DNA from: Schmidtea polychroa
Lineage: Eukaryota
Direction: 5' to 3'
NCBI GenBank assembly: GCA_044892525.1
Contig: CM097885.1
Span: 209,498,001-209,562,000 of the forward strand
DNA length: 64,000 nt
In this document: in pieces, positions 1-64,000 of the stretch
How positions within the stretch are numbered: position 1 is the first letter of the stretch
Layout: the number at the start of each line of letters is the position of its first letter
Notes under the pieces: generated by a model
Database searches by the model: none
Told to the model about the DNA's origin: nothing
The model's input: the letters and a program-made list of their open reading frames with translations, nothing else
Translations under genes and position numbers: made by a program

Positions 1-181
1 AAACAGTTTAAAAAACATTTTTGTTATTTTTTATTTCTTAAAAACATATATTAAAGAAAATATTGAATATTAAGTATTTGTAAGTTAGTTAATTGATAAT
101 AAAGCTGAATTTGATAATATAGATTTTTGAAATTGATAATTATTTTTGATTATTAGAACTTATTATTTAAAAATCATTAAA

Positions 182-289
182 ATGCCTTCCAATGTAAGAT
201 TACGCACTCTTCTGAAAAGAAACGATTTTGAAGGCTATGGATTTAATTTACGTACTGAAGCCAATAAACCTGGTCAATTTATTATTTTG
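182..289 (+). CDS. First exon of a PDZ-domain protein (NHERF/PDZK1-like); remaining exons not traced
   Basis: Translates MPSNVRLRTLLKRNDFEGYGFNLRTEANKPGQFI, matching the N-terminal half of NHERF-type PDZ domains (R-x-C/L...GYGF-x-L...GQ[FY]I). No downstream GSPA/GDRI exon was found by eye. Confidence 0.55.
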
Positions 290-3157
290 GTGATTATTTT
301 GCTGATTACTCTGGGTTCCCACATAGTTCGGTTCTTTACACAGCTCGGATTTTCCATTAGCGAATTAATTCATTTTAATTATTTTATTTTTTCGTTATAA
401 CTTTCTTTGCGGACTCCCCATCAAATTTATATACTTTTCGGTTCGTCTAACAATTTGACGTTCAGTCACACTCGTTTCCTACGTAAAATATTAATTTTCA
501 ATTTTAAACGAATTTTAATTAATTTTGCATTTTTTTTATTTTAACCTGCTTCTATTTAATTTTTGTATCTTCCTATATTAACCCCAGCAAAAGTTTAAAG
601 GGAAATTAACTTAATTAATTACAAGTTCATATTGTCATTGATTTTGTTTCTTATTTAATTTGATTTTATCACAATTTTTATTAAGTTTCAAATTTAACTT
701 GAAACATTAACGAAAATATTTCAATTTATTGAAAGCTTAGAAAATTTAAATTTAATTATTTTCGTATTTGAAAAGATTAATTAAAAAGATTAATTACCAA
801 GTAAATAATTATATTTCATCAAATATTTCATGTTAATTAAACAAATTAGGCATTTATAAATTAATGAAAAAATTCTAAATAATTTGTTTGAATAAGAATT
901 GTTTTTTTTTATTCAATTTTCAAATTCAAATTTGATTTTCAACAGAATTTTTTAGCATTGCCTTTTCAAGTGTGTTTAAATATGAAACCTTGATCTATAA
1001 TCGAAAACTAAATGAAGATCAATGAAATTGTTAATAATAACAAATCAAAAGTAAAAATTAAGATATAAAATTTTATTGATATATTTAGTTGTGTTTAAAT
1101 AACAGATCAAATAACGAAAATATTAATGTTGTGTAAATTAATTCGGCAAATTGATAAAAACAAATGTTAATCGTATTCAATATTCGGCAGAAATGGTGCT
1201 CGAATGTCAAAATGATTTACAAAAAATATTATATATTATCAAGCGGTTTACAAATTTTCAAAAGCGCGCCGACCAATCTATCAATTTCAACATTATGTTT
1301 ATTTTTGTGTGAATTGGTACTCAAAAAATAGCGGTTCATTTCGATTTTAAACTAAACTTAGACAATCATGAAATATAAAAAATAATTTTAATAAATTAAT
1401 ATTTTTTAATATAATTATTTATTAAAAAATAATTTGTAATATTGTTGTAAGAAATCGGAAAATTAATTATGGAAGGAAATATTTTATTTTTTGACATTTT
1501 CCTGTGGTTTGAAATGTAAATTTCAGTATTTATTTACACTAAAAAAATTTTGTAAATTTCATTTTCCTTTCATGTAATTAACATAATTTCATTTGACAAA
1601 TGTTTTGACATTTTTTTTATTTTATCTGCCAAATTGAGAGCCTAAAGTGTTTTGCCGGAATGAATAAATTATTCTCTACTTATTTCTTATTGAAACATGA
1701 AATTATTAGTAATTTATTTTTATTTTTATTATAAATCAAAAAGAAAGCATTTGTTGTTACATGAAAATGGATAATAGAGGATGATCAATATGGGAGAAAT
1801 TTGATCAAGGGTGATAAAGGTATCATCTATTTTTTTAATATTAATTTTCCAAATTTTAACCTAAAGTTTCTTGATAGTAAAATTGTCTATTTATTTACAC
1901 ATTTTGCTCATCCTAAATAGTGGTATAACGAATACATTCCTAAATCTTTTTTACGCACAGCGGAATAACAATTTACGTTTATAAACGATTAGGAATTTAG
2001 TCTTGTTTGGGATATTCAAGTAAAGTCTTTAGAAAGTGATTTTCAGGTATAATGCGAATAGAGTGACTTGTACTATTCCTTAGTATTTTATGTATTTTAT
2101 TTTACTATTTTTTGTATTTTATTCAAATAATTATTAAATAAAATAATAATAAATAATGAGATAAGTTGTAATAAATTTAAGCTCGAGATCAAAATATTTT
2201 GGGAATTTTATTTTTTGATAAACAATTTCATTATTATAATTTCTTCGTTATAGTAAAAACTATTTCTTTTGATATCACAATTAGTAGGGAATAAAATGTT
2301 ATGAAAGAAAATAATTAAAAGCAACAAAAGCAAAGAAAATAAAAATATTTTGATTAATTAAAATTTTTAAAACCAGCAATAAAACTTCACAGAAAATTCT
2401 GAAAAATTAATTATAATATATTGCACAGAATATTTATTCAGCTTTTGGGGTTTATTAAATTATTTAAACTTTTTATATATTTTTGAAATTGAATGAAACT
2501 TTTAATGAAAATTAATGTGCAAAATGCTGTGAACTAACGCGTTTTAAATGTTTTTAAATCGTTTCAGTGGTTAAATTGGTATGTTAATTGGTATGTTTTT
2601 TAATTTATTGATTATTAAAATTAAAAATTATTTGGATGTCAATAAAATACAATTTTAAATTTTAAATATATATATATATATATATATTGATGTTTTAATT
2701 AAAATCAAGAACTATTTAAATTTAAATTAAATTTTAAAACTTTTCATAATAATTTTAAAATTTGTATTATTAAATCCTATCTGATGATAACAGTCAGACA
2801 ATCGAATTATATCGTGAAACATGTGTTTGAGTTGCGCTTTCTAATAATTAAACCATTGTCATGTTTATTTCATTATTTTTATCATTTTATCTAATTCTAT
2901 TATCTGTAATAATTTTATGAGGTTTCTTTAACTATAAAAATTTTGAACGCATGAACATCAAACGTCATTTTTTCAAATAGAGTGCTTGAAGCGAAGAATA
3001 GTTTTTACTGACGGACATTTTCAAAACATTCACCAAGTCCGTGAATTATTATCCGCGTTTGGATAACATGGTTAACAGCAGCAATAAAATTGGTATTATT
3101 AAAAAATTAATTATTATTGTTGCAACTTTTCATCGGAATATCAACAGCTATTTTAAT

Positions 3158-4527
3158 TACCGTATTACTTCGAATACAAGCCGCACTTTTTCCTTACATT
3201 TTTAATGTGCAAAATTAGAGTGCGACTTATATTCGAAGTAATAAGCAATTTATAAAAAGTTGAATTTGAAGCCTAAAATCGGAAGGTATCATGCAATTGA
3301 CGCAGTTGTCTGCTCTTATGTGAAGAAATTACGAAGTAAAGGTTTTCCAGTGACGAGGGACTCAGTTATGGTTAAAGCTAGAAAGTGTACTAAAGGTTCT
3401 GGCGTCATATATAAAGCAAGTTGGTGATGGTGCGAAAAGTTCATGAAACGGGAAGGATTATCACTGTGAAGAAGGATTTTCGGAGAAAAACTACTCAGTT
3501 TACTTTATCCTATTTAAAATACCTATCATAAAACCTGTGGCTTAAATTCGAGGTTGATTTCTTTCTAATTTTAAAGTGTTAAAACCTTATTGTGGCTTAA
3601 ATTCAAGGGCGGCTTATATTCGAAGTAATGTTGAGGATGCCTAAATAACAATTTATAAAGAAATAAATAAAATTACCTGGGGAAAGATCGCCATGACAAA
3701 CGGGACGATCTATTGGAACTCAGAAAAGAAAACGGAAGTAAAAAGAAATAAAAAATGAGAATGATAAAGGAAATAAAAGGAATCAAACAGGAAAATTTAA
3801 ACCAAGGTCAGTACTAATTTATTAGTACAAAAAAACAGGAATTTTGAAATCGGGGAAAAAGGAAAACAACAATATCCTTATCTCGACAGCTTGCCAGGGA
3901 TAATAGAATTGATGGTAGAAGGTGGTCAAACAAAAAAGGGATAAGGGAAAAGCAGGAGAAGGAAAGTGGAAAAACACTCGATTATCTAGAGTGCCACAAG
4001 AGAAGCGAACTATATAAGGGAAAACTGGTGGACATGAAAGGAGAGTAAAATTTAGAGACAAAGTGACGCGAAATTTAAAACGATTTGAGATACGATTTTA
4101 GAGACGATTTGAGAGATAAAATTATTGGAGAAAATTAGACGTTGGACGAAACGTTGTTGGACAAACGATTGTCAAAAATAATTGTAAAGGAAATAATTGT
4201 GAAAAATAATTATTGGAGAAGAGTTGAAGAAAAGAATTAGTTGAATAATAAAACGAAAAGAAGTTATTTGATTATTTGAATAAAGTTTGTAAGAAAGTCA
4301 AAGAAAACAACCAGCTCAAAATCCTAGTTTAGAAACGAATCAGTAATTTGTGATCTTTTAATCTGGTATTATACGCAAGTGCTATTTCTCACCGAGTGTT
4401 GCAATAAGCATTGTATAGTCACCAAGCAGAGTGTTGAATTTATTGCCAGTGTAAAGAGAAATAAAGATTTCTGTGGTCAAGTGTTATTTTTGAATCGCCA
4501 ACTCAATAACCCAATAGTAATAGAGTA
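3158..4527 (+). mobile_element. pogo/Tigger-derived non-autonomous element, with a solo LTR inserted in its right TIR
   Basis: Left TIR TACCGTATTACTTCGAATACAAGCCG. Right TIR CGGCTTATATTCGAAGTAA is interrupted at 3629 and resumes as GTAATAGAGTA after 4516. An internal decayed CENP-B-type HTH (KLRSKGFPVTRDSVMVKARK...WCEKFMKREGLSL) lies at about 3280-3470. Confidence 0.8.
3629..4516 (+). mobile_element. Solo LTR (family L1), 888 bp
   Basis: Starts TGTTGAGGAT and ends AACCCAATA (decayed CCCAACA), flanked by a 4-bp GTAA duplication. TATATAAG near 4010 and AATAAA near 4279. The first ~120 nt match the reverse complement of 10320-10440. Confidence 0.8.
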
Positions 4528-5492
4528 CTTAATTAATATTGACAAAATATTCATAATTAAATAATCCAACCTCTTTTGATGGTATTTTAAAATTAGTAAA
4601 AAAGGAAAATAACTAATCTATTTAGTAAAATCATCAATGAATCCGCATCAGTGATAAATAAGAATATTTTAATAATATTTTTAAAAATATTTTAATTTTT
4701 AATTTTTAATAGCTAATAAATTAATGATTTAAATAATAATTTCAAAAATGTAATTAAATTCTTTCAATGTGCTAATATATAAATAATTAAAGCAATAAAT
4801 AGCATCAAACAACAACATACATTCCACTATCTTTAGCTGAATTGTTATTATAATAATTAATTTAATTAATTAACTTAATAGCATTCTCACGATGTTATTG
4901 TTGGTTTTAATTATAGTTTTCAATACCATTTTAATATCTAGTGAAACCTGGTTATAAAAGAAACAATTGATGCTGCTAAATCAAAGACAGACTTAAAAGT
5001 TGTCTTTTGATTATAATTTCATTTGATTGAAATTTATAAAATTCTTTTTCTAATCTAAAGAGGACATTTAACTTTTTTCATAAGTTGTTTCAAGAATATA
5101 TTAAAACAAAAACAATTTTTTTATATATATTTATGACATTCCGAGCAATGTAATTATACAATTTCAACATACCACAAACATCTAAATATATTGATATTTA
5201 TAAATACACCTTACAGGCAGTTTTTTGGGTTATTTGAGTGAAAGTGAATTTTTTATTGTTGAAATTTTACGATCATATATTCTTGAATGTAAATATACTG
5301 TTGTATTTTGAGAGTCACTGTGATTCCCAGGATTTGTATTTGTGCTAATGAAACTTTTTAGTGTCTAAACATAGGTTTTCGGAATATTTAAATGTCCTAA
5401 ACTAGTATTTTGGTAAGTTTTCATATATATTATATTAGGAGTACTTATTTTGTGGTCAATTCTTTCATAAACCTTTCATAGACAAAGTAGAG

Positions 5493-5986
5493 CAGGGATA
5501 TTCAACTGGCGGCCCGCGGGCCTGATCAGGCCCGCCGAAATTTGAAAAAGGCCCTTTCAAGATCTTGGAATATTACACATTTATAAAAATATTTGGTGAT
5601 ATCTGCATAAAAACGCACAGGTATTGAAAATGTGTTTGTAAGTTTGAATAGGAAACGGGGTTTACTTAATATTTAATAAAATTAATATGTGTTTAAGCGG
5701 CTGTGATCATTTAAATTTCTTGGAAAATGCGTCTAACGCCAGAAAAATTAAAAGAAAAAATGGCAATAAAGTTATTAATTTAAAATGCGCCAGGAAAATA
5801 TATAATAATATCAAAATAAATGGTAAACATTATAATACTTGGTAATAGAATAACAATTACTAAAACCAGTTTATTTTTGTTACTTTGTAATCCGCTACAA
5901 AACTAACTACTTTTTAATTGATACGGCCCTCGATTGCCGTTATAAGATAAATTTGGCCCTTCATAATATTTAGTTGAATACCCATG
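5493..5986. mobile_element. hAT-type MITE
   Basis: TIRs CAGGGATATTCAAC / GTTGAATACCCATG with a perfect 8-bp TSD AAGTAGAG (5485-5492 and 5987-5994). Confidence 0.9.
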
Positions 5987-7180
5987 AAGTAGAGTATCTT
6001 TTTCATTTTTGTCTTTTCGAGAAACAAAAAAGATCTTCAACATAATCATTCATTGTTACAAAAATTCCGTTATCATAAAAAAATTTATCAAAGATTTTAA
6101 ATAATTTTCTTAGAATTGGTGAAAAATTATCCAGATTTTTTCCAAAATTATCCAATATATTCCATGTGTATTCCACAATATTTTTGGGTAGCTCCAAATT
6201 TCACTTTTCTTTATTTTGTATTTCAAATTATCACTTTGATGTTTTAAATAAGGTAGTAGATAAATTTTCACTTCCAAATCAATAAAATAATTTTAAATAA
6301 AAATTATATTTTCTTAATAATTAATTTATGAAATTTGCAAAAAATGTTTAATAATTAATTAAAAATTTTTTAATTTTTTAGATTGTTAAGTAATATTATA
6401 AATAATATTTATTCAATAATATTTATAAAGAATCAATGTATAATCCAATGATCATGGAAACGGAAAAAAAACCATTATTCAGTGTTACACAAGCGTGAAA
6501 TTCTATGTAGTAGTGCTTACATGCATTCTTGTAGTTTATAAAAAATATTTTAAAAAATAATATTTTACAATTTTTTATCTCGATTAGCAGTGACTAAACT
6601 TTGCATTCGTAGGTGGACATAGGAAATTAAGAGAACAAGGAAACGCTTTTGCCAAATTTAACACGTATTTCAATTATTCTCAATTAGGGCTTTCGATTGC
6701 GAAGATTTTTTCAAAACTGGGATTACGGTACTGGAACCGGGAATTTAAATGTTAAACTTATTAGAGAAATCAGAATTGGAACAGAGGTTTTATTTTTATT
6801 TTTCAGTTATTATTAAGTTTGCTAAAATTGCGTCGATGTTGGCCTCGAAAAAAAGAATATTTTTGTTGTAGAAGGAGAGGGGTTATTAATAAGAAACACA
6901 TCTATTTAAATTTTATACAATCTATTAAATTGTAAATGTGATATTATTTGGTTATCTGTGATGTTATTTTATTATTATTGAATGTACTCGTATCCTCCTT
7001 TAGTAATTTCAGGATGTCACCATTTTTCTATTTATTTATTGTTACTATAATTACTTTATATTATTAAATTTAAGTTATTCTATCATATAATTAAGTAATA
7101 TAATTTTAGATTATGATATGATATTAACACGTTCCCGCACAGGACGGCTATAGCCGTTCATTTTTTGGTAATGTTATAGA

Positions 7181-8156
7181 CAGGTGGTCTTCAAACTTCA
7201 AAAGCTTGCGGGACCCTTATGTGAAATAAATTTATTTATGGATAGTTAGATTTCTATGTGCTTTTTAAATTAACTCACTTACTTATATGTATGTTTTATT
7301 AATTTATATATGCCCCATTATTCGTATTAAAAATTAAAAAGTACAAATATACAATTAAAACTAATTATCTGTTTTTGTTAATTTATTGATTTCATAAGAA
7401 CTAAAACAAGTCAGTGGAGTACGCTTTAATTAAGTAAAATTTTGCTTTTCTTACTTCCTTTTAACACATTAAAATTTTCGCCTTGATTTTTTGTCAACAT
7501 AATCATCAATTATATCAGAAAAATCTATATTTTATGTAAACTCTGTTTCTATTGATAATATAGCTAATGCGTTTAAGTGTTGTTCCTTTATAGTAGATCT
7601 TAAATAGGTTTTCAATCTTTTCAATAACGAAAAACTGCGTTCCGCAGAACAGTTACTTAAATGCGTGCACAAAAATATTCTTAAGATTATATTTATATTT
7701 GGACAAACAATTTCTAATTTTTTGCTAAATATTAATTTACTGAGTGTAGTGCCTCTGACTAGCACTTTTATTAATTTAATAATTGAACTAAAAATATATT
7801 ATTAAATTAATTAAATTAAAATTAAAAATTAGAAACAATTGTTTGAATAATCTTTTACTTTCACTTTTTACAAAAATCATGATCAAATTTAATTTAAAAA
7901 ATCATCAAATTCAAACATGTCTAACGAAGTAACTGAAGTTGTCACTGAAGTCGAACAAGTCGAACAAGTTGAAGAAGATGAAGAATCATCAAATCGAGTC
8001 AAAATCAATAGATCAAATATGTCAGAAATACAGGAAACAGAAACATTCATCGTATTCACAATGATATCTCTAGTGATGTTCAAGTTCTTCAACAATGTTA
8101 ATAACGCGATAAATTATTTGTTCAAGTTAATTGTATGTCTCTACACTGAGCTCTAA
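7181..8156 (-). pseudogene. Degenerate hAT transposon remnant with the C-terminal dimerisation (hATC) domain
   Basis: 7532-7765 (minus) encodes PNINIILRIFL...SNCSAERSFSLLKRLKTYLRSTI...LNALAILSIE, the typical hATC motif. A hAT-like terminus CAGGTGGTCTTCAAAC is at 7181. Confidence 0.75.
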
Positions 8157-8871
8157 TATCGAATTTTCAGAAATTTCATTAGCTTTCAAATATGAACTAA
8201 AGTACATACATTATTCCATAAAACATTCATCTAAATCGTTCTTGTATATCTGATATAAATTTTCTGCATTTTCTAATATTAATTTAGGTTGGTATTTCGT
8301 TAAATTGTTTAAAAATTCAAACTTTTTGTAAATTAATTCATATGCTTCAAGCCTCTTTTTCAGTTCTTCACTAAGACATGAAATTATAACACACTATTCA
8401 ACCCAGCTGTTCCGTCACAGTTTTGTTTTTTTTAAAGGAGACTACTGGGTCCTATATATATCTTATATACATAGACTACAATTCATTTAACTACAATACA
8501 ATTAACGTAACATATTTCTAAAAGTAAAATAATAATAATCCTTACCCATAATTAGAATAATTTAAATCGAATGATATGACATAATATACAATTGTAAATA
8601 TTAACGTAAAATATCAGAGGTAAAAATTGAAAATATGTTTTTGTATATAGTAATAAAATACATTCCTGTTAGCTGTCAATGAAATATGATAAACCTCTTG
8701 TTGAAACGAGGTGGTGAAACTAATGTTGAAGTAATGCCGGAGAACAGAAAATGTGAAACAAAAACTGTCAAAAGATCTACTACTGTTTGTTCGCGTATAA
8801 CTCGCGCCGGCGAACTATTCAAATTCACTCATTTTTTCGAATTTTAAAATTTTTTGAAAATATGTGAATTG

Positions 8872-8902
<31 letters not shown>

Positions 8903-9540
8903 ATTATTATATTTTTAATTTCAATGAATAAATGTAATGAAAATATTCTAGTGAGTTAGAAAGTTCACAAGGTCTACATTAAATGTGATTTTAAACATCT
9001 TCTCGAATAGAGAGGAAAAGGCTGTCTTCAGCAAAAATGTACATGTCTGCAATCTCTATTTTACTTTCGAAAATCTCAAAACCTCACTCTATAGTGCGAT
9101 GAATAGTCACCAAATAATCCTCTTTCAGTACAATTTTGCACTTAAAAATTAATATAATTTCCTTATAGTCAAAAAGATTCATGTGACTATAGTCAGAATG
9201 TTTACTTTGCAATAGAAACTCTATTATAAATTCAAAAATATTTGACGAGAAGAGAATTTTTGTAACTCATACTATAAGCTTTCGCTACGGTGGGTCTCGA
9301 TAATTCAAAGTGAATTAGGAAGCTCACATCCAAGTACTTTCGCCTGTCAAACTCGGAAATTTTGTTTAGAATTGAATTGATTAATCGATTTCAATTAGTC
9401 ACTTAATTTGTATATTTTCAATAACAGTCTAAGAACCCCTTCCATCGATTTAAAATTATATTCGTATTCGTTTCATAATTTGCCTCGTAGTGCATTTTGA
9501 CTATATTTATACAAACTTAAAAAACTTAGTTGAAAATAAT

Positions 9541-10440
9541 TGTTGGGTTTTTTGGATCGGTGATGAATTATAAATTCACAAATTCACAATTCTCGAACAA
9601 GATAAACCTTTATTTAATCATAATAGATTATACAAGTTGCAATTAACAGCCAATTTATTCTAGTATAGAAAATTATCCAGAGCTTATTACGTCACAACGT
9701 GAAGAATAGCTCTCTGTGTACAATTTTGCTAATAACAATAATAATCACTAATCGTCGATCGATTTATTCACATAATACGCTGCTTGATTGCTCTATTACT
9801 TTGACCACTTTAGTTCACTCCCTTTTCGCTCTTATATTAGGTTTTCAAAGCTATGGTTGTGCTTCCTCTCAAATATCTCCTCTTGGCTACTTTAAGTTCA
9901 AACAAAATTCAAATTTCTCCTCGACTTCTAAACTCTTTTATTTAAATTTTTAACTCTCCTATTTATTCTCCCTTTTCTCACTAATTCTGGTTTCTGTATC
10001 TTTCAATTTTATAGTTTGTTAGATTTGCTGTACTTGAGATAATTTTGTTTTTTCATTTTTCTCCTTCCCGTATTTTCCACTGTCCTTACCATATCTCTGA
10101 CATGTCGATATATGCTTTGATTTTTACCTTTTATGTTAGGCCGACTCTTCTTAAACTTTTTATATCTTTGACAATGTCTCAAGATATAAATTTTCTCCTG
10201 TTTTGTTTTTGAATTTCTTTTTCCCATTTTGTACTTGCCAATTAATAATGGCCTTTGTTTTAATATATTGTTTGCTTTCTTTTGTTTGATTTATCTTTCT
10301 CATCTCTTGCTTCCTTTTACTTCCTTTTACTTCCGTCTTCTTCTCCGCGTTCCTATAAATCGTCATGTTTGTCATGACGATTTTCCCTCAGGTAATTTTA
10401 TTTATTTTTCATATTATTTATTATTCAGATATCCTCAACA
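9541..10440 (-). mobile_element. Solo LTR (family L1), 900 bp
   Basis: On the minus strand it starts TGTTGAGGATATC and ends CCAAAAAACCCAACA. Flanks are TAAT/AAAT (4-bp TSD with one mismatch). Homologous to 3629-4516. Confidence 0.8.
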
Positions 10441-10850
10441 AAATGAAAATTTCAAAAAAGAAAACAAAAATGAGTCAAATCTAAACAAAAATAACGTTTT
10501 CATTATTAAAATTATAGACAGAATTCGAAATTGTTTCAATTCAAAGACAAAATCTATTTCTTCGTCAATATCTTACTCTAATACTCAAAACAATAATTTC
10601 AATATCATTTAAGAAGCTGTGGTACAATAATAAAAATTAAAATATAAAGTGATAATTTCTTGGTAGCAGCATTAATTAAAAGATTAACAAGTAAATGATA
10701 ATATTAATATAAGCCGTTTGCTTCAAAGTATATATTGAAATAAATGAAATAATTTTCAATTATAAAAATAATAATAATCAATTTAATGATTATTTTTATA
10801 ATCGAAAAGTAAATATTTTATTCAATATATACTTTACAGCAAAAGGCATA

Positions 10851-11273
10851 TACCGTATTTATTTTCTTATAACACACATTTTCCTATAACACACAGGCTT
10901 TAATATTATCGTTCAATACTTTTTTAATTTTTAAAAACACTCAACAAGCAAATGAAGGCATTTTCAAAGCAAAAGTTCCCCAAAGAGATGTTTTGATTGA
11001 TTGGGTTGACTCTGCCTGGGAGCAGCTGTCTCATGCTACGATGATTTCTGGATTTTCAAAACCGGGCTATATTGACAGACATGAAGGTATTGATGAGCCC
11101 CTGGGTCAGGGCATTCAAGATTCCAATTTAGTTGGAAATAGCAGCCTTTATCTGCCTGATCAATATTTTGAATAAACATTCTAGCTTTCCGTAATTTGAA
11201 TGTACGGTTTTAATTTTCATATATCAAACAGAAAATTATTAAAGGTGTGTGTTATAAGAAAATAAATACGGTA
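10851..11273 (+). mobile_element. pogo-like MITE / deletion derivative
   Basis: Perfect 27-bp TIRs TACCGTATTTATTTTCTTATAACACAC, including terminal TA. Internal remnant IDWVDSAWEQL...ISGFSKPG resembles the pogo DDE C-terminal segment. Confidence 0.85.
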
Positions 11274-11591
11274 TTATCATTTAATTATTTAACAATTAAA
11301 ATATTTTAAAATTAACTTCACATTCTTTTGTAATATAATTTTTTTTATTTTTTATTTATTTTTCATTTTGGAATTCATTTTTTATCAATTCCTTAAATGA
11401 GAGGCAATGAACCAAGATATGGAACAAATGGCAATATAATTGTTTGTTTAAACTGATATAATTTTTTTCAGGATTATTTAAGTTATTTATAATGGTGAAA
11501 TCGAATGTCAAATTTAAGATAATCTTACTTTATTTTATCAACATTAAAATGATAAAGAAATAAAAACATAATTTATAATAAATCTGAAAAA

Positions 11592-14500
11592 TCAATAATT
11601 ATTTTTTTCCGCTAGCCTAGGTTCAACAACTTTGGTTTCTTTTATTTTGATATTTTTTATCGGCCTTTCATTCACAGTTGTCACTGCTTCCATTTTCTTC
11701 AGGGTTTCACTTCCTTCAATTATAGATCTGGCGATAATTCTGATAAAAAATTGTCTAATAATATTATTACAAACCCAAATGCTACATAGCGAGTGTCCAT
11801 CCAAGAGCCGGGAGCAAGAGTTATGAAAAATTGAGATTGATTCGTATGTCTTCCTCTGTTAGCCATACTAAGAATGCCACGTCTGTCATGTTTTATAGCA
11901 AAACTTTCATCTAATTTTTAAAATTTAAGTGATAATATATTTGATGATAATAAAGATTTTATAAAATTATCCGATAACGCTTGATACTGTTATCTTTGGA
12001 GTCTTAGTGGGTTCATAATAAGGTATCCCTTGAGCTAAAAAATACAGCTACAATGAAAACTAATTATTTATAGAAATTGTTAATTTATTCATATAACAAC
12101 AAACAAAATTATCAGTGTACATATTAAAATTTTCACGAAGCATTTTTATCTGCAAAACCATTGATTATATCAGTTGTTAGTTGTTATACTTTTAGGATTT
12201 ATAACGTTCATAATTAAAAATCAAATATTTATTGAATTCAAAACAATTCAATTTGTTTGCAATATTCAAACAAATCTCCACGAAGATTTTTATTTAACGT
12301 CGAGTAATATAAGCCTAAGGAATTTGTATACCACGTCAATCCAGAACATACATTCATTGTTCCTTAACAGTAAATGGTCACAGAATTTTGTAATTTATGT
12401 CGATTATGAAAGTTTTAGAGTTTAAGGTTGCCATTATTTTTTATTTTGGTATATTAGTTGTAAATTAATATATAAGGGTTTACACCAAAAAAATAAAAAT
12501 TGGTTAAATTTTTGGTCTTTTTATTTATTATAATAATTTTTGTTTTAAAATAATAACTAAAGCTTCTAGTTTGTATTTAAGGTGTGTCCTTGTTTTACTA
12601 CATCAATTTTACTGATTTCGTTGTTTGTAAAAGAATGAAGAGGTTAGCGAATGATATCATTTTGTACTATAAGACTCATTCTAAGGCTCCAACTGTACAT
12701 AAATTTACAGGCCTTTTGTCAAGATAAAGATAAGATTATTCAGAAATATGAAAATGATGGTACCACTGAAAGAAGGTCTGAAAGTGACAGAAAATATGTG
12801 AAGATTATCAGATCTTGTCGAAAGAGGTTGGTGGACTTAGTCAGCGGTAAGATAGATCAAAGCCTCGGAAAACTTGCAAGGAAATTTAACTTTTCGAAGT
12901 TTTATATTACCAGAGTATTAAAAGAAGCTGTTGTTATGTATAGAAAGAGAATGGATGCCATTAATGTAAATCTTCTCAACAAATCTGTCAGTCTGAGTGA
13001 ATTGAAATTTTGAAATATTTATGCATTAAGAAAGTGAAAACAAAATTTGTATTGGATGATTGAGCGTACTATGTTTCCTCAGATCAAAACCACAGTGTCC
13101 CAGATTAGATCCGCCTAAATTTCCGTCAAAATATTTCCCCCTAAAGTATTGGTGTGGGTTGTTGTGTCAAGGAATGGATTGCTGGTCTGAAAATCAAATT
13201 TTGAGGCCCTCAAGGCTTTCATTTACATTAAAGAATGTCTGCAGCAGCACCTCCACAGTTAGCACCACAGTTAGAACCTTAATCACAGCTGGCTAAAACG
13301 CATTTCAGACACTTTTGCTATTTATTACTATCTATCTATATGAAATTGTATTTTTATTACTTGCACATAAGAAAAGGTAAGAAATTACTCATATACAAGT
13401 GATGACTTTTTCAAAAAAGGAGCCTCGCTTTAAAAGCTTATTACGAATAAACCACAATTATAATTATAATTATTAATTTTAAATATTAAATTCAACTATT
13501 TACTTATAAAATAGTATGCACGGAACGGAACAAAACGATAAATATTGTATAATATAAAGTTTAAATTTTTACCGAGAAAACCGGTAAAAAATAATGAATT
13601 TACCGGTTTTTCGGTAATGAATTTTTTAGCAATTTACCGGTTAACCGGTAAATCGGTTAACCGGTAAATCGGTTAATCGGTATTGCAAGCCCTAACCACA
13701 ACAACGTAACCATTAAAAATCTAGATATTGTTTTGTGTGTAAATGTAAATTTATTTCTGTTTTAAATAAAAAAATTATTTTGAAATAAATTTAAGTTTTT
13801 AAATAAAATAAATAAACACATTTTGCAAAGGAGCACGAGAATTTATTTTTAGGTTAAAGGGGGTAATGATCATTTAAAAGGTTGATAACCACTAATCTAT
13901 AGTATAAAATAAAGATAGTTATTAACATTAATATTTGTATTGTAAATAAAATCCTAGTTACCTTCGAATGTGGGACCATAAATAGATTCGCCACCACTTC
14001 CACGGCCATACCAAATATCTAAAATCATAAATTAAATTCAAAACAATAGCTTTCCATGATAACAGGTAACGTGAAACTATAAAAAAATTTACATTTTAAA
14101 CATATTAAATTTGCTCAAGAAAAATGATAATGATATAAGACAATAAATCAAATATAATAAAGACCTACAATAAATTTGTTTGTGATTTACATATTTACTG
14201 TCATGATTGTAATGTTTTTCAGTACCCCTGTACTAAATTGTATTTTATTTTATGTAGTTAGATCAGTAATAAGTACAAATTTAACATATAAAAACCAAAA
14301 TAGAGACTCATATCAAGAAAAACTAATGAAATTTGGAAAGATTCAAAGTTTTGGGAAGTGATTTCTGAAAAATATGAAATTCATTCAACCGATACTTATC
14401 ACAGACATTCAGATTTATAATTAGAAAGAATTTATATTAAGAATACCGGAAAGTAATCAATTATGTAATTTCCATTTTTATTTATAATGATTTGTTAAGG

Positions 14501-17500
14501 TATGTGAATCCTTTCAAACACATTTTGAAAATTTTCCATCTTTCGTCTCAAAAATTAAAAAAAATCATTATATATATAAAATAACATGAAACAGTCATAA
14601 TCATAAATGCTTCACAAAGAATTCTATTCTTAATAATGATCAAAATTTATTAATAAGTCCATCCCATTTGAGAAATATTCAATCAACAACAAATCCTTTG
14701 AGGATATTTTAAACGTTTACTAATTATTTATATGTTAAAATATTACCATTATATCTTATACCTTATGCGTACCGAAATAATGTACTTATTTTAAACTAAA
14801 TATTGTTTCATGTTTTCAATTAAAAAATTTTAATAACTGAAATTGTTTTGATAATCATTTTTGCATGTAATTAAAACAAACACAATCTAACTGATTTCAT
14901 AGACACAATGAAAAGTCAAAGCAATAAAATAATTAAAAATTTGTAGAAATTTTTTAAAAAATACTACAAAATTATAGAATTATTTTCTTTGAATTCAATT
15001 TTTAAATTTATTATAAACATTTATTTATTGTTAATTACTCAAAACAAAATTAAAATCCAACTAATAGATAAATTCAACCAATTGCTTAAATTTATCTAAA
15101 TACTAAAATGTTTTTTTTAATGTTATCCATTGATCTGTATTATTTTTTGATGACATTTCATTTATTTTCATTCTAACGAAAGATTAATAGGACAAATTTC
15201 TTTCTATGTTTTCCCAGAATGAAAATGTACTTCGAGTACTAGCCTCGGAAATGGTTTTCAATTTAATTAAAAAAATTATTTGATCTTTTTAGGGTGTCTA
15301 TTTTATTGCTTGTTTGCATGTTTGTTTTATTATAGAAATTACTTACATTGGGTTTGTATGTTTCATTAATTATGTTAATTAATTATGATTTTATTATTCC
15401 ATACAAACAGAGATATCAACAATTGTAACGGACATTTTAAAATTTAAACATTCTAATACATAATGTTAAACTGTAGTTTATTATAAATTTTAAACATTTG
15501 ATCCTTTAAATATATAGGAAACAGTTATATTTTTTATTAAATTTATATTTTTCTAAAGTTTTTTGAAATAATTTTAATGAAACATACAAACACGATGTAT
15601 GCAATTTCTATAATAAAACAAACATGTAAACAGATGATAAAATGCACCCCCGAAAAATGATATTCCCATTTTTAATCAAATAATTTTTTTTTAATGAAAA
15701 ACATTTCCGAGGCTAGTATTCGAAGTCCATTTTCACTTTGGGAAAACATAGAAAGAAAACTGCCAGATTTAATTGTTTATTATTAATAATTGTTGTTAAA
15801 TTATTGTTAAAAATCATTTTCACAATATTAAATTTTTTTATAAAATCTTTGATTAAATAGCAAATGATAGGCGATTGGGTTTCTAAATTTTTAAATTTTG
15901 ATAACTTATTTATAAATAAAATTAAAAATACTAAACTAAAATCGTCTGACAAAGAGACCAATAAAAATAAATAAATGCTGTGTACAATATGTGACAATCC
16001 AACAGACTCCAAAAATATTATGGGGAGATGGTAAGGAAATAGTTTGATTTTAATTAATTAACTTTAAATTTAATATTTCAATTATAAATAACGTTATTCA
16101 ATGCTTTTCTGCTATATTTCCCATATATATTTCTACTATATTTCTAATTAATTTATTTAAAAAACCAAACTTGAAAAAGTTGGTTTTTTAAATAAATTAT
16201 AATTTACATTGCTTCACTTTGCTTCTCTACAACTCATGGAAAGTTGGAATGTGATAAAAGTTTTTATCATAAAATTCTAGAAAAACTCTCGAATTGCAAT
16301 ATTTTTATAATTAAAAAATCTCGTAATAAATGATTTCTACTCATAATTTTTGATCGAATGTGTGTAATTTTCTTATAGGGTTGTTTTGTAGTGCCTTCCT
16401 ATAGTAAATGTCTGAAATTTATGCCGGTGTCCTTATTTATTTTTTTATATGTAATTTAATTCTATCTTANNNNNNNNNNNNNNNNNNNNNNNNNNNNNNN
16501 NNNNNNNNNNNNNNNNNNNNNNNNNNNNNNNNNNNNNNNNNNNNNNNNNNNNNNNNNNNNNNNNNNNNNNNNNNNNNNNNNNNNNNNNNNNNNNNNNNNN
16601 NNNNNNNNNNNNNNNNNNNNNNNNNNNNNNNNNNNNNNNNTACCTCCGCCTTGTAACCAACCGTTGGGGACCAAACGAAAAAATATAGTATTTTGATAGT
16701 GTAATTTAAATGTTTCAACTTCATTGTGTTTCGATTCTCCCTTTTCTCCCGTGCACAATGAACGAAAATTTTCGCATGTCTTTGGAACAATATCATTATA
16801 CAACTAAATATTAAAAACTAGTTCAATACCATGAATCACAGAAACCAATAGATAATATAAAAAATTACTAAAAATATTTTTACCTATCAAATTTATTTAT
16901 TATCAAACAAATATTAAATTTAAGTAATAAACAATATTAACTATTAGAAGCTGCTAGAACATCTTCTAAATTATTTTTTAAATCTGGTTCAAAAGATAAC
17001 GTCATAATTCCAAGTATTTATTTAATCAAATATTGTCTAATTTTCAAACCAATTTTCAGCTTTGAATAAAATATTTTCAAAGCCATTTATTAAAATTTCA
17101 AAATTTAAAATATATTTATTTAAAAATTATTTACAAATAAAACTTCTTTTAAAAAAAACTTATTTATTTAAAATTTATCTTTAACAAAATCTCTTTTCAA
17201 TTTAAAAATTATTTTAAAACTTATTTTAATAGTCAATTATTTATCATTTAAAATTATCTTAATAAATTGATTAATTAATTGATCATTGAAATATTTAATT
17301 CTCAGCTGAAAACACCTCGCATTAACATTTATTTTTCAAAAAGTAATATTTTATATCAGTGAAAAACAGTTCAGGATTACAGCACTTTTCACCATTATAA
17401 ATAATATATTCACTTTTATAAATTACATATTTTTCATGGAAAACATAATTAACAAACATCAAGTGAATGTCAAAATATACTAATTACAGATAAATAAGCT

Positions 17501-19606
17501 CAAAAATTATCAACAATATTGGAACTTACAGTTTCAGTGACTTATTCTTTAATCAAAAATAAATTCACAAAAATAAGTTACAATAATAATAATAATAATT
17601 TTCACGAATAAGTAGCACTTAAGCTAGAAAACCCAGCTTATACAAAGCTCATATTTGTTGTAAATTATAAATACAGTAGAAACTCGATTATCTGAACCAT
17701 TTGGAAAGACATGTACATATAATATGAAATTTTATATTTGTCTAGATATACATATAGTTTAAATATTAAATTATTTTTTAAAACTAGCTGTTCTTTTTGA
17801 AGCTGCTAAATCGCAAATACTTTTAAGACATATAGGTTGTAATAATAAGAATTTCGTGAGTAACTTTTTCATTTCTTTCATTATTTATGAATACACTTCC
17901 AATCAGCGCCGTACTATCGCAAGTGCAACAAGTGCAATCGCACTGGGCCCCCTATTTTTGAGGGGCCCCATATATTAAATACATTAGAAAAACTTCTCCA
18001 ATACCATAAATTACTACGAATTGAAAGAAAAAAAAAATTTGAAAATTCAAAATTCGTTTAACTTTCAAAAAATCTAGTTGGCAACGATTTAATTTGAAAC
18101 AAATATACCTAATAATTCAGTTGTTTTATTATTATTTATTATTTGCTATTATTTTTTTAAATACAATCAATAAAAAATTAATTCAAATTTAAAAAAAAAA
18201 TTTTTTTAGTTTCTGCACAGGGCCCCCAAAAGTTACAGCACGGCGTTGCTTCCAATATCATTTTAGAAAAGGACAAGATTAGATGAATTTAGATTTTGAA
18301 TTAGATGAGAATTTCATGGATGATGTCAATCAGTAAAAACCATTAAATATAAAACTGACTCAATTTAGTAGTAAACTCTAAGACTGTGGTTTTCAAGGTG
18401 TGAACCAAGATTTCAGTTGAAGCCACTGGGGTTTTTTGTGACCAAGGACAATTTAAGAGTCCATGGCAGATTTGTTATAATATTTGCTCTTTTGCGACAA
18501 TATATCTTACTGAAACCGGGTTTTCCATTTTTGTAACAATTAAAATAAAGTAAGAAATATGCTCAATCTAGCTACCATTTGAATTACTGATATAAAAATT
18601 TTATCGGCATCATGGAAGTCAATAATTAAAATTTTTTGATTTTTACTTGATTAATACATTAATTAACTTTTATATTACATGATATAATAAAAATATTATA
18701 ATCAAAAATGAATGAGATAATATCTATTAGTACCTCAATCAAAAAACTGCCTGCTGGCTCTTCATCTATTTCTATTTCCATGTGAATANNNNNNNNNNNN
18801 NNNNNNNNNNNNNNNNNNNNNNNNNNNNNNNNNNNNNNNNNNNNNNNNNNNNNNNNNNNNNNNNNNNNNNNNNNNNNNNNNNNNNNNNNNNNNNNNNNNN
18901 NNNNNNNNNNNNNNNNNNNNNNNNNNNNNNNNNNNNNNNNNNNNNNNNNNNNNNNNNNNNNNNNNNNNNNNNNNNNNNNNNNNNNNNNNNNNNNNNNNNN
19001 NNNNNNNNNNNNNNNNNNNNNNNNNNNNNNNNNNNNNNNNNNNNNNNNNNNNNNNNNNNNNNNNNNNNNNNNNNNNNNNNNNNNNGTCCTAATATTAAAT
19101 TTGTAATTATTTCATAATAATATTCTCATTGATAAATTTATTTAAACCTTACTTTTCGACTATCAAGTTCATCTTTATATGCGTCTTCAGCTATCGTTGT
19201 ATAAAGAGGTATAGGGCGAAAATCTCTATGTTCAAAATCTGTTAAAGCCCATCTACTGAATTCAGATATCGATCCCAAAACTGAACCATCTAGGAACACA
19301 ATTACTTGTTCGTTGAAAGCCCACATTTCGCCTTTCAGTTCCTAGAATATTTAGTTAATAATCTTTGTAAAATATAGTTTCGACTAATACCTTTTTTTTG
19401 TCTTCGATGTAATTTGACCATTCAAATTCAAGCATTCTGATAACTGAAGGATCTTGGAATTTTGTTGGAAATTTTTCAAATAAGTCCTGAAAAATAAAAT
19501 ATAATGAACATAATATTATTATTACAAATGAATATCATACTTTAGCTAAATATTGAGATTGGTGAAATGGAATGTGACCAACTAAACCAATTATTTCTAA
19601 TTTCAT
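11592..19606 (-). CDS. PPIL6: Peptidyl-prolyl cis-trans isomerase-like 6 (cyclophilin), 8 exons
   Basis: Exons (minus): 19541-19606 MKLEIIGLVGH..; 19391-19486 DLFEKFPTKFQDP..LEFEW..; 19153-19341 ELKGEMW..; from the gap to 18734 IHMEIEIDEEPAGSFLIE; 16644-16803 LYNDIVPKTCENFRSLCTGEKG..FFRLVPNGWLQGG; 13962-14018 DIWYGRGSGGESIYGPTFE; 11775-11910 [32 protein letters not shown]..YVAFG; 11592-11727 SIIEG..NERP..stop. All visible junctions are GT-AG and phase-consistent. The N-terminal extension is diagnostic of PPIL6. The start of exon 4 lies in an N gap. Confidence 0.93.
12651..13296 (+). pseudogene. Degenerate Tc1/mariner-superfamily transposase
   Basis: HTH-like segment (SLGKLARKFNFSKFYITRVLKE) and, in another frame, KIFPPKVLVWVVVSRNG and YIKECL, as in mariner/Tc1 DDE domains. 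Broken by stops and frameshifts. Confidence 0.65.
13570..13694. repeat. Terminus of an Ac/hAT-like element with subterminal ACCGGTTA/AACCGGTAA repeats
   Basis: A cluster of near-palindromic ACCGGT(T/A)A repeats ending ...ATTGCAAGCCCTA (TAGGGCTTGCAAT on minus). Confidence 0.5.
15197..15758. mobile_element. MITE-like element with ~85-bp imperfect inverted arms
   Basis: TTTCTTTCTATGTTTTCCCAGAATGAAAATGTACTTCGAGTACTAGCCTCGGAAATG at 15197 is mirrored, as the reverse complement, at about 15700-15758. Confidence 0.7.
16470..16640. other. Assembly gap (171 N)
   Basis: Run of N. Confidence 1.
17904..18248. mobile_element. hAT-type MITE
   Basis: TIRs CAGCGCCGTAC / GCACGGCGTTG with a perfect 8-bp TSD CTTCCAAT. 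Confidence 0.88.
18789..19085. other. Assembly gap (297 N), hides the start of PPIL6 exon 4
   Basis: Run of N. Confidence 1.
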
Positions 19607-19949
19607 GATAATTTATTACAGTTTATTTAATTTTTCCTATAAAAAGTAGTATTTAATAAATTTCAAAGAATATTTAAAATTAACTTTTTAAAAAGTCTAC
19701 TATGACAACGGGGAAACCGGAATTTTAAAACAACTAATTAAAAATTTTATTAACATTTTAGCCAAAACTTAGTTTACTCAATTTTTTGATAATTTGTATA
19801 TGTTTTTAATTCTAACACTTGATAAAATAACTTTGATAATTTATTGATATAATGTAATCTATCTTATTATATCAGGAAATGAAATTTTGTATTTCAAAAA
19901 CATATATAATACGAAATGATGGAATGTATAATGTTTATGCTTAATTTCA

Positions 19950-21690
19950 AATTTTGTAGGCTCATTTTTTGAAACTCTCAAGATTCACACGAAAGAAAAA
20001 ATTTTTGAATTGTATTTTTATAGTGATATTTTTGATCGGTATTCGTTTTGGCATTTCTTTGTCTCAGTTTTAATTTAAATTGTTTCATTATTCGTCAAAG
20101 TGCTGAACTCGTAATTTTACGAAGTAATTTAGGTGTCTCGGAGGGGTTAGCTTCAGCTAAGTTTCCTCATAAGTTTATTTTAGGGGTGCGGTATTATTTT
20201 TCGTCTTGACAGTCTAGTTTTAAGTTTCCGATAATAGTAATGTTGCTTAAAGTTATATTCAGAGATTTTTAGAAAGGATTTGTCCTTATTTTCCAGTTTG
20301 ATTTAAAGGTATTTTAGGTTCCTTTTAACTGTCGTCATTATTTAAAGTTATGTTTCCAAAATTTTGCGCATGGGTCCGCTCTTATTTTCAAGTTTTATTT
20401 GATTCATCATATAATGTTAATATTCAAAGTTATCCATTAATGTTTGGACTGGTATCAACCATTATTTTTAGATGTTAAGTACTTAATTTAGTTATGATCG
20501 GTGAGAAATTCGTTTGCCTTGTGATTAGTGTCGTCAAGTTTAAGTAAATTTGATATCGATTACTAGCCTCACATAGCGCACTGGATATTAGTGCGATGAG
20601 TCCTTAGTGTTGTGTGATAAGATCTTGGAACAACGAACAAACTAAAGAGCTTGACACAGCTTCGATCTTCATATCTGATTTACCTTACCCATAGAGTTCC
20701 ACGACTGACCGACTTACTTATCGCGAGCATGGAACGGGCACGCAGGGGCGTATCAAATGTAGACACAGGGAGGTTGAGAATATTTCCACCTCTCACTATT
20801 GATTGTTCACACAAGCCACAATGGGTTAACCTGTGAACGGTGTAGTAGAAACTACTTATTCCTCGTATGTCAATATGATCTATAATCTACTATCTTGTTA
20901 ATCATAATGACTGTGGCTGAAAAAGGTTTAGCGATTTTTTCGTATGAAAGTGAATTGGTTTTTTGAAGATAACAAAAGAAAACAAAACTTAATTCAAGAA
21001 TTTAATCGCATAATGATTTTTACTTTTTCAAATTTTTTTTCCTTCTATAAATTCAGAAAAAATTGGTCTATATAAAACTTTTCAGCATTGAATTCTGACT
21101 GAAATGGGTCAGTATTTATAATCTTATTTTGGTGTGCGAGCATATGAGCGTGCACTGATTCAGTAAAACAAATTTGAATTATTTTAATTCTGATTAATTT
21201 TGAATTTGAATTTTGATCTTTTTTGATGGCGATTTTTTATAATTTATGATTTATTTTATCTTTTTATTTTTATATTTTGTTTAATATCTGTTAATTTCGG
21301 CGCCATGATTGATGTGGCCATTTTCTAAAATATTCTAAGCTACTTTAATAATTTTATTATAATTTCTAAATTTTTATATTTTAATTAACTTCAACTATTT
21401 TTTGGCGGCCATGATTGATTTCGCCATTTTTATAGAATATTCTAACATTTCTTATCATTTCTATTATAATTTTGACTCCCAATTTCATTTTTTAATGATA
21501 TTTTGTGGAAGTATTTTCCATTTCCGTTTTTACTTTCTCTTATCACCATTTACTCACATTTGATTACTTTCTGTTATGTATCTATGCTATGTTTGAGTTT
21601 ATTTGGTGCAATACTTCTTGCTCTTCTTGTTTTATTTAATTTTTGTGTTTTATTATTTTTCTGGTGTGTAAGTTCTTTTAGTGGTGTCTG
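19950..21690 (-). mobile_element. Truncated member (E2) of the giant LTR-like family: promoter-region fragment
   Basis: The reverse complement of about 21100-21690 is collinear with 49090-49630, e.g. AATAATAAA(A)CACA(A/C)AAATTAAATAAAA, AAAATGGCG..CATCA, CATCAATCATGGCGCC vs CCATCATGGACGTC, and TATAAATACTGACCCATTTCAGTCA vs TATATATACTGACACGTTTCAGTCA. The lower boundary is approximate. Confidence 0.6.
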
Positions 21691-21949
21691 AGAACACCAA
21701 AATCATCAATAAAATATATTGATAAATGAACTGGCTTTTACTAATAGTTTAAATTTTTCAATTCAATGAGATTACACAAAGTTAACACAATTTATGTTTC
21801 TGAGAGATAATCACTTTTTTCTGGTTCCATGCATCTCAAAATTATTGAAAATTAGTATTGTTGGGGTGCTGCTTGGTTGACTTTGATAAAAATTTCGATT
21901 CATGTCTAGAGGATGGTGGGTTCTTACACTAACATCTATCGCATTTCTG

Positions 21950-22128
21950 TCAACCTCAAGTAATACTCCAAATGATTGCTCTCACGACATGATACCCATG
22001 AATTGTTCCATGTTAGTACTGCATCATGTCGGCGAGACGTCAGAAAACAGGTAATCCTCTACCTTAGGACGACTCTTTCCTGATGACTCAACTTACTCTC
22101 ATCCGACGGCCGATAGAAGGTCTTACGT
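21950..22128 (-). ncRNA. Conserved structured RNA motif, copy 1 (predicted cis-element)
   Basis: Invariant CCTTCTATCGG (22110-22120, minus). Bulged hairpin CATGATGC-AGTA-CT-AAC-ATGGA-ACAA-TTCAT-GG-GTATCATG has the same geometry as copies 2 and 3. Confidence 0.7.
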
Positions 22129-22341
22129 CTCATCTACTCCATGAGTTATCTCAAACCCTCATCGCTCTCTAAACTAACTGTCATTCGTTATTCGAAAGTA
22201 TCAAAATTAAGATTTAGTATAGCCAAGACAAACTCTTCACAAAAACAGAAAAACATCTATTGATCGGTTTACAACAAATTTTTCAAACTACACATAAAAT
22301 CAGACTATATTACTACGGTCAAATCAGGAATTCATGTTAAG

Positions 22342-22524
22342 TCAATTGCTTTTCGACTCAATGATAGCGATTTGGTTTTCTTTGGCGGCTTCCTCAAACA
22401 GAGCTTTTAAATCGAAAAATTCTGAAGCATTCTCCTCCCACGTTGCGCCAGCAGCTGAGATGACTCGACATTGCACACTGGCATTCGAGGTCGACGCGGG
22501 AGCGGATTCGATAGTCGCTTGCAT
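22342..22524 (-). CDS. Small ORF C (60 aa) immediately downstream of ORF B' in E1; unknown function
   Basis: ATG-initiated ORF in the GC-richer part of E1, 26 nt after the ORF B' stop. No recognisable domain. Confidence 0.3.
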   Translation of the reverse strand: MQATIESAPASTSNASVQCRVISAAGATWEENASEFFDLKALFEEAAKENQIAIIESKSN

Positions 22525-22550
22525 AGTTTTTGTTCCTTTTTGATCACGCG

Positions 22551-23093
22551 CTATTTCTGTTTTTTCTTGCGCTCTGCTCGTGATAGTTGTCGTCGCTTGG
22601 GCTTCAATGGTTGGATTGTAGTGCAGGATGCACTTGGTGTTTGGACAGATTTGGGCTTCACTTTACTGGTGCCCATGAAAACGACTTCATCGGTGCTTGG
22701 CGAGAGTACTGCCTCAATGCACTCTTGACAATATTTCTCTGAAGTTCGATGTTTATTAAGTGTCCGATCATAGTGGACAGGAAACACATTATCTTCCTCG
22801 GCTATTGGGATATTCACAATTTTCTGGGTCATCGATGCTTGAATGTACACTTTGTGCAGAGCTTCCGACTGCTCTGTGATGAGAAGTCTTTGCGAACGAC
22901 TTTCTGCGATTAAGCTCTCACGACAATGTTCGCTACGGAACAGCCTTTTCTGGGTCTCTTTCATTTGGGCAGGGTTGAACCAAGTACCATTTGAATGCCC
23001 CAATTTGAACTTGCAGACTCTTAATGGCCGCATTCTTGTCGCACAGGAGAAGCAAGGTATGATTTGACTATTTTTTTCAGGATTAGTATTCAT
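22551..23093 (-). CDS. Element-encoded ORF B' (180 aa), homologue of 53721-54205
   Basis: Shares KFKL..GTWFNPAQMK and KPKRRQLSRAERKK with ORF B ([28 protein letters not shown]). The ATG is directly preceded by a polypyrimidine tract and AG (TCTCTTATTTCCTTTATAG|ACCATG). Confidence 0.7.
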   Translation of the reverse strand: MNTNPEKNSQIIPCFSCATRMRPLRVCKFKLGHSNGTWFNPAQMKETQKRLFRSEHCRESLIAESRSQRLLITEQSEALHKVYIQASMTQKIVNIPIAEEDNVFPVHYDRTLNKHRTSEKYCQECIEAVLSPSTDEVVFMGTSKVKPKSVQTPSASCTTIQPLKPKRRQLSRAERKKKQK

Positions 23094-25576
23094 GGTCTAT
23101 AAAGGAAATAAGAGACAATAATTTAGAAGAAAAATTAGGTGTATTCGAAATAATCATGTGAAGGATTAGACCTTCCTTTTTCCAGTAATACATAGGAGTC
23201 TCCAACACTCATCGAAACTATTAATTCAGTAGTTCATTAACAGGACAGAGATGATCGATAGAAATAATAAAAAATATTTGGGAAAGGAAACCCATCCAGA
23301 CGATCTACTAGAATTACTTACTGATGTATTTAAAACCCGGAAGTGGATATAATTGTAATTAAGATAATTCATTTATTAAATTTATACTCACGGTTATCAT
23401 AGCAAAATTAATAGCAAAATTAATTTCAAAACCAGATCTAACTATTTTTACTTTATACTCGATTAACTACACTGATGGTACAAAATGTCATTAATAAATG
23501 AAGGAAATTGTTAACTTGATTGTATTATCGCTGACTTGTTTAAAACAAAAATTAAATCAAAAATTATAAATGCGAATTCCGGCTACAAGTAAACTCTCGT
23601 CACATTACGTGTTAAATCAAAACAACGGTTGTCCTTATCTTAGGACTTGCTATATGCTTATGAATATTCAGCTGATAATTTCATTTCTAGTTACCCAACA
23701 TTTTGAGAACAGATGTCAATTACTCAAGTGTTTCATGGATTAAATTTCACTAGGTTGTTGTCCATCTCAGTCGTGCTTTATCGGGTTAGTCTGCTGTCAC
23801 TGATATCTAAGCATCGGGTGGTTCCTAATCGGTGGAAATTTCGTGTGCTACTTACTGCTACCTCCCAATTCAATTTGGCTTGAGTGATTGCAAATTCAAC
23901 CGTTGATGTCTAGCAAATGTATTTGGGCCTCTGCTACTCACGGGTAGTATGATCGATGAGATTATATGTACTGGTACCGTTTCTCGTCTACGAGTCGCAA
24001 TGGTATGGGAAAAATTTTGACATTGTATATTTAAATCTGGAGATCCGTTTCGTGATCCTTGACAATCTTGCTATATCTTACTGAAGAACTGTACATTATT
24101 GTGATGGAAATGGAAAAAACAATTTTCCTTAAAGGCAGGTTTTGATAAAATCTGGCTTTGTTTAATAAATTTTATCATAAATTGTCTTGGTTATTTTTTG
24201 TATTTTGAATGAATTTTATGATATTTTGGTTAATAATAGAATTGCATTAAATAAGTTTAAATAACAAAATTAGAAATATAGAATTTCGTCATTGGGTATA
24301 TTGGCACGGTTCTGACACGGCACATTTTTATTATCCAATGATTAGTTAAAATTGTTTCAAAATATTTTTATGATTCGCGATGAATATTCAGATCGATTTC
24401 TCTATTAGCATAACTTCAACTTCGGCTAAAGATGTAGTCATTTACGTAGTTTTTCGTGGTTGGAATGAACTTTCGAAGAATGCATTTTTATGGAAGATGG
24501 TGTCAACGACGTACTCGAAAAATTTCGTATGAAAACTTTGCCGTAACCTCATTAAGACGAACTCCTAGACAAGATGGAACGTGGATACCTCAATCACTGT
24601 GTGGATATTCTGGCTGGCACCTCATACCTCTCTATTACGACAAAATTCGATTTGTACCATTTACTACTATCATTTAATTTTTATTCCGAAATTACCGAGG
24701 AATTTACTAAGACCTTCACTGACAGACCCGTGGAGAAGCCCCCACATTCCGGCCCGAAATCAACTGCGTGACTGAAGATGACCGCATACCCACAGGCTGA
24801 GCACCCCAAGGCCCTTCGCACGATAATATGTGGCATTTCAGCTCCGCGTTACTCGACAATCATCAAAAATTAATCAAGAAATTAAATCTTTATACCAAAA
24901 TTAATAATTCAAAAGTATTACTACCAAAATGTTCAATAAAACTAATGTTAAATTCGTATGATTACTTAAATAAGGAAAAAGGAAGAAGTAAAGTAAATTT
25001 TAAATTAATTTTTAATTTGTACTAAAGATTTACAGAATCATTAAAATAAAACAAAATTTATTAAATGGCTGCTCGAAATCCTTCAAATCGGAAAAAATTG
25101 AATTCTCGAAGAATAAATTTGATTAATGAATTGAGTGAATCTGTTATCTGGCTGATCGAGTGGTTATGAATATTTGCTTTACTCTATTACAGTTAGAATG
25201 AGAGGTAAATTTATCGTAAGAAGCGGCCCTTTTATATTGTTACGCTAAAATTTCTCAACCAATCAGAATTGACTGCATTGGATTTTTATGTTTGATTTTG
25301 AAAAATAAAATTGGTGAGTTCTTACTGGTTGTTTTTTTTTTGAATTTTAATTAAATATTCTATTTTTGTTGTTATAATTATAAATTTTTAATCGTTTTTC
25401 TTGTAATTGTTTAGTTCTTAATTTTTTGTTAATGATTTTTTTTCCTTTTTAGTTTTTAATTGTTAAAATGAATTTATTTAAATTTGTTTATTATTTAATC
25501 TAGTTTAATTTGTTGCTTTCTCGTTTAAGTTACTTCTACGATAATTTTACCGCTTCTTTCTTTTAAAAAAAATTTC

Positions 25577-25684
25577 TAAAACAGTAACAAAAAGAAATAA
25601 AATTGGATTTTTTAACTGAGATAGCTTCTTTTTAAAACAGTAATAAAAAGAAATAAAATTGGATTTTTTAACTGAGATAACTTC
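25577..25684. repeat. Tandem duplication (~56-bp unit x2) inside E1
   Basis: AAAACAGTAA(C/T)AAAAAGAAATAAAATTGGATTTTT(T)AACTGAGATA(G/A)CTTC occurs twice in tandem. Confidence 0.85.
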
Positions 25685-25796
25685 TAGATTTTCAGCCCAA
25701 CAGTATCTTTCAACTCAAACTTTGATTTTGTAGACAGAGCGTTGATATTTTACTATTTGTTGGTTTTCTATAATAAATTTGTACAATTTCTCATTA

Positions 25797-25991
25797 CTAC
25801 TGAGTGTTTCTTAATTTAATCAAAATTCTGATTTCAAACTTCACGAAATGTATTTTTAGGTACATGTGCTCTGAATATATACGATGATCTTTAGTTATGC
25901 TAATTATGGCAGGCTGGTGAAGACATAAGATGTCATGGATTGCTAATGTCCGTATCTTGAATTCCCATCCCAATAGATTCAAGGACAACAT
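25797..25991 (-). pseudogene. Decayed non-LTR retrotransposon APE endonuclease N-terminus
   Basis: MLSLNLLGWEFKIRTLAIHDILCLHQPAIISIT resembles the S[WL]N..G.....l..ll....PdII.lqET start of LINE APE domains. Confidence 0.4.
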
Positions 25992-26139
25992 TGGAACATT
26001 AATACTTGATGTGCTTTTTTATCTTTTAGACTTAAAGAAAAAATCTTTAAATACGCATAGACCACAATTGATAACACAGCTCGTTTAAGCACTCAGAGTA
26101 TGAATGAAATTTATGAGTTTCGAAAAAATTTGAGGAATC

Positions 26140-26574
26140 TGTTGGCGGGCCGCAGGGGAAACAGGGCTGGTTTAGATGACTATAATGTTGCGTTGTTTTT
26201 TATGTGACGTGCACAATCAAGGTTGAATTAGATGATTTTAATGTTAAACTGTTCTTATGCAGAGTGTAATGGTGAATTTCGTTTGTTGGAGTAGCCTTGA
26301 ATTGAGAAAGAAAATAGATCCGGGAGTACAATCAAAAAAGAGAGGAACCAGGAAAATCGGACACAGACCTTCTATCGGCAGTCATTGAACCCAAGGAAGT
26401 ACTGGACAATTATAGTATACAGAGTATGCTCACGTTTTGCTAGTACTACGACCCTTGATACATTACCAACGTTGATCACTCAACGGGTATCAAGTGGTCA
26501 AATTTCAATTGTATTCTCGGTTACGCTAAAAATAGCACGACGAGGTAAATTGTTTGATTACATTTAACCCATCA
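26140..26574 (+). mobile_element. Short member (E4, 435 bp) of the giant LTR-like family retaining the 3' structured region
   Basis: 26340-26540 aligns with 54320-54511. It ends TAACCCATCA (E3 ends TAACCCACCA). A possible start TGTTGGC is at 26140, but no TSD is seen. Confidence 0.65.
26358..26539 (+). ncRNA. Conserved structured RNA motif, copy 2
   Basis: CCTTCTATCGG at 26368-26378. Stem GTACTGG/CTAGTAC encloses hairpin AGTATAC/GTATGCT. Bulged hairpin CTTGATAC-ATTA-CC-AAC-GTTGA-TCAC-TCAAC-GG-GTATCAAG. Confidence 0.75.
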
Positions 26575-27932
26575 AAAGGTTTATCATACATAATATTCAA
26601 TTAAAAATGTCCCATTAAAAAAATATATTGGATACTACTAGTAGTCAACATATTTCATATGCAAATAGCCAATTTGTTTATTAATTCAATAATTTTCAAT
26701 AATGTTCGTAAGAATATATACACCAGTGGTTCCCATTAATTTTTCCCTAAGATGTACTTTTCAAATTGAAAGTAAACAGTGATCTACTTTAGCGTCACAG
26801 GAGGAATTTTTTATCATATTGTAGGTCCATGTGGACATCAGGAGCGTGATTTTAGAACACATGTCTAATGGCTGTCAGAATCGATTTTTTATTGACGATC
26901 TTATAGTCAAATATTAGAATTTTAGTCTAACATATGGTGCTCGTAAAAACAAGACCATACTCAGAATGTAAGTTTGTAACTATCACAACTGGTATAGGCT
27001 CACTGAACGGCTTTCTTATATAAATCAGACGTCTCTTTTATAAACGGTTAGTGTCATACGTTCTTTATGGATGTCTCATTAAAACCTTGCACCAATGATA
27101 TACACCAAAACGCAATTGATAATGGTAAAGTGGCATTTAGTAAAATCCAGTATATTGTGCTTTGTCTTAATTTTAGTATTCAGAGAACGGATGATAGTGC
27201 CAGCATCCCTAAATAGAGCACTCTAGAAGATTCAATTCCATATAACAGCTTGCCTGTTTTATTGTTACTAACATACTAGTTATGTTTTGTTATTTTTCTT
27301 TAATAAATTTTTGTACTTTAATGATAAATTATATAATTAATTGATTTATTCTCATTTTTATTTAATATAAAAATTTTAAATATTTTTTAGATTTTATTAT
27401 AAGAGGTAAGACATTTTTAAGACATATATTTAACCTAGACAAGAACTTCACAGTTCTCCTAAAATATCTTGTTTCATCTTACATTTATGGTAGAACCTTT
27501 AATGTGATTATAGTCATTTCTCAGATTAATCTAATCTGGCTTTTGGATTTCTACATTAATTGCTTAGTATATAGCAGAAAGTTATCGAATCTTATTCTGC
27601 TAAATTCATGTAATGGAAAAACGTTAACCCGTTTTCTATTTTAAATTTTACTAAATACACTATGGATGGAGTTTATATGATGTGCAGTTATTTATAAACA
27701 CTGAATTTTTCTATCCGTCTATAGTGCAAGCCATTATTTAATGTCATGGATTTAATTAAATGCCACTTTTTTGGCGATGACACATACACGTTTATTATAA
27801 GTAGATTTTAATTATATTAATCTAAAAGTCAATTTAATCATCCTTAATTGTCCTTTGGTGTATCTTTCTTACAACAGTGAATTTTTGTATGATGATTACA
27901 CTGTAATCCATTATTTAATGTCATGGATTTAA

Positions 27933-28157
27933 CCTCTTAAGTGGTTTATTTCGTCAAACGAAATGCGCTCCTCAGCGGCGAGTTTTGTTATCCGCTAGCG
28001 TCTTGACCATAGTGTTACAAAAAATAAAATAATATCTTATTGGATGATATTTATTAAGACAATATGTTAACAAATAATATTTATATTTTTATTCGTCTTA
28101 TGCGTTTTGTAATGCATGTGTTGATGATGTATATATCCGTCATAGCCACTTAAGAGG
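27933..28157. mobile_element. piggyBac-type MITE
   Basis: TTAA|CCTCTTAAGTGG ... CCACTTAAGAGG|TTAA: 12-bp TIRs with a TTAA TSD. Confidence 0.88.
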
Positions 28158-28638
28158 TTAATTGAGTGTCCGGTATACCAATGATACACACACACACACA
28201 TATTTATTATGTAGGTTTTATTTATATTAAATCTTTAAATGATTGTCACTAGCTCATCTTCAATTGTACTTTTGTGTAAATCAAAAACAATAAATCGTGT
28301 ACCTTACATGTTATTTTGATATGGCCTTACAAACATTAATATTTCACTTACTTTTGATTTTTCTGAACAATATTTCGCTTATTAAGATGATTATATCAAA
28401 CTTTAACAACATTTTGCAGAATAAATAATTTTCAAATATATCTACTCATTTTGAACCATAAAATATTCAAATTTCAGCTAAATACCGTAACGATTGTGAA
28501 ACGAAAAAGAATAATTTTTTAATAACTATTTCCAAAATAAGATCAAAACTCAAATTAATTTCCAAATAAAACTTCGCAATTATATTCAAAAAAAATGTAA
28601 TAGGTTTATTAAAAAAACAACAAATGAATTTGATTGGT

Positions 28639-31600
28639 TTATAGATTTTTCTTGTGAAGTTGACCAGTCCAAGCACGCAACAATTTCAATCCAAAGAATA
28701 AGGAAAATCCATGAATTTGAATACAACCACAGAAAAAAATATACCACACAACCACCAATGGTAATCCAAAAATATTACTATTTGAAACTTTTGTTTGATA
28801 GAAATCATATAATTCTAGGGCTTTATAGCAGACACCTACTGAAATAGGAATAAATCCAAAAACCATTGTTCCAAACAGAGAAACCCTTAACAAAAAAACT
28901 CGATTCTTTGATAGGGATAAATAGCCAAAAATTGATGGAGTTAAACTTCCCAAAAACCAAACAAATTCCCAGGTATCAGGAGAAGGCAAATTGACCTAAA
29001 TGCATAAATTTTTCTAAATATTTTTGAGAATAACAATAAATTTTTTAATATTACTTATATATAAATCTGAATCAAAATAACGGACTTTTGTTTAGATATC
29101 ATGTTTTTTCAATCAAAACAAATTATTCTCTTAGCATAATAACATTGGTAATTCTATACCTACGTCAAGTAATCAGTCAAAATTTGAATTTTCAAAATAC
29201 GTTATTACAATTGGATTATTAATTAAGATTTCATAGTATAAATTTGTATAATAATTCTTTAGGTATTTGAATTATATTATAAAAAATCCATACTATGAAA
29301 TCCATAATAAATATTGCGTAATGGACAAATATTCTTAGAGAATTTTATAATTTGATAATGGAACTGTTATTATTGAAAAAATCCTTGAGTTGTCTTATTA
29401 ACCAAACATGATTTTTAGAGAATTAGCTAAAAGTACCACGTTACTAGTGGAAAATAGGAATTGTACGCACTAACCAGGCACGGGAAGTGGGGCCTCCACC
29501 CTCTTAAAGTAGTCACATAAATACATTCGGAATAAAAAAATAATAAAAAAGAATCGACAAGTATGAAAAAGAGATCTTATTAGTTCGCGCGGCAGTGGCC
29601 GCACAATCTTTGGTATTCAGAAGGTTAAATAAAACAAAAATATATTTTATATTTCATTAAATTTATATCATAAGAATTGGTTATTGAATATAAAAATGTG
29701 GAGCTCTTGGGAAATCTTGGTAGATTGTCATAAACATTAGTATAAAATGATTGAAGAACGAGGCGAAAATTACGAAATTAAACCGAAATATTCCAACCTT
29801 TACCATTATAATACTAAAATACGGTTACAAATACCGATTATTTGCAAATCGAATATCGGTTGTAGAAATCCGATTTTAAACCTATTATCGTTTCTTAATG
29901 ACCTTCATAAAAACATATTATAACATAATGCAATTTACTTTATGTGTTATCATTGTTATGTGTCATAACATAAGTACATAGAATTAGAGATTTAAATAGA
30001 AAAAATATTAGGGTTGTTAATATTGTTTTTTTTACAAACCGATTATCATTTTTAAAACAGATTATAGAATTTCCTATTTTCGTTTAACAACCCTATAACT
30101 AATGATTTGTAATGCTACTAACAGTTCAGAAGGAATAAAGTCTATCCAAGTGTGTCATTAAAGGATAAATATTAAATTACCAGAAATAAATATTACGATT
30201 GATCATTAGAAGTTATATTTGAACTCACAATTACTACAGTATCATACACACAATATTCTTTGTACATATATAAAAATTGGGTCCTCTAAACATTAGGCAA
30301 GAGGAATAAAACTTGAAGTTATAAGGCAATATAAAAAGCGCTATTGACGAAATAATGTTTCAATTCTCATATACAACTCACTCTATCAAGACCACTCTAG
30401 CACGCTAATCACCCAACATATATAAAATCAATAATTTACTTAAGCTCTTCAGATAATTTTATCTCACACAAGATTGGCAATTAATGTTAATTTATCTGTA
30501 AGGTGAAAACAGTAATTTCAAATAACTGTTTAATCCGGTAGAAAAGTTATATACGGGAAAGTTTCCATTACTTGCAAGATTCACTTAACTCTAATTGATT
30601 TTGAAGTAAATATTATTTAGTCTTTGATCAGAACAAACCAAAGTTATAATTTCCTAACATAATACAGTAATACCTCGAGTAGCACTATAGACATGTTCCT
30701 AAAAAGTAAAGCGCTTAACTTAGTCGTTTTCATGTATAATAAATAGAGATGAGAGAACATTCGACCAGGAATATAATTTTAAATGACCTCTTTAATATTT
30801 TTTTGTTGTTTTTTTTTACTTTACTACCCGGAGGAGTACATGATAAATATAACTTCATGACACGGCTTTCAGAGACAAAAAATACATTACTATAAAATAT
30901 ATGAATTCAGCGGCACATTTGAGGGATTCAAGATGCCTTACCTCTATCTCAACATTTGAGAAAAACCTCTAGAAAATTACATTGATATGCTAATATCGAA
31001 GTGTGACAAATAGAAATATCCAAATAGTAGATTATTCAAAATATTTTCAATTCTGTTAATATCGACAGGTTATCTTCTATCTTAGTAGAAAGAATGGTCA
31101 CTAATAATCTTGTTTAACTTATCGAGTGTCATATTCCCTTTCACACAATAATACAATTTTCTTTTCTATTGTCATGAACATAACAACTTATAATTAATTT
31201 TTTGTTATACATTAATGACTTTAATAATAAAAATCATATATTCCATAAAAACCTGTAATCAAAAGCATGAAAAGTTTTTTAAATCGCTATGAATACAAAG
31301 TAAAATGAAGTTAATCGATAATCTGCGAAAATTATTATATGTCCGAAAGAACATGGAAAGATTTGCATAATATGAATCTTCTGTAATATATTTCATTGAA
31401 GTACCACCTTGAAGCCATTTAAAAGCATATATAAGATATAGGTTGTCGCATACACAATTGAACTGAATGTTTCGACCAGTCAGGGGGGGATTGCCTCTGA
31501 CTGGCAGTTTGTTTGGCGTTTTTTGTATCGCGTCTGTGTGCGCGGTATGATTAGACCGAATTTTATTGGTGTGCGCACGCAGACGCGAGAAGTAGGTTTA

Positions 31601-34018
31601 CGTTTATATTGTGATTTTTTATATATTAATTTGTAGAATAACAATTGTTTGGCTGAATCAATCGATTTGTTTTCTGGAATTGTAGATTTAGAATGGATTT
31701 TGAATTCTAAGTTTTGTTGGGTTAAATGAATTGATTTGAACTCGATTGGAATTTTTTGTGTTCTGGGCTGAAATATGGAAGATAATGAATGTTTGATATG
31801 TCGTATTTCAATGAGCAATATAGCGAAGGTAATATTTGAAAGTTGTAGACATGCGTTTTGTATCTGTTGCGCGAAGAGATGTCTTTCCAGCAGCGAAACT
31901 TGTCCATGTGATCGTGGCTCAACAAGATCGTTGCAAATGATTAATGGAAGTTTATCAAAACGATTGGAAATCAACGATTTAATCTCTGTAAATCATGAAA
32001 TGACAGAATAGGAACTCCAAGATGTTTTTGTGGGGTTTCCCAGAGCGATAAAAAGATAAACTTGCTAACTTATGAATATGATATTCTATTTAATCGAGCT
32101 CTTAAAAGGATAAACACAATTCGAATGTTTAATAGCCAAAGTGTTGAACAATTATCCAATGCTTAATTTCTAATTGACATTAATTCAATTTCTCAAATGT
32201 TTATTCGCCAAAGTGTTGAGCAATTATCCAATGCTTCCAATTCAATCATGGCTCAATCTCAAGTTATTTGACACGTTAAATGGTTTGATAAACAATGGTT
32301 GTGTGAAAATAGAGCGTGTGATACGATCAATTACAAGGAAATTCTTCTAACTTGTTTTAGACGAAAATACTGAATATAATGCAGACCTGCACAATTAAAG
32401 ACGCGTCGATAGCCAAAAATTGGTTAGTTAATAGAGAATACTGTATACTTCTATGAAACACATTGGTATTAATTTGCAATATAGATTAGATTTATTTTTT
32501 AAATATATCAATTTCCTCTAACTTTTTTTGGAAAGTGTTCACGTACCGCATTTTCTTAGAAATAACGTTGCATAATGCGAAAGTCACGTGGCGGTTACGA
32601 GTGAGTGATATGATATCAAACGTGTTAATTAATCCCTTTCATTTCAACAGAAAACGTTCGTGTAAGCGGGATTTCGGCAATTATTAGCAGTGAATTGGGT
32701 AATAACAAAAAGTAGTGATAAATGTGGGAGTTATGTAGAAATGGCATCGCTTAGAGAAGGCACAAAATGGTGCTTAAGAGGTAAAATCTTTATAACAATC
32801 AACTCAATTTTATTCAATCTGCATTAATTTGCAAAAATCCGTTTCATTAACCCTCCCATAAAAAATTAAATCCTTACTGCGCTCATGTATAAATCAATAA
32901 ATGTATGTCATTTAAAATACTAAAACTTTACTATAAATATTTTCTTTAATACACAAAATACTTAATCGTAATTCAAATATTTTGACACGTTTAATGTCTC
33001 AAATACGAAATATCTCGTAATATTTAACTAATTTCTTCATGTATAAATAAAATAAATAATTAAATTATTGGATTAAAATTTCTAGCTTCAGTGAATAAAA
33101 AATATTTAAAATAAATACAAATTTTCCGTTACCAATTTTTAAAATTTTTTCAATTATCGTTTAGAAGTATTTTTAATATAATGTTCAATTTAATTAAATT
33201 ATATTTTGCTGATTCTGTTTTTTTTTATTCGTTTAGAAATTACGTAAACAAAAAAACAAGAAATCAGTTATTAGTAGAATATCAAACTGAAATTTTTATA
33301 TAAATTAATGCTTGATATTTATATTAAGAAATACATAGATTTTGAATAGCCAGCTTTTATGCTGATATTGGAAAACCAGTTTTAACAAACACACATTAAA
33401 TATTAATTGGAATTTATTTAGGCTAAATTAAATGCAGTCGATTATATTCTAAACTACGATGTACTAATTTTTACCTCTAATCGAAATATCTGAAAAAAAA
33501 TTTCATACATATTACCACCATAGAAACATATAAATATTTCACTGTAAATATGTAAATATAATAATCAATATATATTTCGTTCATTATTTTTAAATACTAT
33601 TTTCAGTTTTGAAGCAAAATTTTTAATGTTTGAGAAATTAAATTTAAAAATTTTCTTAATCATATTATTGATTTAAATATTTAGTCACAGGCTAATTAAA
33701 GTCTAAGTGTGAAAGTTTTTTGTTTTCATATATTTTACAAAAAAATTAAAAATCTTACACTTTTAAAATATTCTAAAGTAATTCCTAAATTTCGAAAAAT
33801 TTCTGGGATAAATTTCAGAAGAATAATCAACCAAACAATGGCATGACATGAATAAACGAATCTCAATCGCTTTTTCAAAAATGGGCTTATGAATAGATTA
33901 AATAGTTAACGAAACTAAATTGTTGTTACCTAATATTGTATTGATTAGCAACTTTTTCTCTATGGCGAAAGTCAGATCCATCTGTTCCTAGTGCCCTTGC
34001 TCCTGTTTTCGATGCCAT
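28639..34018 (-). CDS. JAGN1: Protein jagunal homolog (ER membrane protein), 3 exons, 190 aa
   Basis: Exons 33930-34018 ([27 protein letters not shown], the diagnostic jagunal N-terminus), 33759-33885 ([22 protein letters not shown]) and 28639-28995 (LPSPDTWE...[12 protein letters not shown]...[17 protein letters not shown]). GT-AG junctions, phase-consistent; introns 44 nt and ~4.8 kb. Confidence 0.95.
31775..32373 (+). pseudogene. Intronless RING-finger (C3HC4) plus RanBP2-like zinc-finger gene fragment, disrupted
   Basis: [42 protein letters not shown] is a RING pattern. After a frameshift and stops comes [20 protein letters not shown], a degenerate RanBP2-type finger. Lies antisense inside jagunal intron 2. 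Confidence 0.6.
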
Positions 34019-34913
34019 GTGTATTGTATAATTTGAATTTAAATTTTCAACTAGTTAAAACAAGTGAAAAATAGGATATTCAGTTTCTCAGTAATAAAAA
34101 GCTACAGATATATATAAAATTACTACTGTCTTTTACTTTAAAAATAATGAAAATAATTTTAAAAATATAGCAAAATAATTTAGCTAAAATAATTAAAGAG
34201 CTATTTAGTATATTAGTTTAGTATTTTAAATAAAAGTAGGTATTAAATTAGAAATATAAATTTAAATATATATATATATATCTTGTAAGTAAGTTAGCTA
34301 TTTTGTAATAGAAACTGAATATATAGAAAATGTGAGAACCGGATCAAAACTTAACAATATTGACGAATCAGTAACATCAATGTGGAGATATGCAACACCA
34401 CCCATTAACGGAGAGGTAATTGAATTGATTCAAGCAGTCGCAACAAGTAAAGATATCGAAGGATATGTCAATATCCTAAATCATAAAGGAGCTAGTTTTT
34501 AAGGGAAATAAGAAAGCAGCCAGATCATTGATTAATTGAAAGAAACCTAGAGATACGGAATGGGCAATGAACATCAACAATAATTTTATAGAAAGGAAGA
34601 ACAAACTAAAGCAAATGGCAATATGTTTCAGGAAGCCAGAAATATTATTAACATTATTACTCATAAAAAATTTGAAATTTACGAATAACTCACACGAGAA
34701 TGAAAAGATCGGATTTTGGAAAAAGAACTGATGGACCTATTGGGTTGGTAAGGAGCAAGCACATATTGAGTTTCTTAAAGTCTTTTAAATGTCTTTCGAA
34801 CTCTTAAACCAAACTTTTGATCTGTTCCGCATATCTAGTAATATTACAGTTTACATTTTCTGATTCTTTTTATTGTGACAACATATTTGGTAAAAAAGTT
34901 AAATTTTTGTCCT

Positions 34914-36250
34914 CTATTTGGTAATAAGTAAATGAAGCTTCTGTATGAATGCATTGATTAAACTTATAATATCGAATATCAATTTATCCTTACCTTGTAA
35001 GTCGAGATTTAATTCATTCAGCAGCGTTGCTGTAATATCTACGAAAAATGCCAAATCCAAGAGCCAAACATTATCCTCCAATTGCTTGAACTCATCACCT
35101 CTTGCGGCAAGGAACAATTTAATCTCTGAAAGCAAATTTCTAAATATTTGTAAACGTTTTTCTCGAATTAACCACCTTGCATCGTTATGTATAAATAATT
35201 CGGTAGGATCTTCGCTATTACTTTCTTCAACTTGTAATTTGAAAAGTCCTTTCTGAAGACTTCTTGCATGAATCGAGTCAGGGCCGTGAACAGGGGGGAG
35301 AAAGGGGCGCCAAAATCGCGACTACACTGGAAAGGCGCAAATTGATAAAAGTTGTTAAATATTTTATTTGTCGCTTGTAAGAAAAGGGAGATTTATTCCG
35401 AACCAATATACAATATGACATTTTAAAAAGTCTGTAAGAAAACCAAAATAATAATCATTTTTGTGATTTCATTATGTCATTATTGTTAGAACTTCTTCAA
35501 ATTTTTCAAATAAATAGCATATACCTAGTTTATATTTTGGTATAAACTTGCTTAGTTTGTTTTGTTTTTTTATATTTTTTAATAAAATAATGTGTTTATT
35601 TGGGTGTCAGGACAGAATTACACTTGAAAAAATTAGAAATGAAATTTGTAATGAAATATTTGAAACTTTTCATGAAAAAAGTGAAAATTTGGACAAACTT
35701 GTAAATGTTGAACCTATATTAGAGCAAGAAAGAAGACTTAAGATTCGCAAACAATACGACTATGAATCTTTGGATACCAATTTAAACGAATCTAAAAAAT
35801 GTCGTTTAATATATATATCGAGGCTATTTGAAAAACTTCAACAGGTATCACGTGATTTCGATTTTCTTATTGGCAGTTTTGTCTTCGCAGGGCCCTGTAT
35901 ATAACGATTGAATAAACCTTTTTTGAATATATGCTATTTAATATTCTGCTATTTAGTAACTCCCGCGTTTTTGGGAGGAGGGCGCTCTATTTTGTTTTGG
36001 CCCCGGGCGCAGTTTTGTCTTCCCTAGGCCCTGAATCGAGTTAGCAATTTTGAATGTTATGTCCATAATATCTGTCATATTAAGACTTTTAGCACACAAG
36101 GCTTGTTGATGAAGAATACAGTGGTAGGAAAGAAAATCTGGGAAGTCGCAATCATTCCTACAATAAGTTATAAATCCGTAATGACGCCCTATCATAGCTG
36201 ACGTGTGATCTGTTGTTATTGAGACAAGCTTACAAATTTGGAGCTGAATG
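34914..36250 (-). pseudogene. hAT transposase fragment (SPIN/GTF2IRD2-like), split by a MITE
   Basis: SITTDHTSAMIGRHYG...YHCILHQQALCAK...FKIANSI|HARSLQKGLF...ARW...WLLDLAFFVDIT..LNELNLDLQGKDK. The frame rejoins exactly when 35279-36033 and one TSD copy are removed. Confidence 0.85.
35279..36033. mobile_element. hAT-type non-autonomous element
   Basis: Termini CAGGGCC...GGCCCTG with a perfect 8-bp TSD AATCGAGT. Confidence 0.88.
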
Positions 36251-37399
36251 CTATTGCCAAAAGATAGAATATATTTGCGGAGACAAAGAAACACATACGG
36301 TTTGAAGCGACAAAATACAACAGCATCCAAGGGTTTTTATCGGAAACCAATTACATTGTATGCATCAAAAAGAAAAGTCAGAAAGAGCAATGGTTAGGAA
36401 TAACTACAGCAAAAGAACCATTTTGAGAACCAATCCAACAATGAATGGGGCTAAAATATTACCAAGAATCAACTAAACGATGAGACAGGGCATCGATGAG
36501 AAACGAATAGACTAAATATGTCTATGAAAACATTACGAAAGTTCCATAAGATGTCGAAAGTGGATATGGTGAAAAGTATGTAATGATAATTTGCAACTAA
36601 ACTGAGAACACAATGTACCAGATATGTACAAAAAGAGGGGAGCAAGTATCTTGCATTCTAAAAGAAACGGATGGTTCTTAGACATTAAATATGAACAAAT
36701 GAACAACCACAAGAAGAACCCAGATATCAATACCGTTGTAGAGAAATACAAATGACAAATAGTACTGAAAGATCGAAAATCCTAGAAGTTAAACAAGGCG
36801 TAACCCCGGAAGCATAGTACAAGATTTAAAATTAGAAGTTGAATCACAAGATCAGATATCAATATAAATAATTAATTAAAGTCATCTTGAAGCCGGAGAT
36901 ATTAGAATAACCAATTTACAAAGAAAATCAATTAAAGAGATATATGTAAAAGAGAGCAAGATCAAACGCGACAAACATACAGCTATCTAAATTTCCGAAA
37001 CGGGGCATTACCTGATTCACGAGTTACGAGTCAACTCTAAGTCATAAAAAATACTGGTAAGATTTAATTGACATTTGAAAATTTAAAAATTTTAAGATTT
37101 TTTTCTTTTTATAAACTTAATTAATTTTTATAAAAAATTGTAATTAGTTTATTTTAAGAAAAAATAAAACGAAACTATTTTCGATATTTGATACTATTTT
37201 TTAAAATTAGTTAAATTAAAATAAATCATTTGAAAAAGGCTGTGCCTAAAATTCGTGAATATCATAAAAAACATCGATATAATTACTGATTCATAGTGTT
37301 GGCGCTTAGAGGTGTGTCATATTAGATGTGTTAGGGGTACTTATAGATTCTGTATCGATTCCGTCATGGTTCATTATCTATTTCTTTATTAGATTATTG

Positions 37400-37860
37400 T
37401 TGTTGATTCATATAATTATTGTCCGCCTTACAAGATGCTTTCTAATATTATCTCCAAATATTTTGCGCAGGGATCAGGCCTTATTTCCCAGTTAATAAAT
37501 GTCCTTGTATACTTTCTCCAATACTCGTGAATATTCCACTTATCATTCAAAGATTTGAGCAGGGATCTGCCTATATTTCCAATTCTGATCTATTTGACAT
37601 CCTAAACACTTATAGATTCTATAATATTGCTCAAACTGAACCTTATCTACTTCCAACCGATCTCATCTACTCTATCACCGCTCCTAACCCCATAAAATTC
37701 ATTAAAATAATGGCGACGGACCTATCCTATGCTACCTCTATTTAAAACAATGCTCCGAATTGTCAAACATCCGCTGAGCATTGGCACGAGTGCCAGCACC
37801 TCACTAACATCATTCAATCCGAAGACTTTCAAAACATAAAATCAAATGAAATAACATTCA
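37400..37860 (+). pseudogene. Possible 3' fragment of a non-LTR retrotransposon
   Basis: NCQTSAEHWHECQHL resembles the C-terminal CCHC-like motif of LINE ORF2. The surrounding frames are broken. Confidence 0.3.
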
Positions 37861-38406
37861 TGTAAACTGTAAATATAACTCAAACTTCAAAAGCGAAATA
37901 AACAATAAAAAGAACAAAACAACAAAAAAAACAACTAAACTAAATTAAATTTAAAGTTTTATTAAATCATGACATTGCATAAAATTATACCTTAAAATTG
38001 CCAAATCCATTTCAACTTACCACGATGGCATGAACCAAAAACTGAGATAGCTGATCGCAAATTTTCTTAAATGTCAAAAATAAATGAATTTCCCACAGTC
38101 TGAAAAGTTTGATTTTAAGTTGAAAAATTAGTTCTTTAACTGAATACTGATTTATACTGATTTTGATTGTGCATCCATGCATTCTCTGCCACTAGATCCA
38201 ATCAGAATACGAAAAATTTGAATTACCTTTGCATCCATGCATGAGTGTGCGTAATTGTTTATTTTTAATTTAATCGATTTAATTAATTAATTAATTTAAT
38301 TTTTATCAATATCAACAATTTTTTTATTTTACTTCATTTAATTAAAAAAAAATTTTTCTGTTCCTTTTCTTAACGTAAGCACTCATTGCCATAGCTCCTT
38401 CGTATG

Positions 38407-38630
38407 CAGTGGTGTGCAGGAGCCGGCTCGCTCCGGCTCGCTCGAGCCGGTTGTTACGGATTTACCAGCACCCCTCTGTTCGTATGTAAATGTGAGTCAT
38501 AGCATCCCTAATTAATTCGATTATGGTCTTTCGTATGTATATATGACCAATAATCCTTCTTAAAATTTCTCTTTCTATTATTAATTTATTTATTATCAAT
38601 TATTATTTTATTTATTATTCTTTCATTTTT
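38407..38630 (+). mobile_element. Left end of a hAT-type element
   Basis: CAGTGGTGTGCAGGAGCCGGCTCGCTCCGGCTCGCTCGAGCCGG, a CAG-initiated terminus with GAGCCGG subterminal palindromes. No right end found. Confidence 0.45.
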
Positions 38631-38864
38631 CAAGTGGCCAGATTTCCAGCATGCGTTATTTTTCTCTTAACTGTGTTGGTGATTGCAACTTCTTGCGTTT
38701 CTTTTTTTTATTATAGATGTTTCATTCATCCTCAATGTATTGTGTACCTTATTTTGTATTATTTGGTGTATGATCAGAGAGTTTGATTCAACTTGTTGCG
38801 GCTTTTATGCTATGTATTTTCAATCCATTAAAACAAACTCTCAATTCTCGGTTCTAGCCCAACA
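38630..38864 (-). mobile_element. 5' tip (E5) of the giant LTR-like family
   Basis: The minus strand begins TGTTGGGCTAGAAC, identical to the first 14 nt of 48953. It continues with A-rich sequence including GAGTTTGTTTTAATG, also seen at about 49557. Confidence 0.55.
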
Positions 38865-40406
38865 ATAGTCAAAATATTTCTAATAAATACAATACAAATA
38901 ATTTTTAAAATAGTAATAATTAATGAAATATCGTTTATCCAATAACCCTAACAATAACGCGAACAAATGTAAAAGAAAATGAACCAAAAAGCAGAAATCG
39001 AGTGGAACATTTACGCAGATCTGTTGAAGATGATAAACCGAAAGGGTCCATATAATTCAACAATATGAATGAATAGGACAAATAACGTCGAATCAAAATG
39101 TGTTAGCGTAATTATGAATACGAGAAATCAACAGTGTTTTTCAGATCTAATTTCTGACATTAAATATCAGCAATGTGTAATTGATACGGAAGAAAGATGG
39201 AAAGTGTGTCATATAAAAAGAACTTTGAAAAATCAAATATCTATCAAAGCAATGAACTCTACGTCAATGGAGCCAAAAATGGAACTAAGTCAGTTTAAAG
39301 CTGGCGAATATTTATTAAATAAGGATAAAAAACAAATATATCTAGTATTAAAACACCGAGTTAAAACACCGATTAATAACCAAAATAATTGCGACGATAA
39401 ATATGACAACCACAATTACTTTAACCATTCAATTAGAGTCAGAAGTTGCTTTAAAAATATTAAGTATGATAGTTACGCTTGGAATTATGCGATAGATATA
39501 TCTAACTGGAAAGCGTAAAAGAGAACTGAGGAGACTTAGACAATAGCCAACAATGTGTATGTTCGATTATAATATTTCGCCCAAAAATCAAGAGATGGAA
39601 GAAATATACAAGAAATTCTGAAGAGATAAACAGGAAACGACGAGAGCTAGGATAAATAATAGGCAGCTAGTACTAGCACACATGACATAACTAATGACTG
39701 GAAACTAAATTTACCCTAAAACAAATGAACTTTTTGAAGATATGTATAAAAACAATAGCCTCTATTAGCGACAGTGATGTAAAAAGAATAGAAAAGGTGC
39801 ATAGGAAATAGAAAGATTGTGTTGGAGATGTATGTTGACACCTTGAACCTGTCATTTCGCAAACTTAGCAGCCCATGTTGTTTTCATCTTTGTCTTCGAA
39901 TTTCACCCAGATTGCACATCATCAACTTCACTCTTGACGGATGTAGCCTGACTGTGTCATGTTTTTAATTGGGGCATGTGACAGTGGATAACTGAAAATA
40001 TAGAACAAAAGGAATATATTTGCTTTGGGCGTGTAGGCAATAATACCAATGTAAATCAATGACCTCAACCCCACAATTTTAATTTGACTTGGTGCTTTTT
40101 TCTTATTATGCATTACTACTAAATGAAAAAATAATAAACCTTATCTTAAATTTCGCCCAACAATTTCGATGTCATGCAGCCATTATACTATAATTAATAT
40201 TCACTAATATTTAATACGATTTTCAAATATACACAGTTATATTTTTAAAAATAATTAAAAAAGATTATTATTTATAATTAATTTTATAATTACAAAATTT
40301 ATAATTAATTATTTATTAATTAAATTTTTTTGAATAAAATAAAAATATGACAGATTGAATTAATATTACAGTTTGAAAATTAAGTTGTTTTAATATAAAT
40401 GTTTCT

Positions 40407-43400
40407 ATGATTTACAACTTGTTAATAAAAAACAAGCTTTTTAATATTTTTGATTATTTTGTAAGACACAATCATACTTTCAAAATGGAATTAGTAGACA
40501 TAATTACACACTCCGTAAACTATTCTGAAAAATTGTTCATGCATTTGAAAACCATTTTCTCTCCAAACAAATTTTTATTATATGATGTAAATAAAAATGG
40601 ATTATTGGAAAGAAGTTGGGACATGTCTTCATACGCATTAATTCTTAATTCTCCTGATATTAATGTATATGGTAAAGAATTAATGAAAATTGTAAATTTA
40701 ACTTATGAAGCAATTTGATTATCTCATTAATTTGATATTAGGTATATAAAGCCATTCACGATGGGAAGAAAGTTATATTAATTTCTAAAAATTTCGAATT
40801 CGGAACTTTTAATGAAAATAGTAATCTTACATATTATATGGTAGAAAATAATGTTTATGGAATTAAAAAAGATAGTAAGACACTTTTGATACATTTCGAA
40901 GTATGCATAGTTACCTAAAATATTTATAAATTTCTATTATGGAAAATGCAGAATTTAGACGCATTTGATAAAAATCATGGATTAATATCTAAATTATGGG
41001 ATCTAACGAAATGTACAATTAATCAAATTAAATCTCATAGTGATTTATATGTTTTTTCTGAAAATCACGTAAGTTTAAATAATATCTTGTAAAGCATTTT
41101 GATATAAATTTCAAACGTCTTTAGGAAAGTATTTCTTCGTATTTACAGTCTATTAAATTAAGTGATCATTCATTGAAAAAGTTTCAGTATAACTCATTGG
41201 AATTTAATGTGAATCTATCGAATAATCAGATTTTCGATTCGAAATCGTTTAAATTATTAACAAATATCAATGACAAAAATTCCGATTTCAAAGAAATTAT
41301 ATCATTTAGGCCAGATGATTATTTTAAATCGCTCTACACAAAATACTTGGGGAAAATTGTATTATTTGGCGAGGTTTTGTCATCGAGTTTTCATTTAATG
41401 GAAAGGTATTTGCTATTGGTTAATTTATTAAATTAATGATTGGTCGCAGGATTGTTCAGCTTGGCAATTTCCAGCCGATCGTTATTATATCTTATATTCA
41501 ATCGGCTGGTAAAGGTGAGTAATTTATAGAACTATAACTATTCCATAAGGATATTCTAATATCATGTATTACGTGTTTATATTTTGAGAGTCACCAAAAG
41601 ACCCTGCAAAGCCAAAAGTTAAAATTACAACCATGTTGAACAATCTGTTAAATCAAACTGATAAATATTAGAATATTAAATACATTAATTTTACTATTAT
41701 AATCTTTATAAATTCACACTAAATATTATTAATCTTTATTGGTTAATACGCGATTTTGCCACTAGTCCAACTAAAATGACCTAAAATACGGTGAGAATTA
41801 TAGTTTTGAAATACAAGTCAATTATGCCATTTTTAAGAGGAAGAAGCGTGAAATAAGTTTTGCTTTTTGCACCAGTATTTTACCTATGAAAAGTTGTAAG
41901 GGATTTTTCATTAAATTGGACAGTTTAGTAACTAAAAGCATGGACTTGTTTTTTTAATTGTATCATTGTTTCGGTATTATGAAAACACAAAGTTTTTGAT
42001 ACTTTGATTGAGATTATTGAGCTAAGAATTGAAATTGATGAAAAGAGCAGACTTATTTTTCAATCCAATGTCGTTACTTTTTTCGACTTAGCTGAATCTC
42101 ACCTCATAGAAACTTTTTGCATCTCTAAACACACACTAAGCATAAGGCGTTTTTGATGAGATGTTACTGAACGACGAATTTTTGGTGGCTTTAACTGTGG
42201 GAATATCCATTCACGAGAAATAATGAAAATATTACGTAATTGCTGATTAAAACAAAATACTTAAACGACCTTACTCTTAAAATTTGACCCTAGATAGACC
42301 TTTTTGGCTTTAAAACGACCATTTGTGACCCTAGAACGACATATATGACCTTGAAATGCCTTGAAATTTGATTTAAAAATTTATCCTGCCTTTAATGACC
42401 TTGTTATATTTACACAATACGACCTTGGCAGAGGTATCCAGGCTATAAAGTTTACAATATCCTACGAATCCACCGCATGATTTTCTGCTTTCAATGCCTC
42501 CAGCGTGTTCTGCAGACTTTTTGCTAATATTAGGATTAGTTGACCTTTTTAGTATTCTTTCATTAAGACGAAGGTTTTGGCTTACCGTCATCAAATAACA
42601 GTTACCATTTTAGCTTTCATATTATCTGTATCAAGACTAACATTTACGCCTAATGAATATGGTATTGTTCTATTTCAAACTGTCCAATAAACGATCTAGA
42701 TTAGCAGTGGCCAACCCGCAGGCCGAGACGTTTGGAAATACAGCCCGCTAAATGATTTGAATTTTACAAAAAAATGTAATTAATGAAATATAAAATACTA
42801 AAACTGCGCATAAAGTTTATATGCAATTTTACAATATTTTTTTCTTATACTTAACTTTTTGCATTTTGCATATATATTATAGGGGTCATTGCATAATTAC
42901 GTCACGCCAAAAATGACCATTTTTAGCCCACCCTGTCAGGCTTGGTCACATTTCCCTAGACCCCCCCCCACCCCCCAATCGTGACGTCATTTTATTGTTC
43001 ACGAAATGTTACACTAATGCAATGCCAATTACAAATTTACAGACAGTTGTAACAGTTTAAAAACAATTTAATGCTTCAAACAAAATGTAAAATGAAATTT
43101 ATATAAGGATTTCAAAATTGTTTCAAGCACTCTAATTAAGATGCTTAAATTAAGCAAGAATCCGTTTTAAAATGTTTAAAAATCATAACAGTGGACCAAG
43201 TAAAATTAATTTAATCAACTGGTTCTTCGAGGTCAGGAATCCATGGTGAATTACCACGTTGTTCCGAAGGTAAAACTAAAAAAGATCCATACAGTTCAAA
43301 CAGCGGTTTCCGGTTTACACAAGCGGGGAACAGACGTGTTTATCTGAACTGTCACTGGTGTCTGCGACTTCTGCTACTTCTTCTTCAACTACTTCAGTAA

Positions 43401-46400
43401 AAATTAATGTGACATTCGTTTTTTGTCTACGACAAATGCGATAATGATTTCTTTTGGCAACAACAGTTGGAAAATTCATGCCACAGACTTGACATTGTCT
43501 CTTTTCCAAATCCACAATGGAGATTGATGGACAATATACAGATCAAATGGGTATGGCTGTCTCAGTTTGGTTTGATTCGTAACATCCGGGTGAATATCTT
43601 GAAGAAGAAGAAGAACTGACAGATGGCAAAAATGACGACCTGCTGGTATCGGATCCTTCGGAGGCAATGCATTAATCCCAAATTCAGTGTGCTCAAAAAC
43701 ACGAGAATATGGTAAAAACCTGTTTGGTAAGATTTTTCGAAATTGAGGATAGCGAAATGGTTTGCAGCAAGATACATTTGTACACTTGACCGCTTGAAAC
43801 ATGTACTTTGAACTCATTATGTGCTCCGACCGCCACAGTAGGTTTGCAACTTCTTCTCTGGAAACTCGCAGTGTTTCATTGCCTTCTGGTATTGGAATAG
43901 CCTCCGCATACACTGCATTTTTGTCGATGACTGTTTTACTCCATATAGATGCTAAGACATTCATGGAGTTAAAGAAATTTCTTTTTTACAATTCTTTGTC
44001 GATTATCTTTCCACTTGCACCAATATGTGAACCAAAATGTTCGTGATCAAGAACCAACCCACAAATGTCATGGGATAGAGGAGCCATTCTACGTTCACAG
44101 GGATTATATGCACTGTAGCCTCTTGAAGTAATAAAAACTATGTACATGTCAAGATCATATTCCAGAAAAAAACATTAATCGCCTCTTCAATAACTTTCGG
44201 ATACCGTGCATTCTCGTCTGGTCCTCCATCTGACCGTGACACCCAAAATGGTTTAACATTTCCGGATCTCAAACCGTTCATCATCAATTATGTGGCGTAT
44301 GTCCGTGCTATGACTGTAGGCATTTGATGTATCATGCTTTTCTGAACGGATTGCTATATAAGTTGGCCCAGTGTTCGATATCCCGGTTGCCTTGTCGCCA
44401 ATAATGTCATCGTTGATAGTTAGGAAGGCGTACACTGAAGGTATCAATTTATGTTTCTCGGCTACCACCATCGTGATCTGGCAATTTTACTCGGTACTCT
44501 GTACTCATCATAACTGGCTGCTCTTTACTTGCTGCTGCAATTCCAAGAGCTATTCTAGCTTTATCGTCTGGCGAAAATAGCATCGTGTTTTGTGGACCAT
44601 TAAGTGTGCATAGTTCCATAACGAGCCTGATAGCATCCAAACCAAACTGGACATCTTCATTTTTCTTCCGAGCACTGAATTGGGCTTTGAAAAGTTTCAC
44701 CGGAACCGTTTGTACATGTCTTTTGCCTTCATTTGTATTCCAGCGACGTGATATCAGACGTCTGTATACAGCAGTTCTTTCAATACTGTAACCTTTTTCA
44801 TTGAGCATTAGTGTCAGATCATCTAAAGTTTTCGGACATTGCAATAATTGAGATCGACATCCAGGATCAGCGACAGCTTCATTGGAACAAACGAGTTCCC
44901 AAATCACATTGAGAAGATCTGGATATTTCTGCTCCTTTCTGGGACGCCCAGGTTTTTCAAGTAATGTTTCACCTGCAGCTGCGGATAATTTTTGGTATTT
45001 TTCTTTTTTTTTCAAGCGAGATTTCTGTGCTCGAGAACGGTTAAGTCGAAGAGTTTGAATAGCTTGTTGGATTTTCTTTTTGCTAGTCTCCAAGTTCTTC
45101 AATTCCTTTCCTACAGCTTCTGAATCACCTAAACCTTTCTGTTGCTTTAATACAAGGAATGATATGTTGGGATTTACTTCATCCAAACGTTTTTGTTCTC
45201 GTATTTCTGCTGGTGTATGACGTTTTATATCTTCCAACACATTCTGCTTTTCAACCTCGTTTCTACTCGATTCACTAGTGATGATTTTCGATTCGTCGAC
45301 AACTGAAGTATGACTGATTGTTTTGTCCATAACTGTCGCAATAACAGTTCACCAACAGATGATTCAACAGACACAGATAGAACCTCCTGCAATAATGTTT
45401 TCTTTGCTGGAATGTTTGTCCAATAACTCAGATTCTTTGCTTTTCGTTTTGCTACAACCATTCTTAAATCGTTCAGTTTCGTTTGGTTCTGATTTAATTC
45501 ATTCCATAAAGCCTGCGCTTCTGTCAGCTGATCGTGCTTTGATATGTCCGGATGTGCAAGAGCATACGTATTCACTAGATCTTGGTATAGATCTGGCATT
45601 TTGTTAACTTTACTTTTCTTGAACATGTCTATAGTCATCCGATATTAAAAAGTTTTCTTTAACATTCTAATTTAATGATTTATTTATATTAAAATATAAA
45701 CTAATAAATACAACTAGCGTGACGTCACGTTCAGCTCAACTCACCCACCCACCCACGTCACGTTTCGTCACTTTTGAAGGAACCCACCCACCCACCTTCA
45801 AGTGTGACGTAATTATGCAATGACCCCATATACAATGTATTTTTCATTTTCATAATGAAACTAAACTTTTAAATGTGGTTGACTTTTATATGCGGCCCGC
45901 CTGCTTTCTAGAAATTAACCATGTGGCACAGATGCTGCAAAAGGTTAAACCCTCACGATCTAGATAAAATAGTTTCAAGTTTAAAATTTTTCTTTTCTAA
46001 ATACAGAGTAACACAAATAAAATTTAATACAAAAAATCTTTCATTACTAAGCTTTGCCTGTTTTATTCTGCAAAGCATATATTTATATCCGGGAAAATCG
46101 TTGTATACTCGAGTTTTAACTGTTATTCTATTCAATCTAGATTTTTCCTAGATACTCGTTGATACAAAGAACATTAAGTATTTCACAGCTCTCGCATTAA
46201 TCTCTGGAAATTTATTTATAATTTGAAGTCAAAAATGATGGCAATTTTTTTTACTTGCAATTGAGAAGTATCGCATAATTCTTCAAAAGGATTTTGAATT
46301 CATATATTTCGGATAGGTTTAGGATATTGTTGTAGCCTGTCCCAGAAATATGGAATATTTTGACAACTTCGCAGAATCCAGTTTAAGGAAGTGTATACTA

Positions 46401-49400
46401 AAAGCCCGCATTATTTTATAAAAATATTAAAACAATTTCCCACATTTAAAGATTCTTAAATTGGAATTTTTCAGATGTTTTGAAAAAAAATCCAATAAAT
46501 TGTTTTTGAATTTTTACTCAAACAAAAGTTTGATTGCACGCGAGTGGATTTGATGATATTTTACATCGATTTTAGGCCGGGGTTCTAATACATGGATTAG
46601 CCCCTTAGGTTGTGCCATGTATACATGTTTAATTCCGATACGTATTCGTTCCAATCTCGGAAATTCAATGAGTCTCATTCAGCACATAATGGCTGTGAGT
46701 ATTATCGAGGCTATAAATTTTCTCTGTTGGTTTGAAGTGAGTAAAAATTCAACTTTTATACCTTTAATTTCAGATAAGTAATTAAAATACCGAACCATTA
46801 AACTTCAATTTTTTTCCATTGAATAATTTTACACCACATAAATAATAATATAAAAACTAAAAGAATTAAATGCGAGAATAATAATCACCACTGTCTGTTT
46901 AGTAGCCACCTTCTCCTGGCGATAATATATAATACGAAATATTTTAAATTTCGCGAATTTTTTTTTAAGTGCAATATTGATTTTGAGTTCAAAGTGCAAT
47001 TTTGACTATAGTCAGATGCTCTTTTTATTTTTGACTTTAGTCAGGGAACTTTTAGAGAGGGTGCTCTCTTTTCACACTCTAAAAAAGAGATAATATTAAT
47101 TTTTGGGTGTAAAGAAATGTAAAAAATGCAAAAAGTGCAATTTTTGTGTGTTTTGATGGTTTGAAATTTTTCAAAAATTGATTTTGTAAAAATATATAGA
47201 TTTTGGAAGAGAACATTCTTTTGACGACAACTTTTACGAAACTCTGAGGAATCTGTAGACAAGGATTTAAAGTTTTTGGACGAGAAAAATTTTTTCAAAA
47301 TATATAGAAATTAAAGACTTTCAAATTTTTTGACCAAATAATTTTTAAATTTTCAGTATAAGATTGTCAAATTTATGAAAAACAAAATTTTTTGAGTCAT
47401 CTTTTAGTCGTGCTATATTGCCAAGGTTTCAGAGAAATTTTAATTTTTTATGTATAGTATGTTCTATAAGGCTAAAAATATTAAAACTTCAAGATACCAT
47501 TAAAAATCAAAATTTCATTATAGTGAATATATTTTTTAATTGACTGTATAAGTTGGCGAATCCACAGAAAACTCATCGTGACTCGTAGGTTGGGAACCGG
47601 TGCTTTACACTTTTAATTTGAATGAATGTTGTATTCGATCAGTGGTTCACAATCCACGGACCGCGGCTCAAAGGTGGGCTTTGACAAAGGATCTGGTGGG
47701 CCGCGATGAAGTCTAGAAAAAGTACAAAAAGTAGAAGAAAATAAAAACTAAATCGGCGTTTACCTCAAATTGAAAGCAGCGGACTATACGGATGCACGTT
47801 GCAGAATTGTAGATTTCTAGTTTATCTATTCTACTCTATCTATTCTAGTAGCACAGTTTTAACAGTGAGTCAGTGTACCGGCTCGGTGAGTGTTACCCGC
47901 GACGACGTCAGCAAACGCATATTGCATTTTAAGCACTGTTTATTTATGTTTATTTGTATATAAACTATAAAAGGATAATAGTTTACATTTCACCGGCAGT
48001 TTGCGCACCTTTTCGGAGATATTTTTATTGTTTTGAGTAAAGTTAGAGTCGTTAGAATTATAGAAAAAATTAAAACGGTAAAACGAAAGAGGTGATGATC
48101 AAGATAACATTTCAATTGATATCTGTAAGAAAACCAAATATACTCGAAAATATTATGTGGAAATTATAAAATACAGTTTCGTACCATCAGAAAATGACGA
48201 AATAGGTGTTAAAGTATCGTACTTGATTGCCCTGAGAATTGCAAAATTAAAGGAGCCTCACACTATTGGAGAAGATCTTATCATGTTAACTGCTATAAAG
48301 ATTTGCGACATATTTTTTGGCTCGAAATACGCTATAAAATTGAAAAGCATTCCAATCTCGAATGACACTGTCAGCAGGAGAATATCTGAAATGTCAGATG
48401 ATATTCTAACGCAATTAACTGAGCGATTACAGTCTACTAAATTTACAATTCAATTAGATGAGACAGGTGATATCGCTGGCGAATCACAGCCACTTGCTCA
48501 TGTTCGATATTGTTGGCAAAATGTTGTGGAAAAATAATTTCTGTTTTACAAGTCATTGCCAGCTAGAACAACGGCGGATGAAATATTTTGAGTTATAAAC
48601 GAAATTTTTACAACTTATGGACTGCTGCAGTGGATGAACTGCGTCGGGGTTTGCATCGACGGCGCTGCAACAATGACAGGTCACAAAAGTGGTGTTGTAA
48701 CCCGCATAAAACAAGTGTCACCTGATGTCGTATACACTCATTGCATGATAGATCGTGAAGCATTGGCTTCGAAAAATTTGAATGAAACTCTGGGGTCTGC
48801 ACTCGATGACTATGTACGTATTGTAAACTTCATTTAAACTAGAACAGTGAATAGTCGACTATTTGCTCAACTTTGTATTGAGGCATATTCAGAACACAAA
48901 CATCTCCTATTGCACTGAGCTATTCGTTGGCTCTCCAGAGGGAAAATTCTTGTGTTGGGCTAGAACTGAATTCTAGACCCAAAATACACATTGTGGCTGA
49001 AATGTGTAGGTACACAGCAAGTAAAAAAGCACCAAGTATAATTAAATATTAAAACCTACACCAAATAAACAATGGTAATTAAACAGAGAAAACAACAAGA
49101 ATAATAAACACACAAATTAAATAAAATTATACAAAAGCAAGAAGTTATGCAAAATCTAACTCAAAAATAACCAAATAGACATAGAATTACCAAAAGCAAA
49201 CTCGAATAACTTAAAAGATGGTAAAAACAGTAAAAAATTCCAGAAAAACCCAGAACATTCCATTAAAATGGCGATGACCATCACAAAAGCCATAAAAGTT
49301 AGAGAAAATAAATAAATTAGTATTAAAAATAATAAATCTTAAAAAGAAATTCATAAAACACCAGTTGGAATAAAAATTAAATTAAAAGTAAAATAGAATG

Positions 49401-52400
49401 TTCTGGAACCGTTCCAAATCCATCATGGACGTCAAATTAACGAAAAATAATTAAAAAATAAAATTTTAAAAATAAAAACAAAAATTATGGCATAAAAATT
49501 GCCATTAAAAATATCGAAATTACAAAATAGAAAATTCTGGAATAAAAAGAATTCGAGTTTGTTTTAATGCATCAATACATACACGTGTACAAAATAGGTA
49601 TATATACTGACACGTTTCAGTCACAAATCATCACTTTTTGCCAATAAATTTTTGTTCAAAGAAAATTTTTGTCCAGGAAACTAGCAGTAAGTAGTTTTCC
49701 TTTTTGGTATTTATTATTTTTCATTAATATTAGTATTTTTATGTTTTAAATGTAAAATTATTTTAATGAATTTAATTAATCTTAACTTTTCATCTAACTT
49801 AGTTTTACCTTTTTGACTAATCAGCGACGTCTTAGTGCGTCGCTGTTTAGTCCTGCATTTAACATTAATTTTAAATGACAATTCACAGGCAGACAAGCAA
49901 TATATTTTATATAAAATTTTTTTTGTTTTGTCATCGGAGGTCGGCCACTTCATGGTTCTACTATGGAGTTGTGTCGATAAAACCCCTCCGCTATGGCTCC
50001 ATATATTTATTTATCGGTCGACAGTGATGTTTCGACCCAACATTACAATAGGGCTTGTCGTAGCGGTCACAGTGGGGCCGTGTAAGCAAGCATTCTTCCC
50101 GAGTTCCAATGCAGCACATATTTAAAATCAACATTAAAAATCTCATACATTACTTCACACTAAGGTCATAATTGAGTAGATCTCAGACCCAAATTAAACA
50201 CAGCAATTACAATTCAGTTAATGTAGTCGGTTAAGACCTCTCCACTTATGCGTCTGTCGAACATCGTTAGTAAATAAAATTTTTTTTAAAAAAAAAAATG
50301 TGAGGATTTTTCTCGGATCTGATTATGATGATAGCATCTCGAAGTTCGACAAGCGTAAAGGATGGAATAGATTCAATTAAGTATAAAACCCCCAACGAGT
50401 AGTATATATCCTTATCTCAGGATTAAAAGGTAGTATTGCCAATACCCAAATCAATCAGGAGTTAGGGTTATATTATAACTTCTTTTATTTTTCATTTATA
50501 AATCAATATCAATGAAGCATTATTATTTTAGAAAATGTAATATCACCAATTATAAACTATTATCGATAAAACCTTTTCAATTTGTAAATAAAACTTTTTA
50601 TGTGGATGTCTATTCAACTATAAACTTATGTCTATTCAACTGTAAAGCTATATTAACAACTATAACATAGATATGCGTGATCCTAACTTACTATTCAATT
50701 CATCCCTCAATTAGGAATTACAATCGAGAAACTCGTATAAAATTGTAAATGATCTTATCGATAAAGGATAAATCTTACTTGAGTTTATATACTAGGTCTA
50801 AACTAAGAGTCTCCCGCAATCGTTTAACTATGAGTGTATACTTGTTAGCTTATATATAAAACATGGATTAAAGGTATAATCTGATCGTTAAACTACTAAA
50901 TATATATTGGTTAAATTATAAAAGGTGATTATAATTATGTATATAATATAAGTCAAAAATATGCTCTAATCATTAAACCATAAGATAAAGATTAGTTAAA
51001 TTATAAATTATGACTATAAACTGTATATAAAATCTAAATCAAAAATATACTAAACTATAAAGTACCTATTAGATAAAAATATAACTACAAATTATTTATA
51101 AAAAATGATATATATAAATTATAAAATAGAATTATAACTTGTATAGAAAGTATAAATTAAAAGTATATTCTGATCATGAATTCTAAATTATATCATAAAA
51201 GATAGTATATATATAGTTATGTATTAATTATATGAGTAGCTAAAATAGAATTATAACTGGTATAGCAAGTATAAATTAAAGGTATATTCTGATCATGAAT
51301 TCTAAATTATATCATAAAATATAGTATATATATAGTTATGTATTAATTATATGAGTAGGTTATTCCTAAAAACCCAAACTACAACTAATTATAGATAAAA
51401 TTTTGATTACCAGAAGATAAACTGTAATTAATTATATATAAACATTGAGCGTAAAATATAAAGTACAATTCATTATATATGAAACTTATCGGTGTATTAT
51501 TCCTAAATAGGTAAATTATGAATAAATTTTGGTTACAAAATATAAATTATAACTAATTATATATTTTGATTATGAAGTACAAAGTGTAAATAATTATGTG
51601 GATTATATAAATATATGGCTCTTAAAAATTTAAATTATAAACGGTGTAAATTATAAATCATGATAGTATATATATATATATATATATGTGTATATAAATT
51701 ATCTAGGTATTCCAAAAGATAGTTATAGATGAATATTAGTTACAGCAGTAAATGATTACACTCAATTTCCGAGCTTTAAAAAGCTCAATTATAGATAGTC
51801 GTATTGCGAACCATTATATACATATTACGAATGGTAAAGATCCCTGCAAAATGGTAATATAGCAATCCGAGATATAAATCTGGAAAATGACAAGTACCTA
51901 TAAGATGCGGTCAAAATTTGTTCTACCTCTGAATCAGGTATTATAATATGACATTCTAAATCACGGGTGTTAAGGTTTCAACACCCGACAATGTCTTAGC
52001 TATTTATACCTCTATTGACTATCAAAATGATTATGGGAGTAAAAATCAGTTGTTAAATTATTTCGCACACAAAGTAGAGATTGACCTACAATGTTCCAGT
52101 GGTGGCCTGTTTAAAAGTGACCTGAGACTCGGATCTTCCAAAAATCTTAGCATGATCGCTCCAGGAATAGGGTTTCTAGAAACCGGTGTCGTTCAAGCAT
52201 AACCTATAAAATCACATCAAATAGGTAATGACAAAGGATACCCTAAGCTCTTATAGAATCAATGGTGACGATACAACGTATGAGTGGAATATGGTCTATA
52301 AATTAATAGACAACTTACTAAATTCCCATAAAACAAAATTCCAAAAACGCCGACGAGAATTGAGGGCAGGTTAACGTTGAAAATCAAAGAAACTTTCCAT

Positions 52401-55400
52401 AGGAGACAGGTCGGAATCATGACCCACTTTCATGTCAAAACCTGAAAGCGCATATACCTGAATTGCTAAAGTTGTTATGAATATATTAGCAGTATGCACC
52501 CCTCGAACGACTTCACCAACGAAGGAGCATTGGAACCCAGTTCCACAATAAACCCGTTCGCCAGCGAAATCTTTCTCTAGGGCTAATTACATCAAAATAG
52601 CATAAGCTGAATCATAACAATCCAGCCTAAATATAATTGCAAATAGAATATATGCCACGATGTAAATAATTATGTAATAATGTTAATTCAATAAAACAAC
52701 CAGATTTCTGTTTTAATTTTTTCTAATAAAAGTTAACCAAACCAAAAATTCGACGATTTGGGAACAACCACGAGCAAAATATAAATTTTCGGGGTACAAT
52801 ATTTCTCTTTTTGGTTACTTACTGCACAGGTAATAATTCGTTAGGATGTTTTCTTCCGATGTTTCTAGGTTGAGGCTATAGGGTGATGATAAGTAACGAC
52901 TCCCCATTTTTGCTATAAATTTGTCATCTAATTCACGACAAGGCACACTATCATCAGTAGGGAGTAACTATTCGCTCGAATCACGGCTTTACGTCTTAGT
53001 AGAATGATAAAAAAGATGAAATTTCAAGAAGAAAATCAGCATTAACCATTTTTATTTAATCATAGAATGTCGCAAGCAAGTGGTCCCGACGAAGCGGAAT
53101 ATAGGCAAATGATAACGCGGCTCCGGACCCGGTACATCTGGTACCGGATCCACGATTGGAATCGGGGGTTGGACCTAGATAATTATGGTCCGGTCATTCG
53201 GAGTGGCCCAGAGCCCGATGCCCCGGCGTGGGTGAAGGTAGAGCCCACTAACAACGTGCTCCGGGAAGCCCGCGATCGAGCGGCCGATGAGGTAGTAGAG
53301 GCCCAAAAGCGGCTGAGGAGACTCGAGCTCCAACTCAAGGCCGAAACGTTGGGGATAGCTCTTGAAGAGCTGGAGGAGACCGATGCCCCTCCACGAAAAC
53401 GGGGGAGGCCCCGCAAGAACCCGGCCTAACTTATCGACAATCGCGGCCTGAATAAAACGATTTTTACTGATCTTATTTAGTGATATTTTAGTAACATAAC
53501 GAATTGTATTTCTCTTTTGTTTATCAAACATAATCTATCGTGTAGTAATGCAATAAATTATATTTTTTTTTATTTATACTTTGGGCTTTACAGCTAATGG
53601 GGCGTATTCATAATTGAGGTGACCCTTTTCTCATCACCCACTTATAAATTCCATGCATGTACTCTAACCAACTTTGCGCACCAGAAGGCGAATGAGGGGA
53701 TTTATTATTATTTTCTTCAGTGTACCAGTTATTGGAAAACCTACGAAAGGACCGCGAACAGGCCCAGCAACAATCCGAGGGTCTCCGAGGTCGGGTCGAA
53801 AAACTCAAGCTGAAGTATCGAGAACTCCAAGGTACCTGGTTCAGCCCAGCCGAGATGAAAAAACAGAAGACCCACATCTCGCAACTCCAGACCCAGGCAG
53901 AGCAAGACCAACTCGAGATTCGGGCGTTGAAACTACAAGTACGCTCTCTCGAAAGCAAATTGAACGAAAAACTCATACAAGACGCCCTCCAAGAGCAGAT
54001 CCGCCCTCTCCAGGTGGAGCTAGCCAGAATATACCCACCAGCCCCGACAGGCAAGCCGAAACGTAAACGGCTCGGGCGGAATACCCGCGACAAATTGAAA
54101 AGGGCCTGGCTGGCCGAGCAGGAGAAGTTGAAAGAGGCTGGGGCCAATCCACGTTCCCAAAAGACGTTCGAGAATGCGACCCTCATGAATAAACCAACTC
54201 TGTAAAACAGTAGTAATTTAATAAGTGATTCTGGTTGTGTAATAAATATATGATCGAACTTTGCGTTGACTTAAACCGAAAGGATTGGTAGAAAAGCGTG
54301 TGGGAAAACAATCTCGACGAGGGACCGAAACAAATCGGACACGTGCCTTCTATCGGCGTCCGTGAACCCATCGCGTACTCGACAATTATAGTGCCTCGAT
54401 GCGCTCACTTTTTGCGAGTACTCAACCCTTGGTACAGTACCAACGTTGATTGCTCAACGGGTACCAAGCGGAAAAACAATGTTGTATTCTGGGTTACGCT
54501 GGTAACAGCACTTAAACATTCAACCACCAGTAACCCACCACTTGAAAGAGTGTTTGAACTTCGTTTGGAATTGTTACAGTTTTTGGCTTTATTATAATTT
54601 TGTGATAAACCCTTTGAAATTGTTGAATCCAATTCTGCATTAGCACTTGAGTTATAATTTATTTGTGTTTGTTTAGTCTGGAAACGTTTCCAAGTTATTT
54701 GTCTCAGAGATATTCAAAGAGATCAATAAAAAGTGTAAAGTGTACACTATACACGAGTAACAATTGTAACAAAATTAATATTTAATAACACTTAAAAAAA
54801 AGGGTTTTCAACGAAAATAATATTTATATAAAAAATAGTAAACTAGTCATAGGATATTGAATTTTGGTAATATTTAATTTTATACTTTACCCAAATTTTT
54901 AGAAAGATTTATTAAAAATAAAATGGCCTAACGATGTCTATTGGAATCAACATGGAAAAATAGCTGGAATAATATCAAAAGCTGTTACACAAGATAATTA
55001 TTTTTATTGTTTTTTAGGTGGGTACCATATATAAATGTAATTGTAATAATGAATTATTAGGAGTTGGTATAAATGTGTCCAATAGTGAACCAACGGTTTG
55101 TATCCATGATATCATTAAGTCATCTAGTAAAGGCGAGGTTACCAATATAAATTACCCTTCAGTGGAAAAAGTTATTGCTCATGTTTTGACTAGATTCGAA
55201 AACAATATTGATCTAATTCAATCTACTGGAAATGAAATTGAGAATTTTAAAAGCAAATATTACAAACATTGGATGCACAAGTATATACATTGATAAAGTA
55301 AAAATTTCAAAACTATTCAATAGAGATCAGGTTGTTACGGTTAAAAATGGTGAAAATAGTGTAAAAGGATCAATAATCGGTATTGATGATTTTGGGTTTT

Positions 55401-55495
55401 TACAAATGATGCCTCATGATAACTCTGAGATTGTTACATTACATCCCGACGGGAATACTTTCGATATGATGAATAATCTAATTATGCCTAAATAA
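40407..55495 (+). CDS. HLCS: Holocarboxylase synthetase / biotin--protein ligase, 9 exons, ~524 aa
   Basis: Exons 40407-40691, 40742-40900, 40952-41068, 41125-41405 ([19 protein letters not shown]), 41450-41514 ([13 protein letters not shown]), 46576-46736 ([21 protein letters not shown]), 54903-55017 ([16 protein letters not shown]), 55061-55280 ([19 protein letters not shown]) and 55324-55495 ([28 protein letters not shown]). All junctions are GT-AG and phase-consistent, and all biotin-ligase signature motifs are present. The start codon could alternatively be at 40485. Confidence 0.95.
42699..45954. mobile_element. hAT-type MITE that hosts the Zator insertion
   Basis: CAGTGGCCAACCCGCAGGCC on the left and TGCGGCCCGC...AAAAGGTTAAACCCTC on the right, with an 8-bp direct repeat ACGATCTA on both flanks. 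Confidence 0.5.
42882..45827 (-). mobile_element. Full-length Zator-superfamily DNA transposon (2,946 bp); transposase frameshifted
   Basis: 24-bp TIRs GGGGTCATTGCATAATTACGTCAC with a 3-bp TSD ATA. Minus-strand transposase pieces: [75 protein letters not shown], and a C-terminal CQVC..H..IC zinc finger. Confidence 0.88.
49599..49692 (+). promoter_or_regulatory. Predicted TATA box and first 5' splice site of E3
   Basis: TATATATA at 49599, conserved in E2 as TATAAATACTGAC. Consensus donor CA|GTAAGT at 49686/49687. Confidence 0.5.
51122..51360. repeat. Tandem duplication (~120-bp unit x2) in the AT-rich island of E3
   Basis: TAAAATA(A)GAATTATAACT..GTATAAATTAAA.GTATATTCTGATCATGAATTCTAAATTATATCATAAAA.ATAGTATATATATAGTTATGTATTAATTATATGAGTAG repeated twice. 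Confidence 0.9.
53067..53429 (+). CDS. Element-encoded ORF A (120 aa): short coiled coil and C-terminal AT-hook
   Basis: Intact GC-rich ORF ending [13 protein letters not shown] (RGRP AT-hook core). AG acceptor at 53064-53065 just before the ATG; AATAAA at 53451. Confidence 0.7.
   Translation: MSQASGPDEAEYRQMITRLRTRYIWYRIHDWNRGLDLDNYGPVIRSGPEPDAPAWVKVEPTNNVLREARDRAADEVVEAQKRLRRLELQLKAETLGIALEELEETDAPPRKRGRPRKNPA
53721..54205 (+). CDS. Element-encoded ORF B (~161 aa): coiled-coil protein with basic C-terminus, entered through a splice acceptor
   Basis: Intact GC-rich frame with heptad-like L/Q/E/K content, [10 protein letters not shown] and KPKRKRLGR. Preceded by TTTATTATTATTTTCTTCAG| at 53720; AATAAA at 54241. 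The in-frame start seen on the genome is only GTG. Confidence 0.72.
54336..54511 (+). ncRNA. Conserved structured RNA motif, copy 3
   Basis: CCTTCTATCGG at 54346-54356 within CGGAC/GTCCG. GTACTCG/CGAGTAC encloses AGTGC/GCGCT. Bulged hairpin CTTGGTAC-AGTA-CC-AAC-GTTGA-TTGC-TCAAC-GG-GTACCAAG. Confidence 0.75.
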
Positions 55496-55828
55496 TTCAA
55501 CGATTTCCTATTTTCTAGATGATGTTTGGTTTTGTAATTAGGCTTTTGGTTTCGACTTTGATCTTTTTAAATTCAGTAATTTTCATATTAATATTTGTAA
55601 GACCAAAATAATATTGGTAGATTACGAGTCTGAAAACTTTTCATGTTGGTACTTGCTTTATCCTATCAACACTTTCTCTCCTTGGAACTGAGCATAACTA
55701 TTTATTTAACCACTTCCAATGGATTCCCTCGACTTTGCATTTCCTCATCTTCGTCCAATCTAACTAAACTGAAAAAATGTAGACGAACCATGAACGTCAT
55801 TATTTCATAAATTCTACAATTAGACTTT

Positions 55829-56060
55829 NNNNNNNNNNNNNNNNNNNNNNNNNNNNNNNNNNNNNNNNNNNNNNNNNNNNNNNNNNNNNNNNNNNNNNNN
55901 NNNNNNNNNNNNNNNNNNNNNNNNNNNNNNNNNNNNNNNNNNNNNNNNNNNNNNNNNNNNNNNNNNNNNNNNNNNNNNNNNNNNNNNNNNNNNNNNNNNN
56001 NNNNNNNNNNNNNNNNNNNNNNNNNNNNNNNNNNNNNNNNNNNNNNNNNNNNNNNNNNNN
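55829..56060. other. Assembly gap (232 N)
   Basis: Run of N. Confidence 1.
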
Positions 56061-59000
56061 TTTATTTTTGGTTTGACTGAAAGCTGGAATAAATTGTCCG
56101 TTTAATCTATATCTTCGTTAACTTTTTATCGATTTTTTTTGTATTTGTATTAATTTCTCTATAGCAATAATTCCCTATAGGAAGTACACTATATTGTTTG
56201 TGCGATAAACGTGATAGTAACTACATTGTAATTCTTATTCAGAATTACTTCATTATAGCAAAAAAAGTACTCTACATAACTTCGGAGATTAACATTTGCA
56301 TATAACTTATTTATTTGTTTTTTTGTTTCTCTAACCATTTAAAGATAACAATTATCATAAAAATTACATATTTACAAGTTCTGTTTTCTTTATTGAAAAC
56401 TTACTAAAAATATAAAAATTGTGCAACTAGCATTGTTTGTGCCTGTGTTTTGTTTGTTTATGTTTGTGTTTTTACTTGAAGTAGTCGCTGTATCGTTTTT
56501 TTATAGGGGTGTGATTATTGAGTTTTTGTCGAATAGTTTTGTTGTATATTTATGGTTGAATGTGATGTGTTTGTGTTTTGTCTGTGTTTTTGTTTGGGTT
56601 TTGGGTTGTGCTTTGTCTTTTGGAGAGTTGTTTTGAGGGTTTTGATTATGGTGGTAAGGTTTTATTCGTTTGATATATATTTTCAGTTTGCTGTTGTTTG
56701 TGATTGTTGTGGCCACGTTTTTGTTGATTTCTAGAAGTTTGTATGGACCTTCGTATTTGGCTTCGAAACCTTTTAAAAACCTTTGTTAAAATGAAATCCG
56801 TTATTCCCACTATTTTCCCATCCAATCCTTTTAGTTTCTTTTCTGTGTTTTCACTGTTTTTGCTAGTTATTTGTTTGTTTGTTTCTGTTCTGTTGTTTTT
56901 GAGTGATGAGAGATTTGGTTCTCTGCTGAAGACTTTGTAAAAGAGACTTTCGTTGTCGATCAAGTTGGAAGTGTTCCTTAATTCCACTAAAATTGTCGGT
57001 AGTTAAGTAAGATAATTTCTGTCGTTTACTTTGGTTCTGATGCTTTGTTTAAGGGTCCTGTGTAATCTTTCGATTTTCCCGTTCGCTTGTGGGTTGTAAG
57101 CGGTGGTTCGATTACGTTTTATTTCGTATTTTTTAAATAGGCATTAGATAGTTCTGATTTGAATTGTCTCCCTTGATCCGTTATTAGTATTTTGTCCGTA
57201 GCGAGCTATTCAATTTAACTCGATGTTTTTGCAGATGCTTGCGGATATTTCTTCCAATTGGATTATTTCGAACCAGTTTGATTTCATGTCTACTATTGTT
57301 AGTAGGTATTTGTATTCGTTGTTTGGTGGTAGCGGTCCTTCTATGTCTGTGTCTTCTCTAAAGCTTGGCTGCTTTGGAAGTTTACTTTTTAGACCGTGGC
57401 TCTTTTGTGATTTTGTTGATTTGGCAACTTGCATGTTGTGACGAAATTTTTTGTTTCTTTTAGCCTGTTTGGCCATAAATATTTTTATGTGTTGCCCTGT
57501 TTCCTGGATGATTAATATCGTGTATCTTCGAGATGCAGGTCTTCCTGAACTCTTTTAAGAGTATTCTTAGTTTATTTTCGTTGCTGATGTCGTATCAGGA
57601 TTTATTGATTTGTTCTAGTTTTAGACTATGTATTGGCAGTTCTTTTAGTGTTTGTGATTATTTGTTTTTGATTGTTTCTACTTCGAACATTTCGATGAAT
57701 TCAAATGCATTTATGTCTGTTTCGGTTCTTGACAGAGTGTCAGTCGCTATGTTTGGTGCTCCCGCGACATAATTGATTGTACAATTAATTTTGGACATGC
57801 AATTTATTTGTCTTGTTTGTCATAGTGATGGATTTTTTATTTGGATCGCGTTTGTAAGAGGTTTGGTCAGCATTGTTGGGTTTTTGGTAATTTAAGTCGG
57901 TAGCCTCTGACTCCTCGTGTCCTTTTAATCAAAAAAAATAAACTACCCAACGTATATTTGAATCACAAAAATATATTTCTCTCAACAATAAATAATCAAT
58001 AACCAAAGTTCACGTTTGATCAATTCTTCGATCGGTGTTGAATATTATCTTTTGTCAAAGCATCATCTTTTTATTCCTTAGCTTCTCTTGAACAACGTTT
58101 CCCTTTTTCTATTTGATTCTTTTTCACTTTTTCGTATCTCCTAATCTATATTTCCTTTTTCCCTAAACTCCTCAATTCGTGTTTTCCTTTTCCTATCTAA
58201 TTTTCGTCTAACCCTAGCTGATGCAAAATGCCAATTATTTTGACTTTGTTTTATACTAGAGTAATCACTTTGATTAATCGGTTTTTGACCTGATTGCTCC
58301 TTTCTGACAATGGTTTGACAACCGGCTCCTTGAGCGTTGTTTGCACCATATCATGATTAATTAGCTCCCTTCGCTATTCCTTTGAAATAGTCCTAACCCA
58401 TTCGATTGCTTTTCGACCTTTTCTAACCATTTTCTGATAAATCTCTAATCATCATCTTGTTGACCATTAGCTAATCTATACCGGTCACATTTTCCCAATT
58501 CAATTTCGATAACTTTACAATTTATTGATTTTTCTCGAATTTCCGGATTCTTGCCTTTCGCAACTGCTTTTGCCATTTCTTAATACTGCTTCCATCATAC
58601 TTTCCTTTACTATCAATTCTGTGCGTGATTACGCTTTTATTTGTCTTTTTCCTTCACTTACTTATTATTTAAATTTTCAAACTAAATTTATTTAAGTTTA
58701 CTGACCTCAACAGTATAAATCTTGAAGTTCCTTGCCTCTAGTAGGTGTTGAAAATGTATTATAGCCTCATGAATTGCGAACAGTTCTCGATCAAATGTTG
58801 ATTATCTTGTTTGGTATAATTTTAATTTGGAAAAGAACCGATTGGTTGTTTGTCGAATTCATTGTTTTTTTAAAGGGTTGCTCCCATTGCGTAACCGGAA
58901 CAATCTTTGCTAGGTTGTAGTCCGGGTATCCTGGTATCCAAGTACTGTGGATTTAGACTAACTTGTTTTTGCTTTTTCGAAGTTTTTAATTGTTTACTCA

Positions 59001-59387
59001 TTCCACCTTATTTTGATGTTTCGTCTTGTTTTGATTAGGTCATTTGGGGGGGGGGGGTTAAGAGTTGGCTGCATAGTAAGCGTGGTAAAAGTTTACCATG
59101 CCCAGGAATCATCTGAGTTCTCTTTGTGTTTGGCGGTTTGAATAGTTGGATGGAGTTTATTTTTTTTCGATTGGTTTTTTGCCTTTTTCATCCATTTTGT
59201 GTACGAGAAATTTTTATGTATTTGTATTAGTAATTTTTATGTATTAGTAATAATTTTCTATAGGGAATTACACCATATAATTCTATATAGCTTGTGTGTA
59301 CGATAAACGCGATAGTATCAAAAGTAACTCTACATTGTAATTCCTATTCAGAATTACTTCATTACAGCAAAAAAGTATAATATAACA
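56061..59387 (-). mobile_element. Internally deleted Gypsy/Ty3 LTR retrotransposon
   Basis: Direct repeats at about 56100-56290 and 59190-59387. Minus-strand pol remnants in Gypsy order: FLGMVNFYH (end of RT), FDRELFAIHEAIIHFQHLLE..IYTD..KPL (RNase H), then integrase IEGPLP..YLLTIVD..NW and TTAYNPQANGKIERLHRTLK. Confidence 0.85.
57874..58712 (-). mobile_element. Solo LTR (L1-like, 839 bp) inserted in the RNase H of the Gypsy element
   Basis: On minus it starts TGTTGAGG and ends CCAAAAACCCAACA. Flanks GCAT/GTAT form a 4-bp TSD with one mismatch. It splits the IYT|D..KPL motif. Confidence 0.8.
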
Positions 59388-60176
59388 GTACACTACAATA
59401 TATATCAAACATGTGCCATCGACTCAATATTAACCATTGATTATTGAATGAGAAAGCCAGTTAGGGAAAGAGTCGGTTAGTGTTTGGGTGATGGCGTCAC
59501 CTTCCTCTCCGCCTAACCAACGATATTGGATCAGAGTGAATCATGAGTTCGCTCTATTATTTTTCTTGCTGAATGCATATATCTATTTCATTAATTAAAT
59601 TATTCAAATCATATCTTTAAGAAACATTTTAAATTTAAATTATTAAAAAATATCAAATTACAAAAAGGAAAATAGAAATATGAAAGATAACAAATCCAAC
59701 AAATCCACTGGTCGAAGGAATATCATTCTGCCGGTTCCCGTTCCAGCTTCGTGTTTATTTCCTCTGCATTCCAACATCATTGACTCATGATTTCAAGTTG
59801 ATCTTATCAAAATCATTGAATTCCTCTTTTATAATTCTGTCTTATCTGTCACTAACAATTAATCGAAACATTGGTGCATCATCCTGCTCATATCGCTACA
59901 TCGATCATATTCTCTAATTAAAATAAATCGAATTTACTTATCCACCAACTCACTGACATTTATCGCTCCGATGTCTGCTTTTCGATTCATTTTGCCAAAA
60001 AAAGAATTGCATTCCGATTTTCATTTTCTAAAAGTATCAAGATTTTTCTATATTAAAATGTAATTATTTTTTAAAGTAAAGGATTTATTTGGCTTTGAAA
60101 TGACACTTTACTAAATATAAGAATAAAAACAGCATTTTATAGAATAAATATTTAGAATTACTTTTAAATTCCTTAG

Positions 60177-60974
60177 TGTTGTATCTAGAATTTGCGTTTC
60201 TCTCGTGGAATTGTTAGGTTCCTTTTTGAGAGTTTTGAGTTGTTTTTTTGTAATTTTTCAGCTGGGTTTATATACCCGTCTTAGATTGGGTAGAAGTCCG
60301 CTATGTTTTGGACCTTACCAAGTTTTTCTATTATTTATCAGCAGGCGCTAATCTCGTCTTTATGAGCACTCGAATAACTACTGAGTAAACTTGTATAGAT
60401 GTTGCTTATTCAGCACCTACACTTTCATATCAAGAAACTTTTCAATAATTTATGTCTATTTAGGCATTAATTTAATTAAAATGTAATTTCTGCTTCTTCA
60501 TCAATTTTTTTTGCTTAAGTCTTTTCCCAACGTTTCTCTATTACTATTGGATTTTCATTTTTCAACAACTTGTTTATTTAACCTCTAAAATATTTGTATT
60601 GATCACACATTTAGTTATCTTGTTCCCTTGTTATTTTTTATTTTACCAACGTTATTCTGGTTGAGTTCCTGATTTTACATTTTTTAAATGGTTATTTTTT
60701 TGTTTTAGTTAGTGCTTTCTATTTTTAATGCTCTAGTTTTTAACTCACTAATAATTTTATTTCATGCTTTTTGTTTTTTATTTATACCTTTATTTTACCT
60801 CCTCTCTTTTTTTAATTTATTGTAACTTATTTTCCTTGGCTGCTCGGTGTTTTTGTCATTTATATAAATTTGCCGCCTTTCTTCTGAGTCGTTTAATCGT
60901 TGCAGATAAAGAACTGGGTTATCTTTTGGTTGTTGCCCAAAAATATATAAGGTACACGATATTTCGGGACAGCA
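60177..60974 (-). mobile_element. Probable solo LTR of another family
   Basis: TG...CA bounded (TGTTGTATCTAG...GGGACAGCA) with strong A/T strand skew and a minus-strand TATATAAAC. The TSD is not convincing. Confidence 0.45.
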
Positions 60975-61022
60975 TTTATCAAATGTGTATTTCAATAGTT
61001 ATATAAATTTAATTTCTAAAGG

Positions 61023-61518
61023 CTGATTGTTTTGTCCATAACTGTCGGCAATAACAGTTCACCAGCAGATGATTCAACAGACACAGATGGAACCTCCTGC
61101 AATAATGTTTGTCCATTAATTCAGATTCTTTGCTGTTCGTTTTGCTACAACCATTCTTAACTCGTTCAGTTTCGTTTGACATGTAGATGGTTCTGATTTA
61201 ATTCATTCCATAAAGCCTGCGCCTCTGTCAGCTGATCGTGCTTCGATATGTCTGGATGTGCAAGAGCATACGTATTCACTAGATCTTGGTAAAGATCTGG
61301 CATTTTGTTAACTTTAATTTCCTTGAACATGTCTATAGTCATCCAATATTAAAAAGTTTTCTTTAATATTCTAATTTAATGATTTATTTATATTAAAACA
61401 TAAACTAATAAATACAACTAGCGTGACGTCACGCTCAGCTCAACTCACCCACCCACGTCACGTTTTGAAGGAACCCACCCACCAACCTTCAAGCGTGACG
61501 TAATTATACAATGACCCC
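61023..61518 (-). mobile_element. Partial second copy of the Zator element (5' end)
   Basis: Near-identical to 45316-45827, including the TIR, with small internal deletions. Confidence 0.9.
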
Positions 61519-61560
61519 TAACTATAATCATAAATTTTAAAATAATTTTATTGGTTGAAA

Positions 61561-61824
61561 TTAATTAATTTTTGCATTAATTAATTTGAATGCATTAACT
61601 TGGTCACACATGTTTGTAATGATTTGATCCTTTCCTTGCAGTTTCAAATTTAAATCGGATAAGTGTTTTGTTATATCAACCATAAAAGATAAATCTTGCC
61701 ACCACACTGTATCAGAAAACAAGGCGATGTCTTGTTTTTTTGATGTTAAAAACTGACATATTTCGTCTTTCAAATCCCAAAATTGTTTGAGAACCTTGGA
61801 GCAGGATAACCAATAGCACGACAA
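61561..61824 (-). pseudogene. hAT (SPIN/GTF2IRD2-like) transposase fragment
   Basis: WLSCSKVLKQFWDLKDEICQFL...WWQDLSFMVDITKHLSDLNLKLQGKDQII..VNAFK. Confidence 0.8.
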
Positions 61825-64000
61825 ACTAGAATTTATTTTCGCATCCTAACTAGATTTTTGGGGTTCGTTTCCTTAACTTTTTGTTTAAAGGGCGATAAAA
61901 ACTAAATGTAACAGTTATAAGAAGTGACTACATAGAAAATTTTATTTTTAAGTTTTGTTTTGTTTTTTTGTACTGATATATCAAGTGGGCCTCAAGTTTG
62001 ACATATCTGATGTAAAATAATTAAATTTAATTTTCTGAGCAAATTTTTTATTTGTTATATCAACTCATTCATAACCAATTTTCCTAAAAGTAGTTTCAGT
62101 TTCTTCGGCATCTTGCGAACCAGATGACCAATAGAACAAGTGGCCCGAGATCGTGTGGCAGATGATCGAAGTTAATAAAAACTGAGTGGAAAGAACAAAG
62201 AGTATCCACATCTAATTAAAAAATGTCGCAAATGCAGCAAATTTCTCAAAGTTGGGAATACCACCTCGATCAGCTGACAATCATTGTAATTCAAAATAGT
62301 CCTAGTTGATCGTTTTAAGCATAAATCATGTTGTGCGAAGCAGAGTCAGTGATAAATAAAACGAGGGACCCATGGAAGCAGCACCCACGACATATATTTG
62401 TAATATTTCTATTAACATATTAGAAAGTGACAACAACTCGATTTAGAGGCTATTTTTTATCATAGGTATATTTCTAACAATGTGATGTAATTGCACTGTA
62501 ATATTTGATTTCACTGTCTATTATACCAAGTTAACTTTTATAATCAATGTGTATGAAAATCTACGTGTTTGACCGATTCCCTTGATTGTATGAATCCTTA
62601 GATTAGATCATTGTTGATTATTTACCCCACCGATTTACGTGCAACCGACACACATGTAATAAATTTTATTTTTATTGAATACGTCATGTACCAGAGTGAT
62701 TAATCTTGCTTACAAATTTAGGATTTATACAGTCTTAATGGATACAAAAAATTTAAATATTATAAAAACATTAACACAATTCATTAAAAACATGAAAAAA
62801 CAGCTTGCATTTTATAAAAATATTAAATATATTATAAATATATTAAACAAACATATTTTTAAAAAATAATCAAAAATTTAACATTTATCCAAACTAGAAT
62901 AAATCTTTTAGTAATCAAAAGCGTCCAAGAAACAATAGACACTTAGTCGATGATTATATACACTCGAAAACATGAAACACAAATGTGAAAAGCGAAAATA
63001 GTTATTTAACATATATAAACAATTGGATATAAGGCCTCCGTTTAAGAATTCTCCATTAAAATAATAACTGAGAATTGGAAGTATTTGGGAAATTTAAATA
63101 GTTATGGGTTATCTAAAATAAAAACCAAATTTAAATGAATTTCAAAATAAATGGTCAAAGTGTTCTGCCCATAGGAATGTTGTGATATTAATAAGATCGA
63201 TAGGAAATATTTCACTACAAAAATTGATTCCCAACAAAACAACACTGTTATTATATCAACGATAATTTAATTATCAATGTTATAAGCAGCATACACAGAA
63301 CACAATCCAAATAAAAACAGAAAAAGATTACTAAATCAGAGAGTCTGCCTAAGAGTTATAAAGGGGAAATCGCTAGCACGAAAGTACCTACTGACCGAGC
63401 GACGGCTATCTATCAATTACTTGAGAGCCGTTGTGAGATTACCACACGACTTCACTTTACAAATGTGCTGCCATTTAGCCATTATTTGTGTAATTCAAAT
63501 CACATACACTAGATGAGCCAACATTAAATTTCGGCTTTCATATTTTCGTGGAGGAACCCATTGTCTTAACAGGAACATACACCAAACACCACTGAAATAC
63601 GTTCTCTATAGTGGTGGTTGGCATGTACAGTAATTTTTCACTCATTAATTGCTTATCATTTATTTGTTCTGGAAATTTATTTAAGCCATTTTACAAATGG
63701 CTTTCAAGTAATTTTGTTTATTTGAACTAAATTTTAAGACTTGAATTTTGATCCATATGAGATATGAGATCATTATTCAACTTCTTAAATAAAATATTAC
63801 TTTTAATCAACAGTATAATTATAAATTATTTTTAATAAATTTTCAGGGACTTTTTATGAATTTTATGACATTTATCTTTAAGTATTTTGGAGTTATTTCG
63901 AAAAAATGTGAGTCAGATATATTTTTAATTATAACTAAATAAATCAATCACCAAAAATATGTATTCTTTTTAAATATTTTGGGAAAAATCGCCTATTATG

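Follow-up and report, generated by a model that had tools for sequence, protein, structure and literature searches.

A solo LTR matching the Burro1/GYPSM1 type in Schmidtea polychroa with two genes under purifying selection and their predicted expression by splicing

A decayed transposase gene of the planarian Schmidtea polychroa is interrupted by a 5.6-kb insertion with two open reading frames, ORF A and ORF B, and without gag or pol of its own. The insertion lies in the window analysed here, a stretch of 64,000 nt of contig CM097885.1, and raises the question of what kind of mobile unit it is and how its two genes could be expressed. The original prediction left two options, a solo LTR of a giant Gypsy element with accessory genes or an independent non-autonomous unit. 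The favoured reading, with a probability of about two in three, is a solo LTR of a Burro1/GYPSM1-type element, likely formed by recombination between LTRs, with two selected genes which are predicted to be expressed by splicing from the LTR promoter and are likely nuclear regulators. The features of the locus are given in Table 1.

Table 1. Features of the solo LTR and its insertion site (window positions).
Feature	Position	Strand	Basis or remark
Decayed hAT-like DNA-transposon transposase, split by the LTR	48082..54597	+	
Left target-site duplication copy, CTTG (4 bp)	48949..48952	+	
Solo LTR, 5,588 nt, of a 36.6-kb Burro1/GYPSM1-type Gypsy element	48953..54540	+	LTR identity to full elements
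Inferred U3 (promoter part)	48953..49618	+	81-97% conserved per 150-nt bin, 12 lineages; history uncoupled from rest of LTR
TATA-like box (49599-49606) and initiator-like TCAGTC, A at 49619 = inferred +1	49599..49622	+	Motif, divergence step
Predicted non-coding leader exon of 68 nt; last base A, next the donor GTAAGT at 49687	49619..49686	+	
Conserved structured RNA just inside the predicted intron	49786..50112	+	Candidate packaging, strand-transfer or regulatory element
AT-rich island, 17.8% GC	50851..51750	.	119-nt tandem duplication (51122-51358) inside
Predicted acceptor AG (53064-53065) and ORF A (53067-53429), 120 aa	53064..53429	+	Two predicted helices, C-terminal AT-hook-like RGRP motif
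Two AATAAA signals after ORF A (53451 and 53552)	53451..53557	+	
Predicted acceptor AG (53719-53720) and ORF B exon (53721-54205), 160 full codons	53719..54205	+	Long predicted helices, basic KPKRKR motif
AATAAA after ORF B	54241..54246	+	
Conserved structured terminal U5 segment	54296..54540	+	In 5' LTRs of full elements, followed by 8-nt spacer and tRNA-Pro primer site
Right target-site duplication copy, CTTG	54541..54544	+	

The insertion and its parent element

The termini of the LTR are exact, as TGTTGGG starts at 48953 and CCCACCA finishes at 54540, and they agree as an inverted repeat at 6 of 7 positions. The TG..CA ends and the exact CTTG duplication that had been proposed at first were both seen at these positions. 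With the LTR excised, the empty site reads as one continuous frame across the junction, and related transposases of the same genome (e.g., L279) carry RWLSRGKVIQRVYELR at the matching stretch. The claim that excision restores the transposase frame is therefore upheld at the junction, but the repair is local only, since stops occur elsewhere in the interrupted gene. The label hAT comes from the first reading of the sequence alone; a Pfam search with the fragments of this gene gave no match for two of them and only an unrelated sub-threshold match for the third.

The window LTR is 98.6-98.9% identical to both LTRs of two full elements (G000:C1:20.63-20.66 Mb and C4:57.48-57.51 Mb; 36,556 and 36,710 nt), which are flanked by ATAT duplications and whose own 5' and 3' LTRs share 99.7% and 99.5% identity. 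Paired LTRs were present in all five full elements examined. The internal region occupies 25.4 kb of the 36.6 kb, and the Pfam domains of the full element include zf-CCHC, MATH, a viral fusion glycoprotein (E 3e-68), protease, RT, RNase H, integrase, ankyrin, TRAF and BIR+RING. The polyprotein comprises gag, env and pol, with separate TRAF- and IAP-like genes, and has the PR-RT-RH-IN domain order of Gypsy/Ty3 elements. The 5' LTR is followed, after a spacer of 8 nt, by an 18-nt primer site complementary to the 3' end plus CCA of the genome's own tRNA-Pro(TGG).

Burro1/GYPSM1 of planarians (Jurka, 2007; Grohme, 2018) is described, in the accessible part of PMC6431247, as a giant Gypsy-like element of more than 30 kb whose internal region measures 25 kb, with a single very large polyprotein of 4,873 codons, BIR and coiled-coil genes, and thousands of candidates. 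The full elements found here match it in size (more than 30 kb), three CCHC knuckles, MATH, env between gag and pol, PR-RT-RH-IN, ankyrin and a BIR gene, whereas their polyprotein has about 4,690-4,790 codons. The parent element is hence assigned as matching the Burro1/GYPSM1 type by this published size and architecture, not by identity to a consensus. The BCL2-like, Ubi/SUMO-like and dUTPase-like segments were absent from the Pfam output (E <= 0.01); their published detection used HHpred. The length of the LTR, which had appeared exceptional because LTRs are usually well under 2 kb, has a precedent in the plant Ogre elements, with LTRs of 1.9-6.5 kb and extra ORFs of unknown function (PMC6431247, accessible part). 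Ogre thus shares the very long LTRs and the extra ORFs, but these are described as internal, and it has no env.

The 59 whole LTRs comprise 29 solos flanked by a 4-bp duplication (reaching 5 bp in none), 13 LTRs followed by the primer site, 14 that lie after the polypurine tract, and 3 unexplained ones. Solos also prevail over paired elements among the closest copies of the window LTR (12 versus 3), as would be expected if the 5.6-kb unit moved by itself as a non-autonomous element, with the integrase of the family acting in trans. However, the same sequence forms the LTRs of full elements, where it stands as direct repeats around gag-pol; the solos have the same 4-bp duplication as the full elements and adjoin neither a primer site nor a polypurine tract; and long LTRs readily yield solos by recombination. 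Movement as a separate unit, the second option of the original prediction, is thus very improbable, and the first option, in which a giant Gypsy of the Burro type left a solo LTR with real accessory genes, is supported by the paired repeats and by the selection on the ORFs. The unit at 48953-54540 is a solo LTR rather than a mobile element in its own right, and was likely left by recombination between the two LTRs of an element.

Two LTR genes under purifying selection

The AT-rich island, the GC-rich ORFs (60% GC in ORF A, 53% in ORF B), the AATAAA after each ORF and the structured terminus, all proposed from the letters at first, were recovered by computation. ORF A is open in 107 of 111 copies, and in 89 of 111 ORF B stays open for 140 codons or more, counts that are inflated because most copies were chosen by protein similarity. 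The median dN/dS across copies is 0.18 for ORF A and 0.14 for ORF B. Lineage E4, which was recovered by DNA search and not by protein search, served as a comparison for the window ORFs and gave pS 0.77 and pN 0.16 for ORF A, and pS 0.83 and pN 0.23 for ORF B. Similarly, the ratio of nonsynonymous to synonymous changes is 101:48 among singletons versus 82:145 among common changes in ORF A (P 2.5e-9), and 77:43 versus 94:147 in ORF B (P 7e-6). Both ORF A and ORF B are under purifying selection. The description of the two ORFs as intact holds in this respect, but ORF B lacks a start codon in its first 44 codons, and selection extends to this stretch ahead of its first Met, codon 45.

The numerous intact copies could also mean that these proteins serve the host and not the replication of the element, a domestication that has been reported for the IAP gene of Burro1, as its BIR-RING gene is reported second-hand to protect stem cells (PMC13465017, accessible part). 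Yet copy-private changes are near neutral, stops included, which argues that individual loci are not being preserved, and selection lies on the common lineage branches; a host role is thus quite unlikely. Under the favoured reading, selection would operate during element replication, and the window copy would be intact because it is young.

The motif PRKRGRPRK of ORF A, a candidate HMGA-type AT-hook, is kept in at least 95% of the 107 copies, although the Pfam AT_hook score of 12.3 is under the cut-off of 17.4, and the structure model has a pTM of 0.30. ORF B has a predicted coiled coil and a basic motif. No homologues of ORF A outside this genome were found in word-indexed single-protein searches among near-length proteins, and likewise an HMM of its alignment gave 0 hits against 1.84 billion representatives, the ESM Atlas no usable hit, and Foldseek of its model no hit at E <= 0.001 in PDB and BFVD. 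For ORF B, word-indexed single-protein and alignment searches among near-length proteins found no homologues outside this genome, and the ESM Atlas gave only generic coiled-coil leads, below 0.9. An antisense frame of 220 codons that overlaps ORF B was discarded, since 2 of 12 lineages keep it free of stops over 417 nt and the E4/E5 group has 4-5 stops in it.

Around the ORFs, the RNA at 49786..50112 folds with z = -4.0 and has 98.7% of cells paired, with compensatory changes in 6 of 54 pairs (22 copies), and matched no Rfam family. The terminal 245 nt of the LTR fold with z = -2.9, and the AT island aligns poorly between lineages. AATAAA or ATTAAA is present between the ORFs in 12 of 13 lineages, which is weak evidence in AT-rich DNA, and after ORF B in 10 of 13, being missing in the E4/E5 group.

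Predicted promoter, leader and splice signals

The TATA/initiator motif is present in 51 of 59 whole LTRs, and divergence jumps from about 0 to 0.2 per site at the initiator base (49619). For example, L139 and L197 have 0 mismatches across the 200 nt before the initiator and begin to differ at +3, and the window LTR groups with E4 in U3 and with L139 downstream. We infer a transcription start at LTR position ~667, which would probably place both ORFs outside U3, 3.4-4.1 kb downstream. The TATA-initiator spacing of 20 nt, below the textbook value, and an ATG inside the leader in most LTRs count against this model. An AATAAA at 49643 was considered as a poly(A) signal and rejected, as it is not conserved.

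The genes nef of HIV, sag of MMTV and bel/tas of foamy viruses overlap the LTR, in or into U3 (nef and sag being situated there), and are made from the 3' LTR as spliced RNAs. By the same arrangement, ORF A and ORF B could lie inside a very long U3, and transcription would then truly begin within the final, conserved 250 nt. The last 245 nt indeed show conservation and a structure resembling R-U5, and about 4.9 kb would be an unusual length for a minus-strand strong-stop DNA. In addition, the distances in the ORF region followed the 3' internal region better than the 5': across 15 paired elements, the post-start LTR agreed more closely with the former (rho 0.63-0.72) than with the latter (0.19-0.25). 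This comparison, with few independent lineages and no permutation test, goes against the simplest strand-transfer expectation. However, ~667 is the site both of the conserved TATA/initiator and of a change of ancestry that is sharp to the base, and towards the 3' end of the LTR no similar promoter motif was seen. Expression from a long U3 is hence improbable, and the nef/sag analogy of the original prediction is probably wrong in position.

Downstream of the predicted start at ~667, the splice signals are near-invariant and their flanks variable. An A stands at -1 of the first donor-like motif in all 50 copies in which such a motif was found, YAG precedes the start of ORF A by 1-2 nt in 110 of 111 copies, and YAG|TG opens the ORF B exon in 109 of 111. 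Across the element, YAG lies 0-3 nt upstream of 7 of 8 ATG-started accessory ORFs versus 11 of 119 background ATGs (P 4e-7), and just ahead of the start in 6 of 7 internal accessory ORFs. The start codon of ORF B is thus predicted to be built by the splice junction, A+TG; in the 21 of 89 copies with an in-frame upstream ATG, splicing is not needed for its start. A search for reverse-transcribed joints gave 0 DNA copies of the spliced leader-ORF B form.

The ORFs of the same solo LTR might instead be freed from a polycistronic transcript, in the manner of flatworm operons, by spliced-leader trans-splicing, which is described in Schmidtea with gaps of <=300 nt as operon candidates and with acceptors often common to cis- and trans-splicing (PMC12582326, accessible part). 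The 3' accessory ORFs, about 80-150 nt apart, would fit such a transcript, but trans-splicing gives no account of why an A|GT donor is conserved 68 nt downstream of the initiator. Flatworm spliced leaders are known to end in AUG, which would not be in frame with ORF B, nor with ORF A (acceptor-to-ATG distance 1-2 nt). Trans-splicing is accordingly an unlikely source of the two mRNAs.

Proposed expression scheme and its implications

With cis-splicing from the LTR leader as the preferred reading, transcription would begin at ~667, and the 68-nt leader exon would join one of about ten acceptors, with one ORF behind each. These acceptors would serve ORF A, ORF B, a RING protein, probably gag-pol, and six 3' genes including TRAF and IAP, so that a single LTR promoter would supply numerous alternative last exons, and ORF A and ORF B would act as regulators. 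The A|TG junction would complete the ORF B start codon. From short motifs only, ORF A may bind AT-rich DNA through its AT-hook, and ORF B may be a basic coiled-coil nuclear protein. Tentatively, and by analogy with Tat/Rev or Tas of complex retroviruses, the two together may raise LTR transcription, or promote read-through and export of unspliced genomic RNA.

The adenovirus major late unit has one promoter, a non-coding leader and many alternative acceptors, each before one ORF; it resembles the present scheme, predicted from sequence, by analogy only, as it belongs to an unrelated DNA virus. The likeness to nef, sag and bel/tas lies in accessory genes that overlap the LTR and, as predicted here, in splicing, whereas both genes here are wholly within the LTR and downstream of the putative start. 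Even a solo LTR would therefore hold promoter, leader, ORFs and poly(A) signals. A further proposal, less probable than not, is that the Burro LTR is a self-contained two-gene unit downstream of the start (4-5 kb of R/U5), with one start codon from the splice, and that solo transcripts are a reservoir of cassettes for replicating elements via template switching. Solo LTRs would then, if this is true, be expressible regulator cassettes. ORF A alleles are up to 34% apart in elements whose U3 and 3' internal regions agree within about 1%, and whole-cassette swapping by template switching would explain this.

The element family is already published, and no description of its LTR genes was found in the accessible literature: among the papers listed by a literature search, none points to genes in the Burro LTR in its title or in the opening of its abstract, and the accessible part of PMC6431247 mentions no LTR genes, start site or splicing scheme. 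Likewise, no account of how about ten genes are expressed from a 36-kb element was found in the accessible literature. Burro1 is a record-size LTR element which is reported to support planarian stem cells, and the start site, donor and acceptors predicted from the sequence make up a concrete scheme that can be tested in existing planarian long-read or CAGE data. Two orphan proteins under strong selection are added to the family. Solo LTRs, usually deemed non-coding remains, could here be protein-coding, which would be relevant to gene annotation and to RNAi and piRNA studies of the Burro family.

Identity of the unit and its copies in the genome

The original prediction had offered two readings of the unit, a solo LTR of a giant Gypsy element or an independent non-autonomous unit. 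Its ends and the CTTG duplication were re-read at 48949-54544 exactly as claimed. The gene broken by the unit is a decayed transposase, and the claim that its frame runs across the excised site was borne out locally, the empty-site peptide resembling RWLSRGKVIQRVYELR of a same-genome relative. The AT-rich island and GC-rich ORFs were likewise recovered, at 17.8% GC vs 60% (ORF A) and 53% (ORF B).

Features in and around the LTR unit (window positions)
Feature	Position	Remark
Old fragment, terminal LTR segment of this family	26343-26538	79% identity
Another repeat, two copies	45338-45827; 61048-61518	95-97% identical, 15.7 kb apart
Left target-site duplication	48949-48952	CTTG
LTR unit	48953-54540	TGTTGGG...CCCACCA, 5,588 nt
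ORF A	53067-53429	
ORF B exon	53721-54205	
Right target-site duplication	54541-54544	CTTG
Exon-like pieces, probable host gene	54900-55495	directly 3' of the interrupted transposase; presumably biotin-protein-ligase-like
Integrase-like fragments	56500-59400	minus strand; with 45-nt repeat 3.1 kb apart

Searching the genome (781 Mb) with the two LTR ends yielded 2,584 and 2,604 first-look candidates, which are not copy numbers, and 40 were scored. These included several same-strand match pairs about 30 kb apart, and five paired-LTR elements (E1-E5) were read in place in the assembly. E1 (36,556 nt) and E2 (36,710 nt) have 5' and 3' LTRs that are 99.7% and 99.5% alike, respectively, each with an ATAT duplication; in E4 and E5 the LTRs are shorter (4.9 and 4.3 kb) and divergent, on an interior that is 93-97% identical. 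E3 carries a nested insertion in its pol region, a 13-kb Maverick/Polinton-like sequence encoding an A32 packaging ATPase and a double-jelly-roll capsid (G000:C4 ~59.317-59.331 Mb; L070, L071). A primer site of 18 nt complementary to the genome's tRNA-Pro(TGG) lies 8 nt past each 5' LTR. The genes of this tRNA form a tandem array of 475-bp period (G000:C1 from 130.90 Mb; L249-L251), and its T-arm pattern has 1,580 matches genome-wide.

Eighteen copies match the window LTR at 98% or more: six belong to three full elements, as their LTRs, and the other 12 are solos. A perfect 4-bp duplication frames 11 of these solos, and two solos have common flanks and represent one insertion, duplicated. The solos L013 and L014 (G000:C1 255.04 and 251.12 Mb), with identical flanks in opposite orientation, reflect either a segmental duplication or a duplicate in the assembly. 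Across many lineages, 59 whole LTRs (4,317-6,217 nt) comprise 29 solos with a 4-bp duplication, 13 5' LTRs, 14 3' LTRs and three unexplained copies. Two solos (L164, L169) sit within (AAT)n microsatellites. An independent non-autonomous unit finds no support. With a probability of about 97%, the window unit is a solo LTR of a giant Burro-type element, a known family.

The interior encodes, in this order, a RING protein, a polyprotein and six further ORFs including TRAF-like and BIR+RING proteins. The polyprotein contains zinc knuckles, MATH, a viral fusion glycoprotein (Pfam E 3e-68), protease, RT, RNase H, integrase and ankyrin, and its frame is disrupted in all five elements read. In every one, some 100 open codons precede the first Met (L066:1-300 and the end of L065), and 5 nt upstream of that Met stands an AAG; like the LTR ORFs (see below), gag-pol may require a spliced mRNA. 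The planarian Burro1/GYPSM1 exceeds 30 kb, with an interior of up to 25 kb and a 4,873-aa polyprotein having three CCHC knuckles, MATH, a BCL2-like part, env between gag and pol, and ankyrin, besides BIR (PMC6431247). The elements read here agree with this published anatomy in all Pfam-visible features, in line with the giant Gypsy origin that was one of the two original readings; Pfam saw no BCL2-like, SUMO-like or dUTPase-like parts in them. The host is probably a planarian. The Burro1 IAP is reported, second-hand, as a protector of stem cells (PMC13465017), and BURRO1 transcripts are reported in smedwi-2 knock-down animals (PMC8532177). The Burro family is already known. The literature searched mentions neither the genes carried by its LTR nor their location 3' of the promoter; beyond that literature lie Grohme 2018, Lee 2026 and Fig. 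2A of PMC6431247, which may already show the LTR ORFs.

Selection on ORF A and ORF B

Of 111 copies, 107 keep an open ORF A of 115-122 codons and 89 an ORF B open over at least 140 codons, counts inflated because most of the set was picked by protein similarity. E4 and the copy L197 were found via DNA ends, hence without this bias. Between the window and E4, pS/pN is 0.77/0.16 for ORF A and 0.83/0.23 for ORF B, and the DNA flanking both ORFs is unalignable. The dN/dS analysis across copies, suggested earlier as the check on function, found both ORFs constrained, with medians of 0.18 for ORF A (range 0.06-0.37; 13 hand-picked representatives) and 0.14 for ORF B (0.08-0.63; 12 representatives, likewise hand-picked) over non-saturated pairs. 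With multi-change codons excluded, singleton variants are near neutral (N:S 101:48 in ORF A, 77:43 in ORF B) and shared variants mainly silent (82:145 and 94:147; P 2.5e-9 and 7e-6 vs singletons); therefore, selection acts on replicating lineages and not on inserted copies. The window copy, whose LTR is 98.9% like that of E1, is young, which is why it is still intact. ORF A and ORF B are almost certainly real genes under selection.

Homologue searches with both proteins, and a fold search with the ORF A model, found no match. The models, usable for secondary structure alone, give two helices and a conserved PRKRGRPRK tail for ORF A (pTM 0.30), and long helices with a short 10-residue motif for ORF B (pTM 0.39). 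A regulator role is a tentative suggestion.

In both LTRs of E3 (G000:C4:59,303,218-59,303,577 and 59,346,997-59,347,356; L069, L073), ORF A differs from the nearest copy by 16 changes, 15 of them A-to-G, over ~190 nt. This cluster, the sole such case in 107 copies, is likely ADAR hyper-editing of RNA, fixed through reverse transcription.

Predicted promoter and splicing, and proposed cassette exchange

The first 670 nt of the LTR are strongly conserved and close in a TATA-like box and TCAGTC, a motif found in 51 of 59 LTRs. Mean divergence in seven lineages is 0-0.05 per site at -90 to -1, vs 0.13-0.41 from the A of TCAGT on. L139 and L197 have no mismatch in the 200 nt upstream of this A and differ from +3, and between E1 and E4 the last upstream difference is at -27 and the next from +6. 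At informative sites, the window U3 sides with E4 and the downstream part with L139. If the first strand is transferred from one RNA to a different one, ancestry should change at the cap site, and the switch at the TCAGT A may be the trace of such a transfer. However, across 15 elements with both LTRs, the part of the LTR after the start followed the 3' interior more closely than the 5' interior, which is not what the simple model leads one to expect.

A candidate splice donor lies ~55-70 nt past the putative start, with A at -1 in all 50 copies having it (related copies being non-independent) and variable positions -2 to -4. In 110 of 111 copies a YAG stands 1-2 nt upstream of the ORF A start, and in 109 of them all ORF B opens at YAG|TG, so that the leader's final A joined to TG would create an ATG in the ORF B frame. 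The 44 ORF B codons ahead of its first Met are under selection as strong as in the remainder; an in-frame ATG lies upstream of ORF B in 21 of 89 copies, and most leaders contain an ATG. Internal accessory ORFs start 0-3 nt after YAG in six of seven cases and after AAG in the seventh (background, 11 of 119 ATGs). A structured region just inside the predicted intron (z = -4.0, compensatory changes; the structure comes from the same alignment, and kin copies inflate the counts) occupies the place that retroviruses reserve for signals of unspliced RNA. A search for a DNA copy of the spliced leader-ORF B form found none. SL trans-splicing, which is documented for Schmidtea (PMC12582326), could serve some of the acceptors. 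From these sequence patterns, transcription probably starts at LTR position ~667 with cis-splicing from the leader.

Four copies (L139, L178, L180 and L197) are within ~1% of each other in U3 and 3' interior and 20-25% apart just past the start, save L180/L197 (3.5%); their ORF A divergence is 6-34%. The LTR part from the start to the last 250-450 nt behaves as an exchangeable module. Swapping between co-packaged genomes would suffice for this pattern; a bolder reading of the sequences is that transcripts of solo LTRs may act as cassette donors.

Follow-up and report, generated by a model that had tools for sequence, protein, structure and literature searches.

The planarian elements Burro and GYPSM1 have been described as giant gypsy-like LTR retrotransposons of more than 30 kb, with LTRs of several kilobases and one polyprotein of 4,700-4,800 aa that comprises Gag, CCHC knuckles, MATH, a fusion glycoprotein, PR, RT, RNase H, IN and ankyrin, together with accessory BIR and TRAF frames (PMC6431247). 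Giant LTR elements are abundant and active in planarians (PMC8532177), and one Burro element, Burro1, affects stem-cell survival, as cited in PMC13465017. The portion of the Burro/GYPSM1 description considered here mentions neither an RNA structure in the LTR nor a primer site nor a non-autonomous family (PMC6431247). Precedents for such a structure come from retroviruses and from Ty elements. In RSV, HIV-1 and MLV, a stem known as U5-IR is formed from the 3′ terminus of the LTR beside the primer site (PMC11181671; PMC3601003). On the 5′ side of the primer site, the primer activation signal (PAS), a single-stranded box with complementarity to the primer's T-arm, pairs with that arm, and the annealing of tRNA-Pro, the primer of MLV and HTLV-1, is driven by NC (PMC11181671). 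Ty1 and Ty3 also have a structured 5′ RNA, with a bipartite PBS, T- and D-arm boxes and, in Ty1, a 5′ pseudoknot bound by Gag (PMC4974528).

The window analysed here, a stretch of 64,000 nucleotides from Schmidtea polychroa (contig CM097885.1, positions 209,498,001 to 209,562,000), contains three diverged copies of a predicted four-part RNA fold, which fills the last 195-260 nt of Burro-type LTRs directly before the primer site. To our knowledge, structure supported by covariation has rarely been reported for the leaders of animal Ty3/gypsy elements. The planarian fold has in common with the retroviral leaders a stem formed by the 3′ terminus of the LTR beside the primer site, a candidate box upstream of that site, predicted to be single-stranded and complementary to the primer T-arm, and a tRNA-Pro primer, but it adds three hairpins with invariant internal loops, its box lies 150-230 nt from the primer site and its gap between LTR and primer site is 7-8 nt (compare PMC11181671 and PMC3601003). 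Similarity to retroviral leaders in sequence or in Rfam is absent. With Ty1 and Ty3 it shares a structured 5′ RNA and possible extra contacts to the primer, whereas the planarian fold lies wholly inside the LTR, has no detected pseudoknot and precedes an ordinary 18-nt primer site (compare PMC4974528). A search of Rfam 15 returned no match at gathering in the window and none below E=5 over the fold; in the original prediction, too, no ribozyme or ncRNA consensus had been recognised. Among the papers found on Burro elements and on U5 structures of LTR retrotransposons, none announces the fold in its title or in the opening of its abstract, nor do the covered parts of PMC6431247, PMC8532177, PMC13465017 and PMC10886601 mention it. 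Structured LTR leaders are already known, and the Burro fold is an apparently undescribed variant of them with good comparative support.

The first copy closes a solo LTR (Table 1). Over 5.6 kb, this LTR shares 98.6% identity with the 3′ LTR of an element of 36.7 kb located elsewhere in the genome. The two LTRs of this element are 99.5% identical, and a sister element carries a polyprotein frame of 4,787 aa. Pfam recognised in the giant polyprotein a zinc knuckle, MATH, a fusion glycoprotein, protease, reverse transcriptase (RT), RNase H, integrase and ankyrin, and found TRAF and BIR frames 3′ of it. The elements measure 36.7 and 35.4 kb with LTRs of 5.6 and 4.9 kb, respectively, or about 30 kb with LTRs of 3.9-4.2 kb, and in size, LTRs and domain layout they match the published description of Burro/GYPSM1, that is, of Burro-type giant Ty3/gypsy elements. 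Two further candidates were dropped, a full-length element full of nested insertions and an element pair that turned out to be a segmental duplication. The other two copies of the fold in the window belong to other families. The LTR of copy 2 could be traced in its 5′ part only to about 26170. The terminal CA of copy 3 is at 21859 and not at 21914, a difference of 55 nt, because the solo LTR with the target-site duplication GTAT ends there.

Table 1. Coordinates, in the window, of the host LTRs and of the predicted parts of the fold
Feature	Position	Strand	Description
Solo LTR, 5,588 bp, TG...CA (copy 1)	48953..54540	+	Burro-type giant Ty3/gypsy; flanked by the 4-bp target-site duplication CTTG
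Open frame in the LTR, 169 aa between stops	53696..54205	+	GTWFSP motif, basic C-terminal patch
Two AATAAA hexamers, 158 and 105 nt before domain I	54188..54246	+	candidate poly(A) signal and/or TATA-like box
Domain I	54337..54361	+	short hairpin; near-invariant UCUA loop, closing CC:GG
Linker box TGAACCC, predicted unpaired	54363..54369	+	complementary to tRNA-Pro T-arm (gene nt 50-56); candidate primer-activation-like signal
Domain II	54375..54421	+	long irregular hairpin; near-invariant U-AG...CU-CAC internal loop, conserved U.G wobble
Domain III	54428..54468	+	8-bp lower stem; near-invariant ANNA-CC-AAC / GG interior; 3-5 bp upper stem, free loop
Domain IV, terminal stem	54490..54537	+	3′ arm is the integrase attachment end of the LTR
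Copy 2, 3′ end of an older LTR of another family	26358..26574	+	domains I-IV, partly decayed
Copy 3, solo LTR of a third family, 3,844 bp	21859..25702	-	target-site duplication GTAT
Copy 3, domains I-III	22128-21988	-	true LTR end 21859
Box complementary to tRNA-Pro D-arm nt 10-18	21904..21912	-	clade without T-arm box

All the helices quoted in the original prediction were found in the three copies of the window. In copy 1, the outer helix of domain II is formed by 54375-54381/54415-54421 and the inner one by 54390-54394/54401-54405, joined by the 8-nt and 9-nt spacers, correctly given; the helices of copy 2 extend over 26368-26494 (+) and those of copy 3 over 22120-21988 (-). The sequence CCTTCTATCGG of domain I, located at 54346-54356 in copy 1 and claimed to be invariant, is so in the three window copies but not across nine lineage representatives, where the loop reads CC-NUCUA-1 or 2 nt-GG and its last bases vary. 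The interior of domain III is near-invariant. The double bulge proposed for it is not fixed by covariation: applied to the alignment, RNAalifold picks an 8x1 internal loop, and the CC:GG pair inside the domain never covaries. Because of this missing covariation and of the preference of the alignment fold for one asymmetric loop, the two bulges are to be taken as a model only.

A fixed distance of 72-80 nt between domain III and the terminal CA was also proposed. In the window copies, 72, 80 and 129 nt separate domain III from the LTR end, the last value being that of copy 3, and across clusters the distance ranges from 67 to 130 nt. What is roughly fixed instead is the link of 17-25 nt between domain III and a terminal stem that had been overlooked, domain IV, in which the segment following this link pairs with the LTR terminus beside the primer site and whose loop absorbs the length differences between families. 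Folding of single sequences gave modest z-scores on the plus strand, from -2.8 to -0.3, and the minus strand scored better in one of eight pairs.

The fold is present in many copies and in elements that are otherwise very different. The exact pattern of domain III matched the genome 3,785 times, compared with a single match for the reversed control, and in 27 arbitrarily placed stretches of 10 kb there were six clear matches and a marginal one, which suggests, as a rough estimate from these stretches, a copy number of some ten thousand or more. When loci were chosen solely by an LTR end followed by a tRNA-Pro primer site (the first 30 of 595 such matches), the fold lay upstream in all 30 of them. 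These loci include two young autonomous families of about 30 kb, whose RT and Gag are 89% and 45% identical, respectively, to those of the family of the window. A young and abundant non-autonomous family of 16.5 kb, also represented among these loci and with LTRs of 1.65 kb that are 99.9% identical to each other, retains both the fold and the primer site. None of 15 frames from an autonomous copy had a tblastn match in this family, which has little in common with the autonomous elements beyond the fold and the primer site. About one third of the first 100 exact pattern matches belong to the 16.5-kb family (L209-L215, G000:C1:178264244-178280705). Outside the genome, scanning metagenome contigs with the pattern returned nothing, and scanning viral contigs returned one match, judged to be a chance one, that had no domains II-III.

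The original prediction held that the stem sequences change while pairing is kept. Covariation was analysed on an alignment made by sequence alone. From 154 distinct near-full matches, rows with large indels (9) and rows sharing at least 95% identity with one already retained (37) were removed, leaving 108 rows in 25 clusters; an automatic alignment of 20 sequences was left out, as domain II was misregistered between families. An all-pairs G-test against a tree-simulated null, whose power is low because there are few independent lineages, identified 2 of 10,296 pairs at E<0.05, both of them in the inner helix of domain II, and no tertiary pair or covarying pseudoknot. A test at the level of helices was performed with 44 rows from lineages outside the families on which the prediction had been based. 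Among the 24 predicted pairs, 0.89 of the doubly changed cells still pair, compared with 0.42±0.09 under the null and with none of 500 simulations reaching that value. A separate figure from the same test, the overall fraction of paired cells, is less trustworthy because the site rates of invariant columns are overestimated. The pairing of changing stems thus goes beyond chance in lineages that had not been seen before. In domain I, by contrast, the pairs are conserved without covarying (0.40 versus 0.43).

Helix arms were also combined either with partners from their own cluster or with those of other clusters, a comparison whose p values are optimistic because the clusters are related. Own arms pair better in the outer and inner helices of domain II and in the lower and upper stems of domain III (p<0.0001 each), and also in domain IV, with p<0.0001 over 17 clusters and p=0.0008 over 7 merged lineages. 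The outer helix of domain I did not reach significance (p=0.13). Within domain III, 86.3% of 240 cells are paired in 16 copies and compensatory changes occur in 11 of the 15 pairs, compared with 28-44% of cells paired in slid registers used as a control. In nine hand-picked lineage representatives, 143 of 153 cells are paired and the loops are unchanged. G.U cells outnumber A.C cells (253 versus 81), and therefore the plus strand is the folded strand. The pairing, this strand bias and the 30 loci together support the conclusion that selection maintains the fold as a plus-strand RNA that acts in cis at the 3′ end of the LTR, as had been proposed.

Full copies of the elements carry an 18-nt site, located 7-8 nt past the LTR, that is complementary to the 3′ end of the host tRNA-Pro(UGG). 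The gap of 7-8 nt, instead of about 2, is seen in full copies such as L005 and L243, and just past the 18th base of the site the letters vary, a pattern that would fit occasional read-through by RT of the modified base 58 of the tRNA. The genes of this primer form tandem arrays of 475-bp units (L229, G000:C1:130.90-130.95 Mb), and the tRNA-Pro gene pattern has 1,556 matches genome-wide. Upstream, the linker box is wobble-compatible with the T-arm in 18 of 25 clusters and 66 of 108 rows, with a complementarity of 7-8 nt and changes that are mostly of the wobble type; the other seven clusters have no T-arm box. In a clade without it, a box of 9-11 nt complementary to the D-arm is found, which is present in all 27 copies of its cluster when up to 2 mismatches are allowed and reaches an 11-nt match in a related young family. 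With shuffled tRNAs, a 6-nt T-arm box arises in 13% of cases, the 7-nt box in 2.5% and the D-arm box in 1.5%, and complementarity to any of six conserved 6-mers arises in 22%. The longest tRNA-complementary run in U5 is not above that of shuffles (8.0 versus 7.7; 97/400), and no pairing with the primer is seen for the invariant loops of domains I-III. These numbers leave the linker and D-arm boxes no more than suggestive of extra contacts to the tRNA-Pro primer. A long-range interaction between the linker box and the stretch preceding the 3′ LTR was considered and rejected, given that the letters do not covary between families.

The best explanation, to which we assign a probability of about one half, is that the fold is a leader platform on which Gag, RT and the tRNA-Pro primer assemble for packaging and for the start of reverse transcription. 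The element's proteins and the primer would gather on the fold. Domain IV would play the part of the retroviral U5-IR stem; with the variable loop sealed off by it, the structural distance between domains I-III and the primer site would stay constant. The single-stranded box would pair with the T-arm of the primer, or with the D-arm in one clade, in the manner of a primer activation signal, and the invariant loops of domains I-III would be bound by element proteins supplied in trans. Since the fold is cis-acting, works at the RNA level and is kept where no protein is encoded, it is presumably needed for mobilisation in trans. The invariant loops are best read as protein contacts. A protein encoded in the LTR is only 24-36% identical between families, in comparison with 45% for Gag and 89% for RT, so the constancy of the loops fits a conserved partner such as RT or the tRNA, and RT would be a better partner than the LTR-borne protein. 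Among the roles initially offered for the fold, packaging and priming are probably the most likely ones. Dimerisation is unsupported, as a conserved self-complementary apical loop was not found in the fold. A point against the platform is that an AT-rich internal repeat, which the non-autonomous family also has in common with the autonomous ones, could be the packaging signal instead.

The assignment of the fold to U5 is one that we infer from its position. If it lay in R, another explanation would gain, namely that the basic protein whose frame lies just upstream in the LTR uses the fold as a response element of the TAR or RexRE kind, with a role in the elongation or nuclear export of the 30-kb unspliced RNA. 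With the TAR of HIV and the RexRE of HTLV, the planarian fold has in common that it is a multi-stem RNA inside the LTR, near a candidate gene for a small basic protein and a candidate poly(A) signal; it differs from them in that the binding of a regulator, the position in R and the function are putative. The RexRE of HTLV is located in the LTR, and both HTLV and BLV have a long R with a distant AAUAAA (PMC12789967). In all four autonomous LTR types examined, a frame with an Arg/Lys-rich patch terminates 140-290 nt short of domain I, and six of six young LTRs have AATAAA- or TATA-like hexamers at a distance of 75-180 nt on the 5′ side of this domain. In most families a CA followed by GU-rich sequence is found about 20 nt after domain III, and the fold might possibly bridge the distant AAUAAA to the cleavage site. 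Retention of the fold in non-autonomous copies fits this explanation equally well. Against it, the candidate protein diverges between families, as noted, while the loops are invariant; it has no Pfam family, and an Atlas search with a relative was blank; no stem enclosing domains I-III was seen; and one young family has no strict AATAAA near domain I, while in another its presence varies. We regard a TAR- or RexRE-like role as unlikely, though not negligible. We know of no RNA-protein pair of this type in Ty3/gypsy elements, and it is equally doubtful that a switch of the Tat/TAR or Rex/RexRE type evolved independently in them and is parasitised by the non-autonomous copies. A second frame borne by the LTR, of 120 aa, is located at 53067-53429 (+) between a TATA-like box and an AATAAA; it has no Pfam match and ends in RGRPR, which we take to be an AT-hook-like motif.

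Other, unlisted roles that involve host factors carry a small probability. One specific role of this kind, which is improbable, is that the GUAAG of domain I, by binding U1, adjusts how far the nearby poly(A) signal is read through, so that 3′-end choice or splicing would depend on host factors. A precedent exists in foamy viruses (PMC3694450), and GTAAG occupies the same place in 20 of 27 and 13 of 18 rows of two clusters and in most small clusters, but in the window's own two families no row has it (0 of 8 and 0 of 28), and GUAAG alone cannot tell the LTRs apart because both of them carry it. An intron running from GUAAG through CUCAC to CAG was rejected as well, since it is not conserved in all families (CAT replaces the downstream CAG in 15 of 18 rows of one and 16 of 28 rows of another) and since a search for intron-less copies gave 5 matches versus 4 in the control, none of them such a copy.

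That the fold is a self-cleaving ribozyme of an undescribed class, trimming the element RNA, is very unlikely. The many invariant unpaired nucleotides on three adjacent stems and the GNRA-type tetraloops seen in domain IV of two families would suit a ribozyme; the Rfam result and the lack of a covarying pseudoknot speak against one, the LTRs, primer site, integrase and target-site duplications of the elements are all of the ordinary kind, and cleavage at a point separating R from the primer site would presumably hinder strand transfer. In hepadnaviral epsilon, a hairpin has an internal bulge between two stems, and domain III of the planarian fold is alike. Highly improbable even when taken together are an IRES, despite the very long leader before gag, as 0.6-0.9 kb separate the fold from the first internal ORF and 2.9-3.9 kb separate it from gag, and as it is kept in the non-coding family, and an epsilon-like template for protein priming, for which the CCAAC interior of domain III, complementary to the first LTR bases, and the lack of an ordinary polypurine tract could be adduced, but whose likeness is superficial given the free apical loop, the tRNA-Pro primer site, the lack of a terminal-protein domain among the Pfam matches and of any Rfam match, and a G after AAC in several families whose LTR still begins with T.

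The thousands of copies, in about nine lineages, provide a model of the fold with invariant loops that can be probed directly, and the selection, priming or export of a 30-kb RNA becomes testable with it. The fold is likely to be the minimal cis signal of the largest known LTR elements, and it is also a sensitive marker for Burro LTRs, which nucleotide BLAST misses between families.

Several other conserved signals were observed in these elements. A GC-rich motif of about 130 nt (window 24703-24834, minus strand; L209:5136-5260) is located 300-600 nt past a CCAAT/TATA promoter in the LTRs of three families, the non-autonomous one included; it is missing from the window's own family and has no Rfam match. 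Before the 3′ LTR, full-length C2 and C1 copies (L038, L210, L273, L278) have no ordinary polypurine tract, and all families have at this place a short hairpin, a T-run and a GC-rich 11-mer 5-7 nt from the LTR. Short AT-rich repeats with GATA-like sites, common to autonomous and non-autonomous families, lie 400-900 nt before gag (L036:24-184; L210:5309-5458) and are candidates for an enhancer or a packaging signal. Between the primer site and gag, all autonomous families contain a small frame of about 105-125 aa (e.g. L272, L277) with an identity of 28-31%. Finally, an unrelated repeat of about 500 bp occurs twice in the window (45338-45827 and 61048-61518), 15.7 kb apart and with 95-97% identity.

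What the first reader, a model, noticed from the sequence alone, without database searches (positions are those of the whole stretch)
53721..54205. ORF B: an uncharacterised small protein family with a GTWF[SN]PA[EQ]MK signature
ORF B (E3) and ORF B' (22551-23093, E1) look very different overall: one is coiled-coil rich, the other carries two CxxC pairs. Yet they share, at similar positions, K[LF]KL-x(3-5)-GTWF[SN]PA[EQ]MK near residues 36-38, and a basic block KPKR[KR]xLxRxxRxK near the C-terminus. Retention of short motifs against a diverged background suggests selection on the protein. I recognise no known domain. The basic block could be a nuclear-localisation signal or a nucleic-acid-binding segment (inference). 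The base composition is much more GC-rich than the host genes in this window.
Basis: partly seen in the sequence, partly recalled or inferred. Interest (0 to 1): 0.7.

Follow-up and report, generated by a model that had tools for sequence, protein, structure and literature searches.

The report
Repeat-encoded basic coiled-coil protein family
The small gene is real and belongs to an unnamed family of paired-helix proteins with a positively charged tail, carried by a very abundant, still unclassified jumping element that ends in a folded RNA the protein may bind.

Summary
ORF B and ORF B' are true homologues over about 80 residues, not only in two motifs (BLASTP E 1e-6; 0 of 5000 shuffles). Seventeen unnamed database relatives define the family: helix, [GS]TWxxP break, helix with ExRx[QL][RK], proline-rich linker, basic block. 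Twelve of 15 gene-model relatives are fused to unrelated host domains, as expected for a mobile exon; none to RT, integrase or Gag.

ORF B starts at a splice acceptor, lies in a host intron behind AT-hook ORF A, and precedes a ~190-nt folded segment present three times in the window. Contig depth is roughly 160-1400x the host exons over ORF B and 8,000-10,000x over the segment. A parallel homodimer is predicted (0.55 vs control 0.02).

Best reading: an accessory RNA-binding protein of an unclassified, probably retro-type element. RNA binding, expression and element class are not shown. A Rev/RRE-like export pair is the bold reading (about 0.15).

The parts
53721..54205 (+). ORF B coding exon (phase-1 start at a splice acceptor); helix-break-helix core, Pro-rich linker, basic helix
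   Evidence: 46% identity over 102 aa to P0001
53700..53720 (+). Polypyrimidine tract and AG acceptor in front of ORF B
   Evidence: sequence; likeness to sister copies begins at about 53716 and a 1-nt insertion at 53714 occurs in one X3 contig
53831..53860 (+). [10 protein letters not shown]: break between two long helices; family core [GS]TWxxP
53915..53932 (+). EIRALK, the family's second conserved motif ExRx[QL][RK]
   Evidence: invariant E and R in alignment A3; 16 of 17 relatives
54053..54103 (+). Basic block (10 K/R in 18 residues); candidate NLS and nucleic-acid-binding helix
   Evidence: an Arg-rich block in 8 of 17 relatives; function inferred
54241..54246 (+). AATAAA after ORF B, upstream of the folded segment
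   Evidence: sequence; use not shown
54332..54514 (+). Conserved folded terminal segment of E3 (candidate cis-acting RNA); right end approximate
   Evidence: depth about 8,000-10,500x host exons
53067..53429 (+). ORF A, 120 aa, ATG one base after an acceptor, C-terminal AT-hook-like KRGRPRK, AATAAA at 53451-53456
   Evidence: (AT_hook E 0.17, below cut-off)
53594..53603 (+). Candidate 10-nt first exon of ORF B (acceptor, 3 nt, ATG, donor); one of 7 listed candidates, unproven
51720..53066 (+). Upstream part of E3, linked to ORF A in sister copies, about 10-30x depth; no recognisable coding
   Evidence: (contigs 19, 23, 25)
50851..51597 (.). AT-rich tandem repeats (85, 119, 37 nt) at the presumed left part of E3; membership not shown
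22551..23093 (-). ORF B' in older element E1; own ATG three bases after an acceptor; long branch
22342..22524 (-). ORF C, short frame behind B'; no family match
21945..22126 (-). Diverged copy of the folded terminal segment behind ORF B'/C
   Evidence: its own fold is not better than shuffles (z -1.15)
26354..26538 (+). E2: third copy of the folded segment, 78% identical to E3's, with no ORF B homologue in front
25230..25265 (-). CCAAT-like and TATA-like boxes, possible promoter of E1
   Evidence: read by eye; not tested

Best explanation
ORF B is the main exon of an accessory gene of a high-copy mobile element, probably a retroelement. Shown: a conserved protein family, an acceptor at 53721, a repeat context, and a conserved base-paired segment at the element's right end. 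Predicted: a parallel in-register homodimer (residues 3-87) running through the TWxxP break, which places two basic helices side by side. Inferred: the gene is expressed from a spliced, separately polyadenylated message whose first exon supplies the start; the dimer enters the nucleus through its basic block and binds the element's own unspliced RNA, most likely at the folded 3' segment, to stabilise, package or export the template that is copied into new sites with its introns intact. The copying enzyme is supplied from elsewhere, since none is in these copies.
For: Family: 11 hits among 1.84 billion proteins, 5 more among 7999 candidates, 1 cluster member. Mobile exon: 12 of 15 MetaClust gene models join it to unrelated host domains (7 by scan; 5 by precomputed Pfam accessions). 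Repeat: depth over two ORF B bins is 160-480x and 470-1360x the host exons, against 0.4-84x in the spacer before it and 15-67x behind it (the tool warns depth is no copy number). Selection: 5 of the 6 listed differences inside ORFs A and B are synonymous (expected share 0.23-0.35; P 0.005-0.025), 3 of 4 in B alone (P 0.05-0.14). Dimer: score 0.55, best of 3 controls 0.02, runs agree in at least 98% of contacts, pLDDT 86; the mark was reached by 17 of 29 eukaryotic homodimers and 0 of 30 monomers. RNA element: sense strand folds better than antisense in E3 (z -3.93 vs -1.20) and E2 (-2.36 vs -1.03); 14 pairs, 40 of 40 cells paired, 3 compensatory changes, 13 of 500 shuffles as good. Both B and B' have it downstream on the same strand.
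Against: No binding, localisation or translation data. No splice joint into 53721 is among the 15 joints listed (5 unlisted), and X1 contig 4 crosses the acceptor unspliced. The basic block of B is Lys-rich like an ordinary NLS, not the Arg-rich run of 8 relatives; 9 of 17 relatives lack that run, some by truncation. The folded segment is about 10-50x deeper than ORF B and E2 has it without the gene, so it does not need the gene in cis. Covariation rests on 3 related sequences. The synonymous count is 6 of 616 differences, chosen by the tool for support. Coiled coils may pass the dimer test from memory: only 1 of 7 eukaryotic pairs without an older solved relative passed. No RT, terminal repeat or target duplication was found, so 'retroelement' is inferred.
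Confidence: 0.45

Rival explanations
1. DNA- or chromatin-binding regulator: the parallel dimer grips DNA with two basic helices (bZIP-like in action, reversed in order) and, with AT-hook ORF A, activates the element's promoter or tethers it to AT-rich chromatin.
For: In-register parallel dimer with basic helices at one end; neighbouring AT-hook-like ORF A; acidic and Pro-rich tails in P0002, P0005, P0006, P0013.
Against: No bZIP Pfam match; HALZ only weakly in 2 of 13 rows; a 15-residue Pro-rich linker separates coil and basic helix; it leaves the conserved folded segment unexplained.
Confidence: 0.25
2. Host-interacting adaptor or decoy: the conserved TWxxP/ExRxQR surface binds a host partner (silencing, ubiquitin or cytoskeletal machinery), and the basic block is only an NLS.
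For: The most conserved residues lie in the coil, not the basic block; short linear motifs recur in relatives: [YM][KR]I[PS][KR] in 8 of 17, PPxY in 2 of 17. Planarian Burro elements carry regulatory accessory domains (PMC6431247, passages).
Against: No partner is indicated; ORF B lacks both linear motifs; the Arg-rich run of relatives is longer than an NLS needs (own knowledge).
Confidence: 0.17
3. This copy is a dead passenger: the family is real, but ORF B here has lost its first exon and is not expressed.
For: No ATG before residue 46; no splice joint seen; B and B' have long branches, 1.09 and 3.08.
Against: Frame intact; X3 contigs over E3 differ at only 0-5 letters in 224-584 with about 10-20x depth, which suggests a young subfamily; likeness to P0001 starts at the acceptor.
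Confidence: 0.08
4. A host gene family or a fragment of a host or Gag domain, not an element gene.
For: Most relatives sit inside host-like gene models.
Against: The partners are 12 unrelated domains, at either end of the protein; GC is far above host exons; depth is hundreds of times the host exons; no Gag or host family match.
Confidence: 0.05

Closest known systems
Rev-like proteins of complex retroviruses (HIV-1 Rev/RRE, HTLV Rex, MMTV Rem, JSRV Rej; PMC3856414, passages)
   Same: Small accessory protein, basic or Arg-rich block, self-association, a highly structured cis RNA in the same element. P0004 gives a weak Pfam REV hit (E 0.0013, 19.1 bits, cut-off 22).
   Different: No sequence family membership; predicted long parallel coiled coil; no conserved export signal; no gag/pol/env near; invertebrate host.
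Coiled-coil ORFs of Terminons/Athena and coiled-coil ORF3s of bdelloid LTR elements (PMC6431247, PMC5408684, PMC8557442, passages)
   Same: Retroelement accessory ORFs with coiled coil and NLS, spliced ORF3 messages, a 3'-terminal RNA fold, intron retention by Penelope-like elements.
   Different: Their fold is a hammerhead followed by telomeric repeats; here no hammerhead core in the segment, no Athena RT, intronic site. No sequence comparison with those ORFs was possible.
Burro/GYPSM1 giant gypsy elements of planarians (PMC6431247, passages)
   Same: Likely host group, thousands of copies, accessory ORFs, tandem repeats; E3 could be a solo LTR or an accessory region.
   Different: Described accessory domains (MATH, BIR, BCL2, ankyrin, SMC-like, env) do not include this family in the passages read; no second LTR, TG..CA pair or target duplication established.
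LINE-1 ORF1p (recalled, no call)
   Same: Coiled coil plus basic nucleic-acid-binding part that chaperones the element's RNA.
   Different: ORF1p is a trimer with RRM and CTD, upstream of RT; none of these is seen, and only a dimer was modelled.

Membership tests
Rev/Rex/Rem (Rev-like proteins) | Sequence membership in Pfam REV | tested here: not met
   No hit for B or B'; 1 of 13 rows weakly, E 0.0049; P0004 below cut-off
Rev/Rex/Rem (Rev-like proteins) | Arginine-rich NLS/RNA-binding block | tested here: inconclusive
   B has 10 K/R in 18; Arg-rich run in 8 of 17 relatives; function untested
Rev/Rex/Rem (Rev-like proteins) | Multimerisation | tested here: inconclusive
   Homodimer predicted, 0.55 vs control 0.02; a model, and a long parallel coil
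Rev/Rex/Rem (Rev-like proteins) | CRM1-dependent nuclear export signal | tested here: inconclusive
   Two loose pattern matches in B, residues 22 and 90; the second is not kept in P0001
Rev/Rex/Rem (Rev-like proteins) | Binds a structured response element and exports unspliced RNA | not testable with these tools
   A candidate structured segment exists; binding needs the bench
Rev/Rex/Rem (Rev-like proteins) | Encoded by a complex retrovirus with gag, pol, env | tested here: inconclusive
   None recognised in E1-E3; no whole genome held
Penelope-like elements / Terminons | RT with or without GIY-YIG endonuclease | tested here: inconclusive
   Not in these copies or fused to any of 17 relatives; could act in trans
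Penelope-like elements / Terminons | Hammerhead ribozyme in the terminal repeat | tested here: not met
   No CYGANGA..GAAA core in any of the three segments; Rfam blank. Naiad/Chlamys also lack it (PMC8557442)
Penelope-like elements / Terminons | Tandem or inverted pseudo-LTRs and target duplication | tested here: inconclusive
   One terminal segment per element; only chance-level duplications
Penelope-like elements / Terminons | Introns retained in genomic copies | tested here: inconclusive
   Acceptors precede ORFs A, B, B'; splicing not observed
LTR retrotransposon (Burro-like, solo LTR) | TG...CA ends with a 4-6 bp target duplication; paired LTRs | tested here: inconclusive
   One candidate 6-bp repeat (50243, 54509) is within chance; no second copy in the window
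HDV-like ribozyme (3' segment) | P1, P2, P3/L3 with the conserved loop CG, nested double pseudoknot (features recalled) | tested here: not met
   A 3-bp stem with 7-nt loop is present, but the loop lacks the CG, and P1/P2 partners are not consistent across the 3 copies
bZIP transcription factors | Basic region directly N-terminal to the zipper (recalled); Pfam bZIP match | tested here: not met
   Basic helix lies C-terminal, behind a linker; no bZIP hit
Polinton/Maverick component | Near-identical terminal inverted repeats, 6-bp duplication, pPolB/integrase/ATPase/capsid (recalled) | tested here: inconclusive
   The outward-facing E1 and E2 ends are too diverged for BLASTN to pair; no such genes recognised in the window

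The most novel reading that the evidence does not exclude
An unclassified, intron-retaining invertebrate retroelement has evolved its own Rev/RRE-like pair: a spliced early message makes the basic coiled-coil dimer, which binds a new class of 3' RNA structure and sends unspliced element RNA to export or copying. Thousands of gene-less copies that keep only the RNA structure would ride on it. This would be a convergent complex-retrovirus control system outside Retroviridae, and a testable answer to how some retroelements keep their introns.
Probability: 0.15. Interest if true: 0.85.

Novelty: new variant of a known kind. Interest (0 to 1): 0.55.

Why it matters
A repeat end present at roughly 10^4-fold depth and a gene at 10^2-10^3-fold depth have no name in Pfam, Rfam, PDB or the papers searched, so a major component of this genome appears undescribed. 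The exon has also leaked into at least 12 database gene models, which are likely wrong. If the protein binds the terminal RNA, it is a compact new RNA-protein pair that can be assayed directly. Repbase/Dfam, the Grohme et al. 2018 paper (not held) and supplements were not seen, so the element may already have a library name.

Tried and rejected
No whole genome held, so no copy collection, flanks or dN/dS. Word-index searches with B alone (134 candidates) and B' alone (11) found nothing; only profiles did. ESM Atlas: generic coiled-coil neighbours for B (recognition 1926, weak), no usable hit for ORF A. PDB profile search 0 hits; Foldseek PDB 0, viral none under E 0.001; VIA-align best Z 6.5, tied generic helices. 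Profile comparison of the B subfamily with P0013 was weak (probability 7%, E 0.005), so the link between the two subfamilies rests. No loci in viral, metagenome or prokaryotic contigs. No RNA holder listed by record; no joint into ORF B listed; neither bears on expression. Rfam: 0 at gathering score, 1 chance hit at E 7.5; no tRNA. Rejected: hammerhead and HDV-like ribozyme; a start from a spliced leader ending in AUG, because it would read 53721 onward in a short other frame (leader end recalled; frame); E1+E2 as one inverted-repeat element (ends too diverged); the overlapping frame 53668-54066, because 3 of 4 variants are silent in B's frame and no relative matches it beyond E 0.017. Coding in 51720-53066 was not recoverable. 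One search printed the acceptor one base off; one search corrects it. Alignments A2 and the tool's translation show the GTG at 53720 as Met, an artefact. P0009 was left out of A3. The host gene name was not confirmed. The sigma-70 scan is irrelevant to a eukaryote.

Full report
Observation. The frame 53720-54205 (+) is open for 161 codons and 22551-23093 (-) for 180. BLASTP aligns them over 83 columns at 28% identity, E 1e-6. The local score of 78 was reached by 0 of 5000 whole-sequence and 0 of 5000 ten-residue-window shuffles, and B' is the best of 513 other window frames. The basic block is not at matching positions (112 of 161, 164 of 180). GC is 0.53 and 0.44 against 0.32 in host exons.

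Gene structure. 53721 is the first base after an AG acceptor, in phase 1. The first in-frame ATG is residue 46, behind the conserved motif, so the start must come from an upstream exon. Seven donor candidates were listed: five would give a start codon split by the intron, two extend an upstream ATG, one of them a 10-nt mini-exon at 53594-53603. Earlier notes on this genome describe split start codons and mini-exons in Polintons (e1-7879902, e1-7879951; not checked). ORF A and ORF B' each have an ATG 1-3 bases after an acceptor, and ORFs A and B are each followed by AATAAA. No splice joint into ORF B was listed, so the first exon is unresolved.

The family. A profile of B+B' found 11 proteins among 1.84 billion, a wider profile 5 more among 7999 longer candidates, and a cluster look-up one. 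Two come from short ENA contigs and are close to B (46% over 102 aa); 15 are unnamed MetaClust entries closer to B'. The tree separates a B group (100/99) from the rest, with long branches for B and B'. Conserved are [GS]TWxxP (15 of 17), ExRx[QL][RK] (16 of 17) and, after a Pro-rich linker, a basic block that is an Arg-rich run in 8 of 17. Twelve of the 15 entries join the domain to unrelated host domains such as actin, a subtilase, an SNF transporter and CRAL-TRIO (names for the accessions recalled). That pattern fits gene models that swallowed an intronic mobile exon. None is joined to RT, integrase, GIY-YIG or Gag.

Structure. AlphaFold2 gives helix 2-36, a break at GTWFSP, helix 42-103, a linker and basic helix 119-136 (pLDDT 87.9, pTM 0.37). 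Fold searches return only generic helices. Two copies of residues 1-110 were predicted as a parallel in-register dimer over residues 3-87: score 0.55, best of 3 controls 0.02, at least 98% agreement between runs, pLDDT 86. On eukaryotes the mark was reached by 17 of 29 solved homodimers, 0 of 30 monomers, and only 1 of 7 pairs without an older relative, so this supports and does not show dimerisation. Trimers were not modelled.

Genomic context. Contigs of four public runs were laid on 51720-55500 at 80% likeness. In X3 and X5, which keep the host introns, depth relative to the host exons is about 13x upstream, 390-1300x in ORF A, 0.4-84x in the spacer, 160-1360x in ORF B, 15-67x just behind it and 7,900-10,500x at 54387-54513. 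Depth is only a rough guide, but the shape is clear: coding parts and the terminal segment are shared by many diverged copies while spacers are not. Likeness of sister copies begins at about 53716 and ends 6 bases after the ORF A stop. Five of the six listed differences in the two ORFs are synonymous; these six are the best supported of 616. X1 and X8 skip two host introns, and their mRNA contigs continue upstream outside the stretch, so E3 lies in an intron. Earlier notes call the genome flatworm-like and rich in Polintons and Burro elements (e1-7879953, e1-7879936; not checked).

The terminal segment. A ~190-nt non-coding segment follows ORF B and ORF B'/C on the coding strand and stands alone at 26354-26538. 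A 12-mer is exact in all three (0 expected). The sense strand folds better than shuffles in E3 (z -3.93) and E2 (-2.36), the antisense strand does not (-1.20, -1.03), and E1 alone is unremarkable (-1.15). Two helices around an 8-nt bulge keep 40 of 40 cells paired with 3 compensatory changes; 13 of 500 shuffles match this, from 3 related sequences only. It is not in Rfam and fails hammerhead and HDV-like tests.

Mechanism. Shown: family, repeat context, acceptor, conserved pairing. Predicted: dimer. Inferred: a spliced accessory message yields a dimer whose basic helices bind the element's own unspliced RNA, probably at the terminal fold, to package, protect or export it (0.45; about 0.3 chaperone or packaging, 0.15 Rev-like export). 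Rivals are a DNA-binding regulator working with AT-hook ORF A (0.25), a host-binding adaptor (0.17), a dead copy (0.08) and a host family (0.05). The element class is open. My rough split, by inference: Penelope-like or non-LTR 3' module 0.35, solo LTR or accessory region of a giant gypsy 0.35, DNA or Polinton-type 0.2, other 0.1. No RT, paired ends or target duplication was found.

Comparison with what is known. Rev-like proteins bind a structured response element, multimerise and carry a CRM1 export signal (PMC3856414, passages); ORF B may work like them but fails the Pfam test and has no conserved export signal. Terminons and bdelloid LTR elements carry coiled-coil accessory ORFs, with ORF3s expressed from spliced messages, and Penelope-like elements retain introns by an unresolved route (PMC6431247, PMC5408684, PMC8557442, PMC3846280; passages). 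Burro accessory domains named in the passages read do not include this family. PMC8532177, PMC11410931 and bioRxiv 10.64898/2026.07.22.740005 (passages) added nothing on it. Nine literature searches found no description; repeat libraries, Grohme et al. 2018 and supplements were not seen. The scan's own notes hold nothing similar.

Verdict. A real, unnamed element-encoded protein family in an abundant unclassified repeat with an unnamed RNA fold. It is a new variant of a known kind, the mobile-element accessory protein. Interest 0.55; 0.85 if the Rev/RRE-like reading (0.15) holds.

Noticed in passing
window 54332-54514 (+), 26354-26538 (+), 21945-22126 (-): Unnamed structured segment: a 3-bp stem closing a conserved 7-nt loop (paired variants visible in loose ends, read by eye), and two helices joined by an 8-nt bulge. 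Deserves its own study.
   Followed up: partly
window 53067-53429: ORF A: diverged sister copies keep the frame (loose ends, translated by eye); no homologue search in the large protein sets was left for it.
   Followed up: partly
P0004, P0009, P0013, P0014, P0015, P0017; window ~23045-23054 (-): Six relatives have HxxC 16 residues before the TW motif; B' has CxxC 19 residues before it. In a parallel dimer this could be a shared metal site. ORF B lacks it.
   Followed up: no
window 25239-25250 and 26520-26531: A 12-bp direct repeat joins E1's promoter-like region and E2's end; its first 8 bases are also at E3's end (4 matches in the window, 0.66 expected). Chance, a terminal remnant or a target duplication.
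   Followed up: partly
window 22109-22120, 26368-26379, 54346-54357: The antisense strand of the conserved 12-mer resembles, from memory, the start of the planarian spliced leader. Not tested.
   Followed up: no
P0003-P0006, P0008, P0013, P0014, P0016: The Arg-rich run resembles, from memory, RNA-binding peptides of Rev and phage lambda N; probably convergence.
   Followed up: partly
window 39069-41520 and 54903-55495: Host exons that look like holocarboxylase synthetase (recalled motifs, not confirmed by scans); two 43-nt introns are spliced in X1 and X8, and the mRNA contigs continue upstream outside 51720-54903, placing E3 in an intron.
   Followed up: partly
window 56134-59423: Decayed gypsy-like element on the minus strand with integrase-like fragments (by eye; Pfam blank) and diverged direct repeats.
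   Followed up: partly
window 43476-45827, 61023-61518, 34914-36336, 48082-48834: DNA-transposon-like remnants, some repeated; class by eye only.
   Followed up: no
window 28639-28995 (-); 16462-19111 (-): Jagunal exon (Pfam E 7e-30); cyclophilin-like exons across assembly gaps (by eye).
   Followed up: no
window 24684-24848 (-): 55-aa Cys/His-containing frame inside E1; no Pfam hit.
   Followed up: partly
window 21089-21364 and 49369-49630: A further diverged repeat (69% identity, opposite strands) near both elements.
   Followed up: no
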